Of a stretch of DNA of 64,000 nt, positions 1-64,000 are shown in pieces. Every line of letters starts with the position of its first letter. Position 1 is the first letter of the stretch. Below the pieces are notes generated by a model. It was not told the origin of the DNA. It saw only the letters and a list, made by a program, of their open reading frames with translations, and did not search any database. The DNA is from an uncultured Candidatus Saccharibacteria bacterium (GTDB lineage: Bacteria > Patescibacteriota > Minisyncoccia > Phycocordibacterales > UBA9973): assembly GCA_964404925.1 (NCBI GenBank), contig CAYOLW010000005.1, forward strand, positions 5,458-69,457. The letters are read 5' to 3'. A program made the translations under genes and the position numbers.

Positions 1-80
1 TTTTATATCTAACATGGCAGTAAAATTTATGAATATATAATACTTAGGATTATACATCAATGTTGTTATAATACAAATGA

Positions 81-947
81 ATGGAAATCAAAAAACTGCC
101 AAAAGAATATTGGCCAGAAGGACTATTTGAGATTCCCGAACCACCAGAACAATTGTGGACACTTGGAGATTTTCCGGACTTGGACGGGCTCACTCTGCTG
201 TGCGTTGTTGGTTCTCGCAAATTTACAAGCTACGGAAAAGACGTCTGCGAAAAATTAATTGAAGGATTAAAGGGTCATCCTGTGGTTATCGTCTCGGGAC
301 TCGCCATGGGCATCGACGCTATCGCACACCAAACAGCACTTAAAGTTGGATTAAAAACACTGGTCTTCCCTGGATCTGGACTTTCTCGTAAAGCACTTTA
401 TCCGAAAACAAATTTGAGGTTAGCAGAAGATATTGTGAGAAATGGCGGATGTCTAGTGTCAGAATTTGAACCAGATTTCTTGGCCACACTGTGGGGATTC
501 CCTAAAAGGAATCGTCTTATGGCCGGCATGTGCCAGGCAACGCTCGTGATAGAAGCTGAAGAAAAATCCGGCACATTAATAACCGCACGGCTCGCCACAG
601 AATACAACCGCGATGTGCTCGCCGTGCCTGGATCAATATATTCACCGAATTCTAAAGGCACCAACAGGCTAATCCGCCAAGGCGCTACACCGATAACCTC
701 GGTTGATGATTTGCTAGATGCTTTAGATTTAAAAAAGGATAACAATGCGAACATCCAGCAGAAACTTTTTGCTGAATTGTCACCGGAAGAATTGCGGGTC
801 ATAGACATACTCCGTGAACCCATGCCTCGGGATGAACTAATCCGTGCATTAGGTATAGGCACGTCAGAGGCTAATGCATTAATAACAGTAATGGAAATAA
901 AAAAGATAATAAAAGAGGAACTCGGTGAAATTAGGTTAAGTAATTAA
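81..947 (+). CDS. dprA: DNA processing protein DprA/Smf (Rossmann-like DNA-protecting domain plus C-terminal winged-helix-like tail)
   Basis: Motifs LLCVVGSRKFTSYG, VVIVSGLAMGIDAIAHQTAL and LAVPGSIYSPNSKGTNRLIRQGA match the DprA family; 288 aa. Confidence 0.85.
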   Translation: MEIKKLPKEYWPEGLFEIPEPPEQLWTLGDFPDLDGLTLLCVVGSRKFTSYGKDVCEKLIEGLKGHPVVIVSGLAMGIDAIAHQTALKVGLKTLVFPGSGLSRKALYPKTNLRLAEDIVRNGGCLVSEFEPDFLATLWGFPKRNRLMAGMCQATLVIEAEEKSGTLITARLATEYNRDVLAVPGSIYSPNSKGTNRLIRQGATPITSVDDLLDALDLKKDNNANIQQKLFAELSPEELRVIDILREPMPRDELIRALGIGTSEANALITVMEIKKIIKEELGEIRLSN

Positions 948-975
948 ATTGGAACTACCTCTTCGACAGTCCGCT

Positions 976-1500
976 CTAATCGTCCTCGTATTCTTCCTCA
1001 TCATCATCCCCATCATCTCCCCCTCTAGTTTTTAGGGATTCCATGTTTGCACTTGATTGTACTTTACTATTCACTGCGGCAGCGGCGGAGACTGTATTTA
1101 TACTCTCCCCAACTTTACCAATATAAAAACCTGAAAGCAGATTCCAAGCAAAATTGGAGTGGATAGCGGTAAAAATTTTGGTAGCTTCTTTGCCACACAT
1201 GTCGGTTATTTTCTTCACCCCTCCTGGATGCTGATCAATAAATCCTGCCACGCTGTATACAGAATCTTTCATAATTAAATAACAATCATCTCGTGTCTTG
1301 TGCTTAGCAATTTCAGCTAGGGTTAAGGTGACACTGCTTGTATTAGAGGATGGTACACCGGTCACATCCGGTAATGTGTTTAGAGTATTATCTGCTAAGT
1401 TGGTCGCACTTTGTGGCTGATATTTAGAGTACAAAGCAATTCCCGCAAGTGATGCTACGAAAATTACAAATACTCCCAGTGTTATCTTTTTTAATTTCAT
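976..1500 (-). CDS. membrane-anchored cytochrome b5-like heme-binding domain protein with acidic C-terminal tail
   Basis: N-terminal TM helix; cyt-b5 signature ...YLIMKDSVYSVAGFIDQHPGG...; C-terminal DDGDDDEEEYEDD; located immediately downstream of, and co-oriented with, the ferric reductase gene. Confidence 0.6.
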   Translation of the reverse strand: MKLKKITLGVFVIFVASLAGIALYSKYQPQSATNLADNTLNTLPDVTGVPSSNTSSVTLTLAEIAKHKTRDDCYLIMKDSVYSVAGFIDQHPGGVKKITDMCGKEATKIFTAIHSNFAWNLLSGFYIGKVGESINTVSAAAAVNSKVQSSANMESLKTRGGDDGDDDEEEYEDD

Positions 1501-1514
1501 ATATTCAAATTATT

Positions 1515-2849
1515 TTATAAACTAAATTCCTCTGAATATATAGACGTACCTGGTACACCTAAAGTTGCAAACTGTCTGCGTAGCGCTTGTATCATCGGCA
1601 CAGGTGAACATATGAAAATACTGCGTCTGTCCAGGCTACCTGATTTGTCGTTGATTATCGTTGCATTAATATAGCCAGCTGTATCAGAATAGTGCGGAAT
1701 TATATGAATTAGGTTGTTCCCGATTTTTTGTAATTCATTTAGGTATACTGCCTCAGATGGATTCTTCACACAATAATACAAATCCACCCGATAACCATCT
1801 TCTTCTTTGAGGGATTTAGCCATGGAGATAAAAGGCGTAACCCCGATGCCTCCGGCTATCCATATCTGCTTTTTGAATTCTGCTTCGCTGTATGTGAATT
1901 TACCAAAAGGACCTTCTACCAGTGCCTCAGAGCCTTCTGATAATTTATTTATATTTTGAGTCCAGTCACCCAAGTTTTTAATAGTGAAAGAAATTTTCTC
2001 ATCACCTAATCCTGAAGAAATAGAGAATGGATGACTTTCGCTACTGACATGTTTATCCTTGAAAGTTATAAAAGCAAATTGCCCAGGCAAGAAATCAATT
2101 TTTTCTTTAACTGGTTTTAATATTACTTCAGTAATACCATCCCCAAGAATTTTTACTTTCGAGACACGATACTTTAATCCTCTTTTAATAAAAAGATCTA
2201 AAATAGTGTGATAAAAATATACACATAGTGCTACTCCGGAAACAACCAAAACATAAATCCTAAGTGGCAAATATGTGGAAGTGTCGCTCGGTATAAGGTA
2301 GGCATGCATACCGATGAGGAAAAATGCTATTCCCATGAATTTGTGAGTCCATTTCCAAATATGATACTTGGGCCTGAAATACAAAGTTAAGAATATAAGT
2401 ACAATCAGTAGATAGAATCCCACCTGGCCGAAAGTAATAGCCTGCCCGAACTCATTAGGTGTAAAAAAAGATAAAATACTTCGGAAACTGAGATCTGTGT
2501 ATTGATATATTAGGGATAACGGATGGAAAAGCATAAACATGAATCCAATCTGCCCTACTTGGCCATGCTTGATATACACCCTATTAAGTCCATAGAAAAA
2601 TTCTTCCAGTACTTTAAACTTTGACGATAAGAGCAAAGATTCAGCAAAAAGCATCATACCAATAATGCCGAAAACACGTCCCAGCAGGGATGCTGTGTCT
2701 GCCCAAGTGGTAACATTAAAGCTCACCGACGGAGATAAAGCCCAAAACAATACCGCGATTAACGGAATTGCAATTAAGAAATAAACACCAGATCTATCTT
2801 TATCTGTTTGCATATACACCATTCTATCACAGCATGATTTTCCTGCCAA
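1515..2849 (-). CDS. ferric reductase / NADPH-oxidase-like flavocytochrome (FRD transmembrane domain plus FAD/NAD(P)-binding FNR-like domain)
   Basis: Multi-TM N-terminal half with conserved His residues; HPFSISS (HPFT-type FAD motif), EGPFGKF, IAGGIGVTPFISM (NAD(P)H-binding), CSPVPM; true start probably internal (MVYMQ or MQTDK). Confidence 0.7.
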   Translation of the reverse strand: MAGKSCCDRMVYMQTDKDRSGVYFLIAIPLIAVLFWALSPSVSFNVTTWADTASLLGRVFGIIGMMLFAESLLLSSKFKVLEEFFYGLNRVYIKHGQVGQIGFMFMLFHPLSLIYQYTDLSFRSILSFFTPNEFGQAITFGQVGFYLLIVLIFLTLYFRPKYHIWKWTHKFMGIAFFLIGMHAYLIPSDTSTYLPLRIYVLVVSGVALCVYFYHTILDLFIKRGLKYRVSKVKILGDGITEVILKPVKEKIDFLPGQFAFITFKDKHVSSESHPFSISSGLGDEKISFTIKNLGDWTQNINKLSEGSEALVEGPFGKFTYSEAEFKKQIWIAGGIGVTPFISMAKSLKEEDGYRVDLYYCVKNPSEAVYLNELQKIGNNLIHIIPHYSDTAGYINATIINDKSGSLDRRSIFICSPVPMIQALRRQFATLGVPGTSIYSEEFSL

Positions 2850-2853
2850 AAAA

Positions 2854-3255
2854 TTAAACAGATGGCTGTTCTTGTCTTTCTAGGTCTAAAAGTTGCTTTT
2901 CGAGTTTAAGAATTTCTTCTTGGACTTTTTTGATTTGATCTTGTCCTTCACCCATTTTAATATCAATTTCTAGATTCTTACGTTCAGCTTCAAGTGCTTG
3001 TTTTGTAAATTCTATTTTATCATGTAAATTTAATTTATTATAACTATCTATTTCAAAAGCTTTTGCAGGGTTTATTCCCGGATATTTCTTCATATCAATC
3101 CCCCATTTAGGTTGAAAGTCATTAAAGAATTGCTGGTCCGCCGTACTGTTTGTCTGCGCTTCTACACCTTCTACAGCAGTTGTTATTGCAGCAGCAATTG
3201 TCATGCCCCTTCTAGCTTTTCCCCTTGTAAAAATTTTCTCAAATGGATTTTTCAT
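2854..3255 (-). CDS. hypothetical coiled-coil protein, first gene of the ferric reductase operon
   Basis: ORF with a 4-nt gap to the downstream gene; heptad-rich C-terminus; no recognisable domain. Confidence 0.35.
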   Translation of the reverse strand: MKNPFEKIFTRGKARRGMTIAAAITTAVEGVEAQTNSTADQQFFNDFQPKWGIDMKKYPGINPAKAFEIDSYNKLNLHDKIEFTKQALEAERKNLEIDIKMGEGQDQIKKVQEEILKLEKQLLDLERQEQPSV

Positions 3256-3309
3256 ATTTTTGTACTTAATTATTTTTAATATATACTATACACATTATAA
3301 CACATATAT

Positions 3310-3339
3310 TTGCCAAAAAAATCAAATTCGTGTAATACT
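3310..3339 (+). promoter_or_regulatory. sigma70-like promoter (TTGCCA-18-TAATAC) 6 nt upstream of the topA ATG; leaderless transcript likely
   Basis: Hexamers read directly from sequence; no SD. Confidence 0.4.
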
Positions 3340-3345
3340 GGGCTT

Positions 3346-5574
3346 ATGCGATTATTAATTGTGGAGTCGCCTTCCAAGGCCAAAACAATAGAGAAGTACC
3401 TAGATGGCGCCTCCTCCTCATCGGCGGACAAGTACACCGTGCGTGCTTCTGTTGGTCATATCCGGGATTTACCTAAGTCAAACAAGAAAGCCATAGATAT
3501 AGAAGGAGGCTTTATCCCCCACTATGAGATAAGTAAAGGCAAAGAAAAGGTAGTCCATGAATTACAACACCTAGCCGAGAAGGCCAGTGAAGTACTACTA
3601 GCCACTGACCCTGACCGTGAAGGCGAGGCTATCGCTTGGCACATAGAGGAATTACTGAAAGCTGACAAGAAAGTTAAAGCAAAAATAAAAAGAGTCACTT
3701 TTCATGAAATAACCAAAGAAGCTATTCTAGAAGCACTCAAAGAACCACGTGAAATAGACACAGATTTGCGTCGTGCCCAAGAAGCTCGCCGTGTGCTCGA
3801 CCGACTTGTGGGATACGATCTATCTGGAGTTATTTGGAAGAAGGTCCGCTACGGTCTATCTGCTGGGCGAGTACAATCCCCGGCCCTACGCATAATCATG
3901 GAACGTGAAAGAGAAATCCGAGCTTTTATCCCAGAAAAATATTGGAGGATTTGGGGTGAGTTTGAAACTGCTAAAAAAGCTGCTATCAGATTAGAGTGTA
4001 GCGAAGAACCACGTGATGAAAAATTGGTAGATAAAATAATGCAAGTAGGCAATGCCGGCACTTGGGTTATTGATGGTGTCAAAGAATCCGAACAAAAGCG
4101 TGCACCCCGTGCACCGTTTACTACTTCCACATTGCAGCAGACAGCGAGTTCAAGACTCGGCTACTCACCTTCTCGTACCATGCAGATAGCGCAGAAATTG
4201 TATGAAGCTGGACATATAACATACATGCGTACCGATAGTACTAATCTAGCTAAAGTTGCCCAAGACCAAATACTTGCCTTGATCGATAAAAAGTTCGGTA
4301 AAGACTATGTTGTACCGAGAGTATATAAAACAAAATCCAAAAATGCTCAAGAAGCCCATGAAGCCATCCGACCAACTCATTTTAATGTAGAACATGCGGG
4401 TACAGATGAACAACAAAAATTGTATCGTCTAATCTGGGAGCGTACAGTATCCAGCCAAATGGCTGATGCCAAAGTTCTGCGAACTAAACTAACTGCAGTT
4501 ATCGAAGGAGAAGAAGAAATTCCTCCGTTTAGCGCCAATGGTTCGAGGCTTCTTTTCCCAGGATGGCTAGCCGTAGATACCGCAGCCCGTGGTGAAGATG
4601 TAGAATTACCAGAATGCAAAGCTGGAGAAAAGTTGAAACTTTTGAAACTAGAAAACGAAGAGAAATTTACCGAACCGCCAGGCCGCTATAGCGAAGCTGG
4701 ATTAGTGAAAGAACTTGAATCTCGTGGTATAGGGCGACCTAGTACCTACGCATCTATCATGCGTACCATAGAAGAACGTGGTTATGTAAGAAAAGAAAAT
4801 AAAACACTTTTCCCCACCGATACAGGTGAAGTAGTCTCTGATTTCCTAGAGAATAATTTTGCTAACTATATTTCAGATACATTTACTGCCGAAATGGAAG
4901 ACGAGCTTGATGAGATTTCTCGAGGTGAACGTGATTATGAGAAAACCTTAAGAGAGTTCTACACTCCTTTTATCAAAGAAGTAAAAGAAAAAGATAAATT
5001 AGCCAAAGCTACGGACCTGGGTGCTGCGCCGGAAAATATAAAATGTCCTAAATGTGGTAAAAGCATGATAATAAAGCTTGCTCGAGCTGGTAAATTCTAT
5101 TCTTGTTCTGACTACCCTGATTGTACTGGTGCACTCATGCTAGACGGAACAGAACTCCAAGGTCCAAAAGAAATAGGAGAAATGTGTCCCCTATGTGGCG
5201 AGAAGAAAGGTAAATCCGGAGGTGGTAAACTCGTCATCCGAGAACGTCGCGACGGTACCGGCACATTTATATCTTGCTCACGTTATCCAAAATGTAAATT
5301 TATTAAAGAAGACGAGGAAGAGAAGAAAAGGAAAATGACAGATGTAGAATGCCCTACCTGCAAAAAGGGTTTTATGATGGAACGCCGAGGAAGATTCGGT
5401 ATATTCTATTCTTGCTCAAACTATCCAGACTGCAAAAATGCCATTAAAGCCAAACCAACTGGTCGCATATGTGACATGTGTAGTTCATTAATGATGGAAG
5501 GCACCAAGACAATCCCAGAGAGATGCAGTAATAATAAATGCCCTAACCACCGACCAGATAAACTCAAAAAATAA
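3346..5574 (+). CDS. topA: DNA topoisomerase I with C-terminal multiple zinc-ribbon domains
   Basis: MRLLIVESPSKAKTIEKYL Toprim N-terminus, GYITYMRTDS active-site Tyr region, four C4 zinc ribbons (CPKCGK, CPLCGE, CPTCKKG, CDMC); ORF track used an upstream TTG, and the ATG at 3346 fits the family N-terminus. Confidence 0.9.
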   Translation: MRLLIVESPSKAKTIEKYLDGASSSSADKYTVRASVGHIRDLPKSNKKAIDIEGGFIPHYEISKGKEKVVHELQHLAEKASEVLLATDPDREGEAIAWHIEELLKADKKVKAKIKRVTFHEITKEAILEALKEPREIDTDLRRAQEARRVLDRLVGYDLSGVIWKKVRYGLSAGRVQSPALRIIMEREREIRAFIPEKYWRIWGEFETAKKAAIRLECSEEPRDEKLVDKIMQVGNAGTWVIDGVKESEQKRAPRAPFTTSTLQQTASSRLGYSPSRTMQIAQKLYEAGHITYMRTDSTNLAKVAQDQILALIDKKFGKDYVVPRVYKTKSKNAQEAHEAIRPTHFNVEHAGTDEQQKLYRLIWERTVSSQMADAKVLRTKLTAVIEGEEEIPPFSANGSRLLFPGWLAVDTAARGEDVELPECKAGEKLKLLKLENEEKFTEPPGRYSEAGLVKELESRGIGRPSTYASIMRTIEERGYVRKENKTLFPTDTGEVVSDFLENNFANYISDTFTAEMEDELDEISRGERDYEKTLREFYTPFIKEVKEKDKLAKATDLGAAPENIKCPKCGKSMIIKLARAGKFYSCSDYPDCTGALMLDGTELQGPKEIGEMCPLCGEKKGKSGGGKLVIRERRDGTGTFISCSRYPKCKFIKEDEEEKKRKMTDVECPTCKKGFMMERRGRFGIFYSCSNYPDCKNAIKAKPTGRICDMCSSLMMEGTKTIPERCSNNKCPNHRPDKLKK

Positions 5575-5582
5575 ATTCAATA

Positions 5583-5610
5583 TTGAATTAAATACATAAC
5601 TGCTATAATA
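5583..5610 (+). promoter_or_regulatory. promoter TTGAAT-16-TATAAT, 8 nt upstream of the rel ATG
   Basis: Consensus -10 TATAAT at 5605-5610; ATG at 5619. Confidence 0.45.
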
Positions 5611-5618
5611 TACTTCAT

Positions 5619-7103
5619 ATGCCAGACATAGAAGAACTATTTAGTTTAAGTGTGCAAGAATTTAGTGAGGCTGATAAGCAACTCCTAAAGAAAGCTTTTT
5701 TATTTGCTTGGAAAGCCCACGAGCCTCAAAAACGTGATTCCGGCGAACCGTATTTCATACATGTGTTTGAGACTGCTAAAATATTAACTAAACTCGGAAT
5801 GGACACCAACACCATTGCTGCAGGTTTTCTTCATGACACAATCGAAGACACACCCGTCACAGAGGCAGAACTTGAAAAAGAGTTCGGTAAAGAAATTTTG
5901 TTTCTAGTAAATGGAGTGACCAAATTAGGAACATTGAAATACCGCGGTCATGATAGACACGTGGAGAGTATGCGTAAATTCTTTATGGCTATGGCGAATG
6001 ACCTGCGAGTCGTTACCATCAAACTTGCTGATCGGCTACACAATCTGCGCACACTAGAACACAAAAAACCTGAAAAGCAGAAGCGTATAGCCTTAGAATC
6101 TATCGAAGTGTATGCAGCGCTTGCGAACAGACTCGGTATGGGTAAACTAAAAAGTGAAATTGAAGAAGCTGCTTTTCCTTTTGCTTATCCAGAGGCCTAC
6201 GCCGAAGTCACAGCTAAACTGAGTGAACGCGAAGAAAAATATAAAAAAGACACAGAATCAATAAAGACTGAGCTAGAAGAAACATTAAAGAAAGAAAACA
6301 TTTCTTTTGATGAAGTTAGTTATCGAGTGAAGACCAAATACAGTCTGTGGCGCAAACTTGCAAGGTATGACATGGATATAGATAAAATCTACGATATCAT
6401 TGCATTGCGTGTTGTTGTCGAAAGTGTCGAAGAATGCTACCAAATACTTGGAATAATTCACTCTATTTGGCGACCAATCCAAGGCCGAATAAAGGACTAC
6501 ATTTCAATACCTAAACCTAATGGTTACAGGTCTCTCCATACTACTGTATTCACCGGAGAAACAGGTGTAGCTGAAATTCAGATTCGTACCCGAGAAATGC
6601 ACGCTGAAGCTGCCTACGGTATTGCAGCTCACTTTGCCTACAAAGAACAAGGAGGCAAAAAGAAACAAGATGATAGCAAGAAATTTGAATGGATTGAAGA
6701 ACTTCAAGAGTTGAATTACAATCCAGATAAACCAAATACTTTTTTCGAGCACTTGAAAATGGATTTCTTTAATGACCGAATTTTCATCATGACACCCAAA
6801 GGTGATGTAGTTGATCTACCTGAACATTCAACAGCTATTGATTTTGCTTATTCTATCCACTCAGATGTTGGGAACCACACTTCGGGGGCCAAAATTAACG
6901 GTAAACTAAGCCAGATTTTTACTGTATTAAAAAATGGTGACATTGTAGAAATTTTAACTAAAAAAGACGCTAACCCTTCACGTAAATGGCTAGATCACAC
7001 AAAAACAAACTTAGCAAAAAGACACATCAGAATATATCTCGATAAAAATGAAAGTTCTCTATTCGACAGATTGAAGAGTCTCGGTGGATATAAAAAGAAT
7101 TAG
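5619..7103 (+). CDS. rel: bifunctional (p)ppGpp synthetase/hydrolase Rel/SpoT homolog (HD plus RelA_SpoT plus TGS; no ACT domain)
   Basis: HD motif FLHDTIEDT; synthetase region YRSLHTTV...; TGS-like C-terminus GDVVDLPEHSTAIDFAYSIHSDVG. Confidence 0.85.
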   Translation: MPDIEELFSLSVQEFSEADKQLLKKAFLFAWKAHEPQKRDSGEPYFIHVFETAKILTKLGMDTNTIAAGFLHDTIEDTPVTEAELEKEFGKEILFLVNGVTKLGTLKYRGHDRHVESMRKFFMAMANDLRVVTIKLADRLHNLRTLEHKKPEKQKRIALESIEVYAALANRLGMGKLKSEIEEAAFPFAYPEAYAEVTAKLSEREEKYKKDTESIKTELEETLKKENISFDEVSYRVKTKYSLWRKLARYDMDIDKIYDIIALRVVVESVEECYQILGIIHSIWRPIQGRIKDYISIPKPNGYRSLHTTVFTGETGVAEIQIRTREMHAEAAYGIAAHFAYKEQGGKKKQDDSKKFEWIEELQELNYNPDKPNTFFEHLKMDFFNDRIFIMTPKGDVVDLPEHSTAIDFAYSIHSDVGNHTSGAKINGKLSQIFTVLKNGDIVEILTKKDANPSRKWLDHTKTNLAKRHIRIYLDKNESSLFDRLKSLGGYKKN

Positions 7104-8116
7104 AGACTGAAATTAGCAATATCGTACAGGGCTGCTTCATCGGCAGCTCGTTTGTTTTCTTCGGCAATCAATCGTAATTCTTCTTCTCGGCGAGCTATTT
7201 CATCGGGATGTTCTTTCTCTACCTCAACAGCATTAGGTACGAAATTTGAAGCAATGTGATTATCCAGCATATGGGTCAAACCCTTCATTTGTTCTGGGTG
7301 TTTAATAAGGCTCAGAATTGTCTGCAAATCATTCGGTGTGAAAAAGTCTATCTTTATGTGTCCCCCATTTTCTTTCATTTCAATCTGTACACGAGTACCT
7401 AGTTTTTCCCCCAATTCTTCTTCCATCTCAACTATAGCCGGATCTACTAAGTATTCCTTTTTACGTACACGATCATAGGCAATTTTGCGAGCTATTTTCT
7501 CAGCATCTCTGACGGTTAATCTCTTGTAGACTATTTCCTTGAATAAAACATTTTGTTCTTCTGGGTGGTCTGCCAACATAAGTAATGGACGAGTGTGACC
7601 TTCATTTATTTTACCCTCAGCAAGCCCGGTTAATATTTCTTCTGGAAGAGCCAGTATACGCAAAGAGTTGGAAACATATTCACGACTTTTACCAAGCTTC
7701 TTACCAATGTCTGCGTGAGTAAATTTAAATTCACTAGCTAATCGTTCAAAAGCTCGAGCCCGGTCAACAGAGTTCAGATCTTCTCTTTGTAAGTTCTCAA
7801 GTATAGCGAGCTCAAGCTTCATCATGCTTGAATCTCCCACACGAATAATAGCAGGCACTTGTGACACTCCAGCTAGCTTGGAAGCACGCAGTCTACGTTC
7901 TCCTGCAATAAGCTCATATTCAGTAACTAGGCCACCATCTTCTTTTTCTATTTCAACACGAGATACTGTTAAAGGCTGTAGTACTCCATACTGCTTGATT
8001 GAATCAGCCAAGTCCTGCAACCTAGCAGGATCAAACTCTCGTCTGGGTTGATATGGGTTTGGTTTTATTTTGTCGGTTTCGATCCAGAAAATTGAATTGG
8101 AATATAAGTTAGACAT
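7100..8116 (-). CDS. parB: ParB/Spo0J-like partition protein (ParB N-terminal domain plus HTH) with C-terminal extension
   Basis: LIAGERRLRASKLAG ParB box; HTH FTHADIGKKLGKSREYVSNSLR; convergent 4-nt overlap with rel. Confidence 0.8.
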   Translation of the reverse strand: MSNLYSNSIFWIETDKIKPNPYQPRREFDPARLQDLADSIKQYGVLQPLTVSRVEIEKEDGGLVTEYELIAGERRLRASKLAGVSQVPAIIRVGDSSMMKLELAILENLQREDLNSVDRARAFERLASEFKFTHADIGKKLGKSREYVSNSLRILALPEEILTGLAEGKINEGHTRPLLMLADHPEEQNVLFKEIVYKRLTVRDAEKIARKIAYDRVRKKEYLVDPAIVEMEEELGEKLGTRVQIEMKENGGHIKIDFFTPNDLQTILSLIKHPEQMKGLTHMLDNHIASNFVPNAVEVEKEHPDEIARREEELRLIAEENKRAADEAALYDIANFSL

Positions 8117-8152
8117 GAAGCTATTTTAGCACAAAAAATAATTTCGGGTAAA

Positions 8153-8172
8153 CCTGCCTGCCGGCAGGCAGG
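8153..8172. promoter_or_regulatory. perfect 20-bp palindrome CCTGCCTGCCGGCAGGCAGG between the parB start and the tRNA-Leu promoter
   Basis: Read directly; exact self-complementarity. Confidence 0.5.
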
Positions 8173-8174
8173 AA

Positions 8175-8203
8175 TTGATTTTCTGTACAAATCTGTGTAA
8201 TAT
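8175..8203 (+). promoter_or_regulatory. tRNA-Leu promoter TTGATT-17-TAATAT with extended -10 TG
   Basis: TTGATT 8175-8180, TGtTAATAT 8195-8203; tRNA starts at 8224. Confidence 0.55.
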
Positions 8204-8223
8204 ATGTGAATTGCTAAAAGCAT

Positions 8224-8305
8224 GCCGGGATGGCGGAATTGGTATACGCATACGACTCAAAATCGTACGGGGCAACCCTTGAGAGTTCAAGTCTCTCTCC
8301 CGGCA
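8224..8305 (+). tRNA. tRNA-Leu (anticodon CAA), class II with long variable arm; CCA not encoded
   Basis: Acceptor GCCGGGA/TCCCGGC, anticodon stem TACGA/TCGTA with loop CTCAAAA, variable arm CGGGGCAACCCTT, T-arm GAGAG-TTCAAGT-CTCTC. Confidence 0.85.
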
Positions 8306-8309
8306 CAAA

Positions 8310-9434
8310 TTATTTAACTATTTTACTTGTAAAAAGTAGTGTTTTACGTGCATCTCTTTCTAGCATGTGCCAGACAGACATCAATTTATAGTCATCTTTA
8401 AAATACTGAGATTCAAATTCTAAACATTTTTTCGCAATGAACAATGCCAGTACAGCTACCAAGATCCCAAACAAACTGTCTACCGCATAATGCTGAAAAG
8501 TTGTAACAGTTCCCAGTATATTGAAAAAAAGCCACGGCAGTAAAAAAATTGCATATGGCGTAAACAGCTCTATCCCAATAACCACAGCGATAACGCCCCA
8601 AGCCACGTGCATTGAAGGAAAAGTTGAAACCGCAAAAGACTTTAAAGTCGGATCAATCCAGGTTTCTAAAACATGCGGTAAATATTCATCAATATTTTTC
8701 TCTATTTTTGTATTTTTAATCTCGTAATTTATGTTCTCTGGCACAGGTCTGCCTAAAGTATTCACCACATACATCTCAGCTGGTGAAATTGCTGGAATCA
8801 ATGTCCAAAATGGTAAACCTATAAAACCAGCTATTATGAAACTAATAATAAACTTCCTGAGAAGTTGTGAGTTAGTGAACAAAGCCGTCAAAACAACAAC
8901 AGAAATAATGAAAAGAATTTGCCTATAAGCCAGCACCGACAGAAAACCAATAGAACCAATAGCAGCAAATTTCTGCAGAAAAAAAGGCGGATAAACGCCA
9001 AATATTAGATAGTCTAGATGCATCAGGTACTCTGATGTACTAGCCACAGCCCCCGGGTCAGCATTCCGATAAACAAACTCAAGTGCATAGCTATATATGA
9101 CTATTAAAAAAACAATAAGTAAAGTCCAAAAAGCGAGTGAACGAATATAAATTAAAAGCTTCTTGCCAATGTTAATAAATATGCTTTTAGCATTGTCCTT
9201 GTTTTTTATTAAATTAAATACAACAAATAATATTTTGAAAAAACCATAAATAGACACAATACTAAGTATTGAAAATATTGCTGAACCAAACAATAACGAA
9301 TGGTCTAGATGAAACGTAAGGTCACCAAAACCAAGATTATTAAATTTAATTATTAACAAAGAAAATAAACTGAACACAAAAAATAAAGCAAAGAGTACAT
9401 GTACCTCAATAGGCATTCGTCTGAAAAATTTCAT
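8310..9434 (-). CDS. polytopic membrane protein of the PAP2 (acid phosphatase/phosphotransferase) superfamily
   Basis: About 10 predicted TM helices; PAP2-like motifs FPSMHVAWG and TFQHYAVDSLFG (H...D) near the C-terminus. Confidence 0.45.
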   Translation of the reverse strand: MKFFRRMPIEVHVLFALFFVFSLFSLLIIKFNNLGFGDLTFHLDHSLLFGSAIFSILSIVSIYGFFKILFVVFNLIKNKDNAKSIFINIGKKLLIYIRSLAFWTLLIVFLIVIYSYALEFVYRNADPGAVASTSEYLMHLDYLIFGVYPPFFLQKFAAIGSIGFLSVLAYRQILFIISVVVLTALFTNSQLLRKFIISFIIAGFIGLPFWTLIPAISPAEMYVVNTLGRPVPENINYEIKNTKIEKNIDEYLPHVLETWIDPTLKSFAVSTFPSMHVAWGVIAVVIGIELFTPYAIFLLPWLFFNILGTVTTFQHYAVDSLFGILVAVLALFIAKKCLEFESQYFKDDYKLMSVWHMLERDARKTLLFTSKIVK

Positions 9435-9477
9435 ATATATATAATACCACAGAGTTTGGTGTATCGGCTTTGATATA

Positions 9478-9506
9478 TTTACAATATATCACATATGATA
9501 TATAAT
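9478..9506 (+). promoter_or_regulatory. near-consensus promoter TTTACA-17-TATAAT 7 nt upstream of the HTH-MurA ATG (leaderless)
   Basis: TTTACA 9478-9483; TATAAT 9501-9506; ATG 9514; no SD. Confidence 0.55.
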
Positions 9507-9513
9507 ATTCTCC

Positions 9514-11028
9514 ATGCAAAAAAATTCACAGAAACAAATAGCGGAATTCATCAAGAAATTACGAGAACATAAGGGTATGACCCAGGGTGATTTCGCTAAA
9601 GCTTTAAGTACATCTCAAAGTGCGGTTGCACGGATGGAGTCCGGTGGACAAAATTTCACCACTGAACTACTTGATAAAATTAGTAATGTATTAGAGAAAA
9701 GTGTAGTAGCAGTAGGGGGAAGCTCAATGGATTTTGAAGTAGAAGGCGGGCACAAACTCTCTGGCAGTATAAAGACAAATTTTTCTAAGAATGGTTCTGT
9801 TGGACTTCTGTGTGCTTCCCTATTAAATCAAGGTACAACCACCCTGCATGGTATTGCTCGAATTGAAGAGGTATATCGAGTGATCGAAATATTAGAAAGC
9901 ATCGGGGTAAAAATAAAATGGCAAGGACCAAATACTGTAGTTATAAACCCCCCATCAAAATTTGAATTAAATAAAATAAATGTTGAATCTGCAATTAAGA
10001 CACGTTCAATAATTATGATCATAGGACCGCTTATTCACCTATTACCTAAATTTGCTATTCCGCATGCATCTGGATGCAAACTGGGTAAAAGAACTATTGC
10101 CGCGCATACCTATGCGCTAAATGACCTTGGAGTGTCTATTGAGACAACTAACTCTGCTTACAACATAAGCACGAAAAAATTAAAACCCGCTGAAATAATT
10201 ATGTACGAAGCTGGTGATACTGCTTGTGAAAACATCCTCATGGCCGCTGCCAGAATACCCGGTAAAACTGTTATAAAATTTGCTAGTGCTAATTATATGG
10301 TGCAGGAGATATGTTTTTTCCTTGAAACCCTGGGGGTAAGTATTGAGGGTATAGGAACCAGCACTCTGGTTGTGCATGGAATAAGTGAAATAAACAAAAA
10401 CATTGAATACTCAAATAGCGAAGACCCAATTGAATCAATGATGTTCATCGCAGCAGCGCTGGTGACCGACTCAAATATAAAAATAGAACGATGCCCAATT
10501 GATTTCTTGTCGCTTGAATTAGACAAACTAAAGAGAATGGGGTTTAAATACAAAACAACTCCCGTCTATCAATCGTACAACAACAGAACAAATTTGGTTG
10601 ATATTGAAATTTTACCATCTAAATTAACTGCGCTTGAAGACAAAATACATGCCCTACCCTATCCTGGAATCAACATGGACAATCTACCATTTTTTGTACC
10701 GATCGCGGTGAAAGCCAAGGGTCAAACAATGATTCATGATTGGGTGTACGAAAACCGAGCTATTTATTTTACTGAACTCAACCGACTCGGTGCGAACATC
10801 ACACTAGCTGACCCTCATCGTGTATATATACAAGGAGGTACACCACTGAAATCCGCCCAATTAGTGTGTCCACCCGCACTGCGACCGGCAATGATAATAT
10901 TGATTGCTATGCTAGGCGCACCAGGTAAATCCATACTCAGAAATGTGTATATGATTAACCGTGGGTATGAAGATATTGCTACTCGATTAAGCTCAATCGG
11001 AGCAAAAATAAAGGTCATTCAAAATTAA
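9514..11028 (+). CDS. murA: UDP-N-acetylglucosamine 1-carboxyvinyltransferase (MurA) fused to an N-terminal XRE-type HTH domain
   Basis: Residues 1-70 HTH_XRE (MTQGDFAKALSTSQSAVARMESG); remainder shows the EPSP-synthase fold with the MurA active-site Cys context ASGCKLGKRTIAAH and AAARIPGKTVIKFASANYMVQEICFFLETLG. Confidence 0.75.
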   Translation: MQKNSQKQIAEFIKKLREHKGMTQGDFAKALSTSQSAVARMESGGQNFTTELLDKISNVLEKSVVAVGGSSMDFEVEGGHKLSGSIKTNFSKNGSVGLLCASLLNQGTTTLHGIARIEEVYRVIEILESIGVKIKWQGPNTVVINPPSKFELNKINVESAIKTRSIIMIIGPLIHLLPKFAIPHASGCKLGKRTIAAHTYALNDLGVSIETTNSAYNISTKKLKPAEIIMYEAGDTACENILMAAARIPGKTVIKFASANYMVQEICFFLETLGVSIEGIGTSTLVVHGISEINKNIEYSNSEDPIESMMFIAAALVTDSNIKIERCPIDFLSLELDKLKRMGFKYKTTPVYQSYNNRTNLVDIEILPSKLTALEDKIHALPYPGINMDNLPFFVPIAVKAKGQTMIHDWVYENRAIYFTELNRLGANITLADPHRVYIQGGTPLKSAQLVCPPALRPAMIILIAMLGAPGKSILRNVYMINRGYEDIATRLSSIGAKIKVIQN

Positions 11029-11888
11029 TGGCAAAAAAGAAAGTATTAGTGATACTGGGCCAAACTGCTACTGGCAAAAGTAGTCTGGCAGTCGATGCAG
11101 CCATAAAATTTTATGGCGAGATTATTTCTGCTGATAGCCGACAAGTATACAAAGGATTAGATATAGGCACAGGTAAAATAACAAAAAAAGAAATGAGGGG
11201 TGTTCCACATTATTTAATCGACGTGGTAAGTCCTAAAAAAGTCTTTACCGTTACTCAATTTAAAGAATTAGCGGAAGAAAAAATCAAAGACATTATTCGT
11301 CGAGGTAAACTACCCATCATATGTGGTGGAACAGGATTCTATATCGATGCTATTATAAAAAATATAATTTTACCGGAGGTGCCGCCGAACAAGAAACTCC
11401 GCCAGAAGTTAGAAAAACTATCTACCGAAAATTTATTATCAACACTCCGCAAACTAGATAGAAAACGAGCCTCCAGTATTGTAAAGAAGAATGAACAAAA
11501 TAACCGCGTACGAATAATTCGAGCAATTGAGATTGCTGAAGCATTGGGCCACGTACCCATGGTAAAGAAAAATAAATCAGAATATGAATTTATTCAAATA
11601 GGGTTATTGGTCCCAAAAAATATTCACGATGCAAAAATAGAAAAAAGAGTTGAGGCTATGTTTAAAAACGGCTTACTTAAAGAAATATTCAACCTAAAGA
11701 AAAATGGCATCAATTCTAAGCGCTTGCAAGAATTTGGTTTTGAATACAACGAACCTACCATCGACAAGGTAATCTCAGAAACTATAAAATATGCCAAAAG
11801 ACAGATGACTTGGTTCAAACGATATCCAGAAATTACATGGTTGGAACCATCTCAGGTTATTTCTTTTTTAGAAAAGAACCTAAAATAG
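11028..11888 (+). CDS. miaA: tRNA dimethylallyltransferase
   Basis: P-loop GQTATGKS; ISADSRQVYKGLDIGTGK. Confidence 0.85.
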   Translation: MAKKKVLVILGQTATGKSSLAVDAAIKFYGEIISADSRQVYKGLDIGTGKITKKEMRGVPHYLIDVVSPKKVFTVTQFKELAEEKIKDIIRRGKLPIICGGTGFYIDAIIKNIILPEVPPNKKLRQKLEKLSTENLLSTLRKLDRKRASSIVKKNEQNNRVRIIRAIEIAEALGHVPMVKKNKSEYEFIQIGLLVPKNIHDAKIEKRVEAMFKNGLLKEIFNLKKNGINSKRLQEFGFEYNEPTIDKVISETIKYAKRQMTWFKRYPEITWLEPSQVISFLEKNLK

Positions 11889-12441
11889 GCAGACAAGAAA
11901 CAAAAATAACCACAAAGATAAGCCACTCCAAGTGATCTTTGAGTTCTGGGAAAATACTTCCAAGGAAGTATCCTACTGATATTACACCAACAGACCATAT
12001 AGTAGATCCGATAAAGTTATAAAGAATATATTTTCTAAAATCCATATTAGCAACACCTGCGACTGTGGGCATAAATGTCCTTACGACTGGAACAAAACGT
12101 GCCAAAACAATAGCCAAGTGTCCATGTTTTTCTAAAAATAAATGTGCCTTGTCAATATATTCTTTTTTTAAAATACTTCTAAAGAATTTAAACTTTCTTA
12201 ACCTTTCTAGATACACCCCTACGTAATAACCTAAAATACCACCAAAAAATGTGGCTATAAAAACAAGGGGTATAAGATAAAAAATATTTAGATGCCCAGT
12301 GACAGCTACCAGACCAGCTGTAAATAAAAGAGAGTCTCCAGGCAAAGCGAAGAAAATACCTGATTCTAAAAAGACGATAACAAATATGCCTGCGTAACCA
12401 TATACGCTAATTAAATTTTGTATATCAAAAAGTAAATCCAT
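11857..12441 (-). CDS. DedA/SNARE-associated family inner-membrane protein
   Basis: FLESGIFFALPGDSLLFTAG DedA signature; 4-5 TM helices. Confidence 0.8.
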   Translation of the reverse strand: MDLLFDIQNLISVYGYAGIFVIVFLESGIFFALPGDSLLFTAGLVAVTGHLNIFYLIPLVFIATFFGGILGYYVGVYLERLRKFKFFRSILKKEYIDKAHLFLEKHGHLAIVLARFVPVVRTFMPTVAGVANMDFRKYILYNFIGSTIWSVGVISVGYFLGSIFPELKDHLEWLIFVVIFVSCLPILGSFLKKK

Positions 12442-12614
12442 TATTCTTCTATATCATCCTCAACCTCTGCGCGTAGAACACGATGATCACCATCAGCACA
12501 ATGGCATGGGACCAGCTTTTCATTGTAGCGATTGCAATCGCTCGCTTGGCAGACTCCAGGATTATTAGAAACCCCCTCACACTCACCTAAGCATATGTAA
12601 TGATTGTTTTCCAT
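12441..12614 (-). CDS. small Cys/His-rich putative metal-binding protein (57 aa; absent from ORF track)
   Basis: My translation: MENNHYICLGECEGVSNNPGVCQASDCNRYNEKLVPCHCADGDHRVLRAEVEDDIEE; 7 Cys and 3 His; the TAATG stop/start overlap with DedA suggests translational coupling; a TATAAT box lies upstream. Confidence 0.4.
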   Translation of the reverse strand: MENNHYICLGECEGVSNNPGVCQASDCNRYNEKLVPCHCADGDHRVLRAEVEDDIEE

Positions 12615-12676
12615 AATAGATATTATATCACGAAAAATAAGTAAGAGATTATATCTTTTCTATTTCTTTCAAATCT

Positions 12677-12856
12677 TTACCTGGTAAATACACTGTTCCT
12701 CCCCTTACCTACGATTAATCGTATGTGTCGGTGATTACCTTCACTAATTATTCCATCCAATGCGTGAGAGCATTCAAGTGTGGTATACCCATGAAAATCA
12801 ACTACCAAATCAGGTACTTGTTCGTATTTATTACCAACACCTTTGTAGTAGGACAT
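12677..12856 (-). CDS. short Smr-domain-like protein (59 aa; absent from ORF track)
   Basis: My translation: MSYYKGVGNKYEQVPDLVVDFHGYTTLECSHALDGIISEGNHRHIRLIVGKGRNSVYLPG; the D.HG...EA...IIvGKG.nS pattern matches the Smr N-terminal half. Confidence 0.4.
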   Translation of the reverse strand: MSYYKGVGNKYEQVPDLVVDFHGYTTLECSHALDGIISEGNHRHIRLIVGKGRNSVFTR

Positions 12857-12874
12857 ATATGTGTACCCACAATA

Positions 12875-13594
12875 TTATTTGAGTGTAATACTTTTGATTA
12901 TTACTGGCTCAAGTGGTCTGTCATTTGAATCGGTAGCTACATTATTGATTGCATCTGCTACACTCGCCCCAGACACAACCTTGCCGAAAACGGTATGTTT
13001 AGCATCTAGAAAGTTGTTGTCAGCTGCGTTGATAAAGAATTGGCTACCGTTTGTATTAGGACCAGAATTAGCCATAGATATTGTGTATTTGTTGTTTTTA
13101 TTACCAGCTACTATCTCATCGTTAAATTTATATCCAGGACCACCGGTACCCCAGTACGCATCTTTACTGTCATCTTTAGACAAAGGATCTCCACCCTGAC
13201 TCATAAACCCCTTGATCACGCGATGAAACTTGGTTCCATTGTAGAATCCTTCTTTTGACAACTTTATGAAATTCTCAGCGGTCTTAGGAGTTACAGCACT
13301 AAATTCTATAGTAATATTTCCTTTGGTTGTTTGTATGACTGCTTGAGTAATCTTTTTAGTATCGTTTACGCTGGTGTCTTTTGTATTATCACTCTCTGAT
13401 GCTACTGGTTTTGATTCAGTTTCTGTTGCTAAGCCACCCTCTTTCTCCGCATCACCAACAACAGTCTGTGAGTCTTCTGCCTGATTTGTGGCCTGTTTAT
13501 TAGGCTTAAACAAGAAATACATACCCACGAGTACCGCTACGAGTAACACTAAAATACCTATATACCCACCCTTAAATTTATTTTTCATACGCAA
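12875..13594 (-). CDS. ppiB: membrane-anchored cyclophilin-type peptidyl-prolyl cis-trans isomerase
   Basis: FHRVIKGFMSQGGDP, WGTGGPGYKF, MANSGPNTNGSQFFI; N-terminal TM helix then Ser/Thr-rich linker. Confidence 0.85.
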   Translation of the reverse strand: MRMKNKFKGGYIGILVLLVAVLVGMYFLFKPNKQATNQAEDSQTVVGDAEKEGGLATETESKPVASESDNTKDTSVNDTKKITQAVIQTTKGNITIEFSAVTPKTAENFIKLSKEGFYNGTKFHRVIKGFMSQGGDPLSKDDSKDAYWGTGGPGYKFNDEIVAGNKNNKYTISMANSGPNTNGSQFFINAADNNFLDAKHTVFGKVVSGASVADAINNVATDSNDRPLEPVIIKSITLK

Positions 13595-13637
13595 TATTAT
13601 ATCACGATAATAAATACAAAATAGTATTCTTACTTTT

Positions 13638-13757
13638 TAATCTTTTTGTATTTTTACCAAACCTTTTTTGGTTGTACCGAGCATGTATCCATTATATTTT
13701 TCTAGTTCTGGAACTTCAATAGGGAGAGTAATTTCTGGCTTAGAGAATGCAATTTAT
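13638..13757 (-). pseudogene. orphan 3'-terminal gene fragment, about 90% nt identical to the 3' end of ORF 17614-18213
   Basis: Reads ...IAFSKPEITLPIEVPELEKYNGYMLGTTKKGLVKIQKD* versus ...IAFSKPEIALPIEVPELEKYNGYMLGKTQSGIVKIDKD* in the full gene; begins exactly at the stop of the L,D-transpeptidase gene. Confidence 0.5.
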
Positions 13758-14653
13758 GTACTAGATTTAATCTTTGGTAAATAGTTTTTAACTAAATCTT
13801 CTAAAATGGATCTAGGTGTATCTGTTGATTTTGAGTTTTCTGGTAATAATGTCCAAGGTGCAGGACCATCAAAATTATAGTTATTATATACAACAACAGG
13901 TGTACCTTCTGTTATCACTTCACCATTTTTCCACGTCCACTCCTCGGTCCATTTATACATCCAATAAGCATCAGCTTCAGTCATACGTACACAAGAGTGA
14001 CTAGCAGGATATCCTGGCAAACTGTACTGATGCATTGATATGCCTGCCAAATTGTCTATATTCATATTCCACTTCAATATCCATTCATCGTCAAAGGTAC
14101 TAATAGTTTCCTCTCCTTTCCAATTTACAAAGAAAAGACCGCTTGGTGTCTGGTTTAACTTTTTACCCGAACTAACAGGCCCGCTATGTACCAACAAACC
14201 ATACTCATAAGCACCAAATGCTTGTATGGGCTGAGATACTATTATTAATTTTGGTATGCTCTTGGCAGTGCCAATTTTACCTGGCAAGTATTCCCATTTT
14301 TTAATAGTATTAATATCCTTTGGAACAACTATGGTCATTCCGGGTCTTATATTGCCACGGTCTATTCTATTTATTCCTAGCACTAAATCTACATTTGAAT
14401 CTCCGACCAAAGTTATTAACTCATTTAAAGGTTGTTTTGATGATAACTCAACCTTAGTAAACATACCAACCGGTCTTGCTTGGGTGGGATATGATACAGA
14501 CTCTACTGCTTTTCTTAGTTTACTTGATATTGGTTCATTCGCTGTATAAATAATATTGGCATTATCGTTTAGACGAGTACTTCTGATAAGAATAAAAGCA
14601 AGTATAAACAGTGAAACAATTATTAATACTAGAATTGAATTTTTTTTCACCAA
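13754..14653 (-). CDS. L,D-transpeptidase (YkuD domain) with N-terminal TM anchor
   Basis: Catalytic motif YPASHSCVRM (HxC); N-terminal signal/TM. Confidence 0.75.
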   Translation of the reverse strand: MVKKNSILVLIIVSLFILAFILIRSTRLNDNANIIYTANEPISSKLRKAVESVSYPTQARPVGMFTKVELSSKQPLNELITLVGDSNVDLVLGINRIDRGNIRPGMTIVVPKDINTIKKWEYLPGKIGTAKSIPKLIIVSQPIQAFGAYEYGLLVHSGPVSSGKKLNQTPSGLFFVNWKGEETISTFDDEWILKWNMNIDNLAGISMHQYSLPGYPASHSCVRMTEADAYWMYKWTEEWTWKNGEVITEGTPVVVYNNYNFDGPAPWTLLPENSKSTDTPRSILEDLVKNYLPKIKSST

Positions 14654-14703
14654 CTGATGACGTTTAAGAAACTAAAAAATTACATATACATACTAAATAA
14701 ACA

Positions 14704-14732
14704 TTGACATTGGGTACACGATTGCTACTATT
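14704..14732 (+). promoter_or_regulatory. candidate promoter TTGACA-17-ACTATT upstream of the ATG at 14740
   Basis: Consensus -35; weak -10; the ORF track's TTG start lies inside this promoter. Confidence 0.3.
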
Positions 14733-14739
14733 AGGTCCC

Positions 14740-15282
14740 ATGATACTAACACCGACATATGAAATGCCTTATAGTGTCCCATTATTTTCGCAGATCAGCG
14801 ATATTTCATCTGTGGCTTGGAAGCAAAAAGGTTGCGGAGTTGCAGACGTTGCAATGATAGTTGAATTCTACAAACCAAACACAACTTCAGTGCAAGAAGT
14901 ATTAGAAGAAGGCTTAAAGGCCGGTGCTTACGTGAAAAATGTCGGTTGGAGTCATAACGGTCTCGCGTCCTTAGCAGTAAAACACGGTTTAGTAGGCAAG
15001 ACTGTTGATTTATCAAATTTTAAAAATGCAGCTGCACTAAAAGAGTTTCGAAGTACTGTAAAAGAAGGACCGGTTATAGCGTCTATACATCGAGGTTTTA
15101 ACCCAAAAAGTCCGTACGGACATTTAATTGTTATAACTGGGTTTGACGATAAGTTAGTTTATTATAATGATCCAGGTAAACGCGACGGAATAAGGACAGT
15201 TGCAATTGAAGACTTTGTCAAAGGCTGGAAAAAAAGACTGATTGTTATAAGGGAACCTGATACAAAGATATCTCTGCGTTAA
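14740..15282 (+). CDS. papain-like cysteine peptidase of the C39-like family
   Basis: AWKQKGCGVADVAMIV (Cys nucleophile) ... GHLIVITGFDDKLVYYNDPG (His) matches the Peptidase_C39_2 pattern; ATG 14740 preferred over the track's TTG at 14704. Confidence 0.6.
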   Translation: MILTPTYEMPYSVPLFSQISDISSVAWKQKGCGVADVAMIVEFYKPNTTSVQEVLEEGLKAGAYVKNVGWSHNGLASLAVKHGLVGKTVDLSNFKNAAALKEFRSTVKEGPVIASIHRGFNPKSPYGHLIVITGFDDKLVYYNDPGKRDGIRTVAIEDFVKGWKKRLIVIREPDTKISLR

Positions 15283-15310
15283 GTTTTACATCGTAATTAT
15301 TTTTTAGATT

Positions 15311-16180
15311 TTATTCACAACCCCAGCCATCCCCGTCCCTGTCCAACCCATATTCATCATAACCAAGCACTTGAACTTTACCTGTATAATACGGACCATT
15401 ACCTGAGCCACCAGCACAATCATAGTCACTGGCATTAGGTTCTAAGCAGCCCGAATAATTGGAATTACACTGAGGTAAAGCTTGCTTGGTTGTTGTGGTC
15501 GTAGTCTTCAAAATTGCAGGCTCTGTAATAATAGGTGTGGGCAAGGCCTTAGAACCATTGCATTTATCAGGACCCCACAGTCCTCTCTTGTTTAACTCTG
15601 CTTCTCGCTGAGCGGATTTGAATTGTTGTTGATATTTATAAGGCAAATCATAAGTATATTCGTAGGCATAACCGTCTTTAATCATTTTAAGATTAAAGTT
15701 AGTCCCATCTTCTAAAAAGACATATCGTAGTAGCCTGTCGTATTTATCGCGCTCTCCTTGGGTGCTGTCTATCTCAAGAGATACTTGCTTACCCGCAAGT
15801 GTTGCCTTGGCTTTATTAGAAGCCTCGATTCCAAAACATTCTACTGGTTTTCTGGGGTCTACTGTTTCGGGAGTATTTATACCAATTAACCTTAATCTTT
15901 CAACCTTGCCATCAATAGCAACATCTAGAGTATCTCCGTCTATAACTTTTATAACTTTATAAAGATCTGAATTAACATTAATTGTTGGGTTTAAATCATC
16001 AGAAACAACATTGATCTCAGCCTTGTCTTCTGCTGGTGTTTTTATCTCTGCAACTTGTGCTTGAGGTGCTGCAACTTTTCTTTTAAACACTTTCCAACTA
16101 AAAGGATTCCACCAAGAAGCCAAAGCTATGGATGGTATCAAAAACACAACTAAAAACAAAACAGGTGCATATTTTTTCAT
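15311..16180 (-). CDS. secreted thermonuclease (SNase-like) fused to a C-terminal Excalibur Ca-binding domain
   Basis: Signal/TM MKKYAPVLFLVVFLIPSIALA; SNase motifs VIDGDTLDV...RLRLIGINTPE; C-terminal DYDCAGGSGNGPYYTG...DRDGDGWGCE. Confidence 0.75.
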   Translation of the reverse strand: MKKYAPVLFLVVFLIPSIALASWWNPFSWKVFKRKVAAPQAQVAEIKTPAEDKAEINVVSDDLNPTINVNSDLYKVIKVIDGDTLDVAIDGKVERLRLIGINTPETVDPRKPVECFGIEASNKAKATLAGKQVSLEIDSTQGERDKYDRLLRYVFLEDGTNFNLKMIKDGYAYEYTYDLPYKYQQQFKSAQREAELNKRGLWGPDKCNGSKALPTPIITEPAILKTTTTTTKQALPQCNSNYSGCLEPNASDYDCAGGSGNGPYYTGKVQVLGYDEYGLDRDGDGWGCE

Positions 16181-16218
16181 ATAATTTTGATCCCTCTATG
16201 AGGGTTGCTAATAGAGGG

Positions 16219-16242
16219 CTTGATGTTTGGATTTCAGAACTT
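16219..16242 (+). repeat. repeat copy A (core only: GATGTTTGGATTTCAGAACT) preceded by hairpin CCCTCTA...TAGAGGG
   Basis: Shares the GG(T)RTGGATTTCAGAACT core with copies B-D. Confidence 0.6.
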
Positions 16243-16288
16243 ATGAGGAATCATGAGCTAATCAGAAATGGTATTAAATCAATTAATT

Positions 16289-16945
16289 CTATTTCCTATT
16301 AATAACAATTTCTGAAACTTCCATGTTTTTAGGTAGGTCCAAAATCTGTTTTAACAAAAGAGCTAAATCTTCTGGCTTCATCCATTCATCTCCATTCTCT
16401 GTATTATCTACACCAGTCGCTTTTTCAAAAAGCTTAGTTTTGAATCCTCCTGGGCAAAAGCTAATTACCCTATTTGGCTTACCTTTAAATTCTTCTTGTA
16501 AGTTTTTACTAAATCCTCTAACTGCCCATTTAGATGCACCGTAAACTGCCTGATTTACATAACCTTTTAACCCCACCGTAGAGGCTACATTTACGATATC
16601 AGTTTTATCATTAAGAATTCTTTCATACAGATTTGATATTAGCAAAATCTGAGATTTTACGTTAGTAGACATTAAACGCTTTATTTCATCTTCTGTGATT
16701 TCTCCCATTTTTTGCACAGACAAAACACCCGCACAATTAATTATTGCTTCTACAGGTTCTTTTAATTCTAATATTTGATCTGTAGCTTTTTTAATTTCTT
16801 CTCCTTCACGAAGAGATAAGCAAATATTCATATCAGCATATTCACATTCATTTCTAGAAATATTTAGAACTTTCTTACCTGCTTCTTTATATAATTTTGC
16901 GACTTGTTTTCCAAGTCCATCACTGGCTCCAGTTATTATTATCAT
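16289..16945 (-). CDS. short-chain dehydrogenase/reductase (SDR) family oxidoreductase
   Basis: IIITGASDGLGK (TGxxxGxG); YGASKWAV (YxxxK). Confidence 0.8.
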   Translation of the reverse strand: MIIITGASDGLGKQVAKLYKEAGKKVLNISRNECEYADMNICLSLREGEEIKKATDQILELKEPVEAIINCAGVLSVQKMGEITEDEIKRLMSTNVKSQILLISNLYERILNDKTDIVNVASTVGLKGYVNQAVYGASKWAVRGFSKNLQEEFKGKPNRVISFCPGGFKTKLFEKATGVDNTENGDEWMKPEDLALLLKQILDLPKNMEVSEIVINRK

Positions 16946-16957
16946 AATTACATTATA

Positions 16958-17103
16958 CCAAAAGTTCGCCTCGCTCGTAAGCTATGGCTGAGAGGAATTA
17001 CACTACGCCTGCCCGTCCTCTGGCGGGGCATACAAACTTGGACCCATAAATATATAGGTTTTATGATGTGCGGGCTTGAGGTATGGATTTCAGAACTTTT
17101 GAA
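16958..17103 (+). repeat. repeat copy B (CAAAAGTTCG...CCTCGCTCGTAAGCTATGGCTGAGAGGAATTACACTACG...CATAAATATATAGGTTTTATGATGTGCGGGCTTGAGGTATGGATTTCAGAACTTTTGA)
   Basis: Direct repeat; contains a degenerate copy (GGGCTTGAG) of the tRNA-Trp 3' end. Confidence 0.7.
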
Positions 17104-17152
17104 GCGCCACTCTTTGATTAAATTAAGTATTAATAGTTTTAATTAAAAAAAA

Positions 17153-17611
17153 TTATTTAACTGTATCTTTAAAAAATTCAACGACCTTGTCTTTTAAAAC
17201 ACCTTTAACAATTTCAGGTCTATAACCGTAATTCTCTGCAAAGTCATTAATTGAGTATTTCTTTGGCATAAACCTGCCAGGAATATCCCCTCTCATAGCC
17301 CCAATTACAATCTTATTTATTCCTGCTTGAAGAATAGCACCAGAACACATAACACAAGGTTCGTTGGTAGTATACATTATACACTCCTTTAAACTTGTAG
17401 TCTTTAGTGTCTTACATGCTTTCTTTATTGCTTGAAGCTCTGCATGAGCAGTGACATCATGAGTGGCCACATCTTCAGCATGTGCGGTACTTATGACTTC
17501 ACCATTCAAAACTACCATAGCACCAAATGGTAAATTGCCAGAAGCCTTTCCTTTGACCGCTTCAGCAATTGCTAAACTCATAAATTCTTCGTCTGTGATT
17601 AACGAGCTCAT
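17153..17611 (-). CDS. CMP/dCMP-type zinc deaminase (TadA-like tRNA adenosine deaminase or guanine deaminase)
   Basis: HAELQAIKK ... NEPCVMCSGAI (HAE / PCxxC zinc motifs); 152 aa. Confidence 0.8.
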   Translation of the reverse strand: MSSLITDEEFMSLAIAEAVKGKASGNLPFGAMVVLNGEVISTAHAEDVATHDVTAHAELQAIKKACKTLKTTSLKECIMYTTNEPCVMCSGAILQAGINKIVIGAMRGDIPGRFMPKKYSINDFAENYGYRPEIVKGVLKDKVVEFFKDTVK

Positions 17612-17613
17612 TT

Positions 17614-18213
17614 TTAGTCTTTATCTATTTTAACAATTCCACTTTGAGTTTTACCAAGCATGTATCCATTATATTTTTCTAGTTCTGGAACTTCAATAGG
17701 CAATGCAATTTCTGGTTTAGAGAATGCAATTATTGTGCTGTAATCTTTTTTACTTATTCTTTCTTTATCTGTGCATTCATCAATGTGTCCAGATAAAATA
17801 ACCTTCTCAAGGTTTAAACAAACATCAAAAACCTTTTCACTAAAGACTTCTAAATTCTTTACCAAGACAACTCTATCTTGCAAATCGGGGAGCACTTTCA
17901 CCACTTCATTAAACAAAGCTTCATTACCACTTTCAAGTATGATGACTTGAGAATCTTTTGCTTCCTCTAATTCTTCTAGCGAAGTTACGAAAGCAACTTT
18001 TGAGCTATCTTCACCCACTTGTTCCAAAAAGTTTTCTTTTGCCATTGTATAAGCAGTCAGGAATAATATTTTTGAACCAGACTTAAACAAGTCAGCAACA
18101 ATAGTAATACTAAAATGTGAACCCCCCGTTTTCTCTGCATAAGTTACTAAACACGGTAAATCACTTTCAGTAAATTTATACAATTCCCCTTTCAATAATA
18201 TATTGTTTTTCAT
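17614..18213 (-). CDS. hypothetical protein (199 aa), co-transcribed with the deaminase; its 3' end is duplicated at 13638-13757
   Basis: No recognisable motif; 2-nt gap to the deaminase start. Confidence 0.4.
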   Translation of the reverse strand: MKNNILLKGELYKFTESDLPCLVTYAEKTGGSHFSITIVADLFKSGSKILFLTAYTMAKENFLEQVGEDSSKVAFVTSLEELEEAKDSQVIILESGNEALFNEVVKVLPDLQDRVVLVKNLEVFSEKVFDVCLNLEKVILSGHIDECTDKERISKKDYSTIIAFSKPEIALPIEVPELEKYNGYMLGKTQSGIVKIDKD

Positions 18214-18234
18214 ACTAAAATTATACTATAGTTC

Positions 18235-18348
18235 ACCTCGCTCGTAAGCTATGGCTGAGAGAAATTACACTACGGTCTGCAAACTTAGACCCATAATATA
18301 TAGGTTTTATGATGTGCGGGCGATGAGGTGTGGATTTCAGAACTGGTG
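18235..18348 (+). repeat. repeat copy C (CCTCGCTCGTAAGCTATGGCTGAGAGAAATTACACTACGGTCTGCAAACTTAGACCCATAATATATAGGTTTTATGATGTGCGGGCGATGAGGTGTGGATTTCAGAACTGG)
   Basis: Contains an exact copy (GTGCGGGCGATGAG) of the 3' acceptor end of tRNA-Trp. Confidence 0.7.
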
Positions 18349-18429
18349 AGGGACCATACTGCGGTTGAAATAAGTCTTAATGAGATTAAAATATGTTACT
18401 AAAAGCAACTTCAAGGTTATAATATAACA

Positions 18430-19020
18430 ATGTTTAACATTGATTGGCATATAATCGTCGGGAGTTTAGGTGGGTTGATTGCTTTTTTATCTATTGTTCC
18501 ATACGTTATGGATATCTTGCGTGGCACAACTAGACCAAATATTGCTTCGTATTCTCTTTGGGCTTTTCTAATTTTTATTTCAATGATGGCACAAATAGAG
18601 GCAGGGGCCTCTTGGTCATTAATCTTATTGATCGGTGACCTGCTGGCTGTATTAATAGTACTATTGTTTTGTGTTACAGGATATGGATATAAAAAATATT
18701 CATGGATTGAATACATTTGCTTCACTCTTGGTATTCTGGCAATTATTTTATGGCAAATAACCAGTCAACCACTTTTAGCAATTGGTTTTGCAGTTCTAGC
18801 AGACTTGATAGCGTCCATACCAACTGTCGTAAAAACTTATCGTGACCCATGGTCTGAACTTCCTTTTGCTTGGTTTCTGGTAGCCTTTGGGGCAATGCTC
18901 GGTATAGTATCTACCACTATCTGGAATCTAGAAAATATTTTATTCCCGTTAAATATTCTAATAATAAATGGAACGGTGGCGGTTATTGCATTTTGGGGTA
19001 GGCGCACGCAAAGTTCTTAA
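18430..19020 (+). CDS. hypothetical 6-TM membrane protein
   Basis: Hydrophobic throughout; followed by a 9-bp-stem hairpin TGAGCAAGG-CAAGA-CCTTGCTCA (19033-19055). Confidence 0.4.
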   Translation: MFNIDWHIIVGSLGGLIAFLSIVPYVMDILRGTTRPNIASYSLWAFLIFISMMAQIEAGASWSLILLIGDLLAVLIVLLFCVTGYGYKKYSWIEYICFTLGILAIILWQITSQPLLAIGFAVLADLIASIPTVVKTYRDPWSELPFAWFLVAFGAMLGIVSTTIWNLENILFPLNILIINGTVAVIAFWGRRTQSS

Positions 19021-19055
19021 AGGCACTCAAAATGAGCAAGGCAAGACCTTGCTCA

Positions 19056-19111
19056 CTAAATATATAGGTTTTTGATTTGCGGGATTGAGGTATGGATTTC
19101 AGAACTTTTGA
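19056..19111 (+). repeat. repeat copy D (CTAAATATATAGGTTTTTGATTTGCGGGATTGAGGTATGGATTTCAGAACTTTTGA)
   Basis: Degenerate tRNA-3'-end copy (GGGATTGAG). Confidence 0.65.
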
Positions 19112-19161
19112 GAAACTCTAATTTCATAAAAACGAGTCTTCTAAGTTTAAAATTAGTTAAA

Positions 19162-20094
19162 TTAATTTGAATCTAGCCTACCTAAAATAAAAGGATTGTG
19201 AGCAAACTTCTCAAACCACTTCAAATATTCCTCTAACACCATCATATTCCCACCAGCTTGAAAATCTATTCTAATGTCTTCAACAGCGTTTAATATGGTA
19301 TGAGCAACTAAACGCTCTCTTGATAACTTATTTCCAGAATACTTTTCATAACTACTAAACACAATTTCAGCGTAATCAGGATAGTCCTGTATATAGCGAG
19401 TAAGTCCAGCATGAATGTCACCGTATTCTGTATCTCCAAAATCAACCATAGATACAAATTTACCTTTATTGACTAATATATTTTCATGATGACTGTCGTT
19501 ATGTGATAAACCAAAGACTGCATCCTTCTTTGTTTTACTAAATATTTCAATAACCTGCTCGACAATGCTTTTGTAATTATTTGGAATATTGTCATCGGTC
19601 AGAAAAACATGAACACTCTCTTGTGTCTCTTTCTCAAAATCAGCATCTTGGTTTATTTTCAAATGAATTGTTTCTATTTCATTCGGGGTCAAGCTTTTTC
19701 CCAAATCAGCGTGGAATTTACCTAAATTCTCGCAAATTAATTTTCTATCTTCTTCAACTAGGTCTTCCCATGAATTCTGCATTGTGTCACCAGAAATAAA
19801 GTCATAACAATACATTTTTGGGTCTTCAGAAATATAAACTATCTTAGGGACTAAAAGTGATGGGTTGTTCTCATTTAACTTCTTAAGCAGTTCTGCTTCT
19901 ACCAATAAATCATTTTGCTCATCAGTATCCTTGTTAAATTTTTCCTGTTTTACTAAATACTCTAACTCTTCGTCAGTTTTCACATACCAAGCGTTATTAC
20001 ACATACCTTGACCTATTAACGAAAACTTAACAATACTTTTACCTAGTTTTTTTGCAACAACTTGTTCTAGATATTTTTCTTCTATTTCTTTCAT
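19162..20094 (-). CDS. phosphotransferase enzyme family (APH/choline-kinase-like) small-molecule kinase
   Basis: Catalytic loop HNDSHHENILVN; VDFGDTEYGD (DFG-equivalent); start ATG at 20094 preferred over the track's TTG at 20100. Confidence 0.7.
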   Translation of the reverse strand: MKEIEEKYLEQVVAKKLGKSIVKFSLIGQGMCNNAWYVKTDEELEYLVKQEKFNKDTDEQNDLLVEAELLKKLNENNPSLLVPKIVYISEDPKMYCYDFISGDTMQNSWEDLVEEDRKLICENLGKFHADLGKSLTPNEIETIHLKINQDADFEKETQESVHVFLTDDNIPNNYKSIVEQVIEIFSKTKKDAVFGLSHNDSHHENILVNKGKFVSMVDFGDTEYGDIHAGLTRYIQDYPDYAEIVFSSYEKYSGNKLSRERLVAHTILNAVEDIRIDFQAGGNMMVLEEYLKWFEKFAHNPFILGRLDSN

Positions 20095-20107
20095 AACCAA
20101 AGTATAT

Positions 20108-20173
20108 CAAAAGTTCGGAATTACACTACGGTATGCAAACTTAGGCCTATAAATATATAGGTTTTATGATGTG
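20108..20173 (+). repeat. repeat copy E (CAAAAGTTCGGAATTACACTACGGTATGCAAACTTAGGCCTATAAATATATAGGTTTTATGATGTG), contiguous with the intact tRNA-Trp 3' end
   Basis: Same conserved segment as copies B and C, running directly into the tRNA gene. Confidence 0.7.
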
Positions 20174-20244
20174 CGGGCGATGAGAGAATCGAACTCCCGC
20201 CAACGGTTTTGGAGACCGTTGTTCTGCCACTAAACTAATCGCCC
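20174..20244 (-). tRNA. tRNA-Trp (anticodon CCA); CCA not encoded
   Basis: Reverse complement GGGCGATTAGTTTAGTGGCAGAACAACGGTCTCCAAAACCGTTGGCGGGAGTTCGATTCTCTCATCGCCCG; anticodon stem ACGGT/ACCGT with loop CTCCAAA; T-loop TTCGATT. Confidence 0.85.
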
Positions 20245-20265
20245 GAAAACCCGCCTTGCGGCGGG
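20245..20265 (-). terminator. stem-loop CCCGCC-GCAA-GGCGGG followed by a U-tract, between rpmG and tRNA-Trp
   Basis: Read on minus strand; abuts the tRNA 5' end, so it may act as terminator, attenuator or processing site. Confidence 0.45.
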
Positions 20266-20389
20266 GTTTCGCGGAACGCAAAATAAAAAAAATGCGTTCC
20301 ATATATAAGGCCGAAGCCTCATAATAAAGAACACGCAACAGACGACCTGTTGCGCTATCAATTATACCAGAGTCAGAGAAAAAACAAAA

Positions 20390-20551
20390 CTATTTCTTGA
20401 GTTCTTTATGTTTAGTTTTAACCTTGCACCACTTGCAATATTTCGCCAATTCAAGCTTGGTGGTAACGGTCTTTTTGTTCTTGCTGGACCAGTAATTAAC
20501 CCTTTTGCACTTGCCGCAGGCGAACTTAATAAGTCTAACTTGTTTAGCCAT
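20390..20551 (-). CDS. rpmG: 50S ribosomal protein L33 (absent from ORF track)
   Basis: My translation: MAKQVRLIKFACGKCKRVNYWSSKNKKTVTTKLELAKYCKWCKVKTKHKELKK (C4 zinc ribbon); the usual rpmG-tRNA-Trp linkage is preserved. Confidence 0.85.
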   Translation of the reverse strand: MAKQVRLIKFACGKCKRVNYWSSKNKKTVTTKLELAKYCKWCKVKTKHKELKK

Positions 20552-20588
20552 GTGTCTAGATTAGCTCAAAATCGATAAAATTGCAATA

Positions 20589-21770
20589 TCATATTACCAC
20601 TCTTTTGATTTTTGGGTTCAAGCGATAAAAACGCTTAATAATAGGGTTAATTCTGGTAACAATCTCATAGTTAATAGTATCAGCATCTTGAGCCAGCATA
20701 TCAGCCTCGGCATAATGTCCGTGTGATCCACCAATTATGTCTATTTCATCCCCTGGTTTAGCCCCAGTTCCGGTCAAATCTACCATAACCATATCCATAC
20801 ATACAGTACCAATAATTTTAACCTTTTTACCATGAACAATAAAAACACCTTTCCTCGAAAGCGCTCGCGGGTATCCATGCCAATACCCAACCGGCACAAT
20901 ACCTACTACAGAGTTTCTTTTTAATTCTTCGGTTAAGTCATAACCCACCTTGGCCCCCTTGGGTAATTGCTTTGTTTCAGTGATAATCGACTTCCAAGAA
21001 AGCACCGGATGAAGTTTGTATTTTTTATTCATGACATTTTTAAGTTCACGAGAAGACCATAGCCCATATGAACCAATACCCACCCGTACCATATCATAAT
21101 GTAAGTCCGGAAAAAACATCGTCGAAGAAGAAGCACATAAATGTTTCAGGAATTTAAATCCAGCTCTTGAAAAAGCCTCGCTCCATACCTCAAGCTCACG
21201 TGCTTGCTGGTAAGTAAATTTTCTACCAGAGAGTGCTTCACCCACAGCCAAGTGGCTATACAAACCCTCTACACTGACAGAAGAAGACTGCTTTAAAATA
21301 TCAACTACTAGTGCAAGGTCTTCTTTCAAGAATCCTTGTCGCCTTAACCCGGTATCAGATTTAATATGTACTTTTAATTTATTTTTTAATTTTAATTTTT
21401 TTAAACAAACCAATGACTCATGGCTAGAAATAGTTACAGATATATCAAGGTTAGACGCTTCTTTAAAATACTCTGGGGAAACATAACCGAACACCAATAT
21501 GGGTGTTTTTATTTTTGCTTGTCTAATTTCTAAAGCTTCTTCAAAAGAATCCACTCCCAGAAATTGTGCACCCAGTGCCACTAATTCCTTGGTCATAGGT
21601 AAAAGCCCATGCCCGTAAGCATTAGATTTAACTACTGGCATTAGAATTGTTTTTTTATTTAGTAAACTTTTGAAAAGTTTGAAATTATGTTCAATAGCCT
21701 TGCGGTCAAGCTCTATCCAAGTTCGTAACTTGCTTTTTTCTTTTTTAGACAGAATTCTAGTACTCGGCAT
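20589..21770 (-). CDS. alr: alanine racemase
   Basis: PLP-Lys motif VVKSNAYGHG; C-terminal beta domain; start chosen at MPSTRIL (21770) to avoid a 68-nt overlap with ddl. Confidence 0.8.
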   Translation of the reverse strand: MPSTRILSKKEKSKLRTWIELDRKAIEHNFKLFKSLLNKKTILMPVVKSNAYGHGLLPMTKELVALGAQFLGVDSFEEALEIRQAKIKTPILVFGYVSPEYFKEASNLDISVTISSHESLVCLKKLKLKNKLKVHIKSDTGLRRQGFLKEDLALVVDILKQSSSVSVEGLYSHLAVGEALSGRKFTYQQARELEVWSEAFSRAGFKFLKHLCASSSTMFFPDLHYDMVRVGIGSYGLWSSRELKNVMNKKYKLHPVLSWKSIITETKQLPKGAKVGYDLTEELKRNSVVGIVPVGYWHGYPRALSRKGVFIVHGKKVKIIGTVCMDMVMVDLTGTGAKPGDEIDIIGGSHGHYAEADMLAQDADTINYEIVTRINPIIKRFYRLNPKIKRVVI

Positions 21771-24141
21771 TTTGGATAATAGTTTCGAGTAATTCTTTTG
21801 GATAAAGAGGTTTCTTCTCAGCAAGACCCTGATGATACAGCACGGTTGATGGCGTCAACCCAGGCAATGTGTTCACTTCTATTACCAGCAATTCCCCGCT
21901 TTGAATATTCATAAAAGCATCAATTCTTGCATAGCCAGTAAGGCCAATCTTTTGCGCCAATTCTTCAATTAATTTTTTAGTTTTCTTGATTGCTTTTTGC
22001 TTAACCACACTACCCGGTGGTGGAGTGAGGTTAACCCCAGTACCGCCTTGGAACTTCTCCTCCAGAGAAAGCACTTCACCTTCGGCAATAGTGATACTTG
22101 GATTCAGCGCATGATATTTACCTTTGTGTTCAAATAAACCCACCGTTACTTCAACCCAACCTGTTACCTTTTTGTGTTTGATTTTATTATCAACCACTCT
22201 AACCTTGTCAGTATAAATAAACTTTTCAAACATTATATCGTTTAATTTTGTTGTAGGCATTTCAACGATAGCATCCTGACTGGTTAATGTTCCAACAGGT
22301 ATGAAACTCGTCGCTTCAAACAGAAATTGCAAGTAGTTCATGAGGTCTCGTTCGTTGAATAAATGCGCCACACCCGTTGAGCATCCATCATCCTTGGGTT
22401 TAACTATCACAGTATTGGCTCCGAGTTGTGCCTTTAAAGCACGCCAAAACGCACTCACGTTTTGCAATTTCTCAAGCTCTTTGACTGTATACACTGCTTG
22501 CTCAGCAATACTCAGTCCTTTTATTTTAGCTTTTCTTATAAATTCACCAGTGTCCCATTTGTCCATACAAAGTCTAGAAACATGGGAATTAGAACCATTA
22601 TGTTTTACTTTGTTTTTCTCCAAAATAGCCTGGATTGTGCCGTTTTCACCAGCACCACCGTGTAGACCTAAGAATATAAATTTAGATTTATCTATCAATT
22701 CTTCCATAGTTATTTGTTCAGGTCTGAAGAAATCTTCTGTTGCATCACCAGGCTCAAGCATCAACTCTTCTTTGATTGGTTTGACCATATTGACTACTTT
22801 ATCGTAATTCTTTTTTGCTTCTTTTACGTTATCCAGGATTTCTTCGACGGTGTGATTTAGTATGAGCGCATAGGGTAGTTTCCATATTTCTCCTTTGAAA
22901 CCAAGCAAGTGTGGGATTGGTTCGTAGATCTTAGATTTCTTGAGCTTGAGCCACACATTGGTACCACTCATCAGTGATACTTGTCGCTCGGATGTATCCC
23001 CGCCGAATAGTACGGATACAGGTTTTCTTTTAAGATTTTTCTTGGATTCAATATTTGTATTAAATTTTACCCCTTGCCTCTGTGCAGAATTTTTAATAAC
23101 AAAACGCAAAAGCTCTCCGTGGCTCATTCCAATACGAGAAGACTGCTGGAACAAGAAACTATTTTGCTCCATTCCTGAGATCGTATTAAAGTCAGAGAAC
23201 CATATGTTGCCATCCGGCATCAACCATCCATCAAAACGAGCAAAATCTTTCATTCCAAAAAGAGAAAAAATTTGAGATGCTTGCACACGAATATTATTAA
23301 TCACTTCTTCGGAAAAACGTGGAGGGCAGTGGTATTTAACCTGGTTAGTTGGTAGATATTTCTTACGAAAGTCAAAAATCCTACCTTCATGGTAAGTCAT
23401 TTCAATTTCGGATGGTAACAATGCTACCGGTAGACCAAGTTTGTTTTGTAAAACTATTACAGTAAACTCGCGTCCAGTTGCAAAAGGCTCTAACACAACG
23501 CGTGTGTCCATGCGTTTAGAAAAAATGATATTTGCCTTTTCTAATGCTTCTTTGGGATTGTGGACAGTGAAAACCCCAATACTTGATCCAGAGGTAGCTG
23601 GCTTTACTATTGCTTTATCTATTTTATTTTTCTTAAAGAATTCCTTGATAACCTTTTCATTATCTGATGAATAAATCTTCAATAGCGCAGAAGGCAAAGT
23701 ATGGAATCCATTTTGACTTAATGTTTGGTTTGAATTGTGTTTATCAAAAGCTTCTTTGCAAGACTTAGATCCAGATCCAACAAACGGGACATTGTGTTTT
23801 TCTAAAAATTTCTGTATTTCTCCGTCTTCACCAAAGGCTCCATGCATAGCCGGGAAAACAATATCTACTGATTTCAACAATTTAACTAAGGATGTATTAT
23901 TTAACTCCTTCGCATGATTAGCTAATTTAAAATCAAAATCTGATGGGGTATTAGAATAAAGTTGCGCTTTTGATATCTTGTAAGCTTTCTTTTTTATATC
24001 AAAATATATTGGTACTACTTCAATACTGTCAGCATCCAAGTGATCAAGCACACTCCGAGCCGAATTAAGCGATATGCCCCTCTCGAGTGATGGTCCACCG
24101 GTCAAAACTGCAACTTTGAATTTCTTTGTTTTTTCAGTCAT
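21757..24141 (-). CDS. ddl: tandem-fused double D-alanine--D-alanine ligase (two complete Ddl/ATP-grasp modules in one 794-aa polypeptide)
   Basis: Module 1: KFKVAVLTGGPSLERGISLNSARSV ... KPATSGSSIGV ... SDFNTISGME. Module 2: KPVSVLFGGDTSERQVSLMSGTNV ... KPKDDGCSTGV ... ARIDAFM ... EVNTLPGLTPSTV. Confidence 0.75.
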   Translation of the reverse strand: MTEKTKKFKVAVLTGGPSLERGISLNSARSVLDHLDADSIEVVPIYFDIKKKAYKISKAQLYSNTPSDFDFKLANHAKELNNTSLVKLLKSVDIVFPAMHGAFGEDGEIQKFLEKHNVPFVGSGSKSCKEAFDKHNSNQTLSQNGFHTLPSALLKIYSSDNEKVIKEFFKKNKIDKAIVKPATSGSSIGVFTVHNPKEALEKANIIFSKRMDTRVVLEPFATGREFTVIVLQNKLGLPVALLPSEIEMTYHEGRIFDFRKKYLPTNQVKYHCPPRFSEEVINNIRVQASQIFSLFGMKDFARFDGWLMPDGNIWFSDFNTISGMEQNSFLFQQSSRIGMSHGELLRFVIKNSAQRQGVKFNTNIESKKNLKRKPVSVLFGGDTSERQVSLMSGTNVWLKLKKSKIYEPIPHLLGFKGEIWKLPYALILNHTVEEILDNVKEAKKNYDKVVNMVKPIKEELMLEPGDATEDFFRPEQITMEELIDKSKFIFLGLHGGAGENGTIQAILEKNKVKHNGSNSHVSRLCMDKWDTGEFIRKAKIKGLSIAEQAVYTVKELEKLQNVSAFWRALKAQLGANTVIVKPKDDGCSTGVAHLFNERDLMNYLQFLFEATSFIPVGTLTSQDAIVEMPTTKLNDIMFEKFIYTDKVRVVDNKIKHKKVTGWVEVTVGLFEHKGKYHALNPSITIAEGEVLSLEEKFQGGTGVNLTPPPGSVVKQKAIKKTKKLIEELAQKIGLTGYARIDAFMNIQSGELLVIEVNTLPGLTPSTVLYHQGLAEKKPLYPKELLETIIQNAEY

Positions 24142-24237
24142 TTTTTTGCAAAAAATTTAATCTAATATACCTTTATTTTACAAAACAAAATAGCAAAAAG
24201 CAAAGCTAAAGGCTCAAATTAGGTATTTGTTGCTAAA

Positions 24238-24999
24238 TTATCTAATTTGTAAAATAGTACTTGCTAAACTCTTTGGCACACTGGTGAGGCTTAATGCGCC
24301 TTTTTTAGTTACAAGGACCATGTCCTCTATCCGGATACCACCCCAGCCTTTCAGGTATATGCCTGGCTCAATAGTCATCACTACACCTTCTGGTAATACG
24401 TCCTCGCTTTTTGGTTTAAAATTCGGCCACTCATGGATAACAGTACCTACACCATGACCCAATCCATGCTGGAAATTGTCTTTATATTTTTTTGCCAGAA
24501 ATGCCCGAGCAGATTTATCTATGACCTTACATCTACGTTCTCCTTTATTAATAGCCACATAAGCCCTATCCATAGCTGACAGTACATCTGTATATACTTT
24601 TTTCTGCTTAGCAGAAGGCTCACCCCAGAAATAAGTGCGGGTCATGTCTGAACAGTAGTGCTTGATAGTAGTACCAAAATCAAACATTATAATAGCTCCC
24701 CCGCCTCCTCGGCGGGCAGGCTTTTTTAATCTAGTCTTGCCAGGTACATGATGAATATTCGCTGCATTTTTACCAAAAGCCACGATAGGATTAAAAGACA
24801 GAACAGGTGCGTTATATTTTATAAATTGCTTTTTAATGAAGTCCGCAACTTCTATTTCGGTGATACCATTTTTTAAAAAGTTTAAAGCATCTCCTAATAC
24901 CCTCTCGGATATCCTCTGAGCTAGCACAATATTAGCAACCTCTTCTTTGGTTTTTACTGCACGGATTTCATGAACTAATTGTGTTTTGTTGCTAGACAT
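24238..24999 (-). CDS. M24-family metallopeptidase (Xaa-Pro aminopeptidase / MetAP-like catalytic 'pita-bread' domain only)
   Basis: Metal ligands FDFGTTIKHYCSDMTRT (D,D), HGLGHGVG (H), IEPGIY (E), IRIEDMV (E); unusual GGGG insert. Confidence 0.7.
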   Translation of the reverse strand: MSSNKTQLVHEIRAVKTKEEVANIVLAQRISERVLGDALNFLKNGITEIEVADFIKKQFIKYNAPVLSFNPIVAFGKNAANIHHVPGKTRLKKPARRGGGGAIIMFDFGTTIKHYCSDMTRTYFWGEPSAKQKKVYTDVLSAMDRAYVAINKGERRCKVIDKSARAFLAKKYKDNFQHGLGHGVGTVIHEWPNFKPKSEDVLPEGVVMTIEPGIYLKGWGGIRIEDMVLVTKKGALSLTSVPKSLASTILQIR

Positions 25000-26050
25000 T
25001 AACTTTATTTTTTAATGATAACAAGCAAAGTTTATACAGAACCCTGGCACCTACGTTGCCATCCCATTCATCTTCTCCTGGTGCAACTTCAGACAAATCA
25101 AACCCTATGATTTGTTTACCACTTTGTAAAACTTTTTCAAATAAAAATATTATCTCATCAAGAGAAAAACCACCAACTACTGGCGTGCCAGTATTTGGTG
25201 AAAGGTATGGTGAGAGTCCATCTATATCAAAAGATATATAAACCTTCTCAGGTAATTCATTTACAATATTCTCGCACACCTTCCCCCATGTCGAGCCAGT
25301 AAATAAAGCTTTTCTTAATTCATACTCAGTAAACATTTTAACCCGACCATCTTCGCGATCCACCAAATCTTGTTCACTTTTTGAAAAATCGCGAATACCT
25401 ACTTGAACTAATTTATCTACTTGTTTTATTTTAAGTGCATTATAAAAAATAGAAGCATGTGAGTAGGTAAATCCTTCATATGCTTCACGTAAATCTGCGT
25501 GTGCATCAATATGCAAAATTCCAAAATTTTTATGCTTCTCAGCAAGCGCTTCCATGTATCCAAGCGGAGTACTGTGATCTCCACCCAATAATCCTACAAA
25601 TTTGCCTTGGTTTAATAAATCAGTAGTTATCGCTTTTACTTTTGATTTAAAATCTTCGCAGGATTTATTGATTTGCGACAAAAGTTCATTATCAATCTTG
25701 CCTTCTGTATATTTGGTCAAATAATCATCTACTTTGGCACGAGTTTCTATGTTTGATTTCTCTATATTTACATCTTTTTGTAAAATTGCCACACCCTCTC
25801 GCCAAGCAGTTGGACATAGTGGATCATATAGATCTATCTGTTGTGATGCTTCAAGCACTGCATCTGAACCCTCAACTGTACCAGTGGCATATGATACTGT
25901 TGCTTCCCAGGGTAGTGGTACAATTACAAGTTCTGATTCAGCAACATCAAACGGTAGACCAAAAATACCATGGTCTCTTAACCCGTTTTCATTTTCATTA
26001 AAATTTCTTAACTTTTCTTCTCTAATTTCTTTTCTTTTTTGTTCTTCCAT
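24992..26050 (-). CDS. speB: ureohydrolase family protein, likely agmatinase (putrescine-forming)
   Basis: GLLGGDHSTPLG, HIDAHADLRE, SFDIDGLSPYLSPNTGTPVVGGFS (Mn-binding DAHxD / DxDxxDP motifs). Confidence 0.65.
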   Translation of the reverse strand: MEEQKRKEIREEKLRNFNENENGLRDHGIFGLPFDVAESELVIVPLPWEATVSYATGTVEGSDAVLEASQQIDLYDPLCPTAWREGVAILQKDVNIEKSNIETRAKVDDYLTKYTEGKIDNELLSQINKSCEDFKSKVKAITTDLLNQGKFVGLLGGDHSTPLGYMEALAEKHKNFGILHIDAHADLREAYEGFTYSHASIFYNALKIKQVDKLVQVGIRDFSKSEQDLVDREDGRVKMFTEYELRKALFTGSTWGKVCENIVNELPEKVYISFDIDGLSPYLSPNTGTPVVGGFSLDEIIFLFEKVLQSGKQIIGFDLSEVAPGEDEWDGNVGARVLYKLCLLSLKNKVNV

Positions 26051-26204
26051 GCGTTTGTTTTATGTTAATAAACCTTACTTAAACTCTAGCACAATTTTTT
26101 GGAGATTCTCTATCTTGTCCTTACTGTCTATTTTTATACCTTCTTTTTTATAAAGTGCCATATAGATAATGCGATTTTTAGTACGCGTTCACTAAAGGTC
26201 ATTT

Positions 26205-27389
26205 TTATGACAACCTCTCTTTGAAATCTTTGTAATCAAATTCACGGATAACTTTTATTTCTCTTTCTTCATTCATGAGCGCGATGGAGGGTAGATTTAC
26301 ACCGTTAAAAGTATTGTTTTTAACCATGGTATAAATTGCCATATTGAGGAAGACAACTTTCTGTCCAATTTCAAGCTTGGTCGGGAAAGAATAGTCCCCA
26401 ATCACATCCCCAGTCAGGCATGTTGGGCCAACCAGACGATATATATTTTCATTTGAATCTTTGGCAAATTTAACACCCAGAATACGAGGTTGGTATGGAA
26501 TTTCTAAAACATCCGGCATGTGGCAAGTCGGTGACACATCAAGCACTGCAATATCCATGCCGTTGTGCAAAATATCAACCACACTACCCACGAGTACACC
26601 AGCATTCAATGCTACAGCCTCCCCTGGCTCAAGGTATACAGTCAAATGAGGATAACGAGATTTGAAATCATTAAGCGTGTCTTTTAGAAGTTCAAGGTTG
26701 TAATCATCACGAGTGATATGGTGTCCGCCACCAAAGTTCACCCATTTCATTTCAGATAAAAATTCACCAAATTTAGATTCAAAAACTGCCAAACTACGGA
26801 CGAATGCTTCAGCACTGGATTCACATAAATTATGAAAATGCAGTCCTTCTAATCCGTCTACACTGTTCGGCTCAAAATTATCCCGAGTTACACCAAAATG
26901 TGAATTGGATTTTGATGGATCGTACATCTCTACCTCAGCTTCCCTGTGTTCAAGATTTACCCTCATGCCACATGAAGCACCTTTTTCTAGAACAATATCT
27001 TTAAACTTTTTCCATTGAGAAAAAGAATTGAAAACAAGGTGGTCTGCGTATTTTAGATATTCATGTATATTTTCTTCTGTATATGAAGGAGAAAAAGCAT
27101 GGGTTTCCTTGCCAAATTCTTCGTGGCCTAGACGTGCTTCAAAAACTGAGCTTGCCTCGCTGCCAGATAAATACTTCTTGGCAATATCAAAAGTCGAAAA
27201 CATCGAGAACCCTTTGAGCGCTGCTAAAACCCGAACCCCAGTATCCTGCTCTAAAGTATTTAAAATATCTAAATTACTTTCTAGCTTTTCTTCTGAAACC
27301 ACGTACGCTGGGGTTGCCACCTTGGCAAAGTCATCCGTCTGCCAACCCTCCTCACTCACCCACGGTTCGATAAATTTTTCTTCGTTCAT
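26205..27389 (-). CDS. nspC: carboxynorspermidine/carboxyspermidine decarboxylase (PLP-dependent)
   Basis: LKGFSMFSTFDIAKKYLSGSEASSVFEARLGHEEFGKETHAFSPSY closely parallels the NspC N-terminal region; about 390 aa. Confidence 0.8.
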   Translation of the reverse strand: MNEEKFIEPWVSEEGWQTDDFAKVATPAYVVSEEKLESNLDILNTLEQDTGVRVLAALKGFSMFSTFDIAKKYLSGSEASSVFEARLGHEEFGKETHAFSPSYTEENIHEYLKYADHLVFNSFSQWKKFKDIVLEKGASCGMRVNLEHREAEVEMYDPSKSNSHFGVTRDNFEPNSVDGLEGLHFHNLCESSAEAFVRSLAVFESKFGEFLSEMKWVNFGGGHHITRDDYNLELLKDTLNDFKSRYPHLTVYLEPGEAVALNAGVLVGSVVDILHNGMDIAVLDVSPTCHMPDVLEIPYQPRILGVKFAKDSNENIYRLVGPTCLTGDVIGDYSFPTKLEIGQKVVFLNMAIYTMVKNNTFNGVNLPSIALMNEEREIKVIREFDYKDFKERLS

Positions 27390-27476
27390 AATAATTATAA
27401 TTTTTAAAAAGAATCTTTTCGAATGGTCTGGTGAATTGATCCGAGGACCTGAGAAAAGATTACTTTTTAAAAATAA

Positions 27477-28736
27477 CTAATAATTCTTCTTAAGTGCAGC
27501 TGGTAAATCCTTCAATTTCTTTACTACTGTTGTTAGTCCAGTTTTAGCCATTTCTTCTATGTATATTTTAGGGTCAAAAGATTTGTCTTCAGTATTTTTT
27601 ACCCCCACTCCACCCCATTTACCTTGTAGTACAAGCTTGGCAGTAGTAACTGTTGGTATTGCAGTTGTATAGCCTATAGCATTACCATTGGTTTCCTTGA
27701 AGGCTTTCTGGTGGTCGCAAACGTTGTAGATGTACATGTATTGCTTCTTGCCTTTCTTGGTTCCAGAAACAATGTTTCCGATGTTAGTCTTGCCTTTGTA
27801 TCCAGCATTGAAATCAGCACCTGTTGGGAGTATCTTTTTCAAGAATTTTACTGGCACGACTTTTTTACCATCATAATCAACCTCATCAATACGAGTCATA
27901 CCTACTTCGTAAAGCACACGGAGGTAGGTCAGGTACGCTGGTGAAAATGTCATCCAGAAACGAATCTGCTTGAGTCCAGGAATATGTTTTGGAATAGTTT
28001 CTAATTCTTCATGGTACATGAGGTATGGAGTGAATTTGCCCGCTTCTGGGAAATCAAATTCAAAATACGCTGCATCTTCGTCAATCAGCCTGCCACGTTT
28101 TACCCACTTACCATTTTTCCAATATTCAATAGGAAGTATTAATTCACGTAGATTAATCTCTGGATCAAAATTAGGTGCGAATTTAATTTTCTTGTCCTTG
28201 CTGCCGCCATTACAATCCAAGATATCAATAGTTTCTATTTTATCAAAAAGGTAGTCTCTGGCATAAGCTGAATAAATATTGGATACTCCAGGATCAAAAC
28301 CTGAACCTAAAATACCAAGTAGTCCCTTTTTCTTCCAATCATCGTTTTTTGCTAGTTGGAGTTTGTATGAAAATCCGTACTTTTCCGGATGTTCATAACA
28401 CGCAGTATCAATATAATTAACCCCATATTCATAGCAAGCATCCATTACAACCAAGTTGTCATACGGTGCACCCCAGTTAATAACTAACGTAGGTTCAACC
28501 CGAGACAGCAAACCCATAAAAAATTCTTTATTACCTACATTACCTTCGTGGATATGCAGTTTCACTTTGTTTTTAGACTTTTTCAATATTGAATCTCGAA
28601 CTTTTTCCATTTTAGAGAGTGTCCTCGACACTACATAGATCTCAGAGAAAATTTCTGGCGTCTGTGCCATTTTATGTAGACCAACTGAACCCACATTACC
28701 ACAACCGATTACCAATATTTTGTTAATTGTATTCAT
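27477..28736 (-). CDS. carboxynorspermidine/carboxyspermidine dehydrogenase (saccharopine dehydrogenase family)
   Basis: Rossmann ILVIGCGNVG; ILGSGFDPGVSNIYSAYA; KFAPNFDPEINLREL; AIGYTTAIPTVTTAKL; 419 aa. Confidence 0.8.
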   Translation of the reverse strand: MNTINKILVIGCGNVGSVGLHKMAQTPEIFSEIYVVSRTLSKMEKVRDSILKKSKNKVKLHIHEGNVGNKEFFMGLLSRVEPTLVINWGAPYDNLVVMDACYEYGVNYIDTACYEHPEKYGFSYKLQLAKNDDWKKKGLLGILGSGFDPGVSNIYSAYARDYLFDKIETIDILDCNGGSKDKKIKFAPNFDPEINLRELILPIEYWKNGKWVKRGRLIDEDAAYFEFDFPEAGKFTPYLMYHEELETIPKHIPGLKQIRFWMTFSPAYLTYLRVLYEVGMTRIDEVDYDGKKVVPVKFLKKILPTGADFNAGYKGKTNIGNIVSGTKKGKKQYMYIYNVCDHQKAFKETNGNAIGYTTAIPTVTTAKLVLQGKWGGVGVKNTEDKSFDPKIYIEEMAKTGLTTVVKKLKDLPAALKKNY

Positions 28737-28794
28737 TGCTTTTTCCTTTAATTATTATATATTTACAAGGTAAGTTTAACTTCATTTACTTAGC

Positions 28795-30117
28795 ATGTCA
28801 AAGAAAATAATAGTCAACAAATTTGGTGGCGGCATACTCAAAATAGGTCTAATTCCTCATATTGAAAAAAGACTCAAAGAAGAAATGCGAAGTGGGTACA
28901 CACCTGTATGTGTAGTTTCAGCACTGCCTGGAATTACCGACCACCTACTTTATATGTCTCATGGAGGAAATTCAGCAAAAGAAAAGAAACTCCTTGCCGC
29001 ACGTCACCGAGAAACAATCAATGAAATTATTAAAAATCCTGATACAAGGGATGCCTGCTGGAAAGAAGTTACTCGCCTATTGGCTGAAGTTACAAATGAA
29101 ATAGATAAACTCGCCGGCAAAAATATGAGCGCAAAAAACGAGGACAAAGTAGTGGCCTATGGCGAGAAGCTTTCTGCTATACTTTTCACCCACTATGTAC
29201 GGTCTATTGGATATGATGCTTCTCCAATATTAGCCGAAGACATACCCATAGTGACAGATGATAATTTCAAAAATGCTAACATTGAATACAAAACATCAGC
29301 TAAAAACATTTCTAAGAAATTGTCTCAAAGTAATAAAATAATAGTTATACCTGGATTCACTGGCACTACCAAAGAAGGGTATACCACTACACTGGGCCGT
29401 GGCGGTACGGACACCACTGCTTGCTTTATCGGTGCGGCACTTAATGCAGAAAAAATAATATTATGGAAAGATGTGGGTGGTGTAATGTCTGCCGATCCAC
29501 GTATTGTAAAAAATGCCAAGACCGTGCCTTTCATTAATTATCAAGAAGCAGAAGAAGCCGGCAAGATAATCCACGACAAAGCTATTCAGTATGTAAAAAT
29601 CCATAATACGCAGATAGAAATAGCTTCACTAGTAAACCCAAAACAAAAGACCGTAATTGGTAAAGAAATAAAATCGAAAAAGGGCACAAAAATAGTGAGT
29701 TATAAAAAGAATCTAGTTTTCTTTATTGTGACCGATGAAGAGAAAAAAGAAACAGACATGCTGGCCGTGGTAAACCAAGCTTGTTCTAAAAACAACGTAG
29801 ACATACTGCTCATCAGCAACACTCGATACAACCTGCAAATAGTAGCCGATAACCAAAATGGCAAAGCAGCAGAAGTCTTTAATGAGATAAAGAAACGAAT
29901 TCCAAAAGTCACCATGTCTCCAGTATCCATGGTATTCCTAGTTGGTAATTTCGAAATGCAAGACGTGAATGAATTCAATACACTCCTAATTAAACAAAAA
30001 ACAGATATGGAAATCAGTGCCTTCTTCTACAAGAATTGCACCAGACTAGAAGCAGTAATCAAAGACCAAAATATAGAGAAAATCGTTAACGCATTACATA
30101 ATAAATTTATAAAATAA
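28795..30117 (+). CDS. lysC: aspartate kinase
   Basis: KFGGGILK; TTTLGRGGTDTTACFIGAALNAEKIILWKDVGGVMSADPR; C-terminal ACT-like region. Confidence 0.85.
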   Translation: MSKKIIVNKFGGGILKIGLIPHIEKRLKEEMRSGYTPVCVVSALPGITDHLLYMSHGGNSAKEKKLLAARHRETINEIIKNPDTRDACWKEVTRLLAEVTNEIDKLAGKNMSAKNEDKVVAYGEKLSAILFTHYVRSIGYDASPILAEDIPIVTDDNFKNANIEYKTSAKNISKKLSQSNKIIVIPGFTGTTKEGYTTTLGRGGTDTTACFIGAALNAEKIILWKDVGGVMSADPRIVKNAKTVPFINYQEAEEAGKIIHDKAIQYVKIHNTQIEIASLVNPKQKTVIGKEIKSKKGTKIVSYKKNLVFFIVTDEEKKETDMLAVVNQACSKNNVDILLISNTRYNLQIVADNQNGKAAEVFNEIKKRIPKVTMSPVSMVFLVGNFEMQDVNEFNTLLIKQKTDMEISAFFYKNCTRLEAVIKDQNIEKIVNALHNKFIK

Positions 30118-30118
30118 A

Positions 30119-31210
30119 ATGGACAAAAAATTAAAAGTTGGAATATTGGGGGCAACAGGAATGGTTGGGCAGAATTATATTAGACTACTCGAGAATCATC
30201 CTTGGTTTGATGTGGTATATGTAGCTGCATCGGCAAATTCAGCTGGAGTAACTTTCAGCGAGTCAGTGAAAGGTCGCTGGCAAATGCACTCACCTATTCC
30301 AGTAAATGTTGCAGGACTCATTGTAGAAGATGTGGCAAGTGTAGAAAAAGCAAAAGAAGTTTGCGATTTTGTTTTCTCAGCTTTTGAAATGCCAGATAAA
30401 GAACTGATAAAAGAAACAGAAAAGAAATACGCTGAAGCTGGGCTACCTGTAGTATCCAATGCTTCTGCCAACAGATGGACCGAAGATGTGCCCATGCTCA
30501 TCCCTGAGATAAATTCGGATCATGCAGATATAATAGAAACACAAAAGAAAAATCATGGCTGGGACCAAGGATTCATAGCGGTAAAGCCAAACTGTTCACT
30601 CCAGAGTTATCTAACTCCTATCTATGCACTTCTACAAGCAGGATATGAAATAGAAAAAATTATGATCACTACCATGCAGGCAGTTTCAGGTGCTGGCTAC
30701 CCTGGAGTGCCTAGCCTCGACATGATAGATAATATTGTGCCATTTATCGGTGGCGAAGAAGAAAAGACAGAAAAAGAACCCTTAAAGATTTTGGGCAAGA
30801 TTGTAGATGGAAAGTTTTTAAATCGAGAAGGTTTGAAAATCTCTGCTACTTGTACTCGTGTGCCAGTGACTGACGGACACACAGCAACTGTAAACATTTT
30901 ATTTAAAGATAAAAAACCAACCAAGGAACAAATTTTAGAGATCTGGAAAAATTTCAAAAGTTTTCCGCAGGAACTTAATCTTCCTTTTGCCCCAGTACAA
31001 CCAATACACTACACCACAGAAGACAATAGACCTCAACCAAGCAAAGACAGAGATACTGATAAAGGTATGGCCGTTACCGTCGGCCGCCTACGTGAATGCA
31101 ATGTTTTCGACTACAAATTTGTAGCTCTTTCTCACAATACCGTCCGCGGTGCTGCTGGAGGCGGAATACTAAATGCAGAATTATTAGTCAAAAAAGGATA
31201 TATCAAATAA
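30119..31210 (+). CDS. asd: aspartate-semialdehyde dehydrogenase
   Basis: KVGILGATGMVGQ; catalytic Cys in KPNCSLQSY; C-terminal SHNTVRGAAGGGILNAELLVKKGYI. Confidence 0.85.
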   Translation: MDKKLKVGILGATGMVGQNYIRLLENHPWFDVVYVAASANSAGVTFSESVKGRWQMHSPIPVNVAGLIVEDVASVEKAKEVCDFVFSAFEMPDKELIKETEKKYAEAGLPVVSNASANRWTEDVPMLIPEINSDHADIIETQKKNHGWDQGFIAVKPNCSLQSYLTPIYALLQAGYEIEKIMITTMQAVSGAGYPGVPSLDMIDNIVPFIGGEEEKTEKEPLKILGKIVDGKFLNREGLKISATCTRVPVTDGHTATVNILFKDKKPTKEQILEIWKNFKSFPQELNLPFAPVQPIHYTTEDNRPQPSKDRDTDKGMAVTVGRLRECNVFDYKFVALSHNTVRGAAGGGILNAELLVKKGYIK

Positions 31211-31214
31211 ATTT

Positions 31215-31571
31215 ATGTTTGATTTCAATCAACCGCCAAAAAAAGAAAATCATGCAGTAAAGAAAATTACTGAGGAGGATTTGAATGAATTGCTTAGACC
31301 AATACCACCCCAAATACAACAAAGTGCTTTATTCCAAGCAGCACTTTCGTATTTAGCACACAACGCAGGGAGTTTAAAGGAAATCATGGGATCAATGAGC
31401 GGTATGATAAAAATAGAGGAACTTGCACGAACACTAAAGGAAAGCCCCCTTGATGGTACAACAAAAATGCTCATTGGTTACAACTTAGCAGAACTACAAC
31501 AAAATCCAGTAATGATGGGCCATGTTGACCAGTATCTAACAGCAACAGCAGATTTTTACATACAGGATTAA
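31215..31571 (+). CDS. hypothetical small protein
   Basis: ORF only; 4 nt after asd. Confidence 0.3.
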   Translation: MFDFNQPPKKENHAVKKITEEDLNELLRPIPPQIQQSALFQAALSYLAHNAGSLKEIMGSMSGMIKIEELARTLKESPLDGTTKMLIGYNLAELQQNPVMMGHVDQYLTATADFYIQD

Positions 31572-31614
31572 TTCGACAAATTAGAATATTGGTCAAATTT
31601 TTTAAATACAAAAT

Positions 31615-31642
31615 TTGCTGAAGCTACAAAGTATTATATAAT
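31615..31642 (+). promoter_or_regulatory. promoter TTGCTG-16-TATAAT, 7 nt before the ATG at 31650 (leaderless)
   Basis: TATAAT at 31637-31642. Confidence 0.5.
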
Positions 31643-31649
31643 TCTATCG

Positions 31650-32096
31650 ATGAGAAAACACAGTTTACCATTTATCATAACCTCTAATGTTTTTTTGTTT
31701 TTTCCTATTGTCGCGTCGCTATATGCCCAGGAATGGATATACTCTATATTTAGCTTTTTTCTACTTATAGCCTCTGTGGGGTTTCATTACACTCACTACT
31801 ATAATCAAAAAAGTTTTTCTCTCACCCGTTTTTTGTTTGGAGGTAAAAAATATAAAAATGAAAAGACGTTTCGTCTATTAGATTGGTCCCTTGCTGCAAT
31901 CGGTGCTTTATATGTATTTTATTTCATTTACGTTTCTCCTGCGGTTTATATTTTAAAACTAACTTCAGCCTTACTTTTCTTTGCCTCTTTTGTATTTTTT
32001 TTATTAAACTACAAAGTTGGTAACTACAAAAAATACCACCCATGGTTCCATGTATTTACTCAGACGCTCCTTGGGTTTATCGTATTGTTTCTATAA
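31650..32096 (+). CDS. hypothetical 4-TM membrane protein
   Basis: Hydrophobic ORF. Confidence 0.35.
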   Translation: MRKHSLPFIITSNVFLFFPIVASLYAQEWIYSIFSFFLLIASVGFHYTHYYNQKSFSLTRFLFGGKKYKNEKTFRLLDWSLAAIGALYVFYFIYVSPAVYILKLTSALLFFASFVFFLLNYKVGNYKKYHPWFHVFTQTLLGFIVLFL

Positions 32097-32117
32097 GTAG
32101 AAATTGATTCTTTTGTA

Positions 32118-33209
32118 TTAGAATCCTTCTTTTTTTAACTGCTCAACGATATCTCTTTCTTTTTTAGAAAGTTTGTTTGGTATTTTAATATGAGTACGAA
32201 TTAGTAGGTCACCACGTCTGCCTTTGTGTGGTACACCCTTGCCCTTAACTCGGAGAATTTCACCCACAGCAAGGCCCTCTGGTATAGTGACCTCAATTTT
32301 ACCGTCCAGTGTATCTATGGTGTGCTTGGTACCGAGTAATGCATCGGTAAGCTTGATGTCCAGATTCATAATTAGATCAACACCCTCTCGATGCAAATGT
32401 GCGTGTGGAGTCACCCGGAGTTTGATATACAAATCTCCAGCTGTTCCATGGGACACTGCTTCACCCGCACCACTCATACGCAGGGTGTCGCCATTATTAA
32501 TACCCTCTGGTATGTTAATAGTTATTTCTTCTTCTGTACGATGCACTCCTTTACCCTTACAATCATGACAAGGTTCTTTTGGTATTTCTCCTCTGCCGGC
32601 ACAGACGTCACACACACGAGTACTTGATATGGTTCCCAGTATAGTACGTTTAGCTTCTTGAATTTTTCCTTTACCGTGACAGTTTTTGCAAGCATCCATT
32701 TTAGTGCCTGGTTTTGCACCCTTACCGCTACATGTTTTACAAGTTCCAGTTTTAGTTAAAAATACTTTTTTGGAAACACCAAAAACTGATTCTGCGAAAG
32801 TTATTTGAATTTCGGTAGAAATATCACGGCCTTTATTTTTCTGCGCCCGACCGCCACCAGCACCGAAGAAATCACTGAAAATATCGTTCAGATCAAAATC
32901 AGCATCCCCGCCAAATCCGCCCTGGAAGCCAGAAAAATCAAAACCCTCAAATCCACCGAATCCGCCACCGCTTTGGCCACCACCAAATCCGCCCATATTC
33001 TGATAATTTGAGCCAAATTGGTCATACTGAGCACGTTTCTGATCATCTGAAAGGGTCTGATATGCCTCATTAACCTCCTTGAACTTCTTCTCATCCCCCT
33101 CCTTTTTGTCAGGGTGATATTTGTGGGCCAACTTATAAAAAGCCTTCTTAATTTCTTCTTTAGAAGAACCTTTATTTACCCCTAATATTTCATAGTAGTC
33201 TTTGGACAT
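32118..33209 (-). CDS. dnaJ: molecular chaperone DnaJ
   Basis: J-domain with HPD ([10 protein letters not shown]), G/F-rich linker, four CxxCxGxG zinc-finger repeats. Confidence 0.9.
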
Positions 33210-33269
33210 AATTTATATTTTACTGACACCTCAGAAAAATGCAAGTTTTTCGCGAGCACAGAAAAAACG

Positions 33270-34724
33270 TTAAATCATCGGTTCGGCTTCTTCAGTTTTT
33301 TCTTCAGTTGAGCTATTTGATTTACCAGAAATTGCTTCTTTTTCTTCTTTACTGCGGATGATGGTAGCCTCTTCTTCTTCAATCAGTCTCTGAGCCGCGT
33401 CCTTGGTAATAGCAAATTGATGTCGGGAAGCAGCCTTGATCTCGTCGCGATAGGACGGATGAGTTGGCGGCAATACACGCAGTGTCTCTGCTGAGAATGG
33501 GTCATAGCTTTCGCCATCAATAGTCATTTTGATATAGAATTCACCGACGGCCAGGTTGATCATGTCCTTTACTCCGAACAGCGGATCGAATTCAGATTTA
33601 AGCCTCGTCGCATCTTCACCACCCACACGGAAACTAATTATACTTCCGGTATTACCAAGCACCGCCTGATAAATCTTGGGGTTAATTTGACCCACGTACT
33701 GATGTGCCATTGTTAGGTTCAATCCGTACTTACGCGCCTCTGACAGAATATTCTCAAATGTCTGAGTAACCACGTTTTGAAACTCGTCTACATATATATA
33801 AAAATCTTGTCGCATATGCTCGGGAATATTAGCCCGCTCCATACCCGCCTGTTTAATCTTGGTCAAGAACATTGAGCCAAAGAAAGATGAATTTTCTTCA
33901 CCAATACGGCCTTTGGACAAATTGATTAACACAATTTTCTTTTCATTCATTAGTTGCGCAATGTCAATTTTGTTTTCCTTCTGTCCAAAAATATTACGAA
34001 GCAACGGATCAGAGAGGAATTGACCAAGCTTGTTCACCAACGGAATAATAGCGTCGGTGTCGAACTTCTCGGACCAATCGGCGAATTCGATAGCGAAGAA
34101 TCTCTTCACCATGTCGTCTTGGATATATTCCACCACCTTCTGACGGTAGTTACGGTCGGTCAACATAGAAATCATTCCACGCATGGTAGCGTATGGATAG
34201 TCAAGTAGTGCCAAACAGGTAAAACGAAACACGTGCTCGAGTCTCGGGGTCCAGTTAGAACCGAACTGCTTTTGGAACACCTCAATCAAACCTTGGGTCA
34301 ATTGAAATTTGAAACCAGGGTCAACATTAGAAAGCGGATTGAAAGATGCTGGGAATTCAGAATCCGAAGGGTCCAAGATGCAAACATCATTAATGCGTTC
34401 TTTGGGAATGTAGTCGAGCATCGAGTCTATCACATCACCGTGCGGGTCAATGAGACACAGTCCATGCCCATAAGTTATGTCTTGGCGAAGGAAAAGTTCT
34501 AGGAGTTTAGTCTTACCCACACCGGATTTACCAATGATATACAAGTGGCGACGACGGTCGACTCTTTTGATGCCAAAAATATACTTTTTCTCTTCAAGCG
34601 CAGCCACATAGTTGGTCCGTCCAATAAAAGACACATCCTCAGGGGCCACTTTACCATATGCTGGCAATTCTGGTGGTGGTGGACCGTATTTGATTATCTG
34701 AACTCGATTGGGTTTGGACGTCAT
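33270..34724 (-). CDS. soluble P-loop NTPase of the HerA/FtsK/TraD-TraG superfamily (paralog of 37144-39528)
   Basis: Walker A IIGKSGVGKTKL; LIDPHGDV; Walker B YIYVDEFQN; paralog alignment (FGIKR.DRR.H.YI.GKSG.GK, LVN.SKGRIGE.NS, MAHQY). Confidence 0.55.
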   Translation of the reverse strand: MTSKPNRVQIIKYGPPPPELPAYGKVAPEDVSFIGRTNYVAALEEKKYIFGIKRVDRRRHLYIIGKSGVGKTKLLELFLRQDITYGHGLCLIDPHGDVIDSMLDYIPKERINDVCILDPSDSEFPASFNPLSNVDPGFKFQLTQGLIEVFQKQFGSNWTPRLEHVFRFTCLALLDYPYATMRGMISMLTDRNYRQKVVEYIQDDMVKRFFAIEFADWSEKFDTDAIIPLVNKLGQFLSDPLLRNIFGQKENKIDIAQLMNEKKIVLINLSKGRIGEENSSFFGSMFLTKIKQAGMERANIPEHMRQDFYIYVDEFQNVVTQTFENILSEARKYGLNLTMAHQYVGQINPKIYQAVLGNTGSIISFRVGGEDATRLKSEFDPLFGVKDMINLAVGEFYIKMTIDGESYDPFSAETLRVLPPTHPSYRDEIKAASRHQFAITKDAAQRLIEEEEATIIRSKEEKEAISGKSNSSTEEKTEEAEPMI

Positions 34725-34761
34725 ATTTGATATTAGATGTTATAAGTGTATCATAATAAAT

Positions 34762-35457
34762 ATGAAAATTCATAGATTCATAGGCGATTTTGACTTTCGG
34801 AAAAACACCATAAATATTGAGGACCCAGAGATAATCAAACAGCTAAGGAACGTGCTACGCATGGAGCCTGGAGAGACTATTATCCTGTTTGATGGTAAAG
34901 GTATGGAGGCTGAAGTAGTAATAGAATCCATAAACAGTAAAAGCATTTTGGGGAATATAATAAGCAAAAAGGAGGTTTCAGGTGTAAGTAAATCTGTATC
35001 ACTTTATTTAGCGATTTTAAAGAAAGAGAATTTCGAACTAGCGGTACAGAAATCCGTAGAATGCGGAGTGTCCAGAATAATCCCAGTTATAACAGAACGC
35101 ACAGTAAAGACAGGACTCAATATAGAAAGGATTAATAAAATTATTCGCGAAGCAGCAGAACAATGCGGACAAAGTTTGTTACCAGATATTCTGCCCTCTA
35201 TGCCCTTCAACGACGCACTAATACAAGGACGAGAAAGCGAGGACAAAATCCTATTTCATTTAGTACGAGAAGAATACACACCAGCCAAAGATACAAATTC
35301 TATAAGTATTTTTATTGGACCAGAGGGTGGATTTACTGATAAAGAAATTGAACTAGCAAAAAAATCCGACTACACTATAGCTTCTCTCGGTGCACTCACC
35401 CTCCGTGGCGAAACTGCTGCCATCATCGCCACCTACCGAGCCGTTCAAGGTATCTAG
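34762..35457 (+). CDS. rsmE: 16S rRNA (uracil1498-N3)-methyltransferase RsmE
   Basis: HRFIGDFDF N-terminus; IILFDGKG...; SPOUT C-terminal IGPEGGFTDKEIELA; start taken at MKIHRF (the track began 54 nt upstream). Confidence 0.8.
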   Translation: MKIHRFIGDFDFRKNTINIEDPEIIKQLRNVLRMEPGETIILFDGKGMEAEVVIESINSKSILGNIISKKEVSGVSKSVSLYLAILKKENFELAVQKSVECGVSRIIPVITERTVKTGLNIERINKIIREAAEQCGQSLLPDILPSMPFNDALIQGRESEDKILFHLVREEYTPAKDTNSISIFIGPEGGFTDKEIELAKKSDYTIASLGALTLRGETAAIIATYRAVQGI

Positions 35458-37151
35458 TAAACTTCCTGCTGATAACATTTTTCACAATACACTATCTCGG
35501 GGCGATCTGGGGCGTAGCTGGTTTTCATGCCGGTATTACACTTGGAACAATTGCGGTTGTATAGCCTCCATTTATTGATTCTATTTATTCTTCTTTCATG
35601 ACGACAGTTAGGGCACTCTCTCGGCAACGGTAAAGTAAACCTACGCAGTAACTCCAATTCACCAAAAGCTATCCGGTAAGGCTTGGAACATTTTTTACAA
35701 GAAACGACTTCTTTGGTTATAGTATCTTCTACCTCAGAGATACTATCAGGTAAATCTTCGGGCTTTATCGTGGGTGTATGTTCTCCACTTTTAACTTCAG
35801 AATATATAAAACCACTTTTTGCTATTTCTTCTTTAGACATTGGGAAATACTGTATAGCATAAGACGCATTGTATGCAAAAGGAGATAAATCATAAGGAAA
35901 GAAATCACCATACCGAAAAACCCGGCCCTTGGTGTCTACATAAGGATCTTGATCCATACTAGCGATGATTTCATCTCTTAGTTTAAAATACTCTTCTTTA
36001 GAATATTGCTTGTTTAAAATACAATATTGCTTATTACGCAAACCAACACAACCAAAACAATCTTTGGAATTAACCACATACATTGAATACTCAACATTTC
36101 GAACATTATTCCATACACCAGAACAATATTTGATTTGATAGCCACCCTCTCCGGCAGTTATCGAATCGATACTTTGTTCAAGTCCATTACCCCATTCTCC
36201 AATATCATAATTATCTTTAAACGGGGGCAACGTTATAAATTGGCAATATCTAGAGTCTTCAGACATAACTGTCATATAGCAATCATGCACATTCTTAGAA
36301 GAATACACATATTCACCAGTCGAGTTAACATTCATGCGTCCATAGACTGCACGCTTTGGGAATTTGTTCCAAAAATTAAATATTTCTCCTTGAATAGCTT
36401 GATGGGCAGAATATCTATCAAGGTTCATTTCTTGTATTTTTTTCTTATATTCTTCTTTAGAATAAGGCTGATTAAATATGTGGTAACTTTTGTTTCTCAA
36501 ATTCACACAGCCAAAACAATTTGTACAAGCAACACAATCCTTGGAATACCACACGTCCACTGATTCTGGGCAATTTTCCGAGAAAAAAATATGTGAACCA
36601 TCTCCTCCGATACATTCATAAGCAAATTCTGTCTTATTGATCATCAAACAGTCCATTACCTCCTTGGAGTGGTTAATTACAGTAGAATAGTAAACATTCT
36701 CACAAAAATCAGCATTAAAAAGTAGGTAGCAATTTTTGCATGCACCAGCATGGTTGATGTATTCGCTATTAACTAAAGTCGTATAAGAAACTATTAGGTT
36801 CATCTTTGGTGTATTCAGCATCAAATCTTTAAGTTGGTTAAAGAAATTAATATTGGGATTATAGTCCAGTGCGTATTCCCCACCATCCCATTTATCGCCC
36901 CACCAACACGAACCACAATATATTGATTTATGTACTTCTGGATCAAAGATAGTAACTACGTTTTTACTACACAAACCACAAACGCTTTTATATAAAGTCC
37001 TTTCATTACGAAAAGACATCCTTTTTTGAATTCTGCATTCCGGGCAAAAAGTCGGTGCAGGAACTTTGATTTTCTCGTAGAAAGAAAAATCCTCGGGTTC
37101 AATATTGAAATCCTTTTTACAATTCTGACAATTTTTAGTTTCTTTATTCAT
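35454..37151 (-). CDS. large (565 aa) cysteine-rich protein with multiple zinc-ribbon/treble-clef-like CxxC pairs and internal repeats
   Basis: About 45 Cys; N-terminal CQNCKK...CPECR, C-terminal CKKCSK...CPNCRH...CSKCNT...CEKC; internal repeat C[FV]GCV[NG]LRNK[SQ]Y.I.N.(P/Q)YSKEEY occurs twice; 8-nt overlap with the upstream ATPase gene. Confidence 0.5.
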   Translation of the reverse strand: MNKETKNCQNCKKDFNIEPEDFSFYEKIKVPAPTFCPECRIQKRMSFRNERTLYKSVCGLCSKNVVTIFDPEVHKSIYCGSCWWGDKWDGGEYALDYNPNINFFNQLKDLMLNTPKMNLIVSYTTLVNSEYINHAGACKNCYLLFNADFCENVYYSTVINHSKEVMDCLMINKTEFAYECIGGDGSHIFFSENCPESVDVWYSKDCVACTNCFGCVNLRNKSYHIFNQPYSKEEYKKKIQEMNLDRYSAHQAIQGEIFNFWNKFPKRAVYGRMNVNSTGEYVYSSKNVHDCYMTVMSEDSRYCQFITLPPFKDNYDIGEWGNGLEQSIDSITAGEGGYQIKYCSGVWNNVRNVEYSMYVVNSKDCFGCVGLRNKQYCILNKQYSKEEYFKLRDEIIASMDQDPYVDTKGRVFRYGDFFPYDLSPFAYNASYAIQYFPMSKEEIAKSGFIYSEVKSGEHTPTIKPEDLPDSISEVEDTITKEVVSCKKCSKPYRIAFGELELLRRFTLPLPRECPNCRHERRINRINKWRLYNRNCSKCNTGMKTSYAPDRPEIVYCEKCYQQEVY

Positions 37152-39528
37152 TTCCTAGTATCTGGCGCAGGATTTCTTCTGGGACTTCCTTTACTTTTTG
37201 ATTATTTTGAGGCTGTGCTGGTATTTCTTGTGATGCTTTTTCTTCGGGTTGTGGTTCTTCTTTTATTCCTGGTTTAGGTTCTTCCGTTACTGGCTCTTCG
37301 TATTTAACTGGTTCTGGTTCAATATCTGGAACACTAACTGGCTCAGGAACAAAAATATTTTCAGGTTCTTTTATAGGCTCTGGGGTGTAAATTGGCTCTG
37401 GCTCTTTTACCGGTTCTTCTAATTTTATTGGTTCTGCGATATAGGACACCTCTTCGACAATTTCAGGTTTTGATTCCTCAATATTTTTTTCTGGGATGAC
37501 TTCTTCTATTTCTTTCGCTACTTGGGAAGCTGCGATGAGATTCTTTAGTGCATCCATGCGGTCACCGCTTGCACTGCGGTCTGCTGGATTATTCTGCTTT
37601 ATTTCTTTTTCAATTGGTTTGAGCGCTGATAATGATATTGGGGCTGGTATCTCAACTTTTTCTTTTGGTGTTTCTTCTTTTATGTCACCTTTCTTTAAGG
37701 CCTGATCTAATGCGGATTTCAGAGAACTATTCTGTCCGGCTTCATACTGAGGCTTCTTGACCTTGGGGTCGCGGGGGGCAAAAGTTTTCTTGATGCCGGC
37801 GATAAATCCTGATTTAGGCGCATTGTTTTGATTTCTATCTTTCCAATTATTGTCTCTGTTTTGGTTAGGCGCGCCGGCTGGTTTATTGTCTTTAAAGGTC
37901 ATATCCCTCTTCTGCATATCACCAGTTTTAGGTTTATCATCAACTGCGCCGTCACTGGCAAATTCAATACCGAGGTCAGACAAGGGCTTGTAATACACTG
38001 CTTTGTTTTTAGCGGTATCGGACTCATTCTTGAGAGGTTTCAATTCTCCGGCTTTTATCTTGGTTATACAATCCTTACAATACACCGGTCGGCCAGGCTG
38101 CGGCTCGAAAGGCACAAAGGTGTCATTGCCGCAGACAGAACATTTTGCTTTAAATTTATCCCCTCCGGAACCAGGTCCACCGGATTTGCTCGTACCCGTA
38201 CCGCCTTCACTGGAAGCCACAGTGTTACTCCACTCGATTATTTCTACTTCGACTTCTTCACGGTTGCGGCAATACAAGGCGCGTGAACTTTCGATAACGG
38301 CCTTTTCTATTTCTTTGTTTACACTTTTAATAAGCGGGGGGATGGTCTTGGCAGAAAACGGGCGCGAGGTGATACCATCAATCATGAGTTTCAAATATAC
38401 CTTGTAGTTCGGCAAGTTCACAATATCCGATGGAGTGAACTCTGGATCAAATTCTTTTTCTAAATATTTAGTATCTTCGGCACCGGTACGGAAAATAATC
38501 ATCGTTCCTACGTTACCGAAAATAGAGTCACGCATGGATGAGCTTTCTTTGGTCACAAGCTGGGCTGTATACTGGTGCGCCACAGTGAGCGAGAGTCGAT
38601 ACTTACGAGCTTCAGAAAGAATGTTCGCAAAAGAATCTGTAACGAAGTTCTGGAACTCGTCGACATACAGATAAAAGTCTTTACGCAGGTCCTCGGGTAT
38701 ACGCACGCGCTCCATGGCAGCAAGCTGGATTTTCGTAATTAACATTCCACCAATCAATCGAGAGTTGTCCTCACCGATGCGACCCTTGGATACGTTCACG
38801 AGCAGAATCTTGCCTTGGTTCATGAGGTCGAAAATGTTGATGGTGCTTTTCTGCTGACCGACGATGTTACGGATAACGAAAGTAGAAAGGAATTGACCCA
38901 CCTTGTTCTGAATCGGTGCGATAGCTTCGTTACGAAATTTGTCCTGCCAGGCTTCATATTCATGCACCCAGAATGCCTTAATAACCGGGTCCTTCAAATT
39001 ACCAATAATCATCTGACGATAATCCTTGTCCACGAGCATACGGGTCACACCGAGGAGTGTTGTACCCGGAGTGTCGAGCAGCGCCAAGATGGTGTTGTTC
39101 AAAATATACTCCATACGAGCAGACCAAGCATTGGCCCAAATCTTGGTAAAAATACCCATGAGTCCGGATGCCACCAGGTGCTTGTGCTCAGGGTTTTCTA
39201 TTTCGAGCACGTTGAATCCGATATGGAAGTCTGTATCTGCTGGGTTGAAATACACCACGTCTTTGATACGCTCTGGAGGAATAGAAGAAAGAATTGTCTC
39301 CACGAGCTCACCGTGCGGGTCCACCACGCAGACACCTTCACCGTTGACGATATTCTGATAGACCATGTTGGTCATGAGCCCTGATTTACCAGTACCGGAT
39401 TTACCCAGGATGTACATGTGCTGACGGCGGTCCTTCCTCTTGATACCAAAGAGTTGGAATTGGTCACGATAGGTCGTGTATCCGATATATGTTATGTCCC
39501 GATTCTCCGGGAGACCTGGAATTGCCAT
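37144..39528 (-). CDS. HerA/FtsK/TraD-superfamily P-loop ATPase with C-terminal C4 zinc ribbon and long Pro/Glu-rich low-complexity tail
   Basis: Walker A ILGKSGTGKSGL; VVDPHGEL; Walker B YLYVDEFQNF; zinc ribbon CSVCGND...CKDC; tail repeats EPVKEPEPIYTPEPIKEPENIFVPEP... Confidence 0.55.
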   Translation of the reverse strand: MAIPGLPENRDITYIGYTTYRDQFQLFGIKRKDRRQHMYILGKSGTGKSGLMTNMVYQNIVNGEGVCVVDPHGELVETILSSIPPERIKDVVYFNPADTDFHIGFNVLEIENPEHKHLVASGLMGIFTKIWANAWSARMEYILNNTILALLDTPGTTLLGVTRMLVDKDYRQMIIGNLKDPVIKAFWVHEYEAWQDKFRNEAIAPIQNKVGQFLSTFVIRNIVGQQKSTINIFDLMNQGKILLVNVSKGRIGEDNSRLIGGMLITKIQLAAMERVRIPEDLRKDFYLYVDEFQNFVTDSFANILSEARKYRLSLTVAHQYTAQLVTKESSSMRDSIFGNVGTMIIFRTGAEDTKYLEKEFDPEFTPSDIVNLPNYKVYLKLMIDGITSRPFSAKTIPPLIKSVNKEIEKAVIESSRALYCRNREEVEVEIIEWSNTVASSEGGTGTSKSGGPGSGGDKFKAKCSVCGNDTFVPFEPQPGRPVYCKDCITKIKAGELKPLKNESDTAKNKAVYYKPLSDLGIEFASDGAVDDKPKTGDMQKRDMTFKDNKPAGAPNQNRDNNWKDRNQNNAPKSGFIAGIKKTFAPRDPKVKKPQYEAGQNSSLKSALDQALKKGDIKEETPKEKVEIPAPISLSALKPIEKEIKQNNPADRSASGDRMDALKNLIAASQVAKEIEEVIPEKNIEESKPEIVEEVSYIAEPIKLEEPVKEPEPIYTPEPIKEPENIFVPEPVSVPDIEPEPVKYEEPVTEEPKPGIKEEPQPEEKASQEIPAQPQNNQKVKEVPEEILRQILGNE

Positions 39529-39580
39529 AGGGAAATTATACCCTGTAGTAGATTTTAGCGAAAGGCCTTTATTAGGTATT

Positions 39581-40012
39581 CTATTTGTGATTAATAGACT
39601 CTACCGCTGACTCTACTATTTTGCCTTTTTTAACTTTCAAAAACTCATTAACCACTGAAGGTTCTTTCCCATCTGCGGTTCTTTTATATTGCATATTAAT
39701 TTTATCTCCTACCACATCTAGACTGATAATTTCATAATACAGACCTGGAATATTATCAAAAGCACCCTGCCACCAGTCTCGCAAATCATTCTTTCCTTTA
39801 ATTATGCCTTTAGTTTCAGGAAACTTTTCTTTGAAACTAGGACTAAAATGTACAGCATCATCATGATATAAATCTAGAAGTTTATTTATATCTTTTGCAT
39901 TAAAAGCAACGAACCACTCTTGAGCGATAATTTTCAACTGCTCAACCCTCTTCTTTTCCTTTGCCTGATCTGCCCATTCTTTGGTTATTTGATCTAATCT
40001 TGTTTCTTTCAT
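39581..40012 (-). CDS. NTF2-like / SnoaL-like (ketosteroid isomerase fold) protein
   Basis: WFVAFNAKDINKLLDLYHDDAVHFSP pattern typical of SnoaL_2/DUF4440. Confidence 0.5.
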   Translation of the reverse strand: MKETRLDQITKEWADQAKEKKRVEQLKIIAQEWFVAFNAKDINKLLDLYHDDAVHFSPSFKEKFPETKGIIKGKNDLRDWWQGAFDNIPGLYYEIISLDVVGDKINMQYKRTADGKEPSVVNEFLKVKKGKIVESAVESINHK

Positions 40013-40021
40013 AGTAGTTAA

Positions 40022-40291
40022 TTATAACATTTTGCAAAATGACAAAACGTTCTTGCCTTGCTTAGTTAAATAATGTAATACATAGCGACCTTTGTATTGC
40101 TTTTGAATTAGCCCAGCATCTGCAAGCTTCCTCGCATGATCAGAAATAGTCATAAAATTAATATTTAAATATTCAGCAATTTTATCTACTGGTAAACCTG
40201 GTTTACTATTTACAAGTTCCAATATTTGAATCCGGCGATGATTGGCAAAACTTTTTACAACTTTCTCAATCTTTTTATATTGCATACTCAT
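40022..40291 (-). CDS. ArsR-family winged-helix transcriptional regulator
   Basis: FANHRRIQILELV...DKIAEYLNINFMTISDHARKLADAGLI. Confidence 0.65.
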   Translation of the reverse strand: MSMQYKKIEKVVKSFANHRRIQILELVNSKPGLPVDKIAEYLNINFMTISDHARKLADAGLIQKQYKGRYVLHYLTKQGKNVLSFCKML

Positions 40292-40338
40292 ATATAAATC
40301 ATACTTAATATTTTGTAATTTTGCAAAATATCTTAATA

Positions 40339-40686
40339 TTATTTTGTTAGTTTTTTATTAGACTTAGATTTTTTAGGTTTTGGTGGAGGCAGAGAGTCGG
40401 CGATGTTGCAGAGTATTTCTGCTAAGTTTTTAATGTGCGAAAGCTGGGATTCTTCTACCAGGTAATACGGCTTGGATCCGGGATAGGCTTCATCCTTCTC
40501 GCAAATCCCCTCCAACTCTGCGGATGCGGGGACAATCTTCACATACAATTGGTCGTCACAAATAAGGGCAACTACTTTGCCACTCGCATACAAAGCATAT
40601 TCACCAAACATTTTCCGCACCGAAAAAACCTCGGGTTGTCCTAGTTTTTCTAAAATGAATTCTACGGTTCCTTTCTGGGTGGACAT
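40339..40686 (-). CDS. TfoX/Sxy N-terminal-domain protein
   Basis: RKMFGEYALYASGKVVALICDDQLYVK matches the TfoX_N signature. Confidence 0.6.
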   Translation of the reverse strand: MSTQKGTVEFILEKLGQPEVFSVRKMFGEYALYASGKVVALICDDQLYVKIVPASAELEGICEKDEAYPGSKPYYLVEESQLSHIKNLAEILCNIADSLPPPKPKKSKSNKKLTK

Positions 40687-40688
40687 TG

Positions 40689-41645
40689 TTAATTTTCTTT
40701 TAATTGACTAATAACGTAGTCAATCCAACTCTGATACCAGTACCACGTTTTTACAACCATAACACCAAAACCCTTGGCGGAATTTTTACCATCATTATTT
40801 TTCCAAAAAAGTGTGTGTTGGTGCATTCCAAAATTTTTAAAACCGGCTTCGTTTACAAATTTAATAACTTGAGTTGCAGAGAATTTCTTTTTTTCAGTTT
40901 CTTCCTTAACCCAATATTGTCTTGAAATATTTTTTGCTAAATCTGATTTAGGGTCAATAAATTCTATAACTCTGTCTGCCTGCCCTTTTCTTTTTGCTTC
41001 AACTTTTGTAAACAACAACCTATATGCGAATCTTTCGCTTCCAACCTCTCTTTCAGACAATTCATTATCAAACTTTGCAATATAAGATATTACGTTTTGA
41101 GGTATATAGTTCTCTTTGTCTTTTATAACCTTAGACTGTGAATAATCTAACTCTGAAAATTGGAGACTTAGTGCAAGATTGTTGTCCAAACCATACTTCT
41201 CGCCATGTAATTTTTTAAGATAAAAATTAAAATTTAAAGCACAAGCTTGATATCGCGCTGATAAGTATGAGTCTAGCGAACTAGCTTTTCTGTGTTCAAT
41301 TTGATTCCTTAATCCAATTAAAAATTTTAAATTATTTATAGTATCTTTATCAATAGGGCAACTAGGTTCTGATATACATTTACTTAAATCCCAATACCTG
41401 ACACTTCCGTCTGTATTAATTTTATATTTCTTTAACCTACCAATTCTTTCAAAATGCTTATAATCTATACCATTTGCCCTATAGTAGGCATGTAAAAGAT
41501 AAGTCCATGAGATTATAGAAAGAACAATAAAAGACTCAGTTTTGAAAGTAATTAACGGATTATTATAAATTTGAACAGCTGAAAGCATAGCTTCTCTAGC
41601 CTTTTTAATTAAATCTACTTTTTCCGAAAAAATCTTTCTTACCAT
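40689..41645 (-). CDS. HEPN-domain (Rx4-6H) abortive-infection-like protein (DUF3644-like)
   Basis: N-terminal LSAVQIYNNP; putative HEPN catalytic motif LIGLRNQIEHRKAS. Confidence 0.5.
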   Translation of the reverse strand: MVRKIFSEKVDLIKKAREAMLSAVQIYNNPLITFKTESFIVLSIISWTYLLHAYYRANGIDYKHFERIGRLKKYKINTDGSVRYWDLSKCISEPSCPIDKDTINNLKFLIGLRNQIEHRKASSLDSYLSARYQACALNFNFYLKKLHGEKYGLDNNLALSLQFSELDYSQSKVIKDKENYIPQNVISYIAKFDNELSEREVGSERFAYRLLFTKVEAKRKGQADRVIEFIDPKSDLAKNISRQYWVKEETEKKKFSATQVIKFVNEAGFKNFGMHQHTLFWKNNDGKNSAKGFGVMVVKTWYWYQSWIDYVISQLKEN

Positions 41646-41663
41646 ATATTTATATATTATTTC

Positions 41664-41685
41664 AAAACCCCCTTGCGGGGGTTTT
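41664..41685. terminator. bidirectional rho-independent terminator AAAACCCCC-TTGC-GGGGGTTTT downstream of dnaK
   Basis: Perfect 6-bp G/C stem flanked by A- and T-tracts. Confidence 0.7.
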
Positions 41686-41689
41686 GTTA

Positions 41690-43588
41690 TTACGCTTTAT
41701 TTTCGTCGTTTACGTCTGTTGCTTCTGCATCGCGGACTTCGGCTGGTTGTTCCTCGGCTGCGGTGCCTGGGTTTGGTTGTTCCCCTCCGGCCTTGGCCAT
41801 TACTTCACCAATCTTTTGCATTTCATTGGATAGTTCTTCTGTGGCCTTCTTGATAGCTTCCATATCGCCTCCGTCTTTGACAGACTTCAATGCATCGATT
41901 TTGCCTTGAACTCCACTTTTCACATCTTCAGGCAATTTAGCTTCATTGTCTTTCAAAGCTTTTTCCGCAGTATACATAATCATCTCTGCAGTATTCTTCA
42001 CATCTACCAATTCTTTCTTCTTCTTGTCTTCTTCGGCATGCAGCTCGGCGTCGGCCTGCATTTTCTTGATATCTTCTTCTTTCAATCCTGATGAAGCTTC
42101 GATTTTGATTGATTGAGATTTGCCAGAAGCCTTGTCTTTCGCAGTTACATTCAATATTCCGTTCACGTCTACATCAAATGAAACTTCCACTTGCGGGATG
42201 CCGCGTGGGGCCGGTGGAATACCGTCAAGGATGAATCGGCCGAGGGGTTTGTTGTCACTCGCCATTGGGCGCTCACCCTGCACGATGTGGATTTCTACGC
42301 TGGTCTGGTTGTCGGCTGCTGTAGAGAATACTTGGGATTTGTTGGCTGGGATGGTGGTGTTCCTTTCGATCAATTTTGTCGCCACGCCGCCTAAGGTCTC
42401 GATACCGAGTGACAGCGGAATAACATCAAGCAGCAGCACATCGCGCACATCACCTTGTAATACTCCTGCCTGCACCGCAGCACCGAGGGCCACAACTTCG
42501 TCTGGATTGATAGACAGGTTCGGACTCTTGCCGAAAACTTTCTTCACCTCTTCGACGATTTTCGGCATACGGGTCTGGCCTCCCACCATGATGATTTCGT
42601 TGATATCGTTCATGGTGAATCCTGAAGCCTGCATTGCACGCTTGGTTATTTCGATAGCTCGGGTTACGTATTCATCAGCAATAGATTCGAGTTGGGCTCG
42701 GGTCATTTTGAGCAGCAAGTGCTGTGGACCTTCGGCAGTAGAGGTGATGAACGGGATGTTGATTTCTGTCTCAATAGCTGTTGAAAGCTCAATCTTGGCC
42801 TTCTCGGCAGCTTCATCAAGTCTCTGCAGTGCAAGCTTGTCATTGCGGACATCTACTCCAGAAGTCTTCTTGAACTCTTCGGCAATCCATCCGATTATCT
42901 TGTGATCAATGTCACGTCCTCCCAGATGACTGTCTCCGTCGGTAGACTTAACTTCGATAACGTCATCGCCGATTTCAAGTACTGACACATCGAATGTTCC
43001 ACCACCAAAGTCGAACACCACAACTTTCTCATTCTTCTTTTTGTTGAAACCATAGGCCAAAGCTGCAGCTGTCGGCTCGTTGATGATACGCTTCACATCA
43101 AGTCCTGCGATAGCACCGGCGTCCTTGGTGGCCTTGCGTTGTGCATCGTTGAAATATGCCGGCACAGTGATGACAGCTTCGGTTATCTTTTCGCCAAGCT
43201 TGGCTTCTACGTCGGCCTTGATCTTGGACAATATCATTGCAGAGATTTCTTCTGGTCGCATCCATTTGTCTCCAATTTTTACTTCGGCACCACCGGTTGA
43301 ACCTTTTTGAATTTTGAAAGAAACATTTTGCAAATCCTTCTGCACTTCTGGATCTTCGAAATTGTGACCCATGAATCGTTTAATACCATAGACAGTATTT
43401 TCTGGATTAGTCACAGCCTGACGCTTGGCCAAAAGCCCCACTAATCGGTCGCCGTTTTTAGCAATCGACACGATGGACGGAGTGGTACGAGCACCCTCGA
43501 TGTTTTCAATAATTACCGGTGCACCACCCTGAATTACGGACACCGCTGAATTGGTTGTACCCAAATCGATACCTATTATTTTACTCAT
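41690..43588 (-). CDS. dnaK: molecular chaperone DnaK (Hsp70)
   Basis: [15 protein letters not shown]; full-length Hsp70 signatures. Confidence 0.95.
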
Positions 43589-43676
43589 AATTTTATATTT
43601 TAAAGCCTTTTTGGCTTATTATTAATAATTAATTTAAAATTTGACTTGTTTTTCGCGTTCGCGAATTACTTGTCAA

Positions 43677-43698
43677 ATAGAGTATATATGATAATATA
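43677..43698 (+). promoter_or_regulatory. promoter TTGTCA-16-TAATAT upstream of the PaaX-like gene, overlapping an imperfect palindrome (TTGACTTGT-N18-ACTTGTCAA, 43641-43676) that also lies upstream of dnaK
   Basis: Read directly from sequence. Confidence 0.35.
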
Positions 43699-43703
43699 GA
43701 AGC

Positions 43704-44222
43704 ATGTCAAGCAAAATTGATTATTCCAAGAAAATATTGAAGTCTTTGTCCGAAAAACCGGCAATTTCAGTAGAGACATTGAAGTCCAATCAAGACAAAA
43801 AAGCCTGCTATGCCATAGCTCGAGCGCTCAAGAACCTGGCAGAAAACGGTCTAATTGAAATTCATAAATCAGAGAATCGCGATTTCGTAAAAATCACTAA
43901 AAAAGGTAAAAGCAAATTAAACAGTATCAAACTCGAAGGTACAGATGCCCTGGTCCCAGGCGGATGGGACGGACTGTGGAGGATAATAATCCTCGACCTA
44001 GACGAGTCTCGCAAAAATGAAAGAGAAAGCCTGCGCTATCTACTGAAAAAAGCTGGCTTTGTATGTGTGAAAAATACGGTCTGGGTTTCCCCTTACCCGT
44101 ATGAAAATTTGTTTATGAATATCAAGAAAGACTTGGATCTATCTAATGAGATAATGATTATCGTCACAGATAAAATTGACCCAGAAACACAAAATATATT
44201 TTTTAGTGCGATGGTGAAATAA
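43704..44222 (+). CDS. PaaX-family-like transcriptional regulator (wHTH plus PaaX_C-like domain)
   Basis: C-terminal W.G.WRIIILDLDESRKNERESLRYLLKKAGF...NTVWVSPYP parallels the PaaX signature. Confidence 0.5.
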   Translation: MSSKIDYSKKILKSLSEKPAISVETLKSNQDKKACYAIARALKNLAENGLIEIHKSENRDFVKITKKGKSKLNSIKLEGTDALVPGGWDGLWRIIILDLDESRKNERESLRYLLKKAGFVCVKNTVWVSPYPYENLFMNIKKDLDLSNEIMIIVTDKIDPETQNIFFSAMVK

Positions 44223-44223
44223 C

Positions 44224-44529
44224 CTATTCAATCTGCTCCCCCATCCAGGCCTTGTAGGCCCGATTCATCCGGCGAATATCCACCCCTGCAATCAAAGGAA
44301 TTGCATAGCTGTGATGCTGCGAAATTAATTCATTTACATCTTCTATTTTTGACTCCAGTGTTGTAATCATAATCATAGTCTGAGAAATTTCTTTAATCTC
44401 TCCTTCCCAACGATAGATAGAATGGACTGGCCAGAAATCAACACAGGCCCCCATCTTCTGCTCGATAATGAGTTTACCCAGAAGCTCTGCTTCTTCCTTT
44501 TTTTCACATGTAGTGTAAATAAATACCAT
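44224..44529 (-). CDS. cutA: CutA1 divalent-cation tolerance protein
   Basis: VFIYTTCEKKEEAELLGKLIIEQKMGACVDFWPVHSIYRWEGEI. Confidence 0.75.
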   Translation of the reverse strand: MVFIYTTCEKKEEAELLGKLIIEQKMGACVDFWPVHSIYRWEGEIKEISQTMIMITTLESKIEDVNELISQHHSYAIPLIAGVDIRRMNRAYKAWMGEQIE

Positions 44530-44532
44530 ATA

Positions 44533-45135
44533 TTATTCTTGTACTTTATATTCAAACAAATTCACTCGAGCAGCACGGATAACGCGATCACCTAATTTAT
44601 AACCTTTTTGAATTACCGCCGATATTGTGTGGTCATTTTCTTTTTTGTCAGTGCTCACCATGTCTACCGGTTCATGCAGATTATGGTCAAAAACATCTCC
44701 CACTTCACCAAAGGATTTAACTCCGTATTCTTCAAAAACATTTTGCATTTGAGAATAAATGTATTCCACCCCCGTGCGCCAACCAGCGTCCACCTTCTCC
44801 CAGGCCTCTTTGTTGGAAAAAGCCATGTTAAAGCTATCAGAGACGGTCAGAAAGCGTGATATGATGCGTTCTCGCAAAGATTCAGACATCATGGATTTTC
44901 TGTCTTCTTCCTGCTTCTTGTAATTCATAAATTCAGCCCGTTCCTTCTGCCATCCGGTCAAGTATTCTTCTTTTTCTTTTTTCGCCTGTTTTAGGTCTCC
45001 ACGCAGCTTCTTTAAGGTTTTCTTCAAGTCTTCTTCGCCGTCTTCGTTGTACTCGAATTCAACCACCTCATCCTCTGTTTCAGGGCTTAAATCTAATATA
45101 TTTTCTTGGTCTTTGTTATCTTGTTCGTCTTGCAT
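44533..45135 (-). CDS. grpE: nucleotide exchange factor GrpE
   Basis: Coiled-coil N-terminus; C-terminal VFDHNLHEPVD... Confidence 0.8.
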   Translation of the reverse strand: MQDEQDNKDQENILDLSPETEDEVVEFEYNEDGEEDLKKTLKKLRGDLKQAKKEKEEYLTGWQKERAEFMNYKKQEEDRKSMMSESLRERIISRFLTVSDSFNMAFSNKEAWEKVDAGWRTGVEYIYSQMQNVFEEYGVKSFGEVGDVFDHNLHEPVDMVSTDKKENDHTISAVIQKGYKLGDRVIRAARVNLFEYKVQE

Positions 45136-45155
45136 GAGTGCATTCTAACAAAAAA

Positions 45156-45176
45156 TCCCTTCTTGTGGAAGGGATT
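45156..45176. terminator. rho-independent terminator ATCCCTTC-TTGTG-GAAGGGAT flanked by A/T runs, downstream of rpsI
   Basis: 8-bp perfect stem; TTTTTTGTTTTTG follows. Confidence 0.7.
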
Positions 45177-45191
45177 TTTTGTTTTTGTTTT

Positions 45192-45602
45192 TTAACGTTT
45201 TGACCACTTTGGTGCCTTTCGAGCTTTCTTGAGACCGAACTTTCTTCGTTCCTTGGCTCGTGGATCACGCTTTAGGAATCCAAGGTCTTTGAGTTCACCG
45301 CGTAGTCCAGCATTTGATAGCACTAATGCTCGGGATAGACCGTGTCTAACTGCTTCAGATTGAGAATGCATTCCACCACCCATAACATGAACTTCAACAG
45401 ACCATTTTGATGATTTATCTTCGAGTTTAGTCAAAGGATCCATCACTAATGCTCGTTCTTCTTCTGTCTGGAAATACTCCTTAGAGTCTTTATCATTTAC
45501 AGTAAAAGAGTTCTTGGAAGCAGGAGTAATTCGTACTCGTGCAGTTGATGTCTTACGGCGACCAACTCCTTCAAAATATTTTTCTTTATCGTCTTTTGCC
45601 AT
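45192..45602 (-). CDS. rpsI: 30S ribosomal protein S9
   Basis: C-terminal RRKFGLKKARKAPKWSKR. Confidence 0.9.
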   Translation of the reverse strand: MAKDDKEKYFEGVGRRKTSTARVRITPASKNSFTVNDKDSKEYFQTEEERALVMDPLTKLEDKSSKWSVEVHVMGGGMHSQSEAVRHGLSRALVLSNAGLRGELKDLGFLKRDPRAKERRKFGLKKARKAPKWSKR

Positions 45603-45607
45603 ATTTA

Positions 45608-45973
45608 TTATTCTTCAACTGTTAAATTTTTCATCATTTCTCTGCGTAATTTGTTGCCTGGTAGCATGTGGTATACAGAAAGCTTCAAAAGCTCAGGGAA
45701 ACCTTTGGTCTGTACGGTTTCTTTTGCCTTGATAACTCGCAAGCCACCTGGGTGACCAGAATAACGAGTGTGGTAAATCTGTTCTAGCTTCTTAGCGGTT
45801 ATCTTAATTTTACCAGCGTTCAAAACTTTAACTGGAAAACCAGAATATGCTTCACGCTTGTAGGCTGCACTATTTTTACCCATCAGCAATGTAGCTACTT
45901 CAGTTGCTACACGTCCTAATGTTCGTCCTTTGGCATCTACTGTTATTTCTTTTTTCATTTCGGTTTTTTTCAT
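45608..45973 (-). CDS. rplM: 50S ribosomal protein L13
   Basis: ITVDAKGRTLGRVATEVA; start taken at the internal Met to avoid overlap with rplQ. Confidence 0.85.
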   Translation of the reverse strand: MKKTEMKKEITVDAKGRTLGRVATEVATLLMGKNSAAYKREAYSGFPVKVLNAGKIKITAKKLEQIYHTRYSGHPGGLRVIKAKETVQTKGFPELLKLSVYHMLPGNKLRREMMKNLTVEE

Positions 45974-45977
45974 GGTT

Positions 45978-46331
45978 TTATACAAATTCAATTATTGCCA
46001 TAGGAGCCCCGTCCGACTTGCGTGGGTTAAGCTTTAAAACTCGTGTGTATCCGCCTTTTCGGTCAGTATAATTAACAGCGATTTTTTCAAAAAGCTTTTT
46101 AGTTTCTTTTGCTTTGTTTCCAAGTCTACTTGATATTACACGTCGATTAGCAACTGAATCAACCTTAGCACGAGTAACCATTTTTTCGATAAATGGTCGT
46201 AGCTCTTTTGCTTTAGCTAAAGTGGTTTTTATTTTACCTCGCACTATCAAATTAAGTGCCAAGGACTCCATTAGAGCTTCACGTTGATTCTTGCTTCGAC
46301 CAAATTTTCTTTTGTTGCTGTGGTGGTTCAT
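45978..46331 (-). CDS. rplQ: 50S ribosomal protein L17
   Basis: KIKTTLAKAKELRPFIEKMVTRAK. Confidence 0.9.
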   Translation of the reverse strand: MNHHSNKRKFGRSKNQREALMESLALNLIVRGKIKTTLAKAKELRPFIEKMVTRAKVDSVANRRVISSRLGNKAKETKKLFEKIAVNYTDRKGGYTRVLKLNPRKSDGAPMAIIEFV

Positions 46332-46353
46332 CCCGATATATATTTACTACTAA

Positions 46354-47340
46354 TTATTCTTTAAGCGAAAGGCCGAATTTAGTCAAACTTTTCTTAATTT
46401 CAGAAATTCCCTTTTCGCCGATACCCTCAAGGTCAAGCAAATCTTCACGCTTCTTGCGAGCAAGTCCGCCAAGTGTGCGGATGTTAGCTGCGGTCAAAGC
46501 ATTTAGGGTTCGAGTTGAAAGGTCAAGAGCATCAATTCTGGTCTTTAGTACATCAGTTAAATCATCCTTAGAATCTTTATCTTCATCATCTGATTCTGAT
46601 TCTTCTTTTCTGATTTTCTTCTCAGCAACTTCTTCGTGCATGTCAGATGTTTCTTTGAAGCCAACTACTGCCTTTAATTGCTCGATCATGGTTACGATTG
46701 AGTCAGTTAGGGCTTGACGTGGAGTCAATGTTCCATCAGTTTCGATCACTACTCGTAATCGGTTGTGGTTAGTATTGTCACCAACACGCATGTTTTCTAC
46801 TTCGTATGATACTCGACGGATTGGGGTAAAAATAGCATCAACAGCAATAGTGCCGATATCAACCTTTTCTTTTTGCATAACTTCCTTTGGAATAAATCCA
46901 AGGCCTTTTTCAATACGCAATTCAATATTCAAATTAATCTTGCCGGTTACTTCAGCAATGTATAAATCAGGGTTTAGAACTTCTACTTGACCTGAGGTCT
47001 CAATATCAGCCGCTGTGACAGCCTTTGGTCCTTTTACATTAAGTGTTACAGTCTGAGGTTCATCAGTTAAAAGCTTGAAACGAACTTTCTTTAGGTTCAA
47101 AATCAAAACGATCACGTCTTCTTTCACACCTTCAATGGTCTGAAATTCGTGACTTACTCCATCGATTTTAATAGAAACAATGCTCGCGCCTGGAATTGAA
47201 GAAAGAATAATACGACGCAAACTGTTACCAAGCGTGTGTCCATAACCCGGATACAGGCCGTCGATTTCAAATACCCCCTTATTACCCTCCTCTGTAACTA
47301 CTCGTGGTTTTGAAGGCAAGATGATTTTATACTCAGGCAT
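46354..47340 (-). CDS. rpoA: DNA-directed RNA polymerase alpha subunit
   Basis: Conserved position in the operon; N-terminal dimerisation domain plus alpha-CTD; acidic insert. Confidence 0.9.
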   Translation of the reverse strand: MPEYKIILPSKPRVVTEEGNKGVFEIDGLYPGYGHTLGNSLRRIILSSIPGASIVSIKIDGVSHEFQTIEGVKEDVIVLILNLKKVRFKLLTDEPQTVTLNVKGPKAVTAADIETSGQVEVLNPDLYIAEVTGKINLNIELRIEKGLGFIPKEVMQKEKVDIGTIAVDAIFTPIRRVSYEVENMRVGDNTNHNRLRVVIETDGTLTPRQALTDSIVTMIEQLKAVVGFKETSDMHEEVAEKKIRKEESESDDEDKDSKDDLTDVLKTRIDALDLSTRTLNALTAANIRTLGGLARKKREDLLDLEGIGEKGISEIKKSLTKFGLSLKE

Positions 47341-47402
47341 ACTTATTTAAAAAATTTATCTAATAATGTTCCGCTTTTTTATAGCGGAAATAAAATAATA
47401 TA

Positions 47403-48002
47403 TTAACGGCTATAAAACTCGAACACGGCATTTAGGTCTAAGAAACCGTCAGTCTGTTTCGGCTTACCAGTTACTTTACCTTCGAATTTATTAACATCAA
47501 AATTCACCCAAGATGGAAAATGGTATTCTTTCAATTTCTCTGCAGTATTGCTAAATATTTTCTTACTCTTAGATCCTTCTCGGACTACTACTGTGTCACC
47601 TACTTTCAATGCATAAGAAGGTACGGTTACTTTTTTACTGTGTACTATAAAATGACCATGAGAAACCATTTGTCTGGCTTCACGTCTAGATGCAGCAAGT
47701 CCCATGCGGTATACAACGTTATCAAGTCTTAGTTCTAGACTTTCAAAGAATTTCTCAACTGGAGATACTCCCTTAGTCTGAGAAGCTTTTTCTGCGTAAT
47801 TTGAAAGCTGCTTTTCAGTGATTCCATAAGAGAATCGAACCTTTTGCTTTTCAAGCAACTGAGTTCCGTATTCAGACAATGCCTTTGGGCGTTTACCCAT
47901 TTTTGGATTTCCTACTGAAGCAGAAAACTTCGGAGTCTGACATTTGTCATAAACTCCTGCGCCTAACCTTCTACCGATTTTATACTTTGGTTTCTTTATC
48001 AT
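47403..48002 (-). CDS. rpsD: 30S ribosomal protein S4
   Basis: S4 domain; conserved position in the operon. Confidence 0.9.
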   Translation of the reverse strand: MIKKPKYKIGRRLGAGVYDKCQTPKFSASVGNPKMGKRPKALSEYGTQLLEKQKVRFSYGITEKQLSNYAEKASQTKGVSPVEKFFESLELRLDNVVYRMGLAASRREARQMVSHGHFIVHSKKVTVPSYALKVGDTVVVREGSKSKKIFSNTAEKLKEYHFPSWVNFDVNKFEGKVTGKPKQTDGFLDLNAVFEFYSR

Positions 48003-48016
48003 GGTTTTTCAAAAAA

Positions 48017-48454
48017 TTATACTCGTCTTGGTTTCTTTGGCTTTGGGCCGTTGTGTGGTACTGGGGTTACATCTTTGATAGTACCTAGTTCAATACCATG
48101 CGCCATAAAAGCACGCACAGCTGGTTCGCGACCAGAACCCACACCTTTAATAACAACATCAGCGTCTTTCACTCCAATAGCAGCAGCCTTATCTCCAATT
48201 ATATCTCCAACTTTAGAAGCAGCGAATGGTGTTCCTTTCTTAGCACCTCTGAATCCAAGGGAACCAGATGATGACCAGAAAAGAGTATTGCCTAGTTTAT
48301 CAGCAAAAGTAACTTTGGTGTTATTGAAAGTTGCTTCAACTGACAAAATACCTGAGATAACTTTTTTCTTGCCTGATTTTTTAAGAGGAGCAGCTGATTC
48401 TGTAGCAGCACCTTCAACCTTTGCTTCTTCTGTTGTAACTTTTGTCTTTGCCAT
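48017..48454 (-). CDS. rpsK: 30S ribosomal protein S11
   Basis: SVEATFNNTKVTF...TPFAA...VTPVPHNG. Confidence 0.9.
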   Translation of the reverse strand: MAKTKVTTEEAKVEGAATESAAPLKKSGKKKVISGILSVEATFNNTKVTFADKLGNTLFWSSSGSLGFRGAKKGTPFAASKVGDIIGDKAAAIGVKDADVVIKGVGSGREPAVRAFMAHGIELGTIKDVTPVPHNGPKPKKPRRV

Positions 48455-48460
48455 ATTATT

Positions 48461-48841
48461 TTATGTCTTGCTTTCTTTGCGGCGTCCTGAGGCCATAGTT
48501 TTACGAACATTACCTCTCACTGTTCGTGAGTTGGTCTTTGTACGTTGGCCGCGAACGGGTAATCGTCTCATGTGACGAACACCTCGATAACTTTTAATGT
48601 CCTTCAGTCGTTTTATATTATTAGAAACTTCACGCTTCAAATTTCCTTCAATTGTCAAACCTTCTACCAAAGCACGGATCTTGTTTTCCTCTTCTTCAGA
48701 TAGATCCTTTGATTTTTTACCTGCATCGATTCCAGCACTCTGTAGAATCTTATTTGCAGTAGAAAGGCCAATACCATAAATAGCAGTCAAACCGTATTCA
48801 AGACGCTTCTCATCTGGAATTGTAATACCAAGGATTCTCAT
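48461..48841 (-). CDS. rpsM: 30S ribosomal protein S13
   Basis: MRILGITIP...; conserved position in the operon. Confidence 0.9.
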   Translation of the reverse strand: MRILGITIPDEKRLEYGLTAIYGIGLSTANKILQSAGIDAGKKSKDLSEEEENKIRALVEGLTIEGNLKREVSNNIKRLKDIKSYRGVRHMRRLPVRGQRTKTNSRTVRGNVRKTMASGRRKESKT

Positions 48842-48844
48842 AAA

Positions 48845-48955
48845 TTATTGTTTCTGTTTATGCTTCGGGTTAGAGCAAATAACCAGCAGGTGTCTCTTGC
48901 GTTTCACCATTTTGCATTTAGCACAAATTTTTTTAACTGATGCTTTGATCTTCAT
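48845..48955 (-). CDS. rpmJ: 50S ribosomal protein L36 (absent from ORF track)
   Basis: My translation: [36 protein letters not shown]. Confidence 0.85.
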
Positions 48956-49080
48956 TGCACTTAACGTTTAATTACTAAAAAAAATCGAGATAAAACCAAA
49001 ATAAGGAAAATACCCTTATTTCTCAATCTAAAAATATCTTATCTAAATTTGATTGATATCATACACTATCTTTAATAAAA

Positions 49081-49302
49081 TTACAACCTCTTTATTATCC
49101 TACCTTTTCCACCGTACGGATCTAGTACCACTTCCACTCTGTCTCCGATTAAAACTTTAATTCGATTGACTCGCATTTTACCTCCGAGGTAGGCCAGAAT
49201 TTCCTTGCCACCTTCAAGCTCAACACGGAACAAAGTTGATGGTAATGCCTCTGTGACAAAACCTCTACCAGTCAATATTTTATCATCTTTTAAGTTGCTC
49301 AT
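49081..49302 (-). CDS. infA: translation initiation factor IF-1
   Basis: S1-like fold; FRVELEGGKEILAYLGGKMR. Confidence 0.9.
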   Translation of the reverse strand: MSNLKDDKILTGRGFVTEALPSTLFRVELEGGKEILAYLGGKMRVNRIKVLIGDRVEVVLDPYGGKGRIIKRL

Positions 49303-49353
49303 TTAGCCATTCGACTATAATATAATTATCTTGATAAGTCAAGATAATATTAA

Positions 49354-50706
49354 TTAATTTGGATAATTAACTATAATTTTAATTTGTTTTATCTTTTCCG
49401 GGATGGTTGTTCTCCATACTGGACGCAAAATAAGCTCTGCGCTTTCAATATTATCTGAGTTAGCTAAGATACTTTTGAAAGCTGCTTTTTGTTTTCCGAG
49501 TAAGTCACGCATGATCTTAGCCTGATTGACTTGATATACAATTTTACCGCTACCAGATAATTTAAAGTTAAAACCCTTAATATCTTTGGACAAAGAATCT
49601 GCGCTGCCGTAATTCAAAGATAAATTTTCAATACCTGGTATATCTATTTCAGACCCCTCTTCAAAATCTTTAATGGCTAATTTAGCAATTATTGGAATAA
49701 TATCTGATTTTTTAAATAAATAACCAAAGACAGATCCGGACACAGAAACCGGTGCTACTTTTTCAAACTGTGCTACGCTGTTATCCACACCTCCATCTAC
49801 AAAAACTAAAGAATCTTTAAACAAGACATATTCCGGGGGTGTTTGTTCCAATACTTTTTTGGTTAATTGGTCTTTCAGTTTATTTCGTAAATCTGACACT
49901 ACCTGCTTCTTGGCATCTTCTGCTACTATGTAGAATTTTCCGGACAAACCACCTGTTAAACTTTCCACACTGCGACCATAAAATTTATTATATTTAGTGG
50001 TGCCACGAAATCCAAGAATCTTAAAATCAAGAGGCTCACTGTTATAAGCTTCTCCAGGCTCAAAACCATAAACACCCACAGTGACTGACCCCGGTGTATC
50101 AGCTGACATACCCGGTACAATTATTTCTTTGTCTGTTTTATAAATCTTGCCATTTGATCCTTCAAGTCGTGTGTCTATTGATAGTTTTTGTGGAGATGTG
50201 CTGTATGTGTTGAATATGGTCACATTACCTCGTGCAGGTACAGACATCTGCTTTTGTTCGTTTGCCTCTAAATTAGTGGTTTCAACCCCATCCATAGATA
50301 CAATTTCAAACTGTATCTCCTTTTCTCCAGGTTTACTGCGTACCGCGGTAAACAATTCATCTAAATTAAACTCTTGTATTTTGGGTGTAATAATTACCTT
50401 TGCACTAGCGAAAAAAGATGACAAAGCAAAAAATAGTATACCAATAGAAACCAAAGCAAAAATCCATAAAGATTGCTTACTGCCGGTGCTAGAACTAGAA
50501 TTTTGTGGCAAATCTAATTCTTCTTTGGTATCTACCGTTCTAATAACTACCTTTTTTTTAATATTAAGTTTTGCTAATTTTTCTTCAATCCTTTCACTTT
50601 CTAATTTTTCAAAAGAATCTTTACGCGGCTTGGGTTCAGCCTTTGGTTTAGGACGAGCCTTTGTGGTATTTTTCGACACTATGTCAGACATTATTTTTTT
50701 AGCCAT
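49354..50706 (-). CDS. hypothetical bitopic membrane protein (basic N-terminus, one TM, large extracytoplasmic domain)
   Basis: Single TM SLWIFALVSIGILFFALSSFFASA; no recognisable domain; co-oriented with the upstream actin-like ATPase. Confidence 0.35.
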   Translation of the reverse strand: MAKKIMSDIVSKNTTKARPKPKAEPKPRKDSFEKLESERIEEKLAKLNIKKKVVIRTVDTKEELDLPQNSSSSTGSKQSLWIFALVSIGILFFALSSFFASAKVIITPKIQEFNLDELFTAVRSKPGEKEIQFEIVSMDGVETTNLEANEQKQMSVPARGNVTIFNTYSTSPQKLSIDTRLEGSNGKIYKTDKEIIVPGMSADTPGSVTVGVYGFEPGEAYNSEPLDFKILGFRGTTKYNKFYGRSVESLTGGLSGKFYIVAEDAKKQVVSDLRNKLKDQLTKKVLEQTPPEYVLFKDSLVFVDGGVDNSVAQFEKVAPVSVSGSVFGYLFKKSDIIPIIAKLAIKDFEEGSEIDIPGIENLSLNYGSADSLSKDIKGFNFKLSGSGKIVYQVNQAKIMRDLLGKQKAAFKSILANSDNIESAELILRPVWRTTIPEKIKQIKIIVNYPN

Positions 50707-50714
50707 AAAAAATT

Positions 50715-51893
50715 CTATTTAAGAAATTCATTAATATAAATCGACTCGATAATTAAAAATGGGTCACGAATGGTTTTATCATCTAAAACTGCAATTCCAT
50801 GCAGTGATTCAGTACCCAAAAATAAAACTCTAAATTTTGATTCTGTTAAAGTGTATTGATTAAACTGTTCTGTTTTAATTGTGTGTGAAAAGAAATCTGA
50901 CAAATCTTGGTCCACTGTTATAAACACCGTTGCTGGAATAGATATGTCAGTAGTTATAATACTGATAGATTCTTGGAATTTTTTTAACCATTCTGTTTTT
51001 AGTGCCATCATAACAAGATCCATTTTGTGTAAAAGTTCATCAGACATGTGCCCTTCTTTGTATAGAGAAATAAAAGATCTCGCATCTTCAATTGAACAGG
51101 ACATGCCTTTAGAAACACCACGAATAATGTAGTTTCTCCCCATCGGGAAAGAAATGGCCTCGCGTAAAATATCCTTTTTAATCATGGATATATCTGTAAT
51201 TTCCCCACCAATATTAACCAAAAGAAAACTCTCTTTATTCACGAACATGTCACGCGCAACAACAAAAGATGACAGAATAAAAGTAATAAATTCAATCTTA
51301 GCCTCATGAAAATGCCGACTAATTGAACTTTCAATTTCTTTCAAGAAACCTGATTCAGCCATCGAGATAAACATTGTTAATTCTAGGTCTTCAGCTTTTT
51401 GTCCAAAAGGTTTAGTAGTGACGTAACCATTCAATACGGTGCTCATGGTCCGCATTTCTAGAGACTTTATTGAGTTTGAAGTTTGATTGTATTTTAAAGC
51501 ATGTTCGTCTTCAAAAAGTTTCAATTCTTTTTGAATTAAACTGTCGGCAAGTTTATCATTAAATATAAAAGGTGCATTTTTTTCAAGCACGACTGTACGG
51601 GTTTGAGATGCATACCATGGCGAAGATAATACACAGTAAATACTACTTGGACGGCCCAACCCCTGAAGGCACATCAGTCCAGCAACCTTTTTTACTGCCT
51701 GCATTGTGTCTTGTAAAAGTTTTTGTATATCAACAGTCTCTTCAATACGAATCTGTTCACGCACAGCATAAATTATTTTAGGTACACCAGAAGACTGACG
51801 CAAAAAAAGCGCTCCACCAACAGAAGAGGAACCAATATCGAACACAAGTGTTAACTCACCTGCATCTTTTTTATTTTTAGCAAAAAAACTCAC
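50715..51893 (-). CDS. actin-like ATPase of the FtsA/PilM family
   Basis: Phosphate-1 LVFDIGSSSVGGAL; phosphate-2 LLVNIGGEITDISMI. Confidence 0.5.
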   Translation of the reverse strand: MSFFAKNKKDAGELTLVFDIGSSSVGGALFLRQSSGVPKIIYAVREQIRIEETVDIQKLLQDTMQAVKKVAGLMCLQGLGRPSSIYCVLSSPWYASQTRTVVLEKNAPFIFNDKLADSLIQKELKLFEDEHALKYNQTSNSIKSLEMRTMSTVLNGYVTTKPFGQKAEDLELTMFISMAESGFLKEIESSISRHFHEAKIEFITFILSSFVVARDMFVNKESFLLVNIGGEITDISMIKKDILREAISFPMGRNYIIRGVSKGMSCSIEDARSFISLYKEGHMSDELLHKMDLVMMALKTEWLKKFQESISIITTDISIPATVFITVDQDLSDFFSHTIKTEQFNQYTLTESKFRVLFLGTESLHGIAVLDDKTIRDPFLIIESIYINEFLK

Positions 51894-51927
51894 GCGTTAA
51901 TTATAACACAAAGGTGAAAATCGAAAA

Positions 51928-53694
51928 CTATTGAATCACAGCTTTGATGCGACGAATGCCAGAAGCAACTGCTTCTTCTTTGAGAATTTTAAAAGATCCA
52001 GCTTTACCAATTTCTGCAGTGTTAGAAACATGCGGACCACCACAAAATTCTTTGGATATAGCATCAGCGATAGAACTACCTATGTAATACACACTAACCA
52101 TATCTGGATACTTCGCACCGAACTCCATTTGAGCTCCAATGGATTCTGCTTCTTCCCTCGGCATTTCAACTCGAGTCACAGACAATGCTGCTTTAATCTT
52201 CTCATTTACCATATCTTCTAGTTTTTTCTTTTCTTCATCTGTAATCTTGCGCTCAAAGGCAAAGTCTATTCTTAATCTTTCTTCAGTAATATTACTACCC
52301 CGCTGTTTTACTTCTTTGCCAAACATTTCCTGCAGTGCTGCAAGCAACAAATGGTGTGCAGTGTGGAGTCTAATAGTTTGGTCATTGTGATTCGCTAGTC
52401 CACCCTTAAACATACCAGCCGATGCTGTCTGAGAAAGCTTTTGGTGTTCAGCCATTTTCGCCCTGAAGTCTTCCATGTCTATCTCTACTCCCTTTTCTTT
52501 GGCTAGTTCTAGGGTCAGTTCTATCGGAAAACCATAGGTAGTGAACAAAATAAATGGGTCTTCACCTTTTTCAAATTCTTTTAGACCCTGTACTAATGTC
52601 TGATTAAATTTATTTAGTTCTTCTCTAAGAATTTCGTTATTACTTGGGTTGAAAATATTTTCGTAAGTAGATTGATACTTTTCTCCGTATATAAATGATA
52701 TTTCTATTAAATCAGAAGTGGTTAATCCAATTTTCTGAGCTCTGGTTGATGCACGCCTAAGCAAACGACGCAACACATAACCACGATCCTTGTTTGCTGG
52801 AATAACCCCATCAGAAACCATAAATAAAGCTGCTCTCAAATGATCTGCAATCACACGAGCACTTTGAATATCAAATTCTTTAGCCTTACTTTTTATACAT
52901 TTAAAAACATCTTCAAACAAATCCGTATCGTACGCAGTCATTTTGCCTTGCATTACTGCCGTCATACGCTCGAGTCCTGCACCGGTGTCCACGTTCTTTT
53001 GGCTTAATTTGCCGATGACTTTTGCATCCTTCTTTTCGTATTCCATAAACACGTCATTCCAGATTTCTATAACCCTTTCTTCTTTAGTTGCTTTAAGGAA
53101 TCCTTCTTTGTCTAAATCCCCTACATCCCCAGTCATGTCATAGAACATCTCTGAGCACGGACCACATGGACCGTTGTCCCCAGGACTCCACCAGTTATCA
53201 TCTGCAGGTAGCGCATAAATACGATTTTCAGGAATACCGAGACTCATCCAAATATCTTTGGACTCTTGGTCATAGGGTGCATTCTCATCACCCTCAAAAA
53301 TAGTTACGTAGAGGCGATTTACATCAAGTCCTAGGCCTTTATCTCCTTCTTCTTTGTCATCTCCATTTGTTAGAAATTCATAGCTCCAGGTTATAGCTTC
53401 TTTTTTAAAATAGTCCCCTAGTGACCAATTGCCAAGCATTTCAAAAAAAGAAAAGTGTCTATTGTCTCCTATGTCGTCGAGGTCTCCGGTACGAACGCAT
53501 TTCTGCACGTCAGCAATCCTTTTACCCATTGGGTGTGTCTGACCTAAAAGATATGGAACCAGTGGCTGCATGCCAGCCGTGTTGAAAAGCACAGATGGAT
53601 CATTCTCTGGTACGAGCGAAGCAGAAGGAATTATCGCATGTTCTCTTTTTTCAAAAAATTTTAAAAATCGTGTGCGTATTTCTTGCGAATTCAT
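51928..53694 (-). CDS. alaS: alanine--tRNA ligase, short form (catalytic plus editing domains, no C-Ala domain)
   Basis: VLFNTAGMQPLVPYLLG; editing-domain HxxxH (HTAHHLL) and CGGPHV motifs; about 588 aa. Confidence 0.8.
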   Translation of the reverse strand: MNSQEIRTRFLKFFEKREHAIIPSASLVPENDPSVLFNTAGMQPLVPYLLGQTHPMGKRIADVQKCVRTGDLDDIGDNRHFSFFEMLGNWSLGDYFKKEAITWSYEFLTNGDDKEEGDKGLGLDVNRLYVTIFEGDENAPYDQESKDIWMSLGIPENRIYALPADDNWWSPGDNGPCGPCSEMFYDMTGDVGDLDKEGFLKATKEERVIEIWNDVFMEYEKKDAKVIGKLSQKNVDTGAGLERMTAVMQGKMTAYDTDLFEDVFKCIKSKAKEFDIQSARVIADHLRAALFMVSDGVIPANKDRGYVLRRLLRRASTRAQKIGLTTSDLIEISFIYGEKYQSTYENIFNPSNNEILREELNKFNQTLVQGLKEFEKGEDPFILFTTYGFPIELTLELAKEKGVEIDMEDFRAKMAEHQKLSQTASAGMFKGGLANHNDQTIRLHTAHHLLLAALQEMFGKEVKQRGSNITEERLRIDFAFERKITDEEKKKLEDMVNEKIKAALSVTRVEMPREEAESIGAQMEFGAKYPDMVSVYYIGSSIADAISKEFCGGPHVSNTAEIGKAGSFKILKEEAVASGIRRIKAVIQ

Positions 53695-53698
53695 ATTG

Positions 53699-54160
53699 TT
53701 ATTTTTTATTATTAATTTCTTCTTTTTTCTCAACCATAGAAATTACAGGGCGTTCCAGTATTGATATAACGATAAAAATCAGAAGAACAAAAATAGTCGT
53801 TAGAATAGCTAGATTAAAAAATCCAAAACCAACAGCCATACCTATTCCAGCAGTAACCCAAAAGCCTCCTGCGGTTGTAAGTCCTGTTAATCTATTACCT
53901 TGGAAAATTATTGACCCAGCACCCATGAATCCAATACCAACAATTATTTGTGAAGCCATGCGTGAGGCATCAAAACCACCAACATCAGCATATCGTATTG
54001 CCAGTGCTTCAGAGATAATGATAAAAAGCGCCGCGCCCATAGAAACCATGGCATGTGTTTTCATACCCGCTTCTTTATGACCCAAAAGCCGCTCAAAACC
54101 AATAACTAAACCCAGCAATACTGCTAAACCCAGCTTTGAAATTATTTCTATATTATCCAT
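53699..54160 (-). CDS. MgtC/SapB-family membrane protein
   Basis: LGLAVLLGLVIGFERLLGHKEAG signature. Confidence 0.7.
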   Translation of the reverse strand: MDNIEIISKLGLAVLLGLVIGFERLLGHKEAGMKTHAMVSMGAALFIIISEALAIRYADVGGFDASRMASQIIVGIGFMGAGSIIFQGNRLTGLTTAGGFWVTAGIGMAVGFGFFNLAILTTIFVLLIFIVISILERPVISMVEKKEEINNKK

Positions 54161-54195
54161 AGAAATATTCTATACCACAGAAAGGAAAAAACCAA

Positions 54196-55335
54196 TTAAA
54201 AGACAACCCCACCACCTAACACAGTCTCCTGGTTATAAATCACGATAGATTGACCTGAAGCTACTAATACAGGCTCTTTGAATTCTATTAATACCTCAGC
54301 TTTGTATATATTTTTTATTACACATGGCAGGAATTCTCCATGATACCGAATTTGAGCTGTAAAATTAGCACCAGTATTTGGAGATTCAGTAATCCAGTTT
54401 GTCTTTATTAATTTAATCAAATTAGAATCTTTAGATTGATTATTTGTTTTTATATTTGAAGCTACGGTAATTGTATTTTTATTAATATCTTTTTTTACTA
54501 CATAGTACCTAGTGTCATTTGGTGACTTTTTAGTAATAGTAAAACCATGCCTCTCGCCCAAAGTGTAAAACAGTGCACCCTCATGGTGACCGATCAACTC
54601 GCCCGATTCATTTAGAACCTTGCCTTTTTTAACTTTAATATAATGTTTCAAAAAATCTTTCAAATCAATATCACCCAGAAAACAAATACCTTGGCTATCC
54701 TTTTTATCAGAAACTGGTAATTTGAATTTTTTTGCCAAAATGCGAACTTGTTTTTTTGTTAGTCCACCTACGGGAAAAATTATTTTAGATAACTGCTCTT
54801 GTGTAAGCTGCCAGAGAAAATATACCTGGTCTTTAGAAATATCTCTAGACTTTTTCATCAAAAATAGCTCTTCTCGAAACTCCTTAACCCCATTTCTCGC
54901 TTTCGCTCGAAACGGCACGCCCCCACCCGTCGTTTCTCCAAGACTATTTTTATAAACTTGTGCATAATGTCCCGTTGCTACAAAATCTGCTCCCATTTTA
55001 ATTGCTTTTTCTAAAAAGGCACCGAATTTTATATGGCTATTGCATAGTACGTCTGGATTTGGAGTACGGCCTGCTTTATATTCAGCAATCATATAGTCAG
55101 CTACATTTTTCTTGTATTCTTCGGATAAATCAATAGTCAGAAATGGTATACCCAAGTGTGCTGCCACACGAATAGCATCTCGCCTTTCTTCATCCTCGTT
55201 ACACTCAATAAATTCCGGATGCCATGTACGCAAGAAAACACCCACGACTTCAAAGCCCTGTTCAACCAGCAAAGCGGCCGAAACAGCTGAGTCCACACCG
55301 CCAGATAATCCTACAAATACAGTCTTTTTTGACAT
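54196..55335 (-). CDS. mnmA: tRNA-specific 2-thiouridylase
   Basis: PP-loop VGLSGGVDSAVSA; GADFVATGHYAQV. Confidence 0.85.
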   Translation of the reverse strand: MSKKTVFVGLSGGVDSAVSAALLVEQGFEVVGVFLRTWHPEFIECNEDEERRDAIRVAAHLGIPFLTIDLSEEYKKNVADYMIAEYKAGRTPNPDVLCNSHIKFGAFLEKAIKMGADFVATGHYAQVYKNSLGETTGGGVPFRAKARNGVKEFREELFLMKKSRDISKDQVYFLWQLTQEQLSKIIFPVGGLTKKQVRILAKKFKLPVSDKKDSQGICFLGDIDLKDFLKHYIKVKKGKVLNESGELIGHHEGALFYTLGERHGFTITKKSPNDTRYYVVKKDINKNTITVASNIKTNNQSKDSNLIKLIKTNWITESPNTGANFTAQIRYHGEFLPCVIKNIYKAEVLIEFKEPVLVASGQSIVIYNQETVLGGGVVF

Positions 55336-55339
55336 TTCG

Positions 55340-56266
55340 TCATTTTAGATATTTTTTTATGTTTTGTCTATGCTCGTCGAAATTCTTGGCATAATGAGTG
55401 TTGCCTTCTTTGTCATGGATATAGTACAAATATTTTGACTCTTCTGGATTAATCGCTGCTAAAATTGCAGCAATACCGGGGTTGGATATTGGTTCTTTCG
55501 GTAGGCCCCTTTGCTCATAAGTTACAGGTGCAGCATCTACCTGAAGCGGCATGCCAATACTAATTCTTTTCCATAGTATCCCTGATATAATAGCCCGATC
55601 AGAATCGCCACTGGCTTCTTTCTCTAAGACAGAAGCCATAATCAATATTTCATTTATATCTTTTCCAGAATTTTTAATATCTTGCCAAATTTTTTCTGTT
55701 TTTTTATCAAAGTTTTTGGTTAGAATACTCAACACAATATCCTCATCATCGGTTGTTGAAAAGAAGTAAGTATCTGGAAACAATGTTCCATGTTTGTTAG
55801 ATGCAGCTGCTAAAAATCTATCTTTATTGAAATTCCTCAAACGTGAATCGCAAAGTTCTGCAATTTCTTCATTAGAAAAACCCTCTGGAATTGTTATTTT
55901 TACGGTACTTAGTTCTCGGTCACCTCCAGCAATCTTTTTAGCTAATTTAATAACATTAATTTTCTCTGGAAAAATATAATCACCTACCATTATATGCCGG
56001 TCTCCAGCGTAAAAAATCACAACAGTTTCTAGTGCCACCCTTGATTGTATATATCCAGCATTTTTTAGTTTGAGGGATATCTTACGCAGCCCATCCCCTG
56101 ATTCTACTGAGAAAATCTGGTTCATTGGGAAATTATTTGGCGCTCTAACTAGAAAAAAATAAGCAGAAAATATAACTATAATTAAAAACGTTATCAACAA
56201 AACCAAACGCCATTTGAAAGGCGCTTTGGCTTCTACGATTGGTTCTATAACTATATCGTTTTCCAT
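55340..56266 (-). CDS. mltG: endolytic murein transglycosylase MltG/YceG family
   Basis: N-terminal TM; YceG-like C-terminus GIAAILAAINPEESKYLYYIHDKEGNTHYAKNFDEH. Confidence 0.75.
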   Translation of the reverse strand: MENDIVIEPIVEAKAPFKWRLVLLITFLIIVIFSAYFFLVRAPNNFPMNQIFSVESGDGLRKISLKLKNAGYIQSRVALETVVIFYAGDRHIMVGDYIFPEKINVIKLAKKIAGGDRELSTVKITIPEGFSNEEIAELCDSRLRNFNKDRFLAAASNKHGTLFPDTYFFSTTDDEDIVLSILTKNFDKKTEKIWQDIKNSGKDINEILIMASVLEKEASGDSDRAIISGILWKRISIGMPLQVDAAPVTYEQRGLPKEPISNPGIAAILAAINPEESKYLYYIHDKEGNTHYAKNFDEHRQNIKKYLK

Positions 56267-56269
56267 ATT

Positions 56270-57694
56270 TTAAGTAGGTAAATTTGTTGGAGGTGAAGCT
56301 TCTTTGCTTTCTACTCGCTCGAGAGTAGGAACCTTAAGTATTTGACCTGGGAAGTGCCACAATGTCGCCAGCTCTTCAACGTTTAATACATAAGTGTGCG
56401 AGTGCATATAGGCCGGGAAAAGCATTGGCGATATAGGCCAAGGAATATTATGTAGCAATTGGTTGCGAAGTGGATGGTGGAAGAAAGCTCTTTCTCGATA
56501 TTCAAGCAACATACGGTTTACTAAAATCATTGTCTTTTTTGGTGATAGCAAAAAGAAACTACTTAGGAAACTGCCACCAAAAGCATCAGCCTGCGTAGAA
56601 TTAGTACGCTCAAGACTATTAAGCTGAGGGTTAGCATATTGTCTAAAAATCAAACGTATATCACGACGATGGTTCATGGACCAATTTTCTTTTTTGGCTA
56701 CATAAAAAGCGCGGATACCAGTATCAAATGCAATTTTAGATATTTTTCTATTAATACCGTCTATTTGGTTTTTCATCGAATCCGGTGGACGACCAGATTT
56801 AAGTATTCTACCGTCAGGCAATACTTCTTTTTTAGTCCAAACCTCTGTCATCCTCTCTAGCTCGAGTTCTGCTTCCTTGACCCAATCGTGTCCAGTTTCT
56901 CCAGGCCAAATTGGCTCCATTGGGTGACCGTGCCCATGCTCTTCAAATTCAACCTTGGAAGGCCTAATAACGAACTGCAACCAATATTGCTCCCCAGTGC
57001 CTAAACTACTGAATAGTTCAATCACGGGTGAAAGAGGGTCTATCTTTTGCTCTTCTTTTGGATCTTTGTCTAATCCGTAATCAACATATGTTTTGATAGG
57101 ATAAGCGTGGTGTTTTGCTAATTTAAATTCACAACCCCAACCTCGCCAAGCGCTTTCAGGGGTTATCTCATCAACAGCTAAAGTATAATCCTCTGCAACT
57201 TTAATTTGCGCCTGAGGGTATTGAGCGTATATTTGTGTTTCGATTAAATCCTTAAGTCTGGTTGGTGTGCGAATATAGAAATGAACCTGCCCTTCGATGG
57301 ACACAATTTCAAGTGAATACCAAAACCACACAGCACCTTGCCAGAACCATTCAAGTCCACCCTTGTTACTAAAATGATATAAAGCGTTGGTAAAGAAAAG
57401 CTCCATAGCTCGAGGTGAACGCAAAACATCGCGCGGAGGAATTACTTCCAGTAATACATAATCGATGCCAGTTATAAAATCTTGCTGAATGTAGTGCATC
57501 CATAGCTTAAAGGCAACACGTAGTAATATATAAAAAGCTATAACCTGCAGCATTAACTCCTGATCAATAAAATACAAAACAACTACAAAAATAATCATCA
57601 GTATTACTGATTTGTTTTCACTAAAAAAATGCGCTAAGTCACCCAAAAAATCGGTTAGCGCATTTCCAGACTCATCATGACCTGCATCACTCAT
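56270..57694 (-). CDS. hypothetical membrane-anchored protein (474 aa)
   Basis: Two N-terminal TM helices; no recognisable motif. Confidence 0.3.
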   Translation of the reverse strand: MSDAGHDESGNALTDFLGDLAHFFSENKSVILMIIFVVVLYFIDQELMLQVIAFYILLRVAFKLWMHYIQQDFITGIDYVLLEVIPPRDVLRSPRAMELFFTNALYHFSNKGGLEWFWQGAVWFWYSLEIVSIEGQVHFYIRTPTRLKDLIETQIYAQYPQAQIKVAEDYTLAVDEITPESAWRGWGCEFKLAKHHAYPIKTYVDYGLDKDPKEEQKIDPLSPVIELFSSLGTGEQYWLQFVIRPSKVEFEEHGHGHPMEPIWPGETGHDWVKEAELELERMTEVWTKKEVLPDGRILKSGRPPDSMKNQIDGINRKISKIAFDTGIRAFYVAKKENWSMNHRRDIRLIFRQYANPQLNSLERTNSTQADAFGGSFLSSFFLLSPKKTMILVNRMLLEYRERAFFHHPLRNQLLHNIPWPISPMLFPAYMHSHTYVLNVEELATLWHFPGQILKVPTLERVESKEASPPTNLPT

Positions 57695-57736
57695 GCAGGT
57701 ATTTTATTATAAAAAGAATTTAAAAGGAAGCGATAT

Positions 57737-58768
57737 TTAAGCAACTGTATAAAAACCTTTTTTATCTTTCTTGAAATATTTAGTATTTAGTAGGTTTACT
57801 AAGATAGTGTTCTTCTTGAAATATCTTTCTTTCATCACCTTGTCTACAACTTGGTCTTTGGTCATAGGACCTTCTTTCTCTAAAATATCTCGTATAACAT
57901 CTCGGGCAATACCAGTCTTGTATCCCCATTCTGACAAGGCATATAATCCTCGGCCAACTAATACGAATCGATTGTCTTTGATAAGTTCGTTGTGTACAGT
58001 AGCAAAATGCGTCTTGCGTCCAAACGTTTTTATAATAGAATCTGTAACTTCTTTAAAGTGCATAGGAGAACCATGCTTGCGCATAACCAAAAAAGCGTAG
58101 TCTTTCACACCACGAGTTTTTACATTCTGTGATTCTGACTTACCCCATTCACCAAGAGGATTCTTGCCAATAGATTTAGATAGAGATAACCATCGTTTTG
58201 CAATTTCGTCGTTCTTGTAATCCTCTGCAACGTTCTTCATGTGGTCAAAGAATTTTTTGATCATTTCTGTTTCAGGAACAAGATCTGAGTCATTGAGGCT
58301 GGAGTATAATTTATGCAATGCGGTGTGTACTTCTTCGGCTAGTTCATCGTCTACACTCCATCTGGTTTTAAAGTGGTTATTCTCGCGGTGCTTTTTGAAA
58401 TAATCTGAAAGAGTTAAATGAAAATGAATATGGTTTTGTGTTAGTTCATCTTTAGCTAGGTGTGCAAGTAATTCTGCCTCAACAACAACAGAACCCATAG
58501 ATTTAATTACACCTCTTAGGTCCTCAAAAAAAGATTGCTCCGTTTTGAAAGCCGGAGATTTCTTAATCAAAGATAAGGCTGCTTCTTCAATCTGACGCAC
58601 GCGCTCGCGAGTAATCTTGTATTTCTGACCAATTTCTTCTAGTGTCTTGCGTTCTACATCTTCTGGATTGAGTCCAAAACGATTCATAATAACATCAAGA
58701 GGTCGTTCACCTAGATGAGAGGTTATTTTTTTTGTAATTTGCTTCGGCTTAAAATTTTTGGTTGTCAT
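57737..58768 (-). CDS. protein with N-terminal sigma-70 region-4-like HTH and C-terminal domain of unknown function
   Basis: LDVIMNRFGLNPEDVERKTLEEIGQKYKITRERVRQIEEAALSLI resembles sigma70_r4; the remainder is unassignable. Confidence 0.4.
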   Translation of the reverse strand: MTTKNFKPKQITKKITSHLGERPLDVIMNRFGLNPEDVERKTLEEIGQKYKITRERVRQIEEAALSLIKKSPAFKTEQSFFEDLRGVIKSMGSVVVEAELLAHLAKDELTQNHIHFHLTLSDYFKKHRENNHFKTRWSVDDELAEEVHTALHKLYSSLNDSDLVPETEMIKKFFDHMKNVAEDYKNDEIAKRWLSLSKSIGKNPLGEWGKSESQNVKTRGVKDYAFLVMRKHGSPMHFKEVTDSIIKTFGRKTHFATVHNELIKDNRFVLVGRGLYALSEWGYKTGIARDVIRDILEKEGPMTKDQVVDKVMKERYFKKNTILVNLLNTKYFKKDKKGFYTVA

Positions 58769-58821
58769 TGTTGATGTTATTGTAACAATAAAATGTAAAA
58801 TGTCAGGGCTTATTAATATTT

Positions 58822-60633
58822 TTACTTTGCGCCCTGTCTCTGAGAACGTACTCGGTCAAGCTCGGTCAAAAACTTTTTACGTAATCTGATCGAATTTGGT
58901 GTAATTTCTAGGTATTCGTCTTCCCCCATTACTTCAAGACCTCTTTCAATACTCAGCGCAAATGGAGGTTTCAACACTATTGCATCATCAGTACCAGAGG
59001 CTCGCATGTTGGTAAGCTGTTTACCTTTAATTGGGTTTACAGACATTTCTTCGCCTTTTAAGACGTTACCAATAACCATACCTTCGAAAACTTCAGTACC
59101 GTGATCTATATATAATATACCACGTTCTTGCAAATTGGCAAGGGCAAAGGCCACGGCTTTACCAGCTATCATTGATGTCATTGAGCCGTATTCACGCTTT
59201 TTGATCTCACCAGCATACTCTTTGAAGGCAGTAAACCTGGAAGACATGATTCCCTCACCCTTAGTGTCGATAATAAACTCACCTCGATAACCCAAAAGCC
59301 CCCGAGTTGGTATTTCGAAAATAACACGGACAACACCGTCCTTTTCTATCATAGATTTCATTATTCCTTTTCTCTTGCCTATTTTTTCAATCACAGCTCC
59401 AGAGGATTCAACTGGTACGTCAACAACTAGTTCTTCGTATGGTTCGAGTTTTGTACCGTTTTCTACCTTCACGATAACTTCCGGTTGGGAAACTTGCATT
59501 TCATAACCTTCGCGACGCATGTTTTCAAGAAGTACCGCTAGGTGTAATTCACCGCGACCGTATATCTTGAAAAAGCTTGGACCAAAATTGCTACCCTGCT
59601 CCGGAGAGAAATCCACCCGTAGACCTACGTTCATTTCTAGTTCTTTTTCGAGGCGTTCTTTGAGCTGACGAGATGTAACGAATTTACCTTCACGTCCTGC
59701 AAACGGAGAGTCATTCACTAAAAAATTAAGGGAAAGGGTTGGTTCATCGATAGCGATGTGTGGTAATGCGGGCACAGAATCATCTTCACAGATAGTCTCA
59801 CCGATAAAAATATCTGGTATACCAGCAAAAAGTACAATATCACCAGAGTCAGCAGTTTGTGTTTCTACTCTGTTCAACCCTTCGAAACTAAAAAGTTTAG
59901 AAATTTTACCCGTTCTTTTTTTATCATCGTTCTTCACTATTACTTGTTTAGCAGTATTTATCTGTCCGCCATATACTCGAGCGATAGCCAAACGGCCCAA
60001 GAAATTATCATAACCCAAATTAAAAACTTGAGCAGACATTTTTTCTGAATCATGAGTAGAGGCAACTGGGACTTTTTCTAGAATTAAATCAAGGAGTGGA
60101 GATAGATCTTTTGAATCATCGCCGATTTTGCGGAAAGCTTTACCTTCGCGACCTATTGCATAGATAGTTTCAAAATCAATTTGTTCATTGTTCGCTCCAA
60201 GTTCCAAGAAAAGCTCAAGCACCTCCTCGTGCACACGGTCCGGGTCAGCTGCTGGTTTATCAATTTTGTTAATAACAACGATAGGTTTTAAACCAAGCTC
60301 GAGAGATTTCTTGAGCACGAACCTTGTCTGCGGCATTGGACCTTCAACAGCGTCCACGAGCAGCAACACAGAATCAATAGCGCGAAGTACGCGTTCTACC
60401 TCTGATCCGAAGTCCGCGTGACCTGGTGTGTCCACGATATTGATCTTGGTATCCTTGTATCGGATAGAAGTGTTCTTAGAATAAATGGTAATACCACGCT
60501 CTTTTTCTATAGCGTTTGAGTCCATTGAGAAGTTTAAATCTTTGACTGCCCCGTTCTGCTGCATTAATGCATCGGTTAGGGTTGTCTTGCCGTGGTCCAC
60601 GTGAGCGATAATAGCTATGTTGCGAATTTCCAT
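58822..60633 (-). CDS. typA: translational GTPase TypA/BipA
   Basis: IAIIAHVDHGKTTL; EF-G-like domain order; about 600 aa. Confidence 0.9.
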   Translation of the reverse strand: MEIRNIAIIAHVDHGKTTLTDALMQQNGAVKDLNFSMDSNAIEKERGITIYSKNTSIRYKDTKINIVDTPGHADFGSEVERVLRAIDSVLLLVDAVEGPMPQTRFVLKKSLELGLKPIVVINKIDKPAADPDRVHEEVLELFLELGANNEQIDFETIYAIGREGKAFRKIGDDSKDLSPLLDLILEKVPVASTHDSEKMSAQVFNLGYDNFLGRLAIARVYGGQINTAKQVIVKNDDKKRTGKISKLFSFEGLNRVETQTADSGDIVLFAGIPDIFIGETICEDDSVPALPHIAIDEPTLSLNFLVNDSPFAGREGKFVTSRQLKERLEKELEMNVGLRVDFSPEQGSNFGPSFFKIYGRGELHLAVLLENMRREGYEMQVSQPEVIVKVENGTKLEPYEELVVDVPVESSGAVIEKIGKRKGIMKSMIEKDGVVRVIFEIPTRGLLGYRGEFIIDTKGEGIMSSRFTAFKEYAGEIKKREYGSMTSMIAGKAVAFALANLQERGILYIDHGTEVFEGMVIGNVLKGEEMSVNPIKGKQLTNMRASGTDDAIVLKPPFALSIERGLEVMGEDEYLEITPNSIRLRKKFLTELDRVRSQRQGAK

Positions 60634-60791
60634 GAAAATATTGGTGAATTAATAATTTAAGTTAAACAAAAAGAGCCCACAGGCTCGAATTCATTGCATT
60701 TATAATAGCACACATTTTAAAAATATACAAATACACCTTTATTACCCAGGATTACCCTATGCAGACCCTAAGGGGTTAGAAAGATAAGGCC

Positions 60792-60820
60792 TTGAAATAT
60801 AAAGGTCTTTCCTGTATAAT
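60792..60820 (+). promoter_or_regulatory. strong promoter TTGAAA-17-TATAAT (TG-extended), about 165 nt upstream of the ATG at 60986
   Basis: TTGAAA 60792-60797; TGTATAAT 60813-60820. Confidence 0.5.
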
Positions 60821-60985
60821 ACTCTATTGAATTTTCAAAAAATTCGTTCTTTGACACTCATTCCCAGGCTCAGGCCTCGGGATAAAAATATTTTCGAGTT
60901 ATCTAATAACCCGAAAAAAGTAAACTTTCACCCGCCCTTCCGCCTTCGGAATGGGTATTTCATCATTCATCAAAAATTTTTAAAG

Positions 60986-61552
60986 ATGAAAAAAATCATC
61001 ATTCTCGTAACATCATTTCTTTTTACATTCACCTCATGGTCTCAAAAAACCGACAGCTTAAAAGTCTATGAGTCAAAAAGAGAAGTGGTTTTTAGTTCGT
61101 CGCTATTTACCGAACAGTACAGAACTAAGAACCAATTCTCGACTGATAGTGTAAATTCTTTTGGGTTCGAGGAACGTATGCGACTAAACAGGCGTAAAAT
61201 TAATTCTCTATTTATTTTTCTTGAAATAAAGTATGAGGTTCAAAAATCAGAAGATTTTGCAAACAACGGTCCTTCTAACTTTTTTCACGAAGAAGGTGTC
61301 CAATTTGGTGGTGGATTTGGAAGTAATTTTAAGTTTTTTTCAATCGGTAAAAAAATACACTTTGGAATGGGCCTCGACACAAAATTAGATATTATTAGAT
61401 CTACTGAGTATGGAATTGTAGCAATTACAATGGAGCCGTTCTTGGAACTTTCCTATCATGAGAAATGCTCTTTGGAGGCAGGTCTTAGATTGGACCCTTA
61501 TTTGGCAACATTGAATTGCCCAAGCGTTAGGTTTACGTACCTATTTTTTTAA
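60986..61552 (+). CDS. secreted hypothetical protein (signal peptide MKKIIILVTSFLFTFTSWSQ)
   Basis: In-frame internal ATG preceded by the promoter and long leader; the upstream part of the track's ORF (60827-60985) is probably 5' UTR. Confidence 0.4.
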   Translation: MKKIIILVTSFLFTFTSWSQKTDSLKVYESKREVVFSSSLFTEQYRTKNQFSTDSVNSFGFEERMRLNRRKINSLFIFLEIKYEVQKSEDFANNGPSNFFHEEGVQFGGGFGSNFKFFSIGKKIHFGMGLDTKLDIIRSTEYGIVAITMEPFLELSYHEKCSLEAGLRLDPYLATLNCPSVRFTYLFF

Positions 61553-61570
61553 AGATTAAATAAACACACT

Positions 61571-61610
61571 TTGCTGGGTCGTGCATGCAGTTGCGCGACC
61601 CGGCTTTTTT
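61571..61610 (+). terminator. rho-independent terminator GGGTCG...CGACCCGGCTTTTTT
   Basis: G/C stem followed by T6. Confidence 0.6.
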
Positions 61611-61677
61611 ATTTGACAGAAAGCAAAAATAATGTGAATATCAAAATTAGATTTCAAAAACAAAAAAGCTCTTTACC

Positions 61678-62010
61678 ATGAAAAGAATACTCACCCTGCT
61701 GGCATTTTTATGCTGGCAAACTGCGCACGCACAGGAAAGGTCTTGGCTATTGCAAGCCACTACATTTTCAACTCTTAATGATGGGTATATCATCGAACCC
61801 GAGATTACTTTTGTTTTAGAAGACGAGTTTTCTTTTCATGAATTCTCAATCAATTCCTCTGGAAGTTTTTGCACATTGAATGGAATCGTAGCGGGAAACA
61901 ACTACCCGTATATTTATTTATCATACAATCCTTTCAATTCAACTTCCTATTCAAGTATGGGGGTTTCGCGTGATGTAAATTTGGGGAAGAAAATTGGCGC
62001 AACAGCCTAA
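61678..62010 (+). CDS. small secreted hypothetical protein (signal peptide MKRILTLLAFLCWQTAHAQ)
   Basis: ORF plus signal peptide. Confidence 0.4.
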   Translation: MKRILTLLAFLCWQTAHAQERSWLLQATTFSTLNDGYIIEPEITFVLEDEFSFHEFSINSSGSFCTLNGIVAGNNYPYIYLSYNPFNSTSYSSMGVSRDVNLGKKIGATA

Positions 62011-62033
62011 GCGCGCGAAGGTGTATTTTTTAT

Positions 62034-63167
62034 TTACACTGATTTTGCTACAGCTTGGGCGAGGCCTTTGTCGAACATGGTTGGCAATATCTTTTCAGTG
62101 GTTGGCTTTTTCACAAATTTGGCTATAGCTTCTGCTGCACGGATAAATACAGATTCACTAAATTGTTTTTTCTTATCGATTATTCCACGGAAAAGGCCTG
62201 GGAACCCCAGAGAGTTATTTACTTGGTTTGGAAAGTCTGACCGCCCGGTGGCTATGATGAATACTCCTGCCTTTTTTGCTACATCTGGCAATACTTCTGG
62301 TACTGGGTTTGCAAGGGCGAAAATTATCGGACGCTCGGCCATGCTTTTAATCATTTCAGCGTTTAGCATGTTGGCCTTGGAAAGGCCGATAAATATGTGC
62401 GAACCTTTTAATACCTCTCTCAATTCCCCTTTTTTATTTTCTTTATTTGTTTTCTCAGCCAGTATTTTTTTATATTCATTTAAATCTCCTCGATCTTTAC
62501 ATATCGCACCTTTGGTGTCACACACGATAATATTTTTAAATCCATAAGCAAGTAGCAAATTCGCCACAGCTATTCCAGCGGACCCAGCACCGTTTATGAC
62601 TACGCGGGCATCATCTTTCTTTAGTTTCCTTAATTTAAGTGCATTTATGAGCCCTGCGAGTACCACAGTAGCTGTACCGTGCTGATCATCATGCATAACA
62701 GGAATGTCGAGTTCTTGGCGCAGTCTATCCTCTATTTCAAAGCATCTCGGTGCAGATATATCCTCAAGGTTTATTCCGCCGAAAACTGGAGAAATGTTTT
62801 TCACCGTCTTAATTATCTCTTCAGTGTCTTGGGTATCAAGGCATATGGGGAATGCATCCAAGTTACCGAACTTTTTAAAAATCGCTGCCTTGCCTTCCAT
62901 TACAGGTATAGCACCATAAGCACCTAAATTACCTAGCCCCAGCACCGCTGAGCCATCAGAGATTATTGCTACTGTATTTTTCTTGAGAGTGTACAGATGA
63001 GCATTCTTTTTGTCTTTCGCAACTTCAAGTGACACACCAGCCACGCCAGGAGTATATGCTAGAGATAAATCTTCTTTATTATTTAATTTAACCTTCGGTG
63101 CAAGCTCAATTTTACCTCCATGTTTTTTGTGTAATGCTAAAGATTTTTTGTAGAAATTATTTTGCAT
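62034..63167 (-). CDS. maeB: NAD(P)-dependent malic enzyme (small MaeB-type, no PTA domain)
   Basis: YTPGVAGVSLEVAKD...; Rossmann GAGSAGIAVANLL; 377 aa. Confidence 0.8.
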   Translation of the reverse strand: MQNNFYKKSLALHKKHGGKIELAPKVKLNNKEDLSLAYTPGVAGVSLEVAKDKKNAHLYTLKKNTVAIISDGSAVLGLGNLGAYGAIPVMEGKAAIFKKFGNLDAFPICLDTQDTEEIIKTVKNISPVFGGINLEDISAPRCFEIEDRLRQELDIPVMHDDQHGTATVVLAGLINALKLRKLKKDDARVVINGAGSAGIAVANLLLAYGFKNIIVCDTKGAICKDRGDLNEYKKILAEKTNKENKKGELREVLKGSHIFIGLSKANMLNAEMIKSMAERPIIFALANPVPEVLPDVAKKAGVFIIATGRSDFPNQVNNSLGFPGLFRGIIDKKKQFSESVFIRAAEAIAKFVKKPTTEKILPTMFDKGLAQAVAKSV

Positions 63168-63174
63168 GTTGGTC

Positions 63175-63205
63175 AGTATAACATAAAAAATCTGAGCTTT
63201 TACTC
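63175..63205. terminator. bidirectional terminator hairpin AAAAAATCTGAGC-TTTTA-CTCAGATTTTTT
   Basis: 7-bp stem flanked by A6/T6. Confidence 0.6.
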
Positions 63206-63229
63206 AGATTTTTTACTAAAGTGGTGTCT

Positions 63230-63600
63230 CTATTGTACCAAGCTCGAACGATTTTTCAAAACAAATAGCTTATCGCACATCCGTGCGCTAAAGCGCCTCT
63301 GTGCGAAGCACAGAGCTTTTCCAAAGGAAAAGGACGGAATGTGCGAATACAAATGCGGACTCGGTTTTGCGAAACTATTTTCTGGGGAAAGGATTCGCAA
63401 AACCGAGACTAATCTTTTTGAAATTCGGCGGGGATTTTGGATTTCGCCCGCGCGGAGGAGGGGTCTGGGGAGGAATCCGCGCGGGCTCGCTTTTGGATTT
63501 TTTGGCGGGGCGGGCATTAAGAAAGAAAATACAGAATATTGAAATCTCGGCAAAGCCGAGATACAACATTTAGTATTGTGCTTGACCCACCCTCCCGTTC
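63230..63600. ncRNA. GC-rich, highly structured non-coding island (candidate structured RNA or cis-regulatory leader; class unassigned)
   Basis: Local GC well above the window average. Perfect hairpins: GCGCAC-ATCC-GTGCGC, CTCTGTGC-GAA-GCACAGAG, CTCGGTTTTGCGAA-N20-TTCGCAAAACCGAG (14 bp), CCGCGCGG-N22-CCGCGCGG, ATCTCGG-CAAAG-CCGAGAT. Only overlapping ORFs on both strands. Confidence 0.3.
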
Positions 63601-63618
63601 GCGCACAAAAATTGCTCC

Positions 63619-63963
63619 CTATTTTTTAGAATAATGTTTATCAAACTCTTTAAAAATTTTAGGGGTATAAAAATCTTGTTTAGAACTCTTTGGATTTTTA
63701 GGATTTAGTTTTCTTGTCATAGAGAAATTTTTGGTCATCAACCCTCTACGAATTTTATGATATTTTTGATTCGATCTAAAATCAGAATATCTTTTCTTTA
63801 GTTCGTCTGTTAGGGAATTATAATCTAAAGAAAATTCTTTCAAAAGTTCGTCTTCATTAATTCGCATTGCAGGAGCGTTTGGGTCATCAGTTATTCTTAT
63901 ATTTGTTTCTGTAAAATTTTTATTCTTACCGATAATCGAAACAGGTCTGACTTCACCAATCAA
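63619..63963 (-). CDS. hypothetical basic protein
   Basis: ORF only. Confidence 0.3.
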   Translation of the reverse strand: MIGEVRPVSIIGKNKNFTETNIRITDDPNAPAMRINEDELLKEFSLDYNSLTDELKKRYSDFRSNQKYHKIRRGLMTKNFSMTRKLNPKNPKSSKQDFYTPKIFKEFDKHYSKK

Positions 63964-64000
63964 TTTAAGAACGGGTCGCCCTTTTTCTTTAAAACTTCCT

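Follow-up and report, generated by a model that had tools for sequence, protein, structure and literature searches.

Introduction

Type IV coupling proteins (T4CPs) of the VirD4/TrwB/TraD type are the closest described relatives of the ATPases considered here. TrwB has a DNA-dependent ATPase activity, and both TraD and DotL possess long C-terminal tails with docking motifs. In Legionella, the membrane-anchored T4CP DotL is part of the Dot/Icm type IV secretion system (T4SS), and in the DotL-DotM-DotN-IcmSW assembly its long C-terminal extension scaffolds adaptors, of which DotN binds zinc. Some T4CPs without a transmembrane (TM) segment still serve a T4SS, such as TraJ of pIP501. A 2025 survey of Patescibacteria (Microb Genom) counted 5,713 T4CP homologues in 2,918 genomes, with 148 near virB4 (PMC12102498). 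In S. epibionticum, t4cp is not essential for epibiotic growth while the other T4SS genes are, and exaptation of the orphan T4CP homologues, according to the authors, “cannot be ruled out” (PMC12102498). Zinc binding has been demonstrated experimentally for members of the CxxC-x17-CxxC domain family, by ICP-MS for the Methanosarcina mazei proteins A00184 and A01980 (PMC12704099).

This report addresses a 64-kb stretch of Patescibacterial DNA, hereafter the window, in which two T4CP-like ATPase genes, atpS and atpL, bracket a gene for a very Cys-rich protein within the grpE-dnaK-dnaJ operon. These three gene families form a real, evolutionarily coupled module. The ATPases are very probably the same genes as the orphan T4CP homologues of the survey, which number about two VirD4-type homologues per genome and almost never lie near virB4 (PMC12102498). 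The terms dnaK, chaperone, zinc and CxxC do not occur in that paper; judged by this term search, the dnaK-dnaJ setting, the bracket of paired paralogs, the zinc finger and tail of atpL, and the Cys-rich partner family are not described there. The two ATPase genes, rsmE and the Cys-rich gene were all found where the earlier note had placed them:

32118..33209, (-) strand: dnaJ, directly downstream of atpS
33270..34724, (-) strand: atpS, soluble T4CP-like ATPase of 484 aa, paralogous to atpL; its short acidic tail has a conserved EP(M/L)I end
34762..35457 (start alternatively 34708), (+) strand: rsmE, 16S rRNA U1498 methyltransferase (RsmE models, E 5e-52)
35454..37151, (-) strand: Cys-rich protein, 565 aa, with N- and C-terminal zinc-finger pairs and a duplicated beta-solenoid-like core; belongs to a large Patescibacteria paralog family
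37144..37151, (-) strand: overlap of the atpL stop and the Cys-gene start, 8 nt, read from the sequence, ATGAATAA
37144..39528, (-) strand: atpL, soluble P-loop ATPase of 794 aa, T4CP-like (VirD4/TrwB/TraD type), in which a zinc finger is followed by a long disordered tail
41690..43588, (-) strand: dnaK (HSP70, E 1.6e-243), upstream boundary of the operon context
44224..44529, (-) strand: cutA1, recurrent companion gene, here between grpE and dnaK

The ATPase Pair

An alignment of the atpS and atpL products over 407 aa gives 46% identity (E 2e-131), and they have GKSG(V/T)GK(T/S), DPHG(D/E) and YVDEFQN in common. No TM segment was found in either, the highest 19-residue Kyte-Doolittle mean being 1.16, and their earlier description as paralogous soluble ATPases with these motifs is correct. 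The parts of atpL are as follows:

38269..39528, (-) strand: ATPase core, aa 1-420, with Walker A (GKSGTGKS, aa 41-48), DPHGE (69-73) and Walker B (YVDEFQN, 287-293)
38059..38154, (-) strand: CxxC-x17-CxxC zinc finger, aa 459-490 (zf_Tbcl_2, E 1.1e-11; TIGR04272, E 7.9e-13)
37147..38046, (-) strand: disordered acidic tail, aa 495-794, pI 4.8, with short motifs in the alignment

Judged by sequence, the ATPases are members of the T4CP-type (VirD4/TrwB) family, whose P-loop fold and motifs they share. The Pfam models TrwB_AAD_bind (E 1.9e-14), TraG-D_C, T4SS-DNA_transf and DUF87 all match atpL above their gathering scores, and the same four match atpS. TrwB is the sole sequence relative in the PDB (atpL match, E 8e-7), and atpS shares 30% identity across 87% of its sequence with a bona fide conjugative T4CP from a real actinobacterial T4SS cluster. 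Unlike typical coupling proteins, however, the module ATPases lack an N-terminal TM anchor, occur as two fixed chromosomal paralogs in the dnaK operon with no VirB4, VirB6 or relaxase nearby, and score about 50 bits with the NCBIfam TraD/VirD4 equivalogs, far short of the cut-offs of 366-647. Like the HerA-type ATPases (HerA-NurA and the defence pairs HerA-Sir2 and HerA-DUF4297), they belong to the FtsK/HerA superfamily and match DUF87 (E 4e-8 and 1e-5), but this match is weaker than that to the T4CP models, neither a HerA_C nor a HAS-barrel signature was detected in them, and a nuclease or Sir2 partner is missing. The label “HerA/TraD-like” is therefore sound in its second half and weaker in its first, because the best matches are to TrwB/VirD4/TraD coupling-protein models.

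In addition, atpL carries a C-terminal zinc ribbon, as first proposed, of the CxxC-x17-CxxC type; C462, C465, C483 and C486 are invariant across the aligned homologs, and the domain architecture is kept in 120 of 120 homologs among the matches listed. The tail beyond it had been described as about 170 Pro/Glu-rich residues. The disordered tail in fact spans about 300 residues, and the Pro/Glu-rich part is confined to the last ~100-170, a lineage-specific insertion in the homolog alignment. The remainder holds the conserved motifs FYKPLxDLGIEF, KPGIFxxIKKVF, NxALKxxLxKAL, PISLxxLK and DRSASxxxMxxLKxLI, with KEVPE(D/E)(V/I)LR(K/Q)IL towards the C-terminus.

The Cys-Rich Partner Family

The protein between the ATPases contains 32 Cys, 12 CxxC motifs and a CxxCxxCxxC run, and can be divided into three parts:

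36867..37151, (-) strand: N-terminal zinc-finger pair, aa 1-95, with zf_Tbcl_2 / zf_Tbcl matches and invariant Cys
35727..36866, (-) strand: central domain, aa 96-475, a beta-rich core with an internal duplication
35457..35726, (-) strand: basic C-terminal pair of zinc fingers, aa 476-565 (pI 9.2), a homolog of the N-terminal pair

The N-terminal pair consists of CxxC-x24-CxxC, a basic helix (CPECRxxRRxxFRNE) and CxxC-x17-CxxC, in this order. Measured against an ortholog, residues 1-86 are homologous to residues 477-560 (32% identity, E 2e-13). The central domain shows conserved Cys at C141, C209, C212, C215, C303 and C368 and a YGEFxPYDLSPFxYNE motif, and its duplication can be read from the sequence, both halves finishing in SKDCxxCxxCFGCVxLRNKxYxIxNxxYSKEEY plus a helix. 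These homologous ends and the duplicated core agree with the earlier picture of repeated CxxC…CxxC units. In the alignment, about 22 Cys are conserved, sixteen in four canonical structural zinc fingers and about 6 in the core.

The same zinc-finger type, TIGR04272 / PF23477 zf_Tbcl_2, occurs in atpL, at both ends of the Cys-rich protein and in the M. mazei proteins; the latter are small and stand alone, whereas here the fingers flank a duplicated beta-rich core of ~380 aa without a Pfam or structural match. None of the 33 members examined has a Pfam family in the central domain. The AF2 model (pLDDT 80, pTM 0.83) found no structural match at E<0.001 in the PDB or BFVD, with weak, non-significant resemblance to left-handed beta-helix proteins. 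The family comprises at least 7,991 homologs, of near-constant length among the best matches listed, and elsewhere its paralogs stand in tandem, up to 9-12 to an array. Paralogs of one locus are 39% identical in the median and 60% at most, leaving no recent duplicates; by this divergence the paralogs are ancient, and their number and identity vary between genomes.

Gene Order Across Related Loci

We compared 160 related loci, seeded on the ATPases or on the Cys-rich protein, and two architectures emerged. Architecture A, grpE-(cutA)-dnaK-atpL-Cys(n)-atpS-dnaJ, is that of the window. Architecture B, atpS-(cutA)-Cys(n)-atpL, has no dnaK or dnaJ nearby and bears cutA1 between atpS and the Cys array (L004, L005, L007, L021, L041, L066, L079 and others). 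Across all loci the ATPase pair brackets 0-9 Cys paralogs, up to 7 in the Cys-seeded ones; in the ATPase-seeded loci, 0, 1, 2, 3 and 4 genes lie between the ATPases in 13, 12, 11, 4 and 3 loci. The gene dnaJ lies directly 3' of atpS in 61/65 informative loci, and dnaK upstream of atpL in 27/28; among loci with a flank of at least 9 kb, just 1 lacks atpL upstream of atpS. With well over 100 independent contigs showing this arrangement, it is not due to chance. The reported 8-nt overlap of atpL with the Cys gene is present (ggaaATGAATAAag) and has the same length in the closest relative, L166; with start calls being approximate, the gap is at most 30 nt in 18 of 33 related loci.

Of the 80 ATPase-seeded loci, 67 hold one or more Cys paralogs. 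Conversely, an ATPase is present in 14 of the 33 Cys-seeded loci with full 10-kb flanks (42%), against a chance expectation of ~2-3%, a rough estimate assuming genomes of ~0.7-1 Mb. These counts, and the bracket in two gene orders, uphold the suggestion that the ATPase and Cys genes are coupled in evolution. The two might still have no joint function and simply have been inherited side by side, in a part of the operon that is conserved and highly expressed. In 13 of 43 loci the ATPases are adjacent without an intervening Cys gene, 19 of the 33 full-flank loci have no ATPase within 10 kb of their arrays, and most Cys genes of large arrays are far from the ATPases; on these grounds, a partner encoded in cis may not be a strict requirement for the ATPases, and the Cys proteins may function on their own as well. 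We nevertheless regard mere neighbourhood as improbable, given that the bracket survives rearrangement into the new order and surroundings of architecture B, that the observed frequency so exceeds chance, that junctions overlap or are very short, and that atpL and the Cys proteins have a zinc-finger type in common. The related idea of housekeeping paralogs with conserved but unrelated neighbours applies in part: dnaK and dnaJ are kept in one clade, but another clade has different neighbours (Nramp, an LTD surface protein) and retains the ATPase-Cys link.

The operon setting raises the possibility that the ATPases form a ring that threads or remodels polypeptides together with DnaK/DnaJ/GrpE, as a substitute for a ClpB-like disaggregase, with the Cys proteins as zinc-dependent co-chaperones or clients. 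The module is co-directional within grpE-dnaK-...-dnaJ in nearly all close relatives, and Cys genes also directly follow grpE or dnaJ (L025, L071, L096, L151). DnaJ and Hsp33 provide a precedent for zinc-finger chaperones, and the FtsK/HerA-class ATPases EssC and VirD4 handle proteins. We consider this unlikely, as architecture B retains the bracket without any dnaK or dnaJ nearby, making the Hsp70 link clade-specific, no CIRCE element was found in the window, and we know of no T4CP-type disaggregase.

CutA1, which recurs within or beside the module in both architectures, could suggest metal handling, in which the thiol-rich Cys proteins would bind Zn, Cd, Cu or Fe-S in concert with metal transporters and CutA1, while the ATPases would help in their loading or turnover. 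An Nramp gene adjoins atpS divergently in 5 loci, a P-type HMA ATPase and an HMA-DsbD protein are encoded upstream in L004, and the abundance of Cys with the CxxCxxCxxC run would fit. The chances of this reading are nevertheless slim: the conserved core Cys are too few, so the protein is ill-suited to metal storage or buffering, the Nramp link is confined to one clade, and the known metallochaperone NTPases are G3E GTPases rather than FtsK/HerA-type.

Conservation and the Search for Conjugation or Defence Genes

Across related metagenome loci, median identity is 83% for atpS, 81% for the atpL core (41 loci with a full-length core match), 81% for DnaK, 63% for DnaJ and 56% for RsmE; by this measure the two ATPases evolve at the slow pace of DnaK. 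The window and the flanks examined yielded no gene for a VirB/Tra channel, relaxase, pilus, integrase or phage, and the Cys family was not found in the phage and viral collections searched. The sole defence-type gene nearby, a PDC-S19 candidate 1.2 kb upstream of atpL, sits in a variable dnaK-atpL insert that relatives lack, and does not belong to the module. The conjugation-like or defence context once envisaged is therefore not borne out, and is further opposed by the grpE-dnaK-dnaJ setting and DnaK-level conservation; the module looks like a housekeeping machine. The view that the combination matches no described system did hold, as ATPase plus zinc-ribbon partner is not described in Pfam, NCBIfam, PADLOC or the literature searched.

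Defence against phages or mobile elements, with HerA/T4CP-like ATPases and diversified zinc-ribbon sensors, would draw on the weak resemblance to mad8 (E 3e-14) and HerA models in PADLOC, the paralog-rich partner family and the PDC-S19 candidate. We give it very little credence. The PADLOC matches are generic P-loop similarity with no other MADS, Sir2 or nuclease partner, the ATPases are a fixed part of a housekeeping operon, the reverse of how defence islands behave, and the Cys paralogs are not fast-diversifying.

Since TM-less T4CPs can serve a T4SS, atpL and atpS could be coupling proteins of a chromosomal Patescibacterial T4SS encoded elsewhere, with the Cys paralogs as effectors or as adaptors comparable to DotN/IcmSW for DotL, and DnaK/DnaJ keeping them secretion-competent. 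The membership in the T4CP family, the long tail recalling DotL and TraD, and the variable, diversified paralog arrays beside a secretion ATPase, which recall effector arrays, all favour it. The context here, unlike that of DotL, is housekeeping, and no sequence relationship was found between the DotL adaptors and the Cys family. T4SS are widespread in Patescibacteria, but t4cp genes are seldom near virB4, and in S. epibionticum t4cp is dispensable for epibiotic growth where the T4SS is essential (PMC12102498). Secretion coupling is rather unlikely on balance, with ATPases lacking TM segments, no channel gene in the window or the flanks examined, DnaK-level conservation and ancient, stable paralogs unlike effectors; at least 4-5 structural Zn sites would also make a poor secretion substrate.

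A Proposed Cytoplasmic Motor with Interchangeable Zinc-Ribbon Partners

Our tentative preference, held with a little less than even confidence, is for an exapted cytoplasmic ring ATPase pair with interchangeable zinc-ribbon partners, probably acting on nucleic acid, specific to the ultra-small Patescibacteria (Paceibacteria) and chromosomally fixed. The AF2 model of atpL has a pLDDT of 45, and ring formation, an all-alpha domain and tail docking are thus proposed from knowledge of the family. By analogy with T4CP/FtsK-HerA ATPases, atpL and atpS would form a ring in the cytoplasm, probably as a hetero-oligomer. Docking may take place at the atpL tail and at the C-terminal peptide of atpS, as it does for TraM at the TraD C-terminus, and the zinc-ribbon proteins would then be adaptors or specificity subunits that deliver the motor to its substrate. 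Nucleic acid would be the most likely substrate, because of the basic CRxxRR helices that follow CxxC pairs in the Cys protein and the activity of TrwB. The near-neutral pI of the Cys protein (6.5) counts against this, and the dnaK-operon position could point instead to a protein substrate. Co-transcription with grpE-dnaK-dnaJ would place such a machine in housekeeping or stress physiology, and not in conjugation or immunity.

The rsmE gene lies on the opposite strand at the equivalent position in 18 of 80 ATPase-seeded loci, and is a conserved passenger, not a module member.

Genomic setting of the module

The module is a conserved association of three protein families, namely a 794-aa ATPase (atpL), its 484-aa paralog (atpS) and a 565-aa multi-zinc-ribbon protein (the Cys protein), with cutA often present as a fourth gene. 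Chromosomal in location and housekeeping-like in character, it is not mobile, phage-borne or defence-island-like. In the window it sits within the Hsp70 operon, whose genes are listed here in minus-strand order.

44533-45135, minus: grpE, first in the operon
44224-44529, minus: cutA1, after grpE
Between cutA1 and dnaK, opposite strand: PaaX-like gene
41690-43588, minus: dnaK, before the variable insert
40689-41645, minus: DUF3644 protein, PADLOC candidate defence family PDC-S19 (E 6e-132), in the dnaK-atpL variable insert
40339-40686: TfoX_N gene, in the insert
40022-40291, minus: MarR-like winged-helix (wHTH) gene, in the insert
39581-40012: SnoaL gene, in the insert
37144-39528, minus: atpL, 794 aa
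35454-37151, minus: Cys gene, 565 aa, between atpL and atpS
Between the Cys gene and atpS, opposite strand: rsmE
33270-34724, minus: atpS, 484 aa
32118-33209, minus: dnaJ, after atpS, last in the order

The four open reading frames at 33270-39528 are exactly as the earlier note described them, including the paralogy of the ATPases, the cysteine-rich protein, rsmE and the 8-nt overlap between the atpL stop and the start of the Cys gene (ATGAATAA). The rsmE gene converges on the Cys gene, and its product, with Methyltrans_RNA and PUA domains (TIGR00046 144 bits, cut-off 41; Pfam E 5e-39), is the 16S rRNA m3U1498 methyltransferase RsmE. No membrane segments are predicted in atpL, atpS or the Cys protein.

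The window, with a GC content of about 38%, is ordinary chromosome bearing topA, relA/spoT, parB, miaA, alaS, mnmA, typA, rpoA, ribosomal protein genes, ddl and alr. Candidatus Pacebacteria, Paceibacterota, Nomurabacteria and further 'Parcubacteria' supply the best homologs of the module proteins. The 64-kb window is free of genes for a T4SS channel, relaxase, pilus, integrase or phage, and the VirB/Tra or pilus co-occurrence that the earlier note had raised is not borne out there. The CIRCE/HrcA operator has no match in the window at up to 3 mismatches, which leaves classical heat-shock control without support. A sigma-70-like, near-consensus promoter, TTGACA-18-TATACT (11/12 matches), lies upstream of dnaK (43681-43710, minus), and a TATAAT box (39540-39545) precedes the start of atpL by about 10 nt. 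The winged-helix gene of the insert (40022-40291; 89 aa, MarR/ArsR-like) is found again in four related contigs (L100, L129, L132, L158), each time just ahead of a Cys-family gene, with which it overlaps by 1-4 nt in all four; it may thus regulate the Cys family or be a partner dedicated to it.

The ATPase pair

Aligned over 407 residues, the two ATPases show 46% identity (E 2e-131) and have in common the Walker A motif GKSG(T/V)GK(S/T), DPHG(E/D) and the Walker B motif YVDEFQN. Both carry the FtsK/HerA-type nucleotide-binding domain that characterizes type IV coupling proteins (T4CPs). By Pfam, atpL scores 53.8 bits for TrwB_AAD_bind (cut-off 20.5; profile positions 12-316 of 387), 31.5 for TraG-D_C (22) and 30.5 for T4SS-DNA_transf (20.1); atpS also exceeds the gathering score of all three, and both ATPases pass DUF87. 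Among PDB sequences, TrwB is the sole solved relative of the ATPases (E 8e-7), while a profile of atpS found no match there. A plasmid search matched atpS to a T4CP of Embleya (30% identity over 87% of the atpS length), whose gene lies in a Gram-positive-type conjugation cluster with a PrgI-family protein, a replication-relaxation protein, an NlpC/P60 protein and an adjacent ATP-binding protein, which is probably a VirB4-type ATPase. Taken together, the T4CP-family scores, the TrwB relationship and the Embleya match argue, at the level of sequence, that atpL and atpS are T4CP-derived rather than HerA proper. The 'HerA' name first given to them was imprecise, as DUF87 is the only model they share with the HerA helicase family, scores lower than the T4CP models and is not accompanied by the HerA-specific N-terminal barrel or by HerA_C. 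Among the neighbours in the window there is no NurA, Sir2 or other nuclease partner typical of HerA.

The pair also departs from classical T4CPs. Scores for the NCBIfam TraD/VirD4-like equivalogs TIGR03743, TIGR03754 and NF045973 are 41-51 bits, far under cut-offs of 250-647. The N-terminal transmembrane anchor of T4CPs is absent, with no hydrophobic segment (maximum 19-residue Kyte-Doolittle mean 1.16 for atpL and 0.92 for atpS) and an ATPase domain beginning at most about 30 residues from the N-terminus. VirB4, VirB6 and relaxase genes are missing from the 64-kb window and from the examined flanks of a second gene arrangement (architecture B, described below). Coupling of the pair to a Patescibacterial T4SS encoded far away, with Cys proteins as adaptors or effectors, is doubtful, given ATPases with no membrane anchor and a window with no channel gene. 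A 2025 survey of 2,918 Patescibacteria genomes counted 5,713 VirD4-type T4CP homologues, or some two in each genome, with no more than 148 of them close to virB4. In S. epibionticum, t4cp was not essential for epibiotic growth whereas other T4SS genes were, and the survey's authors concluded that exaptation 'cannot be ruled out' (PMC12102498).

A role in defence appears very improbable. PADLOC matched the ATPases to mad8 only partially (E 3e-14 and 4e-11), its HerA models scored weakly and no further mad genes lie nearby; a MADS or HerA-based system was rejected.

Beyond the ATPase domain, atpL carries a CxxC-x17-CxxC zinc finger at residues 459-490, scoring 47.9 bits for TIGR04272 (cut-off 36) and 44.7 for PF23477, zf_Tbcl_2 (27), with invariant cysteines kept in all 120 homologs listed. 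The same 120 have an acidic, disordered tail of about 300 residues with at least six conserved short motifs, including FYKPLADLGIEF and KEVPEDVLRKILE, and ending in KEVPE(D/E)(V/I)LR(K/Q)IL. The C-terminus of atpS is a conserved EP(L/M)I. An AlphaFold2 (AF2) model of atpL was too poor for use (pLDDT 45.5, pTM 0.26). The ATPase family comprises 5,502 clusters at 50% identity (E<1e-30). Many atpS relatives of 40-54% identity have an N-terminal extension of 250-450 aa with no Pfam match (P0242, P0243, P0252, P0264), and of those inspected at least P0252 starts with a hydrophobic, transmembrane-like segment; such proteins may be relatives of the soluble pair that are anchored in the membrane.

A new family of cysteine-rich proteins

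The Cys protein contains 32 cysteines and 12 CxxC motifs. Its N-terminus bears a finger pair, CxxC-x24-CxxC with a basic CRxxRR helix followed by CxxC-x17-CxxC, and its C-terminus a homologous basic pair. Between them lies a core of about 380 residues with an internal duplication, each half closing with SKDCxxCxxCFGC...YSKEEY and a helix. The zinc fingers are predicted from zf_Tbcl_2 (PF23477), which the Cys protein matches at 27.5 bits (cut-off 27), as do 28 of 33 family members. The CxxC-x17-CxxC domain type binds zinc in small proteins of M. mazei (PMC12704099).

The core matched no Pfam family in any of the 33 members, and the family alignment profile gave only marginal LIM-type zinc-finger matches among PDB sequences (E at least 0.05). 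From the 33-sequence alignment, AF2 gave a compact, confident model (pLDDT 80, pTM 0.83); comparing it by Foldseek with the PDB and BFVD gave nothing significant. The highest-ranking PDB hits, all short of significance, were the left-handed beta-helix proteins GlmU, gamma-CA and LpxA/D (E at least 0.27, TM at most 0.11); membership of that hexapeptide-repeat class was rejected, with no significant structural match and no Hexapep Pfam hit. The cysteine-rich proteins are a new protein family, with a core that has neither a domain model nor a structural relative. There are at least 7,991 homologs, the best of those listed being 519-597 aa (mostly about 565) and 48-76% identical, from several 'Parcubacteria' lineages. 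The family has no match in INPHARED phages or IMG/VR.

Conservation and gene context

Two scans, each returning 80 loci, place the module in context: a Cys-seeded scan of one genome per GTDB species and an atpS-seeded scan of metagenomes. An ATPase lies inside 27 of the 80 Cys-seeded loci, and inside 14 of the 33 that have full 10-kb flanks; chance, estimated for a genome of about 0.7-1 Mb, would give a few percent, and mere synteny of the ATPases and Cys genes is an improbable account. The coupling suspected in the earlier note holds in two architectures.

Architecture A, that of the window, runs grpE-(cutA)-dnaK-atpL-Cys(n)-atpS-dnaJ. Among atpS-seeded loci, dnaJ is the next gene after atpS in 61 of 65 informative cases and dnaK precedes atpL in 27 of 28; atpL is upstream of atpS in 43 loci and absent from only one with at least 9 kb of upstream sequence. 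Between the ATPases there are no Cys genes in 13 loci, one in 12, two in 11, three in 4 and four in 3, and additional copies are located after grpE or around dnaJ. This chaperone context would suit a DnaK-linked protein-remodelling machine, a reading we consider unlikely. In architecture B, atpS-(cutA)-Cys(1-7)-atpL (L004, L005, L007, L021, L041, L066, L079 and others), neither dnaK nor dnaJ is nearby. As the neighbours differ while the ATPase-Cys bracket persists, the bracket is the invariant and the Hsp70 context is clade-specific.

In five architecture-B loci, a divergent Nramp metal transporter gene adjoins atpS (L004 6360-7670, L005 7051-8331, L041, L052, L070). A P-type heavy-metal ATPase and an HMA-DsbD protein are encoded upstream in L004 (2639-5955). 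Together with the recurrent cutA1, these genes hint at a metal connection; metal handling by the module is nevertheless quite improbable, and storage in particular is downgraded by a core with only about 6 conserved cysteines. Seven architecture-B loci encode an LTD/PKD surface protein downstream of atpL. This Lamin-tail-domain protein of about 485 aa, with PKD in some, follows atpL immediately in L004 (18341-19795), L005 (16762-18285) and L079 (18726-20189), and directly in L007, L022, L032 and L067.

The genes are tightly packed, with a median gap of 10 nt from atpL to Cys gene and of 34 nt between Cys genes, many of which overlap. Tandem arrays reach 9 copies per locus in the Cys-seeded scan and 12 in locus L003. 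Within a locus, paralogs have a median identity of 39% and a maximum of 60%, which argues that they are ancient and not recent amplifications. The closest sequenced relative, JAGOSH010000003.1 (L166), shares the operon but carries three Cys paralogs, of which one lies between atpS and dnaJ, along with a different dnaK-atpL insert of about 6 kb in the same place. Its paralog set differs from that of the window; the Cys paralogs in the slot therefore turn over between genomes. When the paralogs were clustered, copies lying between the ATPases did not fall apart from those in arrays, and hence none could be singled out as a dedicated partner of the ATPases.

Median identity to the window protein over one set of loci chosen by atpS (the atpS value is biased upward; atpL and DnaK are unselected)
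atpS: 83%
atpL core: 81%
DnaK: 81%
GrpE: 68%
CutA: 64%
DnaJ: 63%
RsmE: 56%
Cys genes: 40%

Proposed function and significance

T4CPs carry an all-alpha domain inserted in the nucleotide-binding domain and assemble as hexameric rings. By analogy with the T4CP and FtsK/HerA families, atpL and atpS would assemble into a ring in the cytoplasm, probably one containing both. Docking sites would be provided by the tail motifs of atpL and the C-terminal peptide of atpS, much as the TraD C-terminus is one for TraM, and the zinc-ribbon proteins would serve as exchangeable adaptors or subunits that confer specificity. The ATPase activity of TrwB depends on DNA; this, the basic helices of the fingers and an extreme conservation suggestive of a universal substrate make nucleic acid the most likely substrate. 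We tentatively propose, as a possibility, that the T4CP-derived pair and its interchangeable zinc-ribbon/solenoid partners constitute a machine of the Paceibacteria cytoplasm that is near-essential and has so far gone unrecognised. In it, a motor taken over from conjugation would have acquired a core task, the remodelling of nucleic acid or protein jointly with Hsp70, and each of the ancient paralogs would confer a different substrate specificity. Of the rival readings, coupling to the distant T4SS carries the most weight, followed by the DnaK-linked machine, with metal handling, defence and mere synteny below them. Of the earlier note's interpretation, the real and undescribed module stands, while its conjugation and defence framing is unsupported. 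The ATPases are T4CP-like proteins of a possibly exapted kind already on record, their partners form a new protein family, and the function proposed for the two is inferred.

No paper describing the Cys family or the ATPase-Cys module was found in the literature searched. The terms dnaK, chaperone, zinc and CxxC do not occur in PMC12102498, and the CPR protein-family paper PMC6744442 does not mention zinc, VirD4 or TraG families. The T4CP homologues that the 2025 survey left as 'orphan, possibly exapted' thereby gain a concrete gene context and candidate partners.

Much of bacterial diversity belongs to Patescibacteria, whose genomes are tiny and whose biology is mostly unknown. The genomic investment in the module is considerable, with two ATPases conserved at the level of DnaK and up to 9-12 paralogs of about 565 aa per locus; one Cys array spans at least about 17 kb, on contigs of 0.6-0.8 Mb. 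Under the model, one expects a hetero-oligomeric ring, docking by tail peptides, targeting mediated by zinc fingers and joint regulation with Hsp70. Its confirmation would provide a clear example of how a motor of conjugation can be domesticated to a housekeeping role.

Other observations in the window

Four open reading frames had no match in the Pfam search: 49354-50706 (minus, 450 aa), 56270-57694 (minus, 474 aa), and, both between asd and dnaJ, 31215-31571 (plus, 118 aa) and 31650-32096 (plus, 148 aa). A 794-aa frame at 21757-24141 (minus) contains two tandem D-Ala-D-Ala ligase units, with the N- and C-terminal Ddl domains each present twice, and overlaps the downstream alanine racemase frame (20589-21824). 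At 9514-11028 (plus), an EPSP-synthase/MurA-like enzyme carries an N-terminally fused HTH_3 (XRE-type) DNA-binding domain.

Follow-up and report, generated by a model that had tools for sequence, protein, structure and literature searches.

A folded inverted repeat widespread in Patescibacteria and its probable role at the edges of variable cassettes

The window analyzed here, a 64,000-nt stretch from an uncultured Candidatus Saccharibacteria bacterium, carries near its right end a segment that an earlier note had singled out as a GC-rich, hairpin-dense island between two minus-strand genes. One of these genes is maeB (62034 to 63167), encoding a short malic enzyme of 377 aa; together with its own extended −10 motif it occupies 62034 to 63183 on the minus strand and is a neighbor outside the element described below. 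The supposed second gene is an open reading frame (ORF) cut by the window end (63619 to beyond 64000, minus strand), which reads toward the island and has neither a Pfam domain nor a homolog among 5.8 billion proteins. The compositional contrast is real, in that 63218 to 63622 is ∼50% GC compared with a window mean of 38%, and 200-nt windows across 63300 to 63599 have GC fractions of 0.50 to 0.51 (window mean, 0.381). Mutually overlapping ORFs are also present within the island as noted (126 aa and 90 aa on the plus strand, 107 aa and 64 aa on the minus strand), with no Pfam matches. Folding of the island is more stable than that of shuffled sequences on both strands (z = −5.1 for the plus strand and −8.6 for the minus strand), and none of 100 shuffles is equally stable.

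No resemblance to RNase P, tmRNA, SRP, or 6S RNA had been recognized by eye, and this is borne out by the Rfam 15 covariance models, which include these families as well as riboswitches, HEARO, GOLLD, ROOL, and others, none of which reaches its gathering threshold; between 62900 and 64000 at E ≤10 the best scores are 17 to 24 bits, against thresholds of 40 to 86. Rfam reports two tRNAs and nothing else over the whole window, and on 12 homologous loci it reports tRNAs and one DUF805b within cargo, and nothing else. The outer end of the island has a tRNA-like appearance (TGGTG...TTCGAA), a candidate that was rejected because its spacing matches neither a T-arm nor an acceptor stem and both ARAGORN and Rfam are silent.

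The island is organized as a series of distinct modules. The outer end (63222 to 63262, minus strand) carries a predicted promoter pointing outward, with a −35 TTGAAA (63259–63254), a 16-nt spacer, a TG, and a −10 TACAAT (63237–63232), a 10/12 match in a consensus scan; its predicted start at ∼63225 coincides with the repeat boundary, and the same site is called in two other loci (L082 and L049). It is followed by a four-way junction (63273 to 63346; MFE fold, CM R1 81.6 bits at 63272–63347), in which P1, a long-range stem absent from the earlier note (63273–63284 with 63334–63346, A63338 bulged), joins three hairpins: P2 (63285–63288 with 63293–63296), P3 (a perfect 8-bp stem, 63297–63304 with 63308–63315, with loop GAA and motif GCGAAGC), and P4 (a perfect 7-bp stem, 63316–63322 with 63326–63332). 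P5 (63357 to 63410) is a perfect 14-bp hairpin (63360–63373 with 63394–63407) that is lengthened by G63358-C63409 and G63357·T63410, and has a conserved, asymmetric, oriented 20-nt loop, ACTATTTTCTGGGGAAAGGA. A linker conserved in the alignments (AATCTTTTTGAAATTCGGCGGGGATTTTGGATTTC, 63411 to 63445) leads to P6 (63446 to 63486), an 11-bp GC hairpin (63446–63456 with 63476–63486) that holds the CCGCGCGG pair and has a conserved G-rich loop, GGAGGGGTCTGGGGAGGAA. The alignments then define a T-rich tract (CTTTTGGATTTTTTGG) with GGCGGGGCGGGC (63487 to 63517), not called by a terminator scan, which marks the inner limit of the sequence common to both arms in paired copies. An inner extension (63518 to 63622; nhmmer model positions 300–404) is found in a subset of copies (8/39 in the alignment) and in one arm only of each pair; it contains P7, a perfect 8-bp stem (63544–63551 with 63555–63562), and a candidate hairpin P8 (63576–63581 with 63603–63608) with a C-rich loop, CCCACCCTCCC, and compensatory variants are seen for both. 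The earlier count of at least five perfect stem-loops, one with a 14-bp stem, is therefore correct, except that P7 had been given as 7 bp at 63543–63561.

The maeB promoter and the outward promoter are separated by a hairpin with 13-bp arms and a 6-nt loop, flanked by an A-run and a T-run (63184 to 63215), which is immediately external to the repeat and terminator-like in both directions. This is the bidirectional terminator described previously, although its position had been given as 63175–63205, and it is not called by the consensus terminator scan. Beside six other copies (L021, L075, L007, L037, L088, and L020), hairpin and T-run structures unrelated to this one are located at the same place.

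The fold is strongly conserved. Independent folding gives the same four-way junction in 52 of 60 homologs, and base pairs are kept by compensatory changes beyond both shuffled and slid controls. In alignment A3, 92% of cells are paired and 24 of 30 pairs have changed on both sides (174 cells); none of 500 shuffles reaches the observed value, and slid alignments are 34 to 61% paired. An independent metagenome set (A6) behaves similarly, with 96.9% pairing, 222 double-change cells, no shuffle of 500 reaching the observed value, and 29 to 68% pairing when slid. P5 covaries when ascertained independently, with 11 of its 16 pairs changed on both sides, and for P6, five or more versions of the stem covary while the loop is kept. 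The core of the repeat is thus a four-way junction and two long hairpins whose G-rich loops are conserved, and it covaries very strongly. Of the structured RNA envisaged earlier, the conserved and selected fold stands, rich in compensatory changes and foreign to Rfam; the proposed role as a maeB leader does not, and an independent noncoding RNA lacks a conserved promoter facing the core (see below).

The pairing is almost exclusively Watson-Crick. Among 142 distinct sequences with 3819 Watson-Crick cells, internal mismatches flanked by Watson-Crick pairs comprise 19 G·T and 26 A·C, such that G·U does not outnumber A·C in the stems and each accounts for <1% of cells; three ways of testing for a wobble asymmetry between the strands found none. 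We also note that several features fit RNA better than DNA. The T-tract after P6 is conserved on the plus strand only, the G·U at the base of P5 on that strand is kept in 64 of 66 copies, conserved asymmetric loops, purine-rich and specifically G-rich, recur in P4a, P5, and P6, and some copies have optional inserted hairpins or an alternative large 5′ domain.

Homologs of the whole island number more than 200 across genomes and metagenomes of Patescibacteria, and alignments over its full length show 69 to 97% identity. The exact P5 pattern is present in 99 GTDB stretches, nearly all from Patescibacteria, and in no viral contig scanned; when metagenome loci were retrieved with an independent P3 probe, 119 of 120 contained the island. 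The window itself has no further copies (blastn-short and nhmmer), and no metagenome locus matches its flanks. A literature search that included the literal sequence found the repeat described nowhere, and it appears to be a widespread and previously undescribed folded repeat of ∼300 to 400 bp in Patescibacteria (candidate phyla radiation; CPR).

Copies of the repeat are commonly paired. Two or more copies per locus occur in 13 GTDB loci and 31 metagenome loci, and the arrangement is nearly always a plus-strand copy followed by a minus-strand copy, with the outer ends facing out. An inverted partner accompanies ∼60% of copies with enough flank, 1.7 to 5.8 kb away and on one defined side: on the inner side, 22 of 36 copies have one at up to 4 kb, compared with 1 of 53 with any partner on the outer side. 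Solitary copies also exist, since ∼35 to 40% of those with a long inner flank lack a partner over the next 4 to 6 kb. The arms are 284 to 418 bp and are 98 to 100% identical in most pairs, and the 1.7 to 5.8 kb of cargo that they bracket is unrelated between loci, including toxins, surface proteins, transporters, cell-wall enzymes, and ORFans. A type III toxin-antitoxin system, in which a structured RNA would precede mazF-like cargo, was rejected as an overall account, as MazF comes first among the cargo genes in only ∼10 loci. No transposase domain was found among the cargo ORFs tested by Pfam, and no consistent direct repeat suggestive of target-site duplication is present at nine precisely mapped pairs.

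The promoters follow the orientation of the repeat. In distinct outer modules the motif TGnTAnnnT is present in 95 of 123 on the outward strand but in only 3 of 123 on the other, and a promoter motif on the inner side points inward in 45 of 103 compared with 8 of 103 in the other direction. The outer 45 bp thus hold a conserved outward promoter and many copies have an inward one, which places divergent promoters on the two sides of the folded core.

The commonest neighbor is a large serine recombinase with Resolvase, Recombinase, and Zn_ribbon_recom domains, encoded outside the pair, on the outer side, in 33 to 43 loci; it is present at 25 of 134 evaluable outer ends (∼19%), divergently in 21 of these. 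Relative to the recombinase gene, the repeat is 5′ and 125 to 370 nt away, with the second copy kilobases off. At seven loci the recombinase gene abuts a tRNA gene, its 3′ end overlapping the tRNA 3′ end (tRNA-Val, Arg, Glu, Ser, Arg, Ser, and Val), with differing recombinase lineages at differing tRNAs (six tRNA species). The junction with the host is therefore likely to be there rather than at the repeat, and a search of these seven loci for an att-like repeat of the 3′ 50 nt of the tRNA found none; a 7-nt repeat, GGTGCGT, in L017 is at most suggestive. There is no recombinase gene in the 64-kb window.

Inverted pairs that surround cargo beside a recombinase gene point to the boundary of a mobile element rather than to a housekeeping RNA, and we conclude that 63222 to ∼63517 (to 63622 in this copy) is probably one arm of a long inverted repeat bounding a Patescibacteria-specific cassette element. 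Given that neither target-site duplications nor att-like repeats are seen, mobility is inferred from distribution only. The unit, either a recombinase gene with repeat-cargo-repeat or repeat-cargo-repeat alone, would be a small islet, integrative or variable, at hot spots linked to tRNA genes. The copy in the window would be the left arm, with cargo beginning at ∼63620 and any partner arm beyond 64000; the window ends 380 nt inside this presumed cargo. Each arm may drive transcription outward, and often inward as well, and may isolate the cassette. The likeliest role of the core is a cis-acting one as folded DNA, either as a cruciform extruded from the region between the divergent promoters or as a single strand that folds in transfer or recombination; alternatively, the fold could act on transcripts from either strand. 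We lean toward a fold acting at the DNA level or on both strands, and if it works as DNA, the repeats would be a rare bacterial example of structure-selected nested palindromes.

Patescibacteria represent a large part of bacterial diversity and have genomes of ∼1 Mb, and the processes by which they acquire and shed accessory genes are little understood. The element is widespread in Paceibacteria-type lineages, is tied to tRNA-abutting large serine recombinases, and marks where variable cassettes begin and end; an HMM or covariance model would therefore offer a handle with which to find and delimit CPR accessory-gene islets. The fold is compact and strongly covarying, and its chemistry (DNA or RNA) and its partner are open to direct test. 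More speculatively, and in our estimation with low probability, these are a new class of CPR cassette in which the inverted nested-hairpin folds are the functional substrate, either as folded DNA or as RNA with the large serine recombinase. The DNA version would entail rolling-hairpin or cruciform-dependent transfer or rearrangement, and in the RNA version the repeat RNA would work alongside the recombinase. To our knowledge, large serine recombinases have no known use of RNA, and this would be the first RNA-assisted serine recombinase; either version would mean that genes enter and leave the most reduced bacterial genomes by a mechanism new to biology.

Several known systems share parts of this organization. 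Tycheposons are integrative elements that carry cargo and target tRNA genes in the streamlined genome of Prochlorococcus; they use tyrosine recombinases (474 of 501) and have partial tRNA direct repeats at their flanks (bioRxiv 10.1101/2020.12.28.424599). The Patescibacteria units similarly are small islets of recombinase and cargo at tRNA genes in a reduced genome, with recombinase lineages matched to different tRNAs, many units without a recombinase, and very variable, largely unannotated cargo. They differ in using a large serine recombinase, in that partial-tRNA repeats were not found at the seven loci, and in their structured inverted repeats of 300 to 400 bp, none of which are described for tycheposons (bioRxiv 10.1101/2020.12.28.424599). 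The near-identical inverted ends around a segment, the outward promoter at the extremity, and the tendency of assemblies to break there, at contig ends, recall the terminal inverted repeats of transposons, IS elements, and MITEs. However, typical IS ends are one-tenth as long as these arms, which contain a covarying multihairpin fold, and unlike transposons, there is no target-site duplication and no cargo transposase, and only ∼2 to 4 copies per genome.

The inverted terminal repeats of parvoviruses are T- or Y-shaped nested palindromes. Here also, the terminal inverted repeat contains a large palindrome (P1) with smaller ones (P2 to P4) nested inside it, and only Watson-Crick pairing is seen, as a DNA fold would show; the GCGAAGC motif of P3 is known as a hyperstable DNA mini-hairpin. 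In contrast to parvoviruses, the units sit in bacterial chromosomes, their arms carry promoters, no HUH/Rep gene is seen in the sampled cargo, and no sign of a linear single-stranded DNA form is seen. Integron attC sites are likewise folded, structure-selected sites that bound variable cassettes by a divergent recombinase gene, with structure conserved more than sequence. Each attC, though, is a single imperfect hairpin of 60 to 140 nt with extrahelical bases, in direct orientation and recognized by the tyrosine integrase IntI, whereas the Patescibacteria repeats have a multidomain fold, are inverted, accompany a serine recombinase, and have no strand-specific features. Finally, IS110 bridge RNAs and the omega RNAs of IscB/TnpB (HEARO) are also encoded by structured noncoding end segments of 150 to 400 nt beside a recombinase or nuclease gene, but the repeat has no Rfam match, is duplicated at both ends, lacks its own promoter, and pairs by Watson-Crick only.

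Other readings of the island need to be weighed. A conventional one-strand small RNA is less likely than a cassette boundary folded as DNA, although it is the likeliest of the alternatives. In this scenario, which we regard as possible but doubtful, a free-standing sRNA gene on the plus strand (∼63262–63506) would use the four-way junction as a scaffold, its Shine-Dalgarno-like GGGAGG/AGGA loops in P5 and P6 would bind a protein or pyrimidine-rich RNA in a sponge-like manner, P6 and the U-tract would terminate transcription, and the inverted pairs would be a by-product of cassette insertion beside the gene. Such a gene would account for the strong covariation, including that of a long-range stem and multiway junction, for a GC-rich island in an AT-rich genome, and for the asymmetric G-rich loops, one-strand T-tract, and conserved P5-base G·U; variable insertions are also typical of RNA families, and this would be a new and abundant noncoding RNA class missing from Rfam. 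Nonetheless, no conserved promoter faces the core: canonical extended −10 promoters point away from it, none is found upstream of P1 on the plus strand in 69 distinct copies, and the weak −10-like hexamers beside P1 have predicted starts inside a stem whose outer pairs covary. The scarcity of G·U, no commoner than A·C, is also at odds with a one-strand RNA, as is P6 as a terminator, with a 19-nt loop, a gap of 4 to 5 nt before the T-run, and no call in the terminator scan. The strict inverted pairing of arms with 98 to 100% identity likewise argues against it.

Alternatively, the repeat or its 48-bp P5 dyad could be the recombination site of the large serine recombinase, with cargo inverted, excised, or exchanged, although we think this unlikely. 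The recombinase gene is the commonest neighbor and is consistently placed, the sites occur as inverted pairs, cargo orientation relative to the recombinase varies among loci, and P5, with its 14-bp arms and 20-bp asymmetric center, is about the size of an attP site. However, recombinases are present at only ∼19% of outer ends, their junctions resemble tRNA 3′ ends rather than the repeat, and diverged recombinases (E = 1e-51 to 1e-108) adjoin identical P5 stems. A dimer binding double-stranded DNA would not need nested covarying stems, and since the repeat is symmetric, inversion would leave everything outside the cassette unchanged. No inversion or presence/absence polymorphism was caught among assemblies sharing cargo, which are collinear or uninformative, with one locus collinear in four assemblies.

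Less probable still is that the island is locally the structured 3′ UTR or terminator region of the minus-strand ORF (63963–63619), ending at the 63215–63184 hairpin. This ORF does read into the island and ends at its edge, the minus strand folds well beyond chance (z = −8.6), Watson-Crick-only stems fold alike on both strands, and the terminator-like hairpin comes next. But the inner neighbors of other copies are often transcribed away from the repeat from their own promoter, the ORF has no homologs and may not be a gene, and conservation over more than 200 unrelated contexts is left unexplained.

The suggestion that the island is a riboswitch-like 5′ leader of maeB can hardly be correct; the island is strongly structured and upstream of maeB in the minus-strand sense, but synteny and promoter evidence refute it, as maeB has its own extended −10 (TGTTATACT, 63175–63183) only seven nt before its ATG at 63167, making the mRNA effectively leaderless, the hairpin with its T-run stands between the island and this promoter, the >200 family copies are beside unrelated genes with no maeB linkage found elsewhere, and no Rfam riboswitch matches. 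Moreover, TGTTATACT is kept in maeB relatives without the island: at the corresponding place, L001–L004 (maeB 87 to 92% identical) have a 30-bp gap, tRNA-Tyr, or another gene instead, with tRNA-Tyr lying upstream of maeB in relatives of the window.

The segment at 63218-63622, beside the minus-strand malic-enzyme gene maeB, is a genuine feature beyond chance, and most of what the earlier note had described there holds. It is GC-rich (50-51% GC in 200-nt windows across 63300-63599, versus a window mean of 38.1%), a repeat finder places perfect inverted repeats of 14, 11, 8, 8, and 7 bp within a few bases of where they had been reported, and the overlapping open reading frames (ORFs), which had been called spurious, all lack a Pfam match. 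The structure proposed as a bidirectional terminator at 63175-63205 is present as a 13-bp hairpin between an A-run and a T-run, but lies at 63184-63215. Folding of the 405 nt yields −152 kcal/mol for the plus strand (z = −5.1) and −150 kcal/mol for the minus strand (z = −8.6), with no shuffle equally stable for either. In the minimum-energy fold, 63273-63284 also pairs with 63334-63346 over 12 bp, a long-range stem that the earlier note had missed and that joins three of the hairpins into a four-way junction.

This island, present once in the window, belongs to a repeat family. In GTDB species-representative genomes, a pattern that fixed the 14-bp hairpin stem but left the loop length free found 99 stretches, with few exceptions in Patescibacteria (Nomura-, Yanofsky-, Vogel-, Taylor-, Staskawicz-, Kerfeld-, Buchanan-, Moran-, and Magasanikbacteria, and 'Paceibacterota'). 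Many matches to the pattern for P5, one of two long hairpins of the core, lie ~100 nt from contig ends; viral contigs scanned for the same pattern gave none. The whole of 63218-63622 aligns to the hairpin loci at 69-97% identity (BLAST and an iterated nhmmer profile), so homology extends beyond the hairpin, and an independent probe for the junction stem P3 (GCGCCTCTGTGCGAAGCACAGAGCTT) recovered at least 120 metagenome contigs, with the island on 119 of the 120 matches listed. The P5 loop is conserved and asymmetric, and an orientation can therefore be assigned to every copy. In a subfamily (loci L027:1295-1824, L037:4005-4416, L063:9-430, and L060), a different, highly structured 5′ domain of ~220 nt replaces the ~75-nt junction, while P5 and the second long hairpin, P6, are kept.

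We found two or more copies in 13 GTDB loci and 31 metagenome loci, nearly always as a plus copy followed by a minus copy at a spacing of 1.7 to 5.8 kb, the arms being 284 to 418 bp long and, in most loci, 98-100% identical. An inverted partner is present for 22 of the 36 copies having at least 4 kb of inner (3′) sequence, and on the outer side 1 of 53 copies has any partner. The enclosed cargo genes are unrelated from locus to locus (an ABC transporter; enolase/pyruvate kinase; a 1129-aa LVIVD/peptidoglycan-binding protein; an FGE-sulfatase/amidase protein; MazF-like toxins; XRE regulators; and many ORFans), and nine precisely mapped pairs show no target-site duplication. We note that a MazF/PemK-like toxin is often the first cargo gene directly after the repeat (L005:1454-1843, L009:7127-7516, and ~8 further loci). 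It has a promoter to itself and lacks an antitoxin ORF upstream, and the succession of structured element, T-tract, and toxin bears a superficial resemblance to type III toxin-antitoxin loci. One cassette carries a DUF805b motif (Rfam RF02914) in its cargo (L038:6474-6508; 41.1 bits versus a threshold of 35.6).

The gene most often found next to the repeat encodes a large serine recombinase of ~520 aa (Resolvase, Recombinase, and Zn_ribbon_recom domains). It is located on the outer side, starting within 900 nt in 25 of 134 evaluable outer ends (21 of the 25 divergently), and is followed by ordinary host genes. In seven loci, involving six tRNA species, its 3′ end overlaps that of a convergent tRNA gene, which holds the recombinase stop codon (L014:7727-7801, Val-tac; L005:4061-4135, Arg-tct; L038:3586-3658, Glu-ctc; L049:1647-1734, Ser-gct; L082:5101-5175, Arg-gcg; L090:1921-2008, Ser-tga; L144:1971-2046, Val-tac). 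Such overlap is typical of tRNA-targeting integrases, and the gene arrangement suggests targeting of tRNA 3′ ends with an attachment site inside the end of the recombinase gene; partial-tRNA repeats were not found at these seven loci. The L014 recombinase C terminus, GDRGLEPL, appears to be translated from the tRNA-Val T-arm. The L017 unit has a 7-nt direct repeat, GGTGCGT, on both flanks (1086-1098 and 4444-4452), with one copy being the 3′ acceptor end of a tRNA-Tyr directly abutting a truncated repeat arm; the repeat may have been left by site-specific insertion at the tRNA end. The recombinase leader, from gene start to repeat (L006:~1740-1830, L014:5896-6218, L049:3243-3517, L082:6980-7047), contains a separate covarying GC hairpin (loop GAA/TTC) and motifs TTTTGGATT and TTCGGCGGGG that are similar to the linker and P6 region, as though the full repeat were preceded by an incomplete copy. 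We regard the repeat as probably marking the boundary of a tRNA-linked islet, either integrative or variable. Among described elements, the closest in lifestyle are the tycheposons of Prochlorococcus, whose enzymes are tyrosine recombinases, and for which structured inverted repeats like those of this family are not described in the tycheposon paper. A full-text literature search, literal hairpin sequence included, found no description of the repeat, and there is a modest chance that its mechanism is new.

In the window copy, the outer end (63222-63262) carries a predicted outward promoter of canonical form (TTGAAA, 16 nt, TG, TACAAT), followed by the four-way junction of stems P1 to P4 (63273-63346), P5 (63357-63410), P6 with its G-rich loop (63446-63486), and a T-rich tract with GGCGGGGCGGGC (63487-63517) at the inner limit of arm identity. 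An optional hairpin 3′ of the junction in other copies is missing here, and the inner extension with two more hairpins (63518-63622) occurs in a minority of copies, on only one arm per pair. Of four other copies scanned, two gave a promoter call at this site. Among 123 distinct outer modules, 95 have TGnTAnnnT on the outward strand and 3 have it on the other strand, and the predicted start falls at the edge of arm identity. This promoter faces the recombinase gene in recombinase-linked copies. In other copies, the window's included, unrelated hairpins with a T-run lie directly beyond it, which suggests that outward transcription is real and capped by the host. An inward extended −10 lies within 100 nt past the inner end in 45 of 103 copies (opposite strand, 8 of 103), often 6 to 8 nt from the cargo ATG, and the folded core thus lies between divergent promoters.

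The fold itself is conserved and selected, and to the extent of a folded nucleic acid the earlier proposal of a structured RNA is supported: related copies show compensatory changes beyond shuffles and slid controls. Independent folding recovered the junction in 52 of 60 homologs despite differing stem sequence. Across 48 junctions aligned with MAFFT, 92% of cells are paired and 24 of 30 pairs are changed on both sides (174 cells); none of 500 shuffles matches on any measure, pair-type count excepted, and sliding the partner drops pairing to 34-61%. A covariance model from this alignment found 74 forward copies in GTDB loci and 108 in metagenome loci. The metagenome set, unbiased for P1 and P4 because it was gathered via the P3 probe, has 96.9% of cells paired (slid control, 29-68%) and 222 double-change cells. 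P5 is invariant by ascertainment in the first copy set, which was collected by the P5 pattern; in the P3-ascertained set it covaries (for example, CGAGCAAAAGCAAA with TTTGCTTTTGCTCG), with 11 of 16 pairs changed on both sides, and P6 has at least five complementary stem versions with the loop retained. The island scored well below threshold for every Rfam 15 family, even at E ≤ 10, and two tRNAs are the window's sole Rfam content.

A conventional small RNA from the plus strand is the less probable reading, although a serious one, as the T-tract after P6 is conserved, 64 of 66 copies have a G·U at the P5 base, the loops are asymmetric, purine-rich, and Shine-Dalgarno-like, and insertions are variable. 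However, 142 distinct junctions contain 3819 Watson-Crick cells and, as internal mismatches, 19 of G·T type versus 26 of A·C type, so wobble is as rare as true mismatch and neither strand is favored. Moreover, no extended −10 facing the core was found, transcription from the −10-like hexamers abutting P1 would start within a stem with covarying outer pairs, and P6, which has a loop of 19 nt and is separated from the T-run by a gap, makes a poor terminator that the terminator scan did not call. Taking the RNA and DNA evidence together with the strict inverted pairing, we lean somewhat toward a fold that works at the DNA level or on transcripts from both strands. As DNA, it would be either a cruciform extruded between the divergent promoters or a folded single strand in transfer or recombination. 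The nesting of the stems and the presence of five different palindromes favor intramolecular folding over dimeric protein sites. In two unrelated copies (L007:158-234 and L103:6446-6521), the P3 stem is identical but its loop reads TTC, not GAA; the palindrome has flipped, as expected of a DNA-level hairpin inversion event. As leads only, GCGAAGC in P3 is a classic hyper-stable DNA mini-hairpin, and a large palindrome enclosing small ones within a terminal inverted repeat recalls parvoviral ITRs.

The window copy is in left-arm orientation: the outer end points toward maeB, and next to the inner end is an ORF for which no homologs were found. Because the window ends 380 nt past that inner end, a partner arm, any recombinase, and the tRNA-Tyr that relatives have at this spot would lie past base 64000; going by family frequencies, an inverted partner is probably present within a few kilobases. 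The source organism is a Paceibacteria-type CPR bacterium, with a malic enzyme 85-92% identical to Paceibacteria MAG proteins. The earlier suggestion of a riboswitch-like maeB leader is refuted, since maeB has its own extended −10 (TGTTATACT, 63175-63183) only seven nt 5′ of its ATG, which would make the mRNA effectively leaderless, the hairpin at 63184-63215 separates this promoter from the island, and the island is absent upstream of maeB in all four loci with close homologs, where a 30-bp gap, tRNA-Tyr, or another gene is found and the extended −10 and its distance to the ATG are identical. Many cargo genes of the element have the same layout (TGGTAAAAT, 6 nt, ATG), so genes without a leader may be frequent among these CPR genomes. 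Between maeB and typA/bipA are two plus-strand ORFs (60827-61552 and 61678-62010) with signal peptide-like N termini and no Pfam domain; relatives have different small ORFs or TerC there, which makes this a second variable spot, across maeB from the island. Upstream of maeB, tRNA-Tyr(gta) and its flanking GTCCCAAGGCAGAACAATCCGCCTTGGGGCGG hairpin are in opposite orientations in two of the relatives (L002:5755-6000 and L003:4795-5052), and this segment corresponds to window 63168-63700, a small inversion exactly where the island sits in the window.
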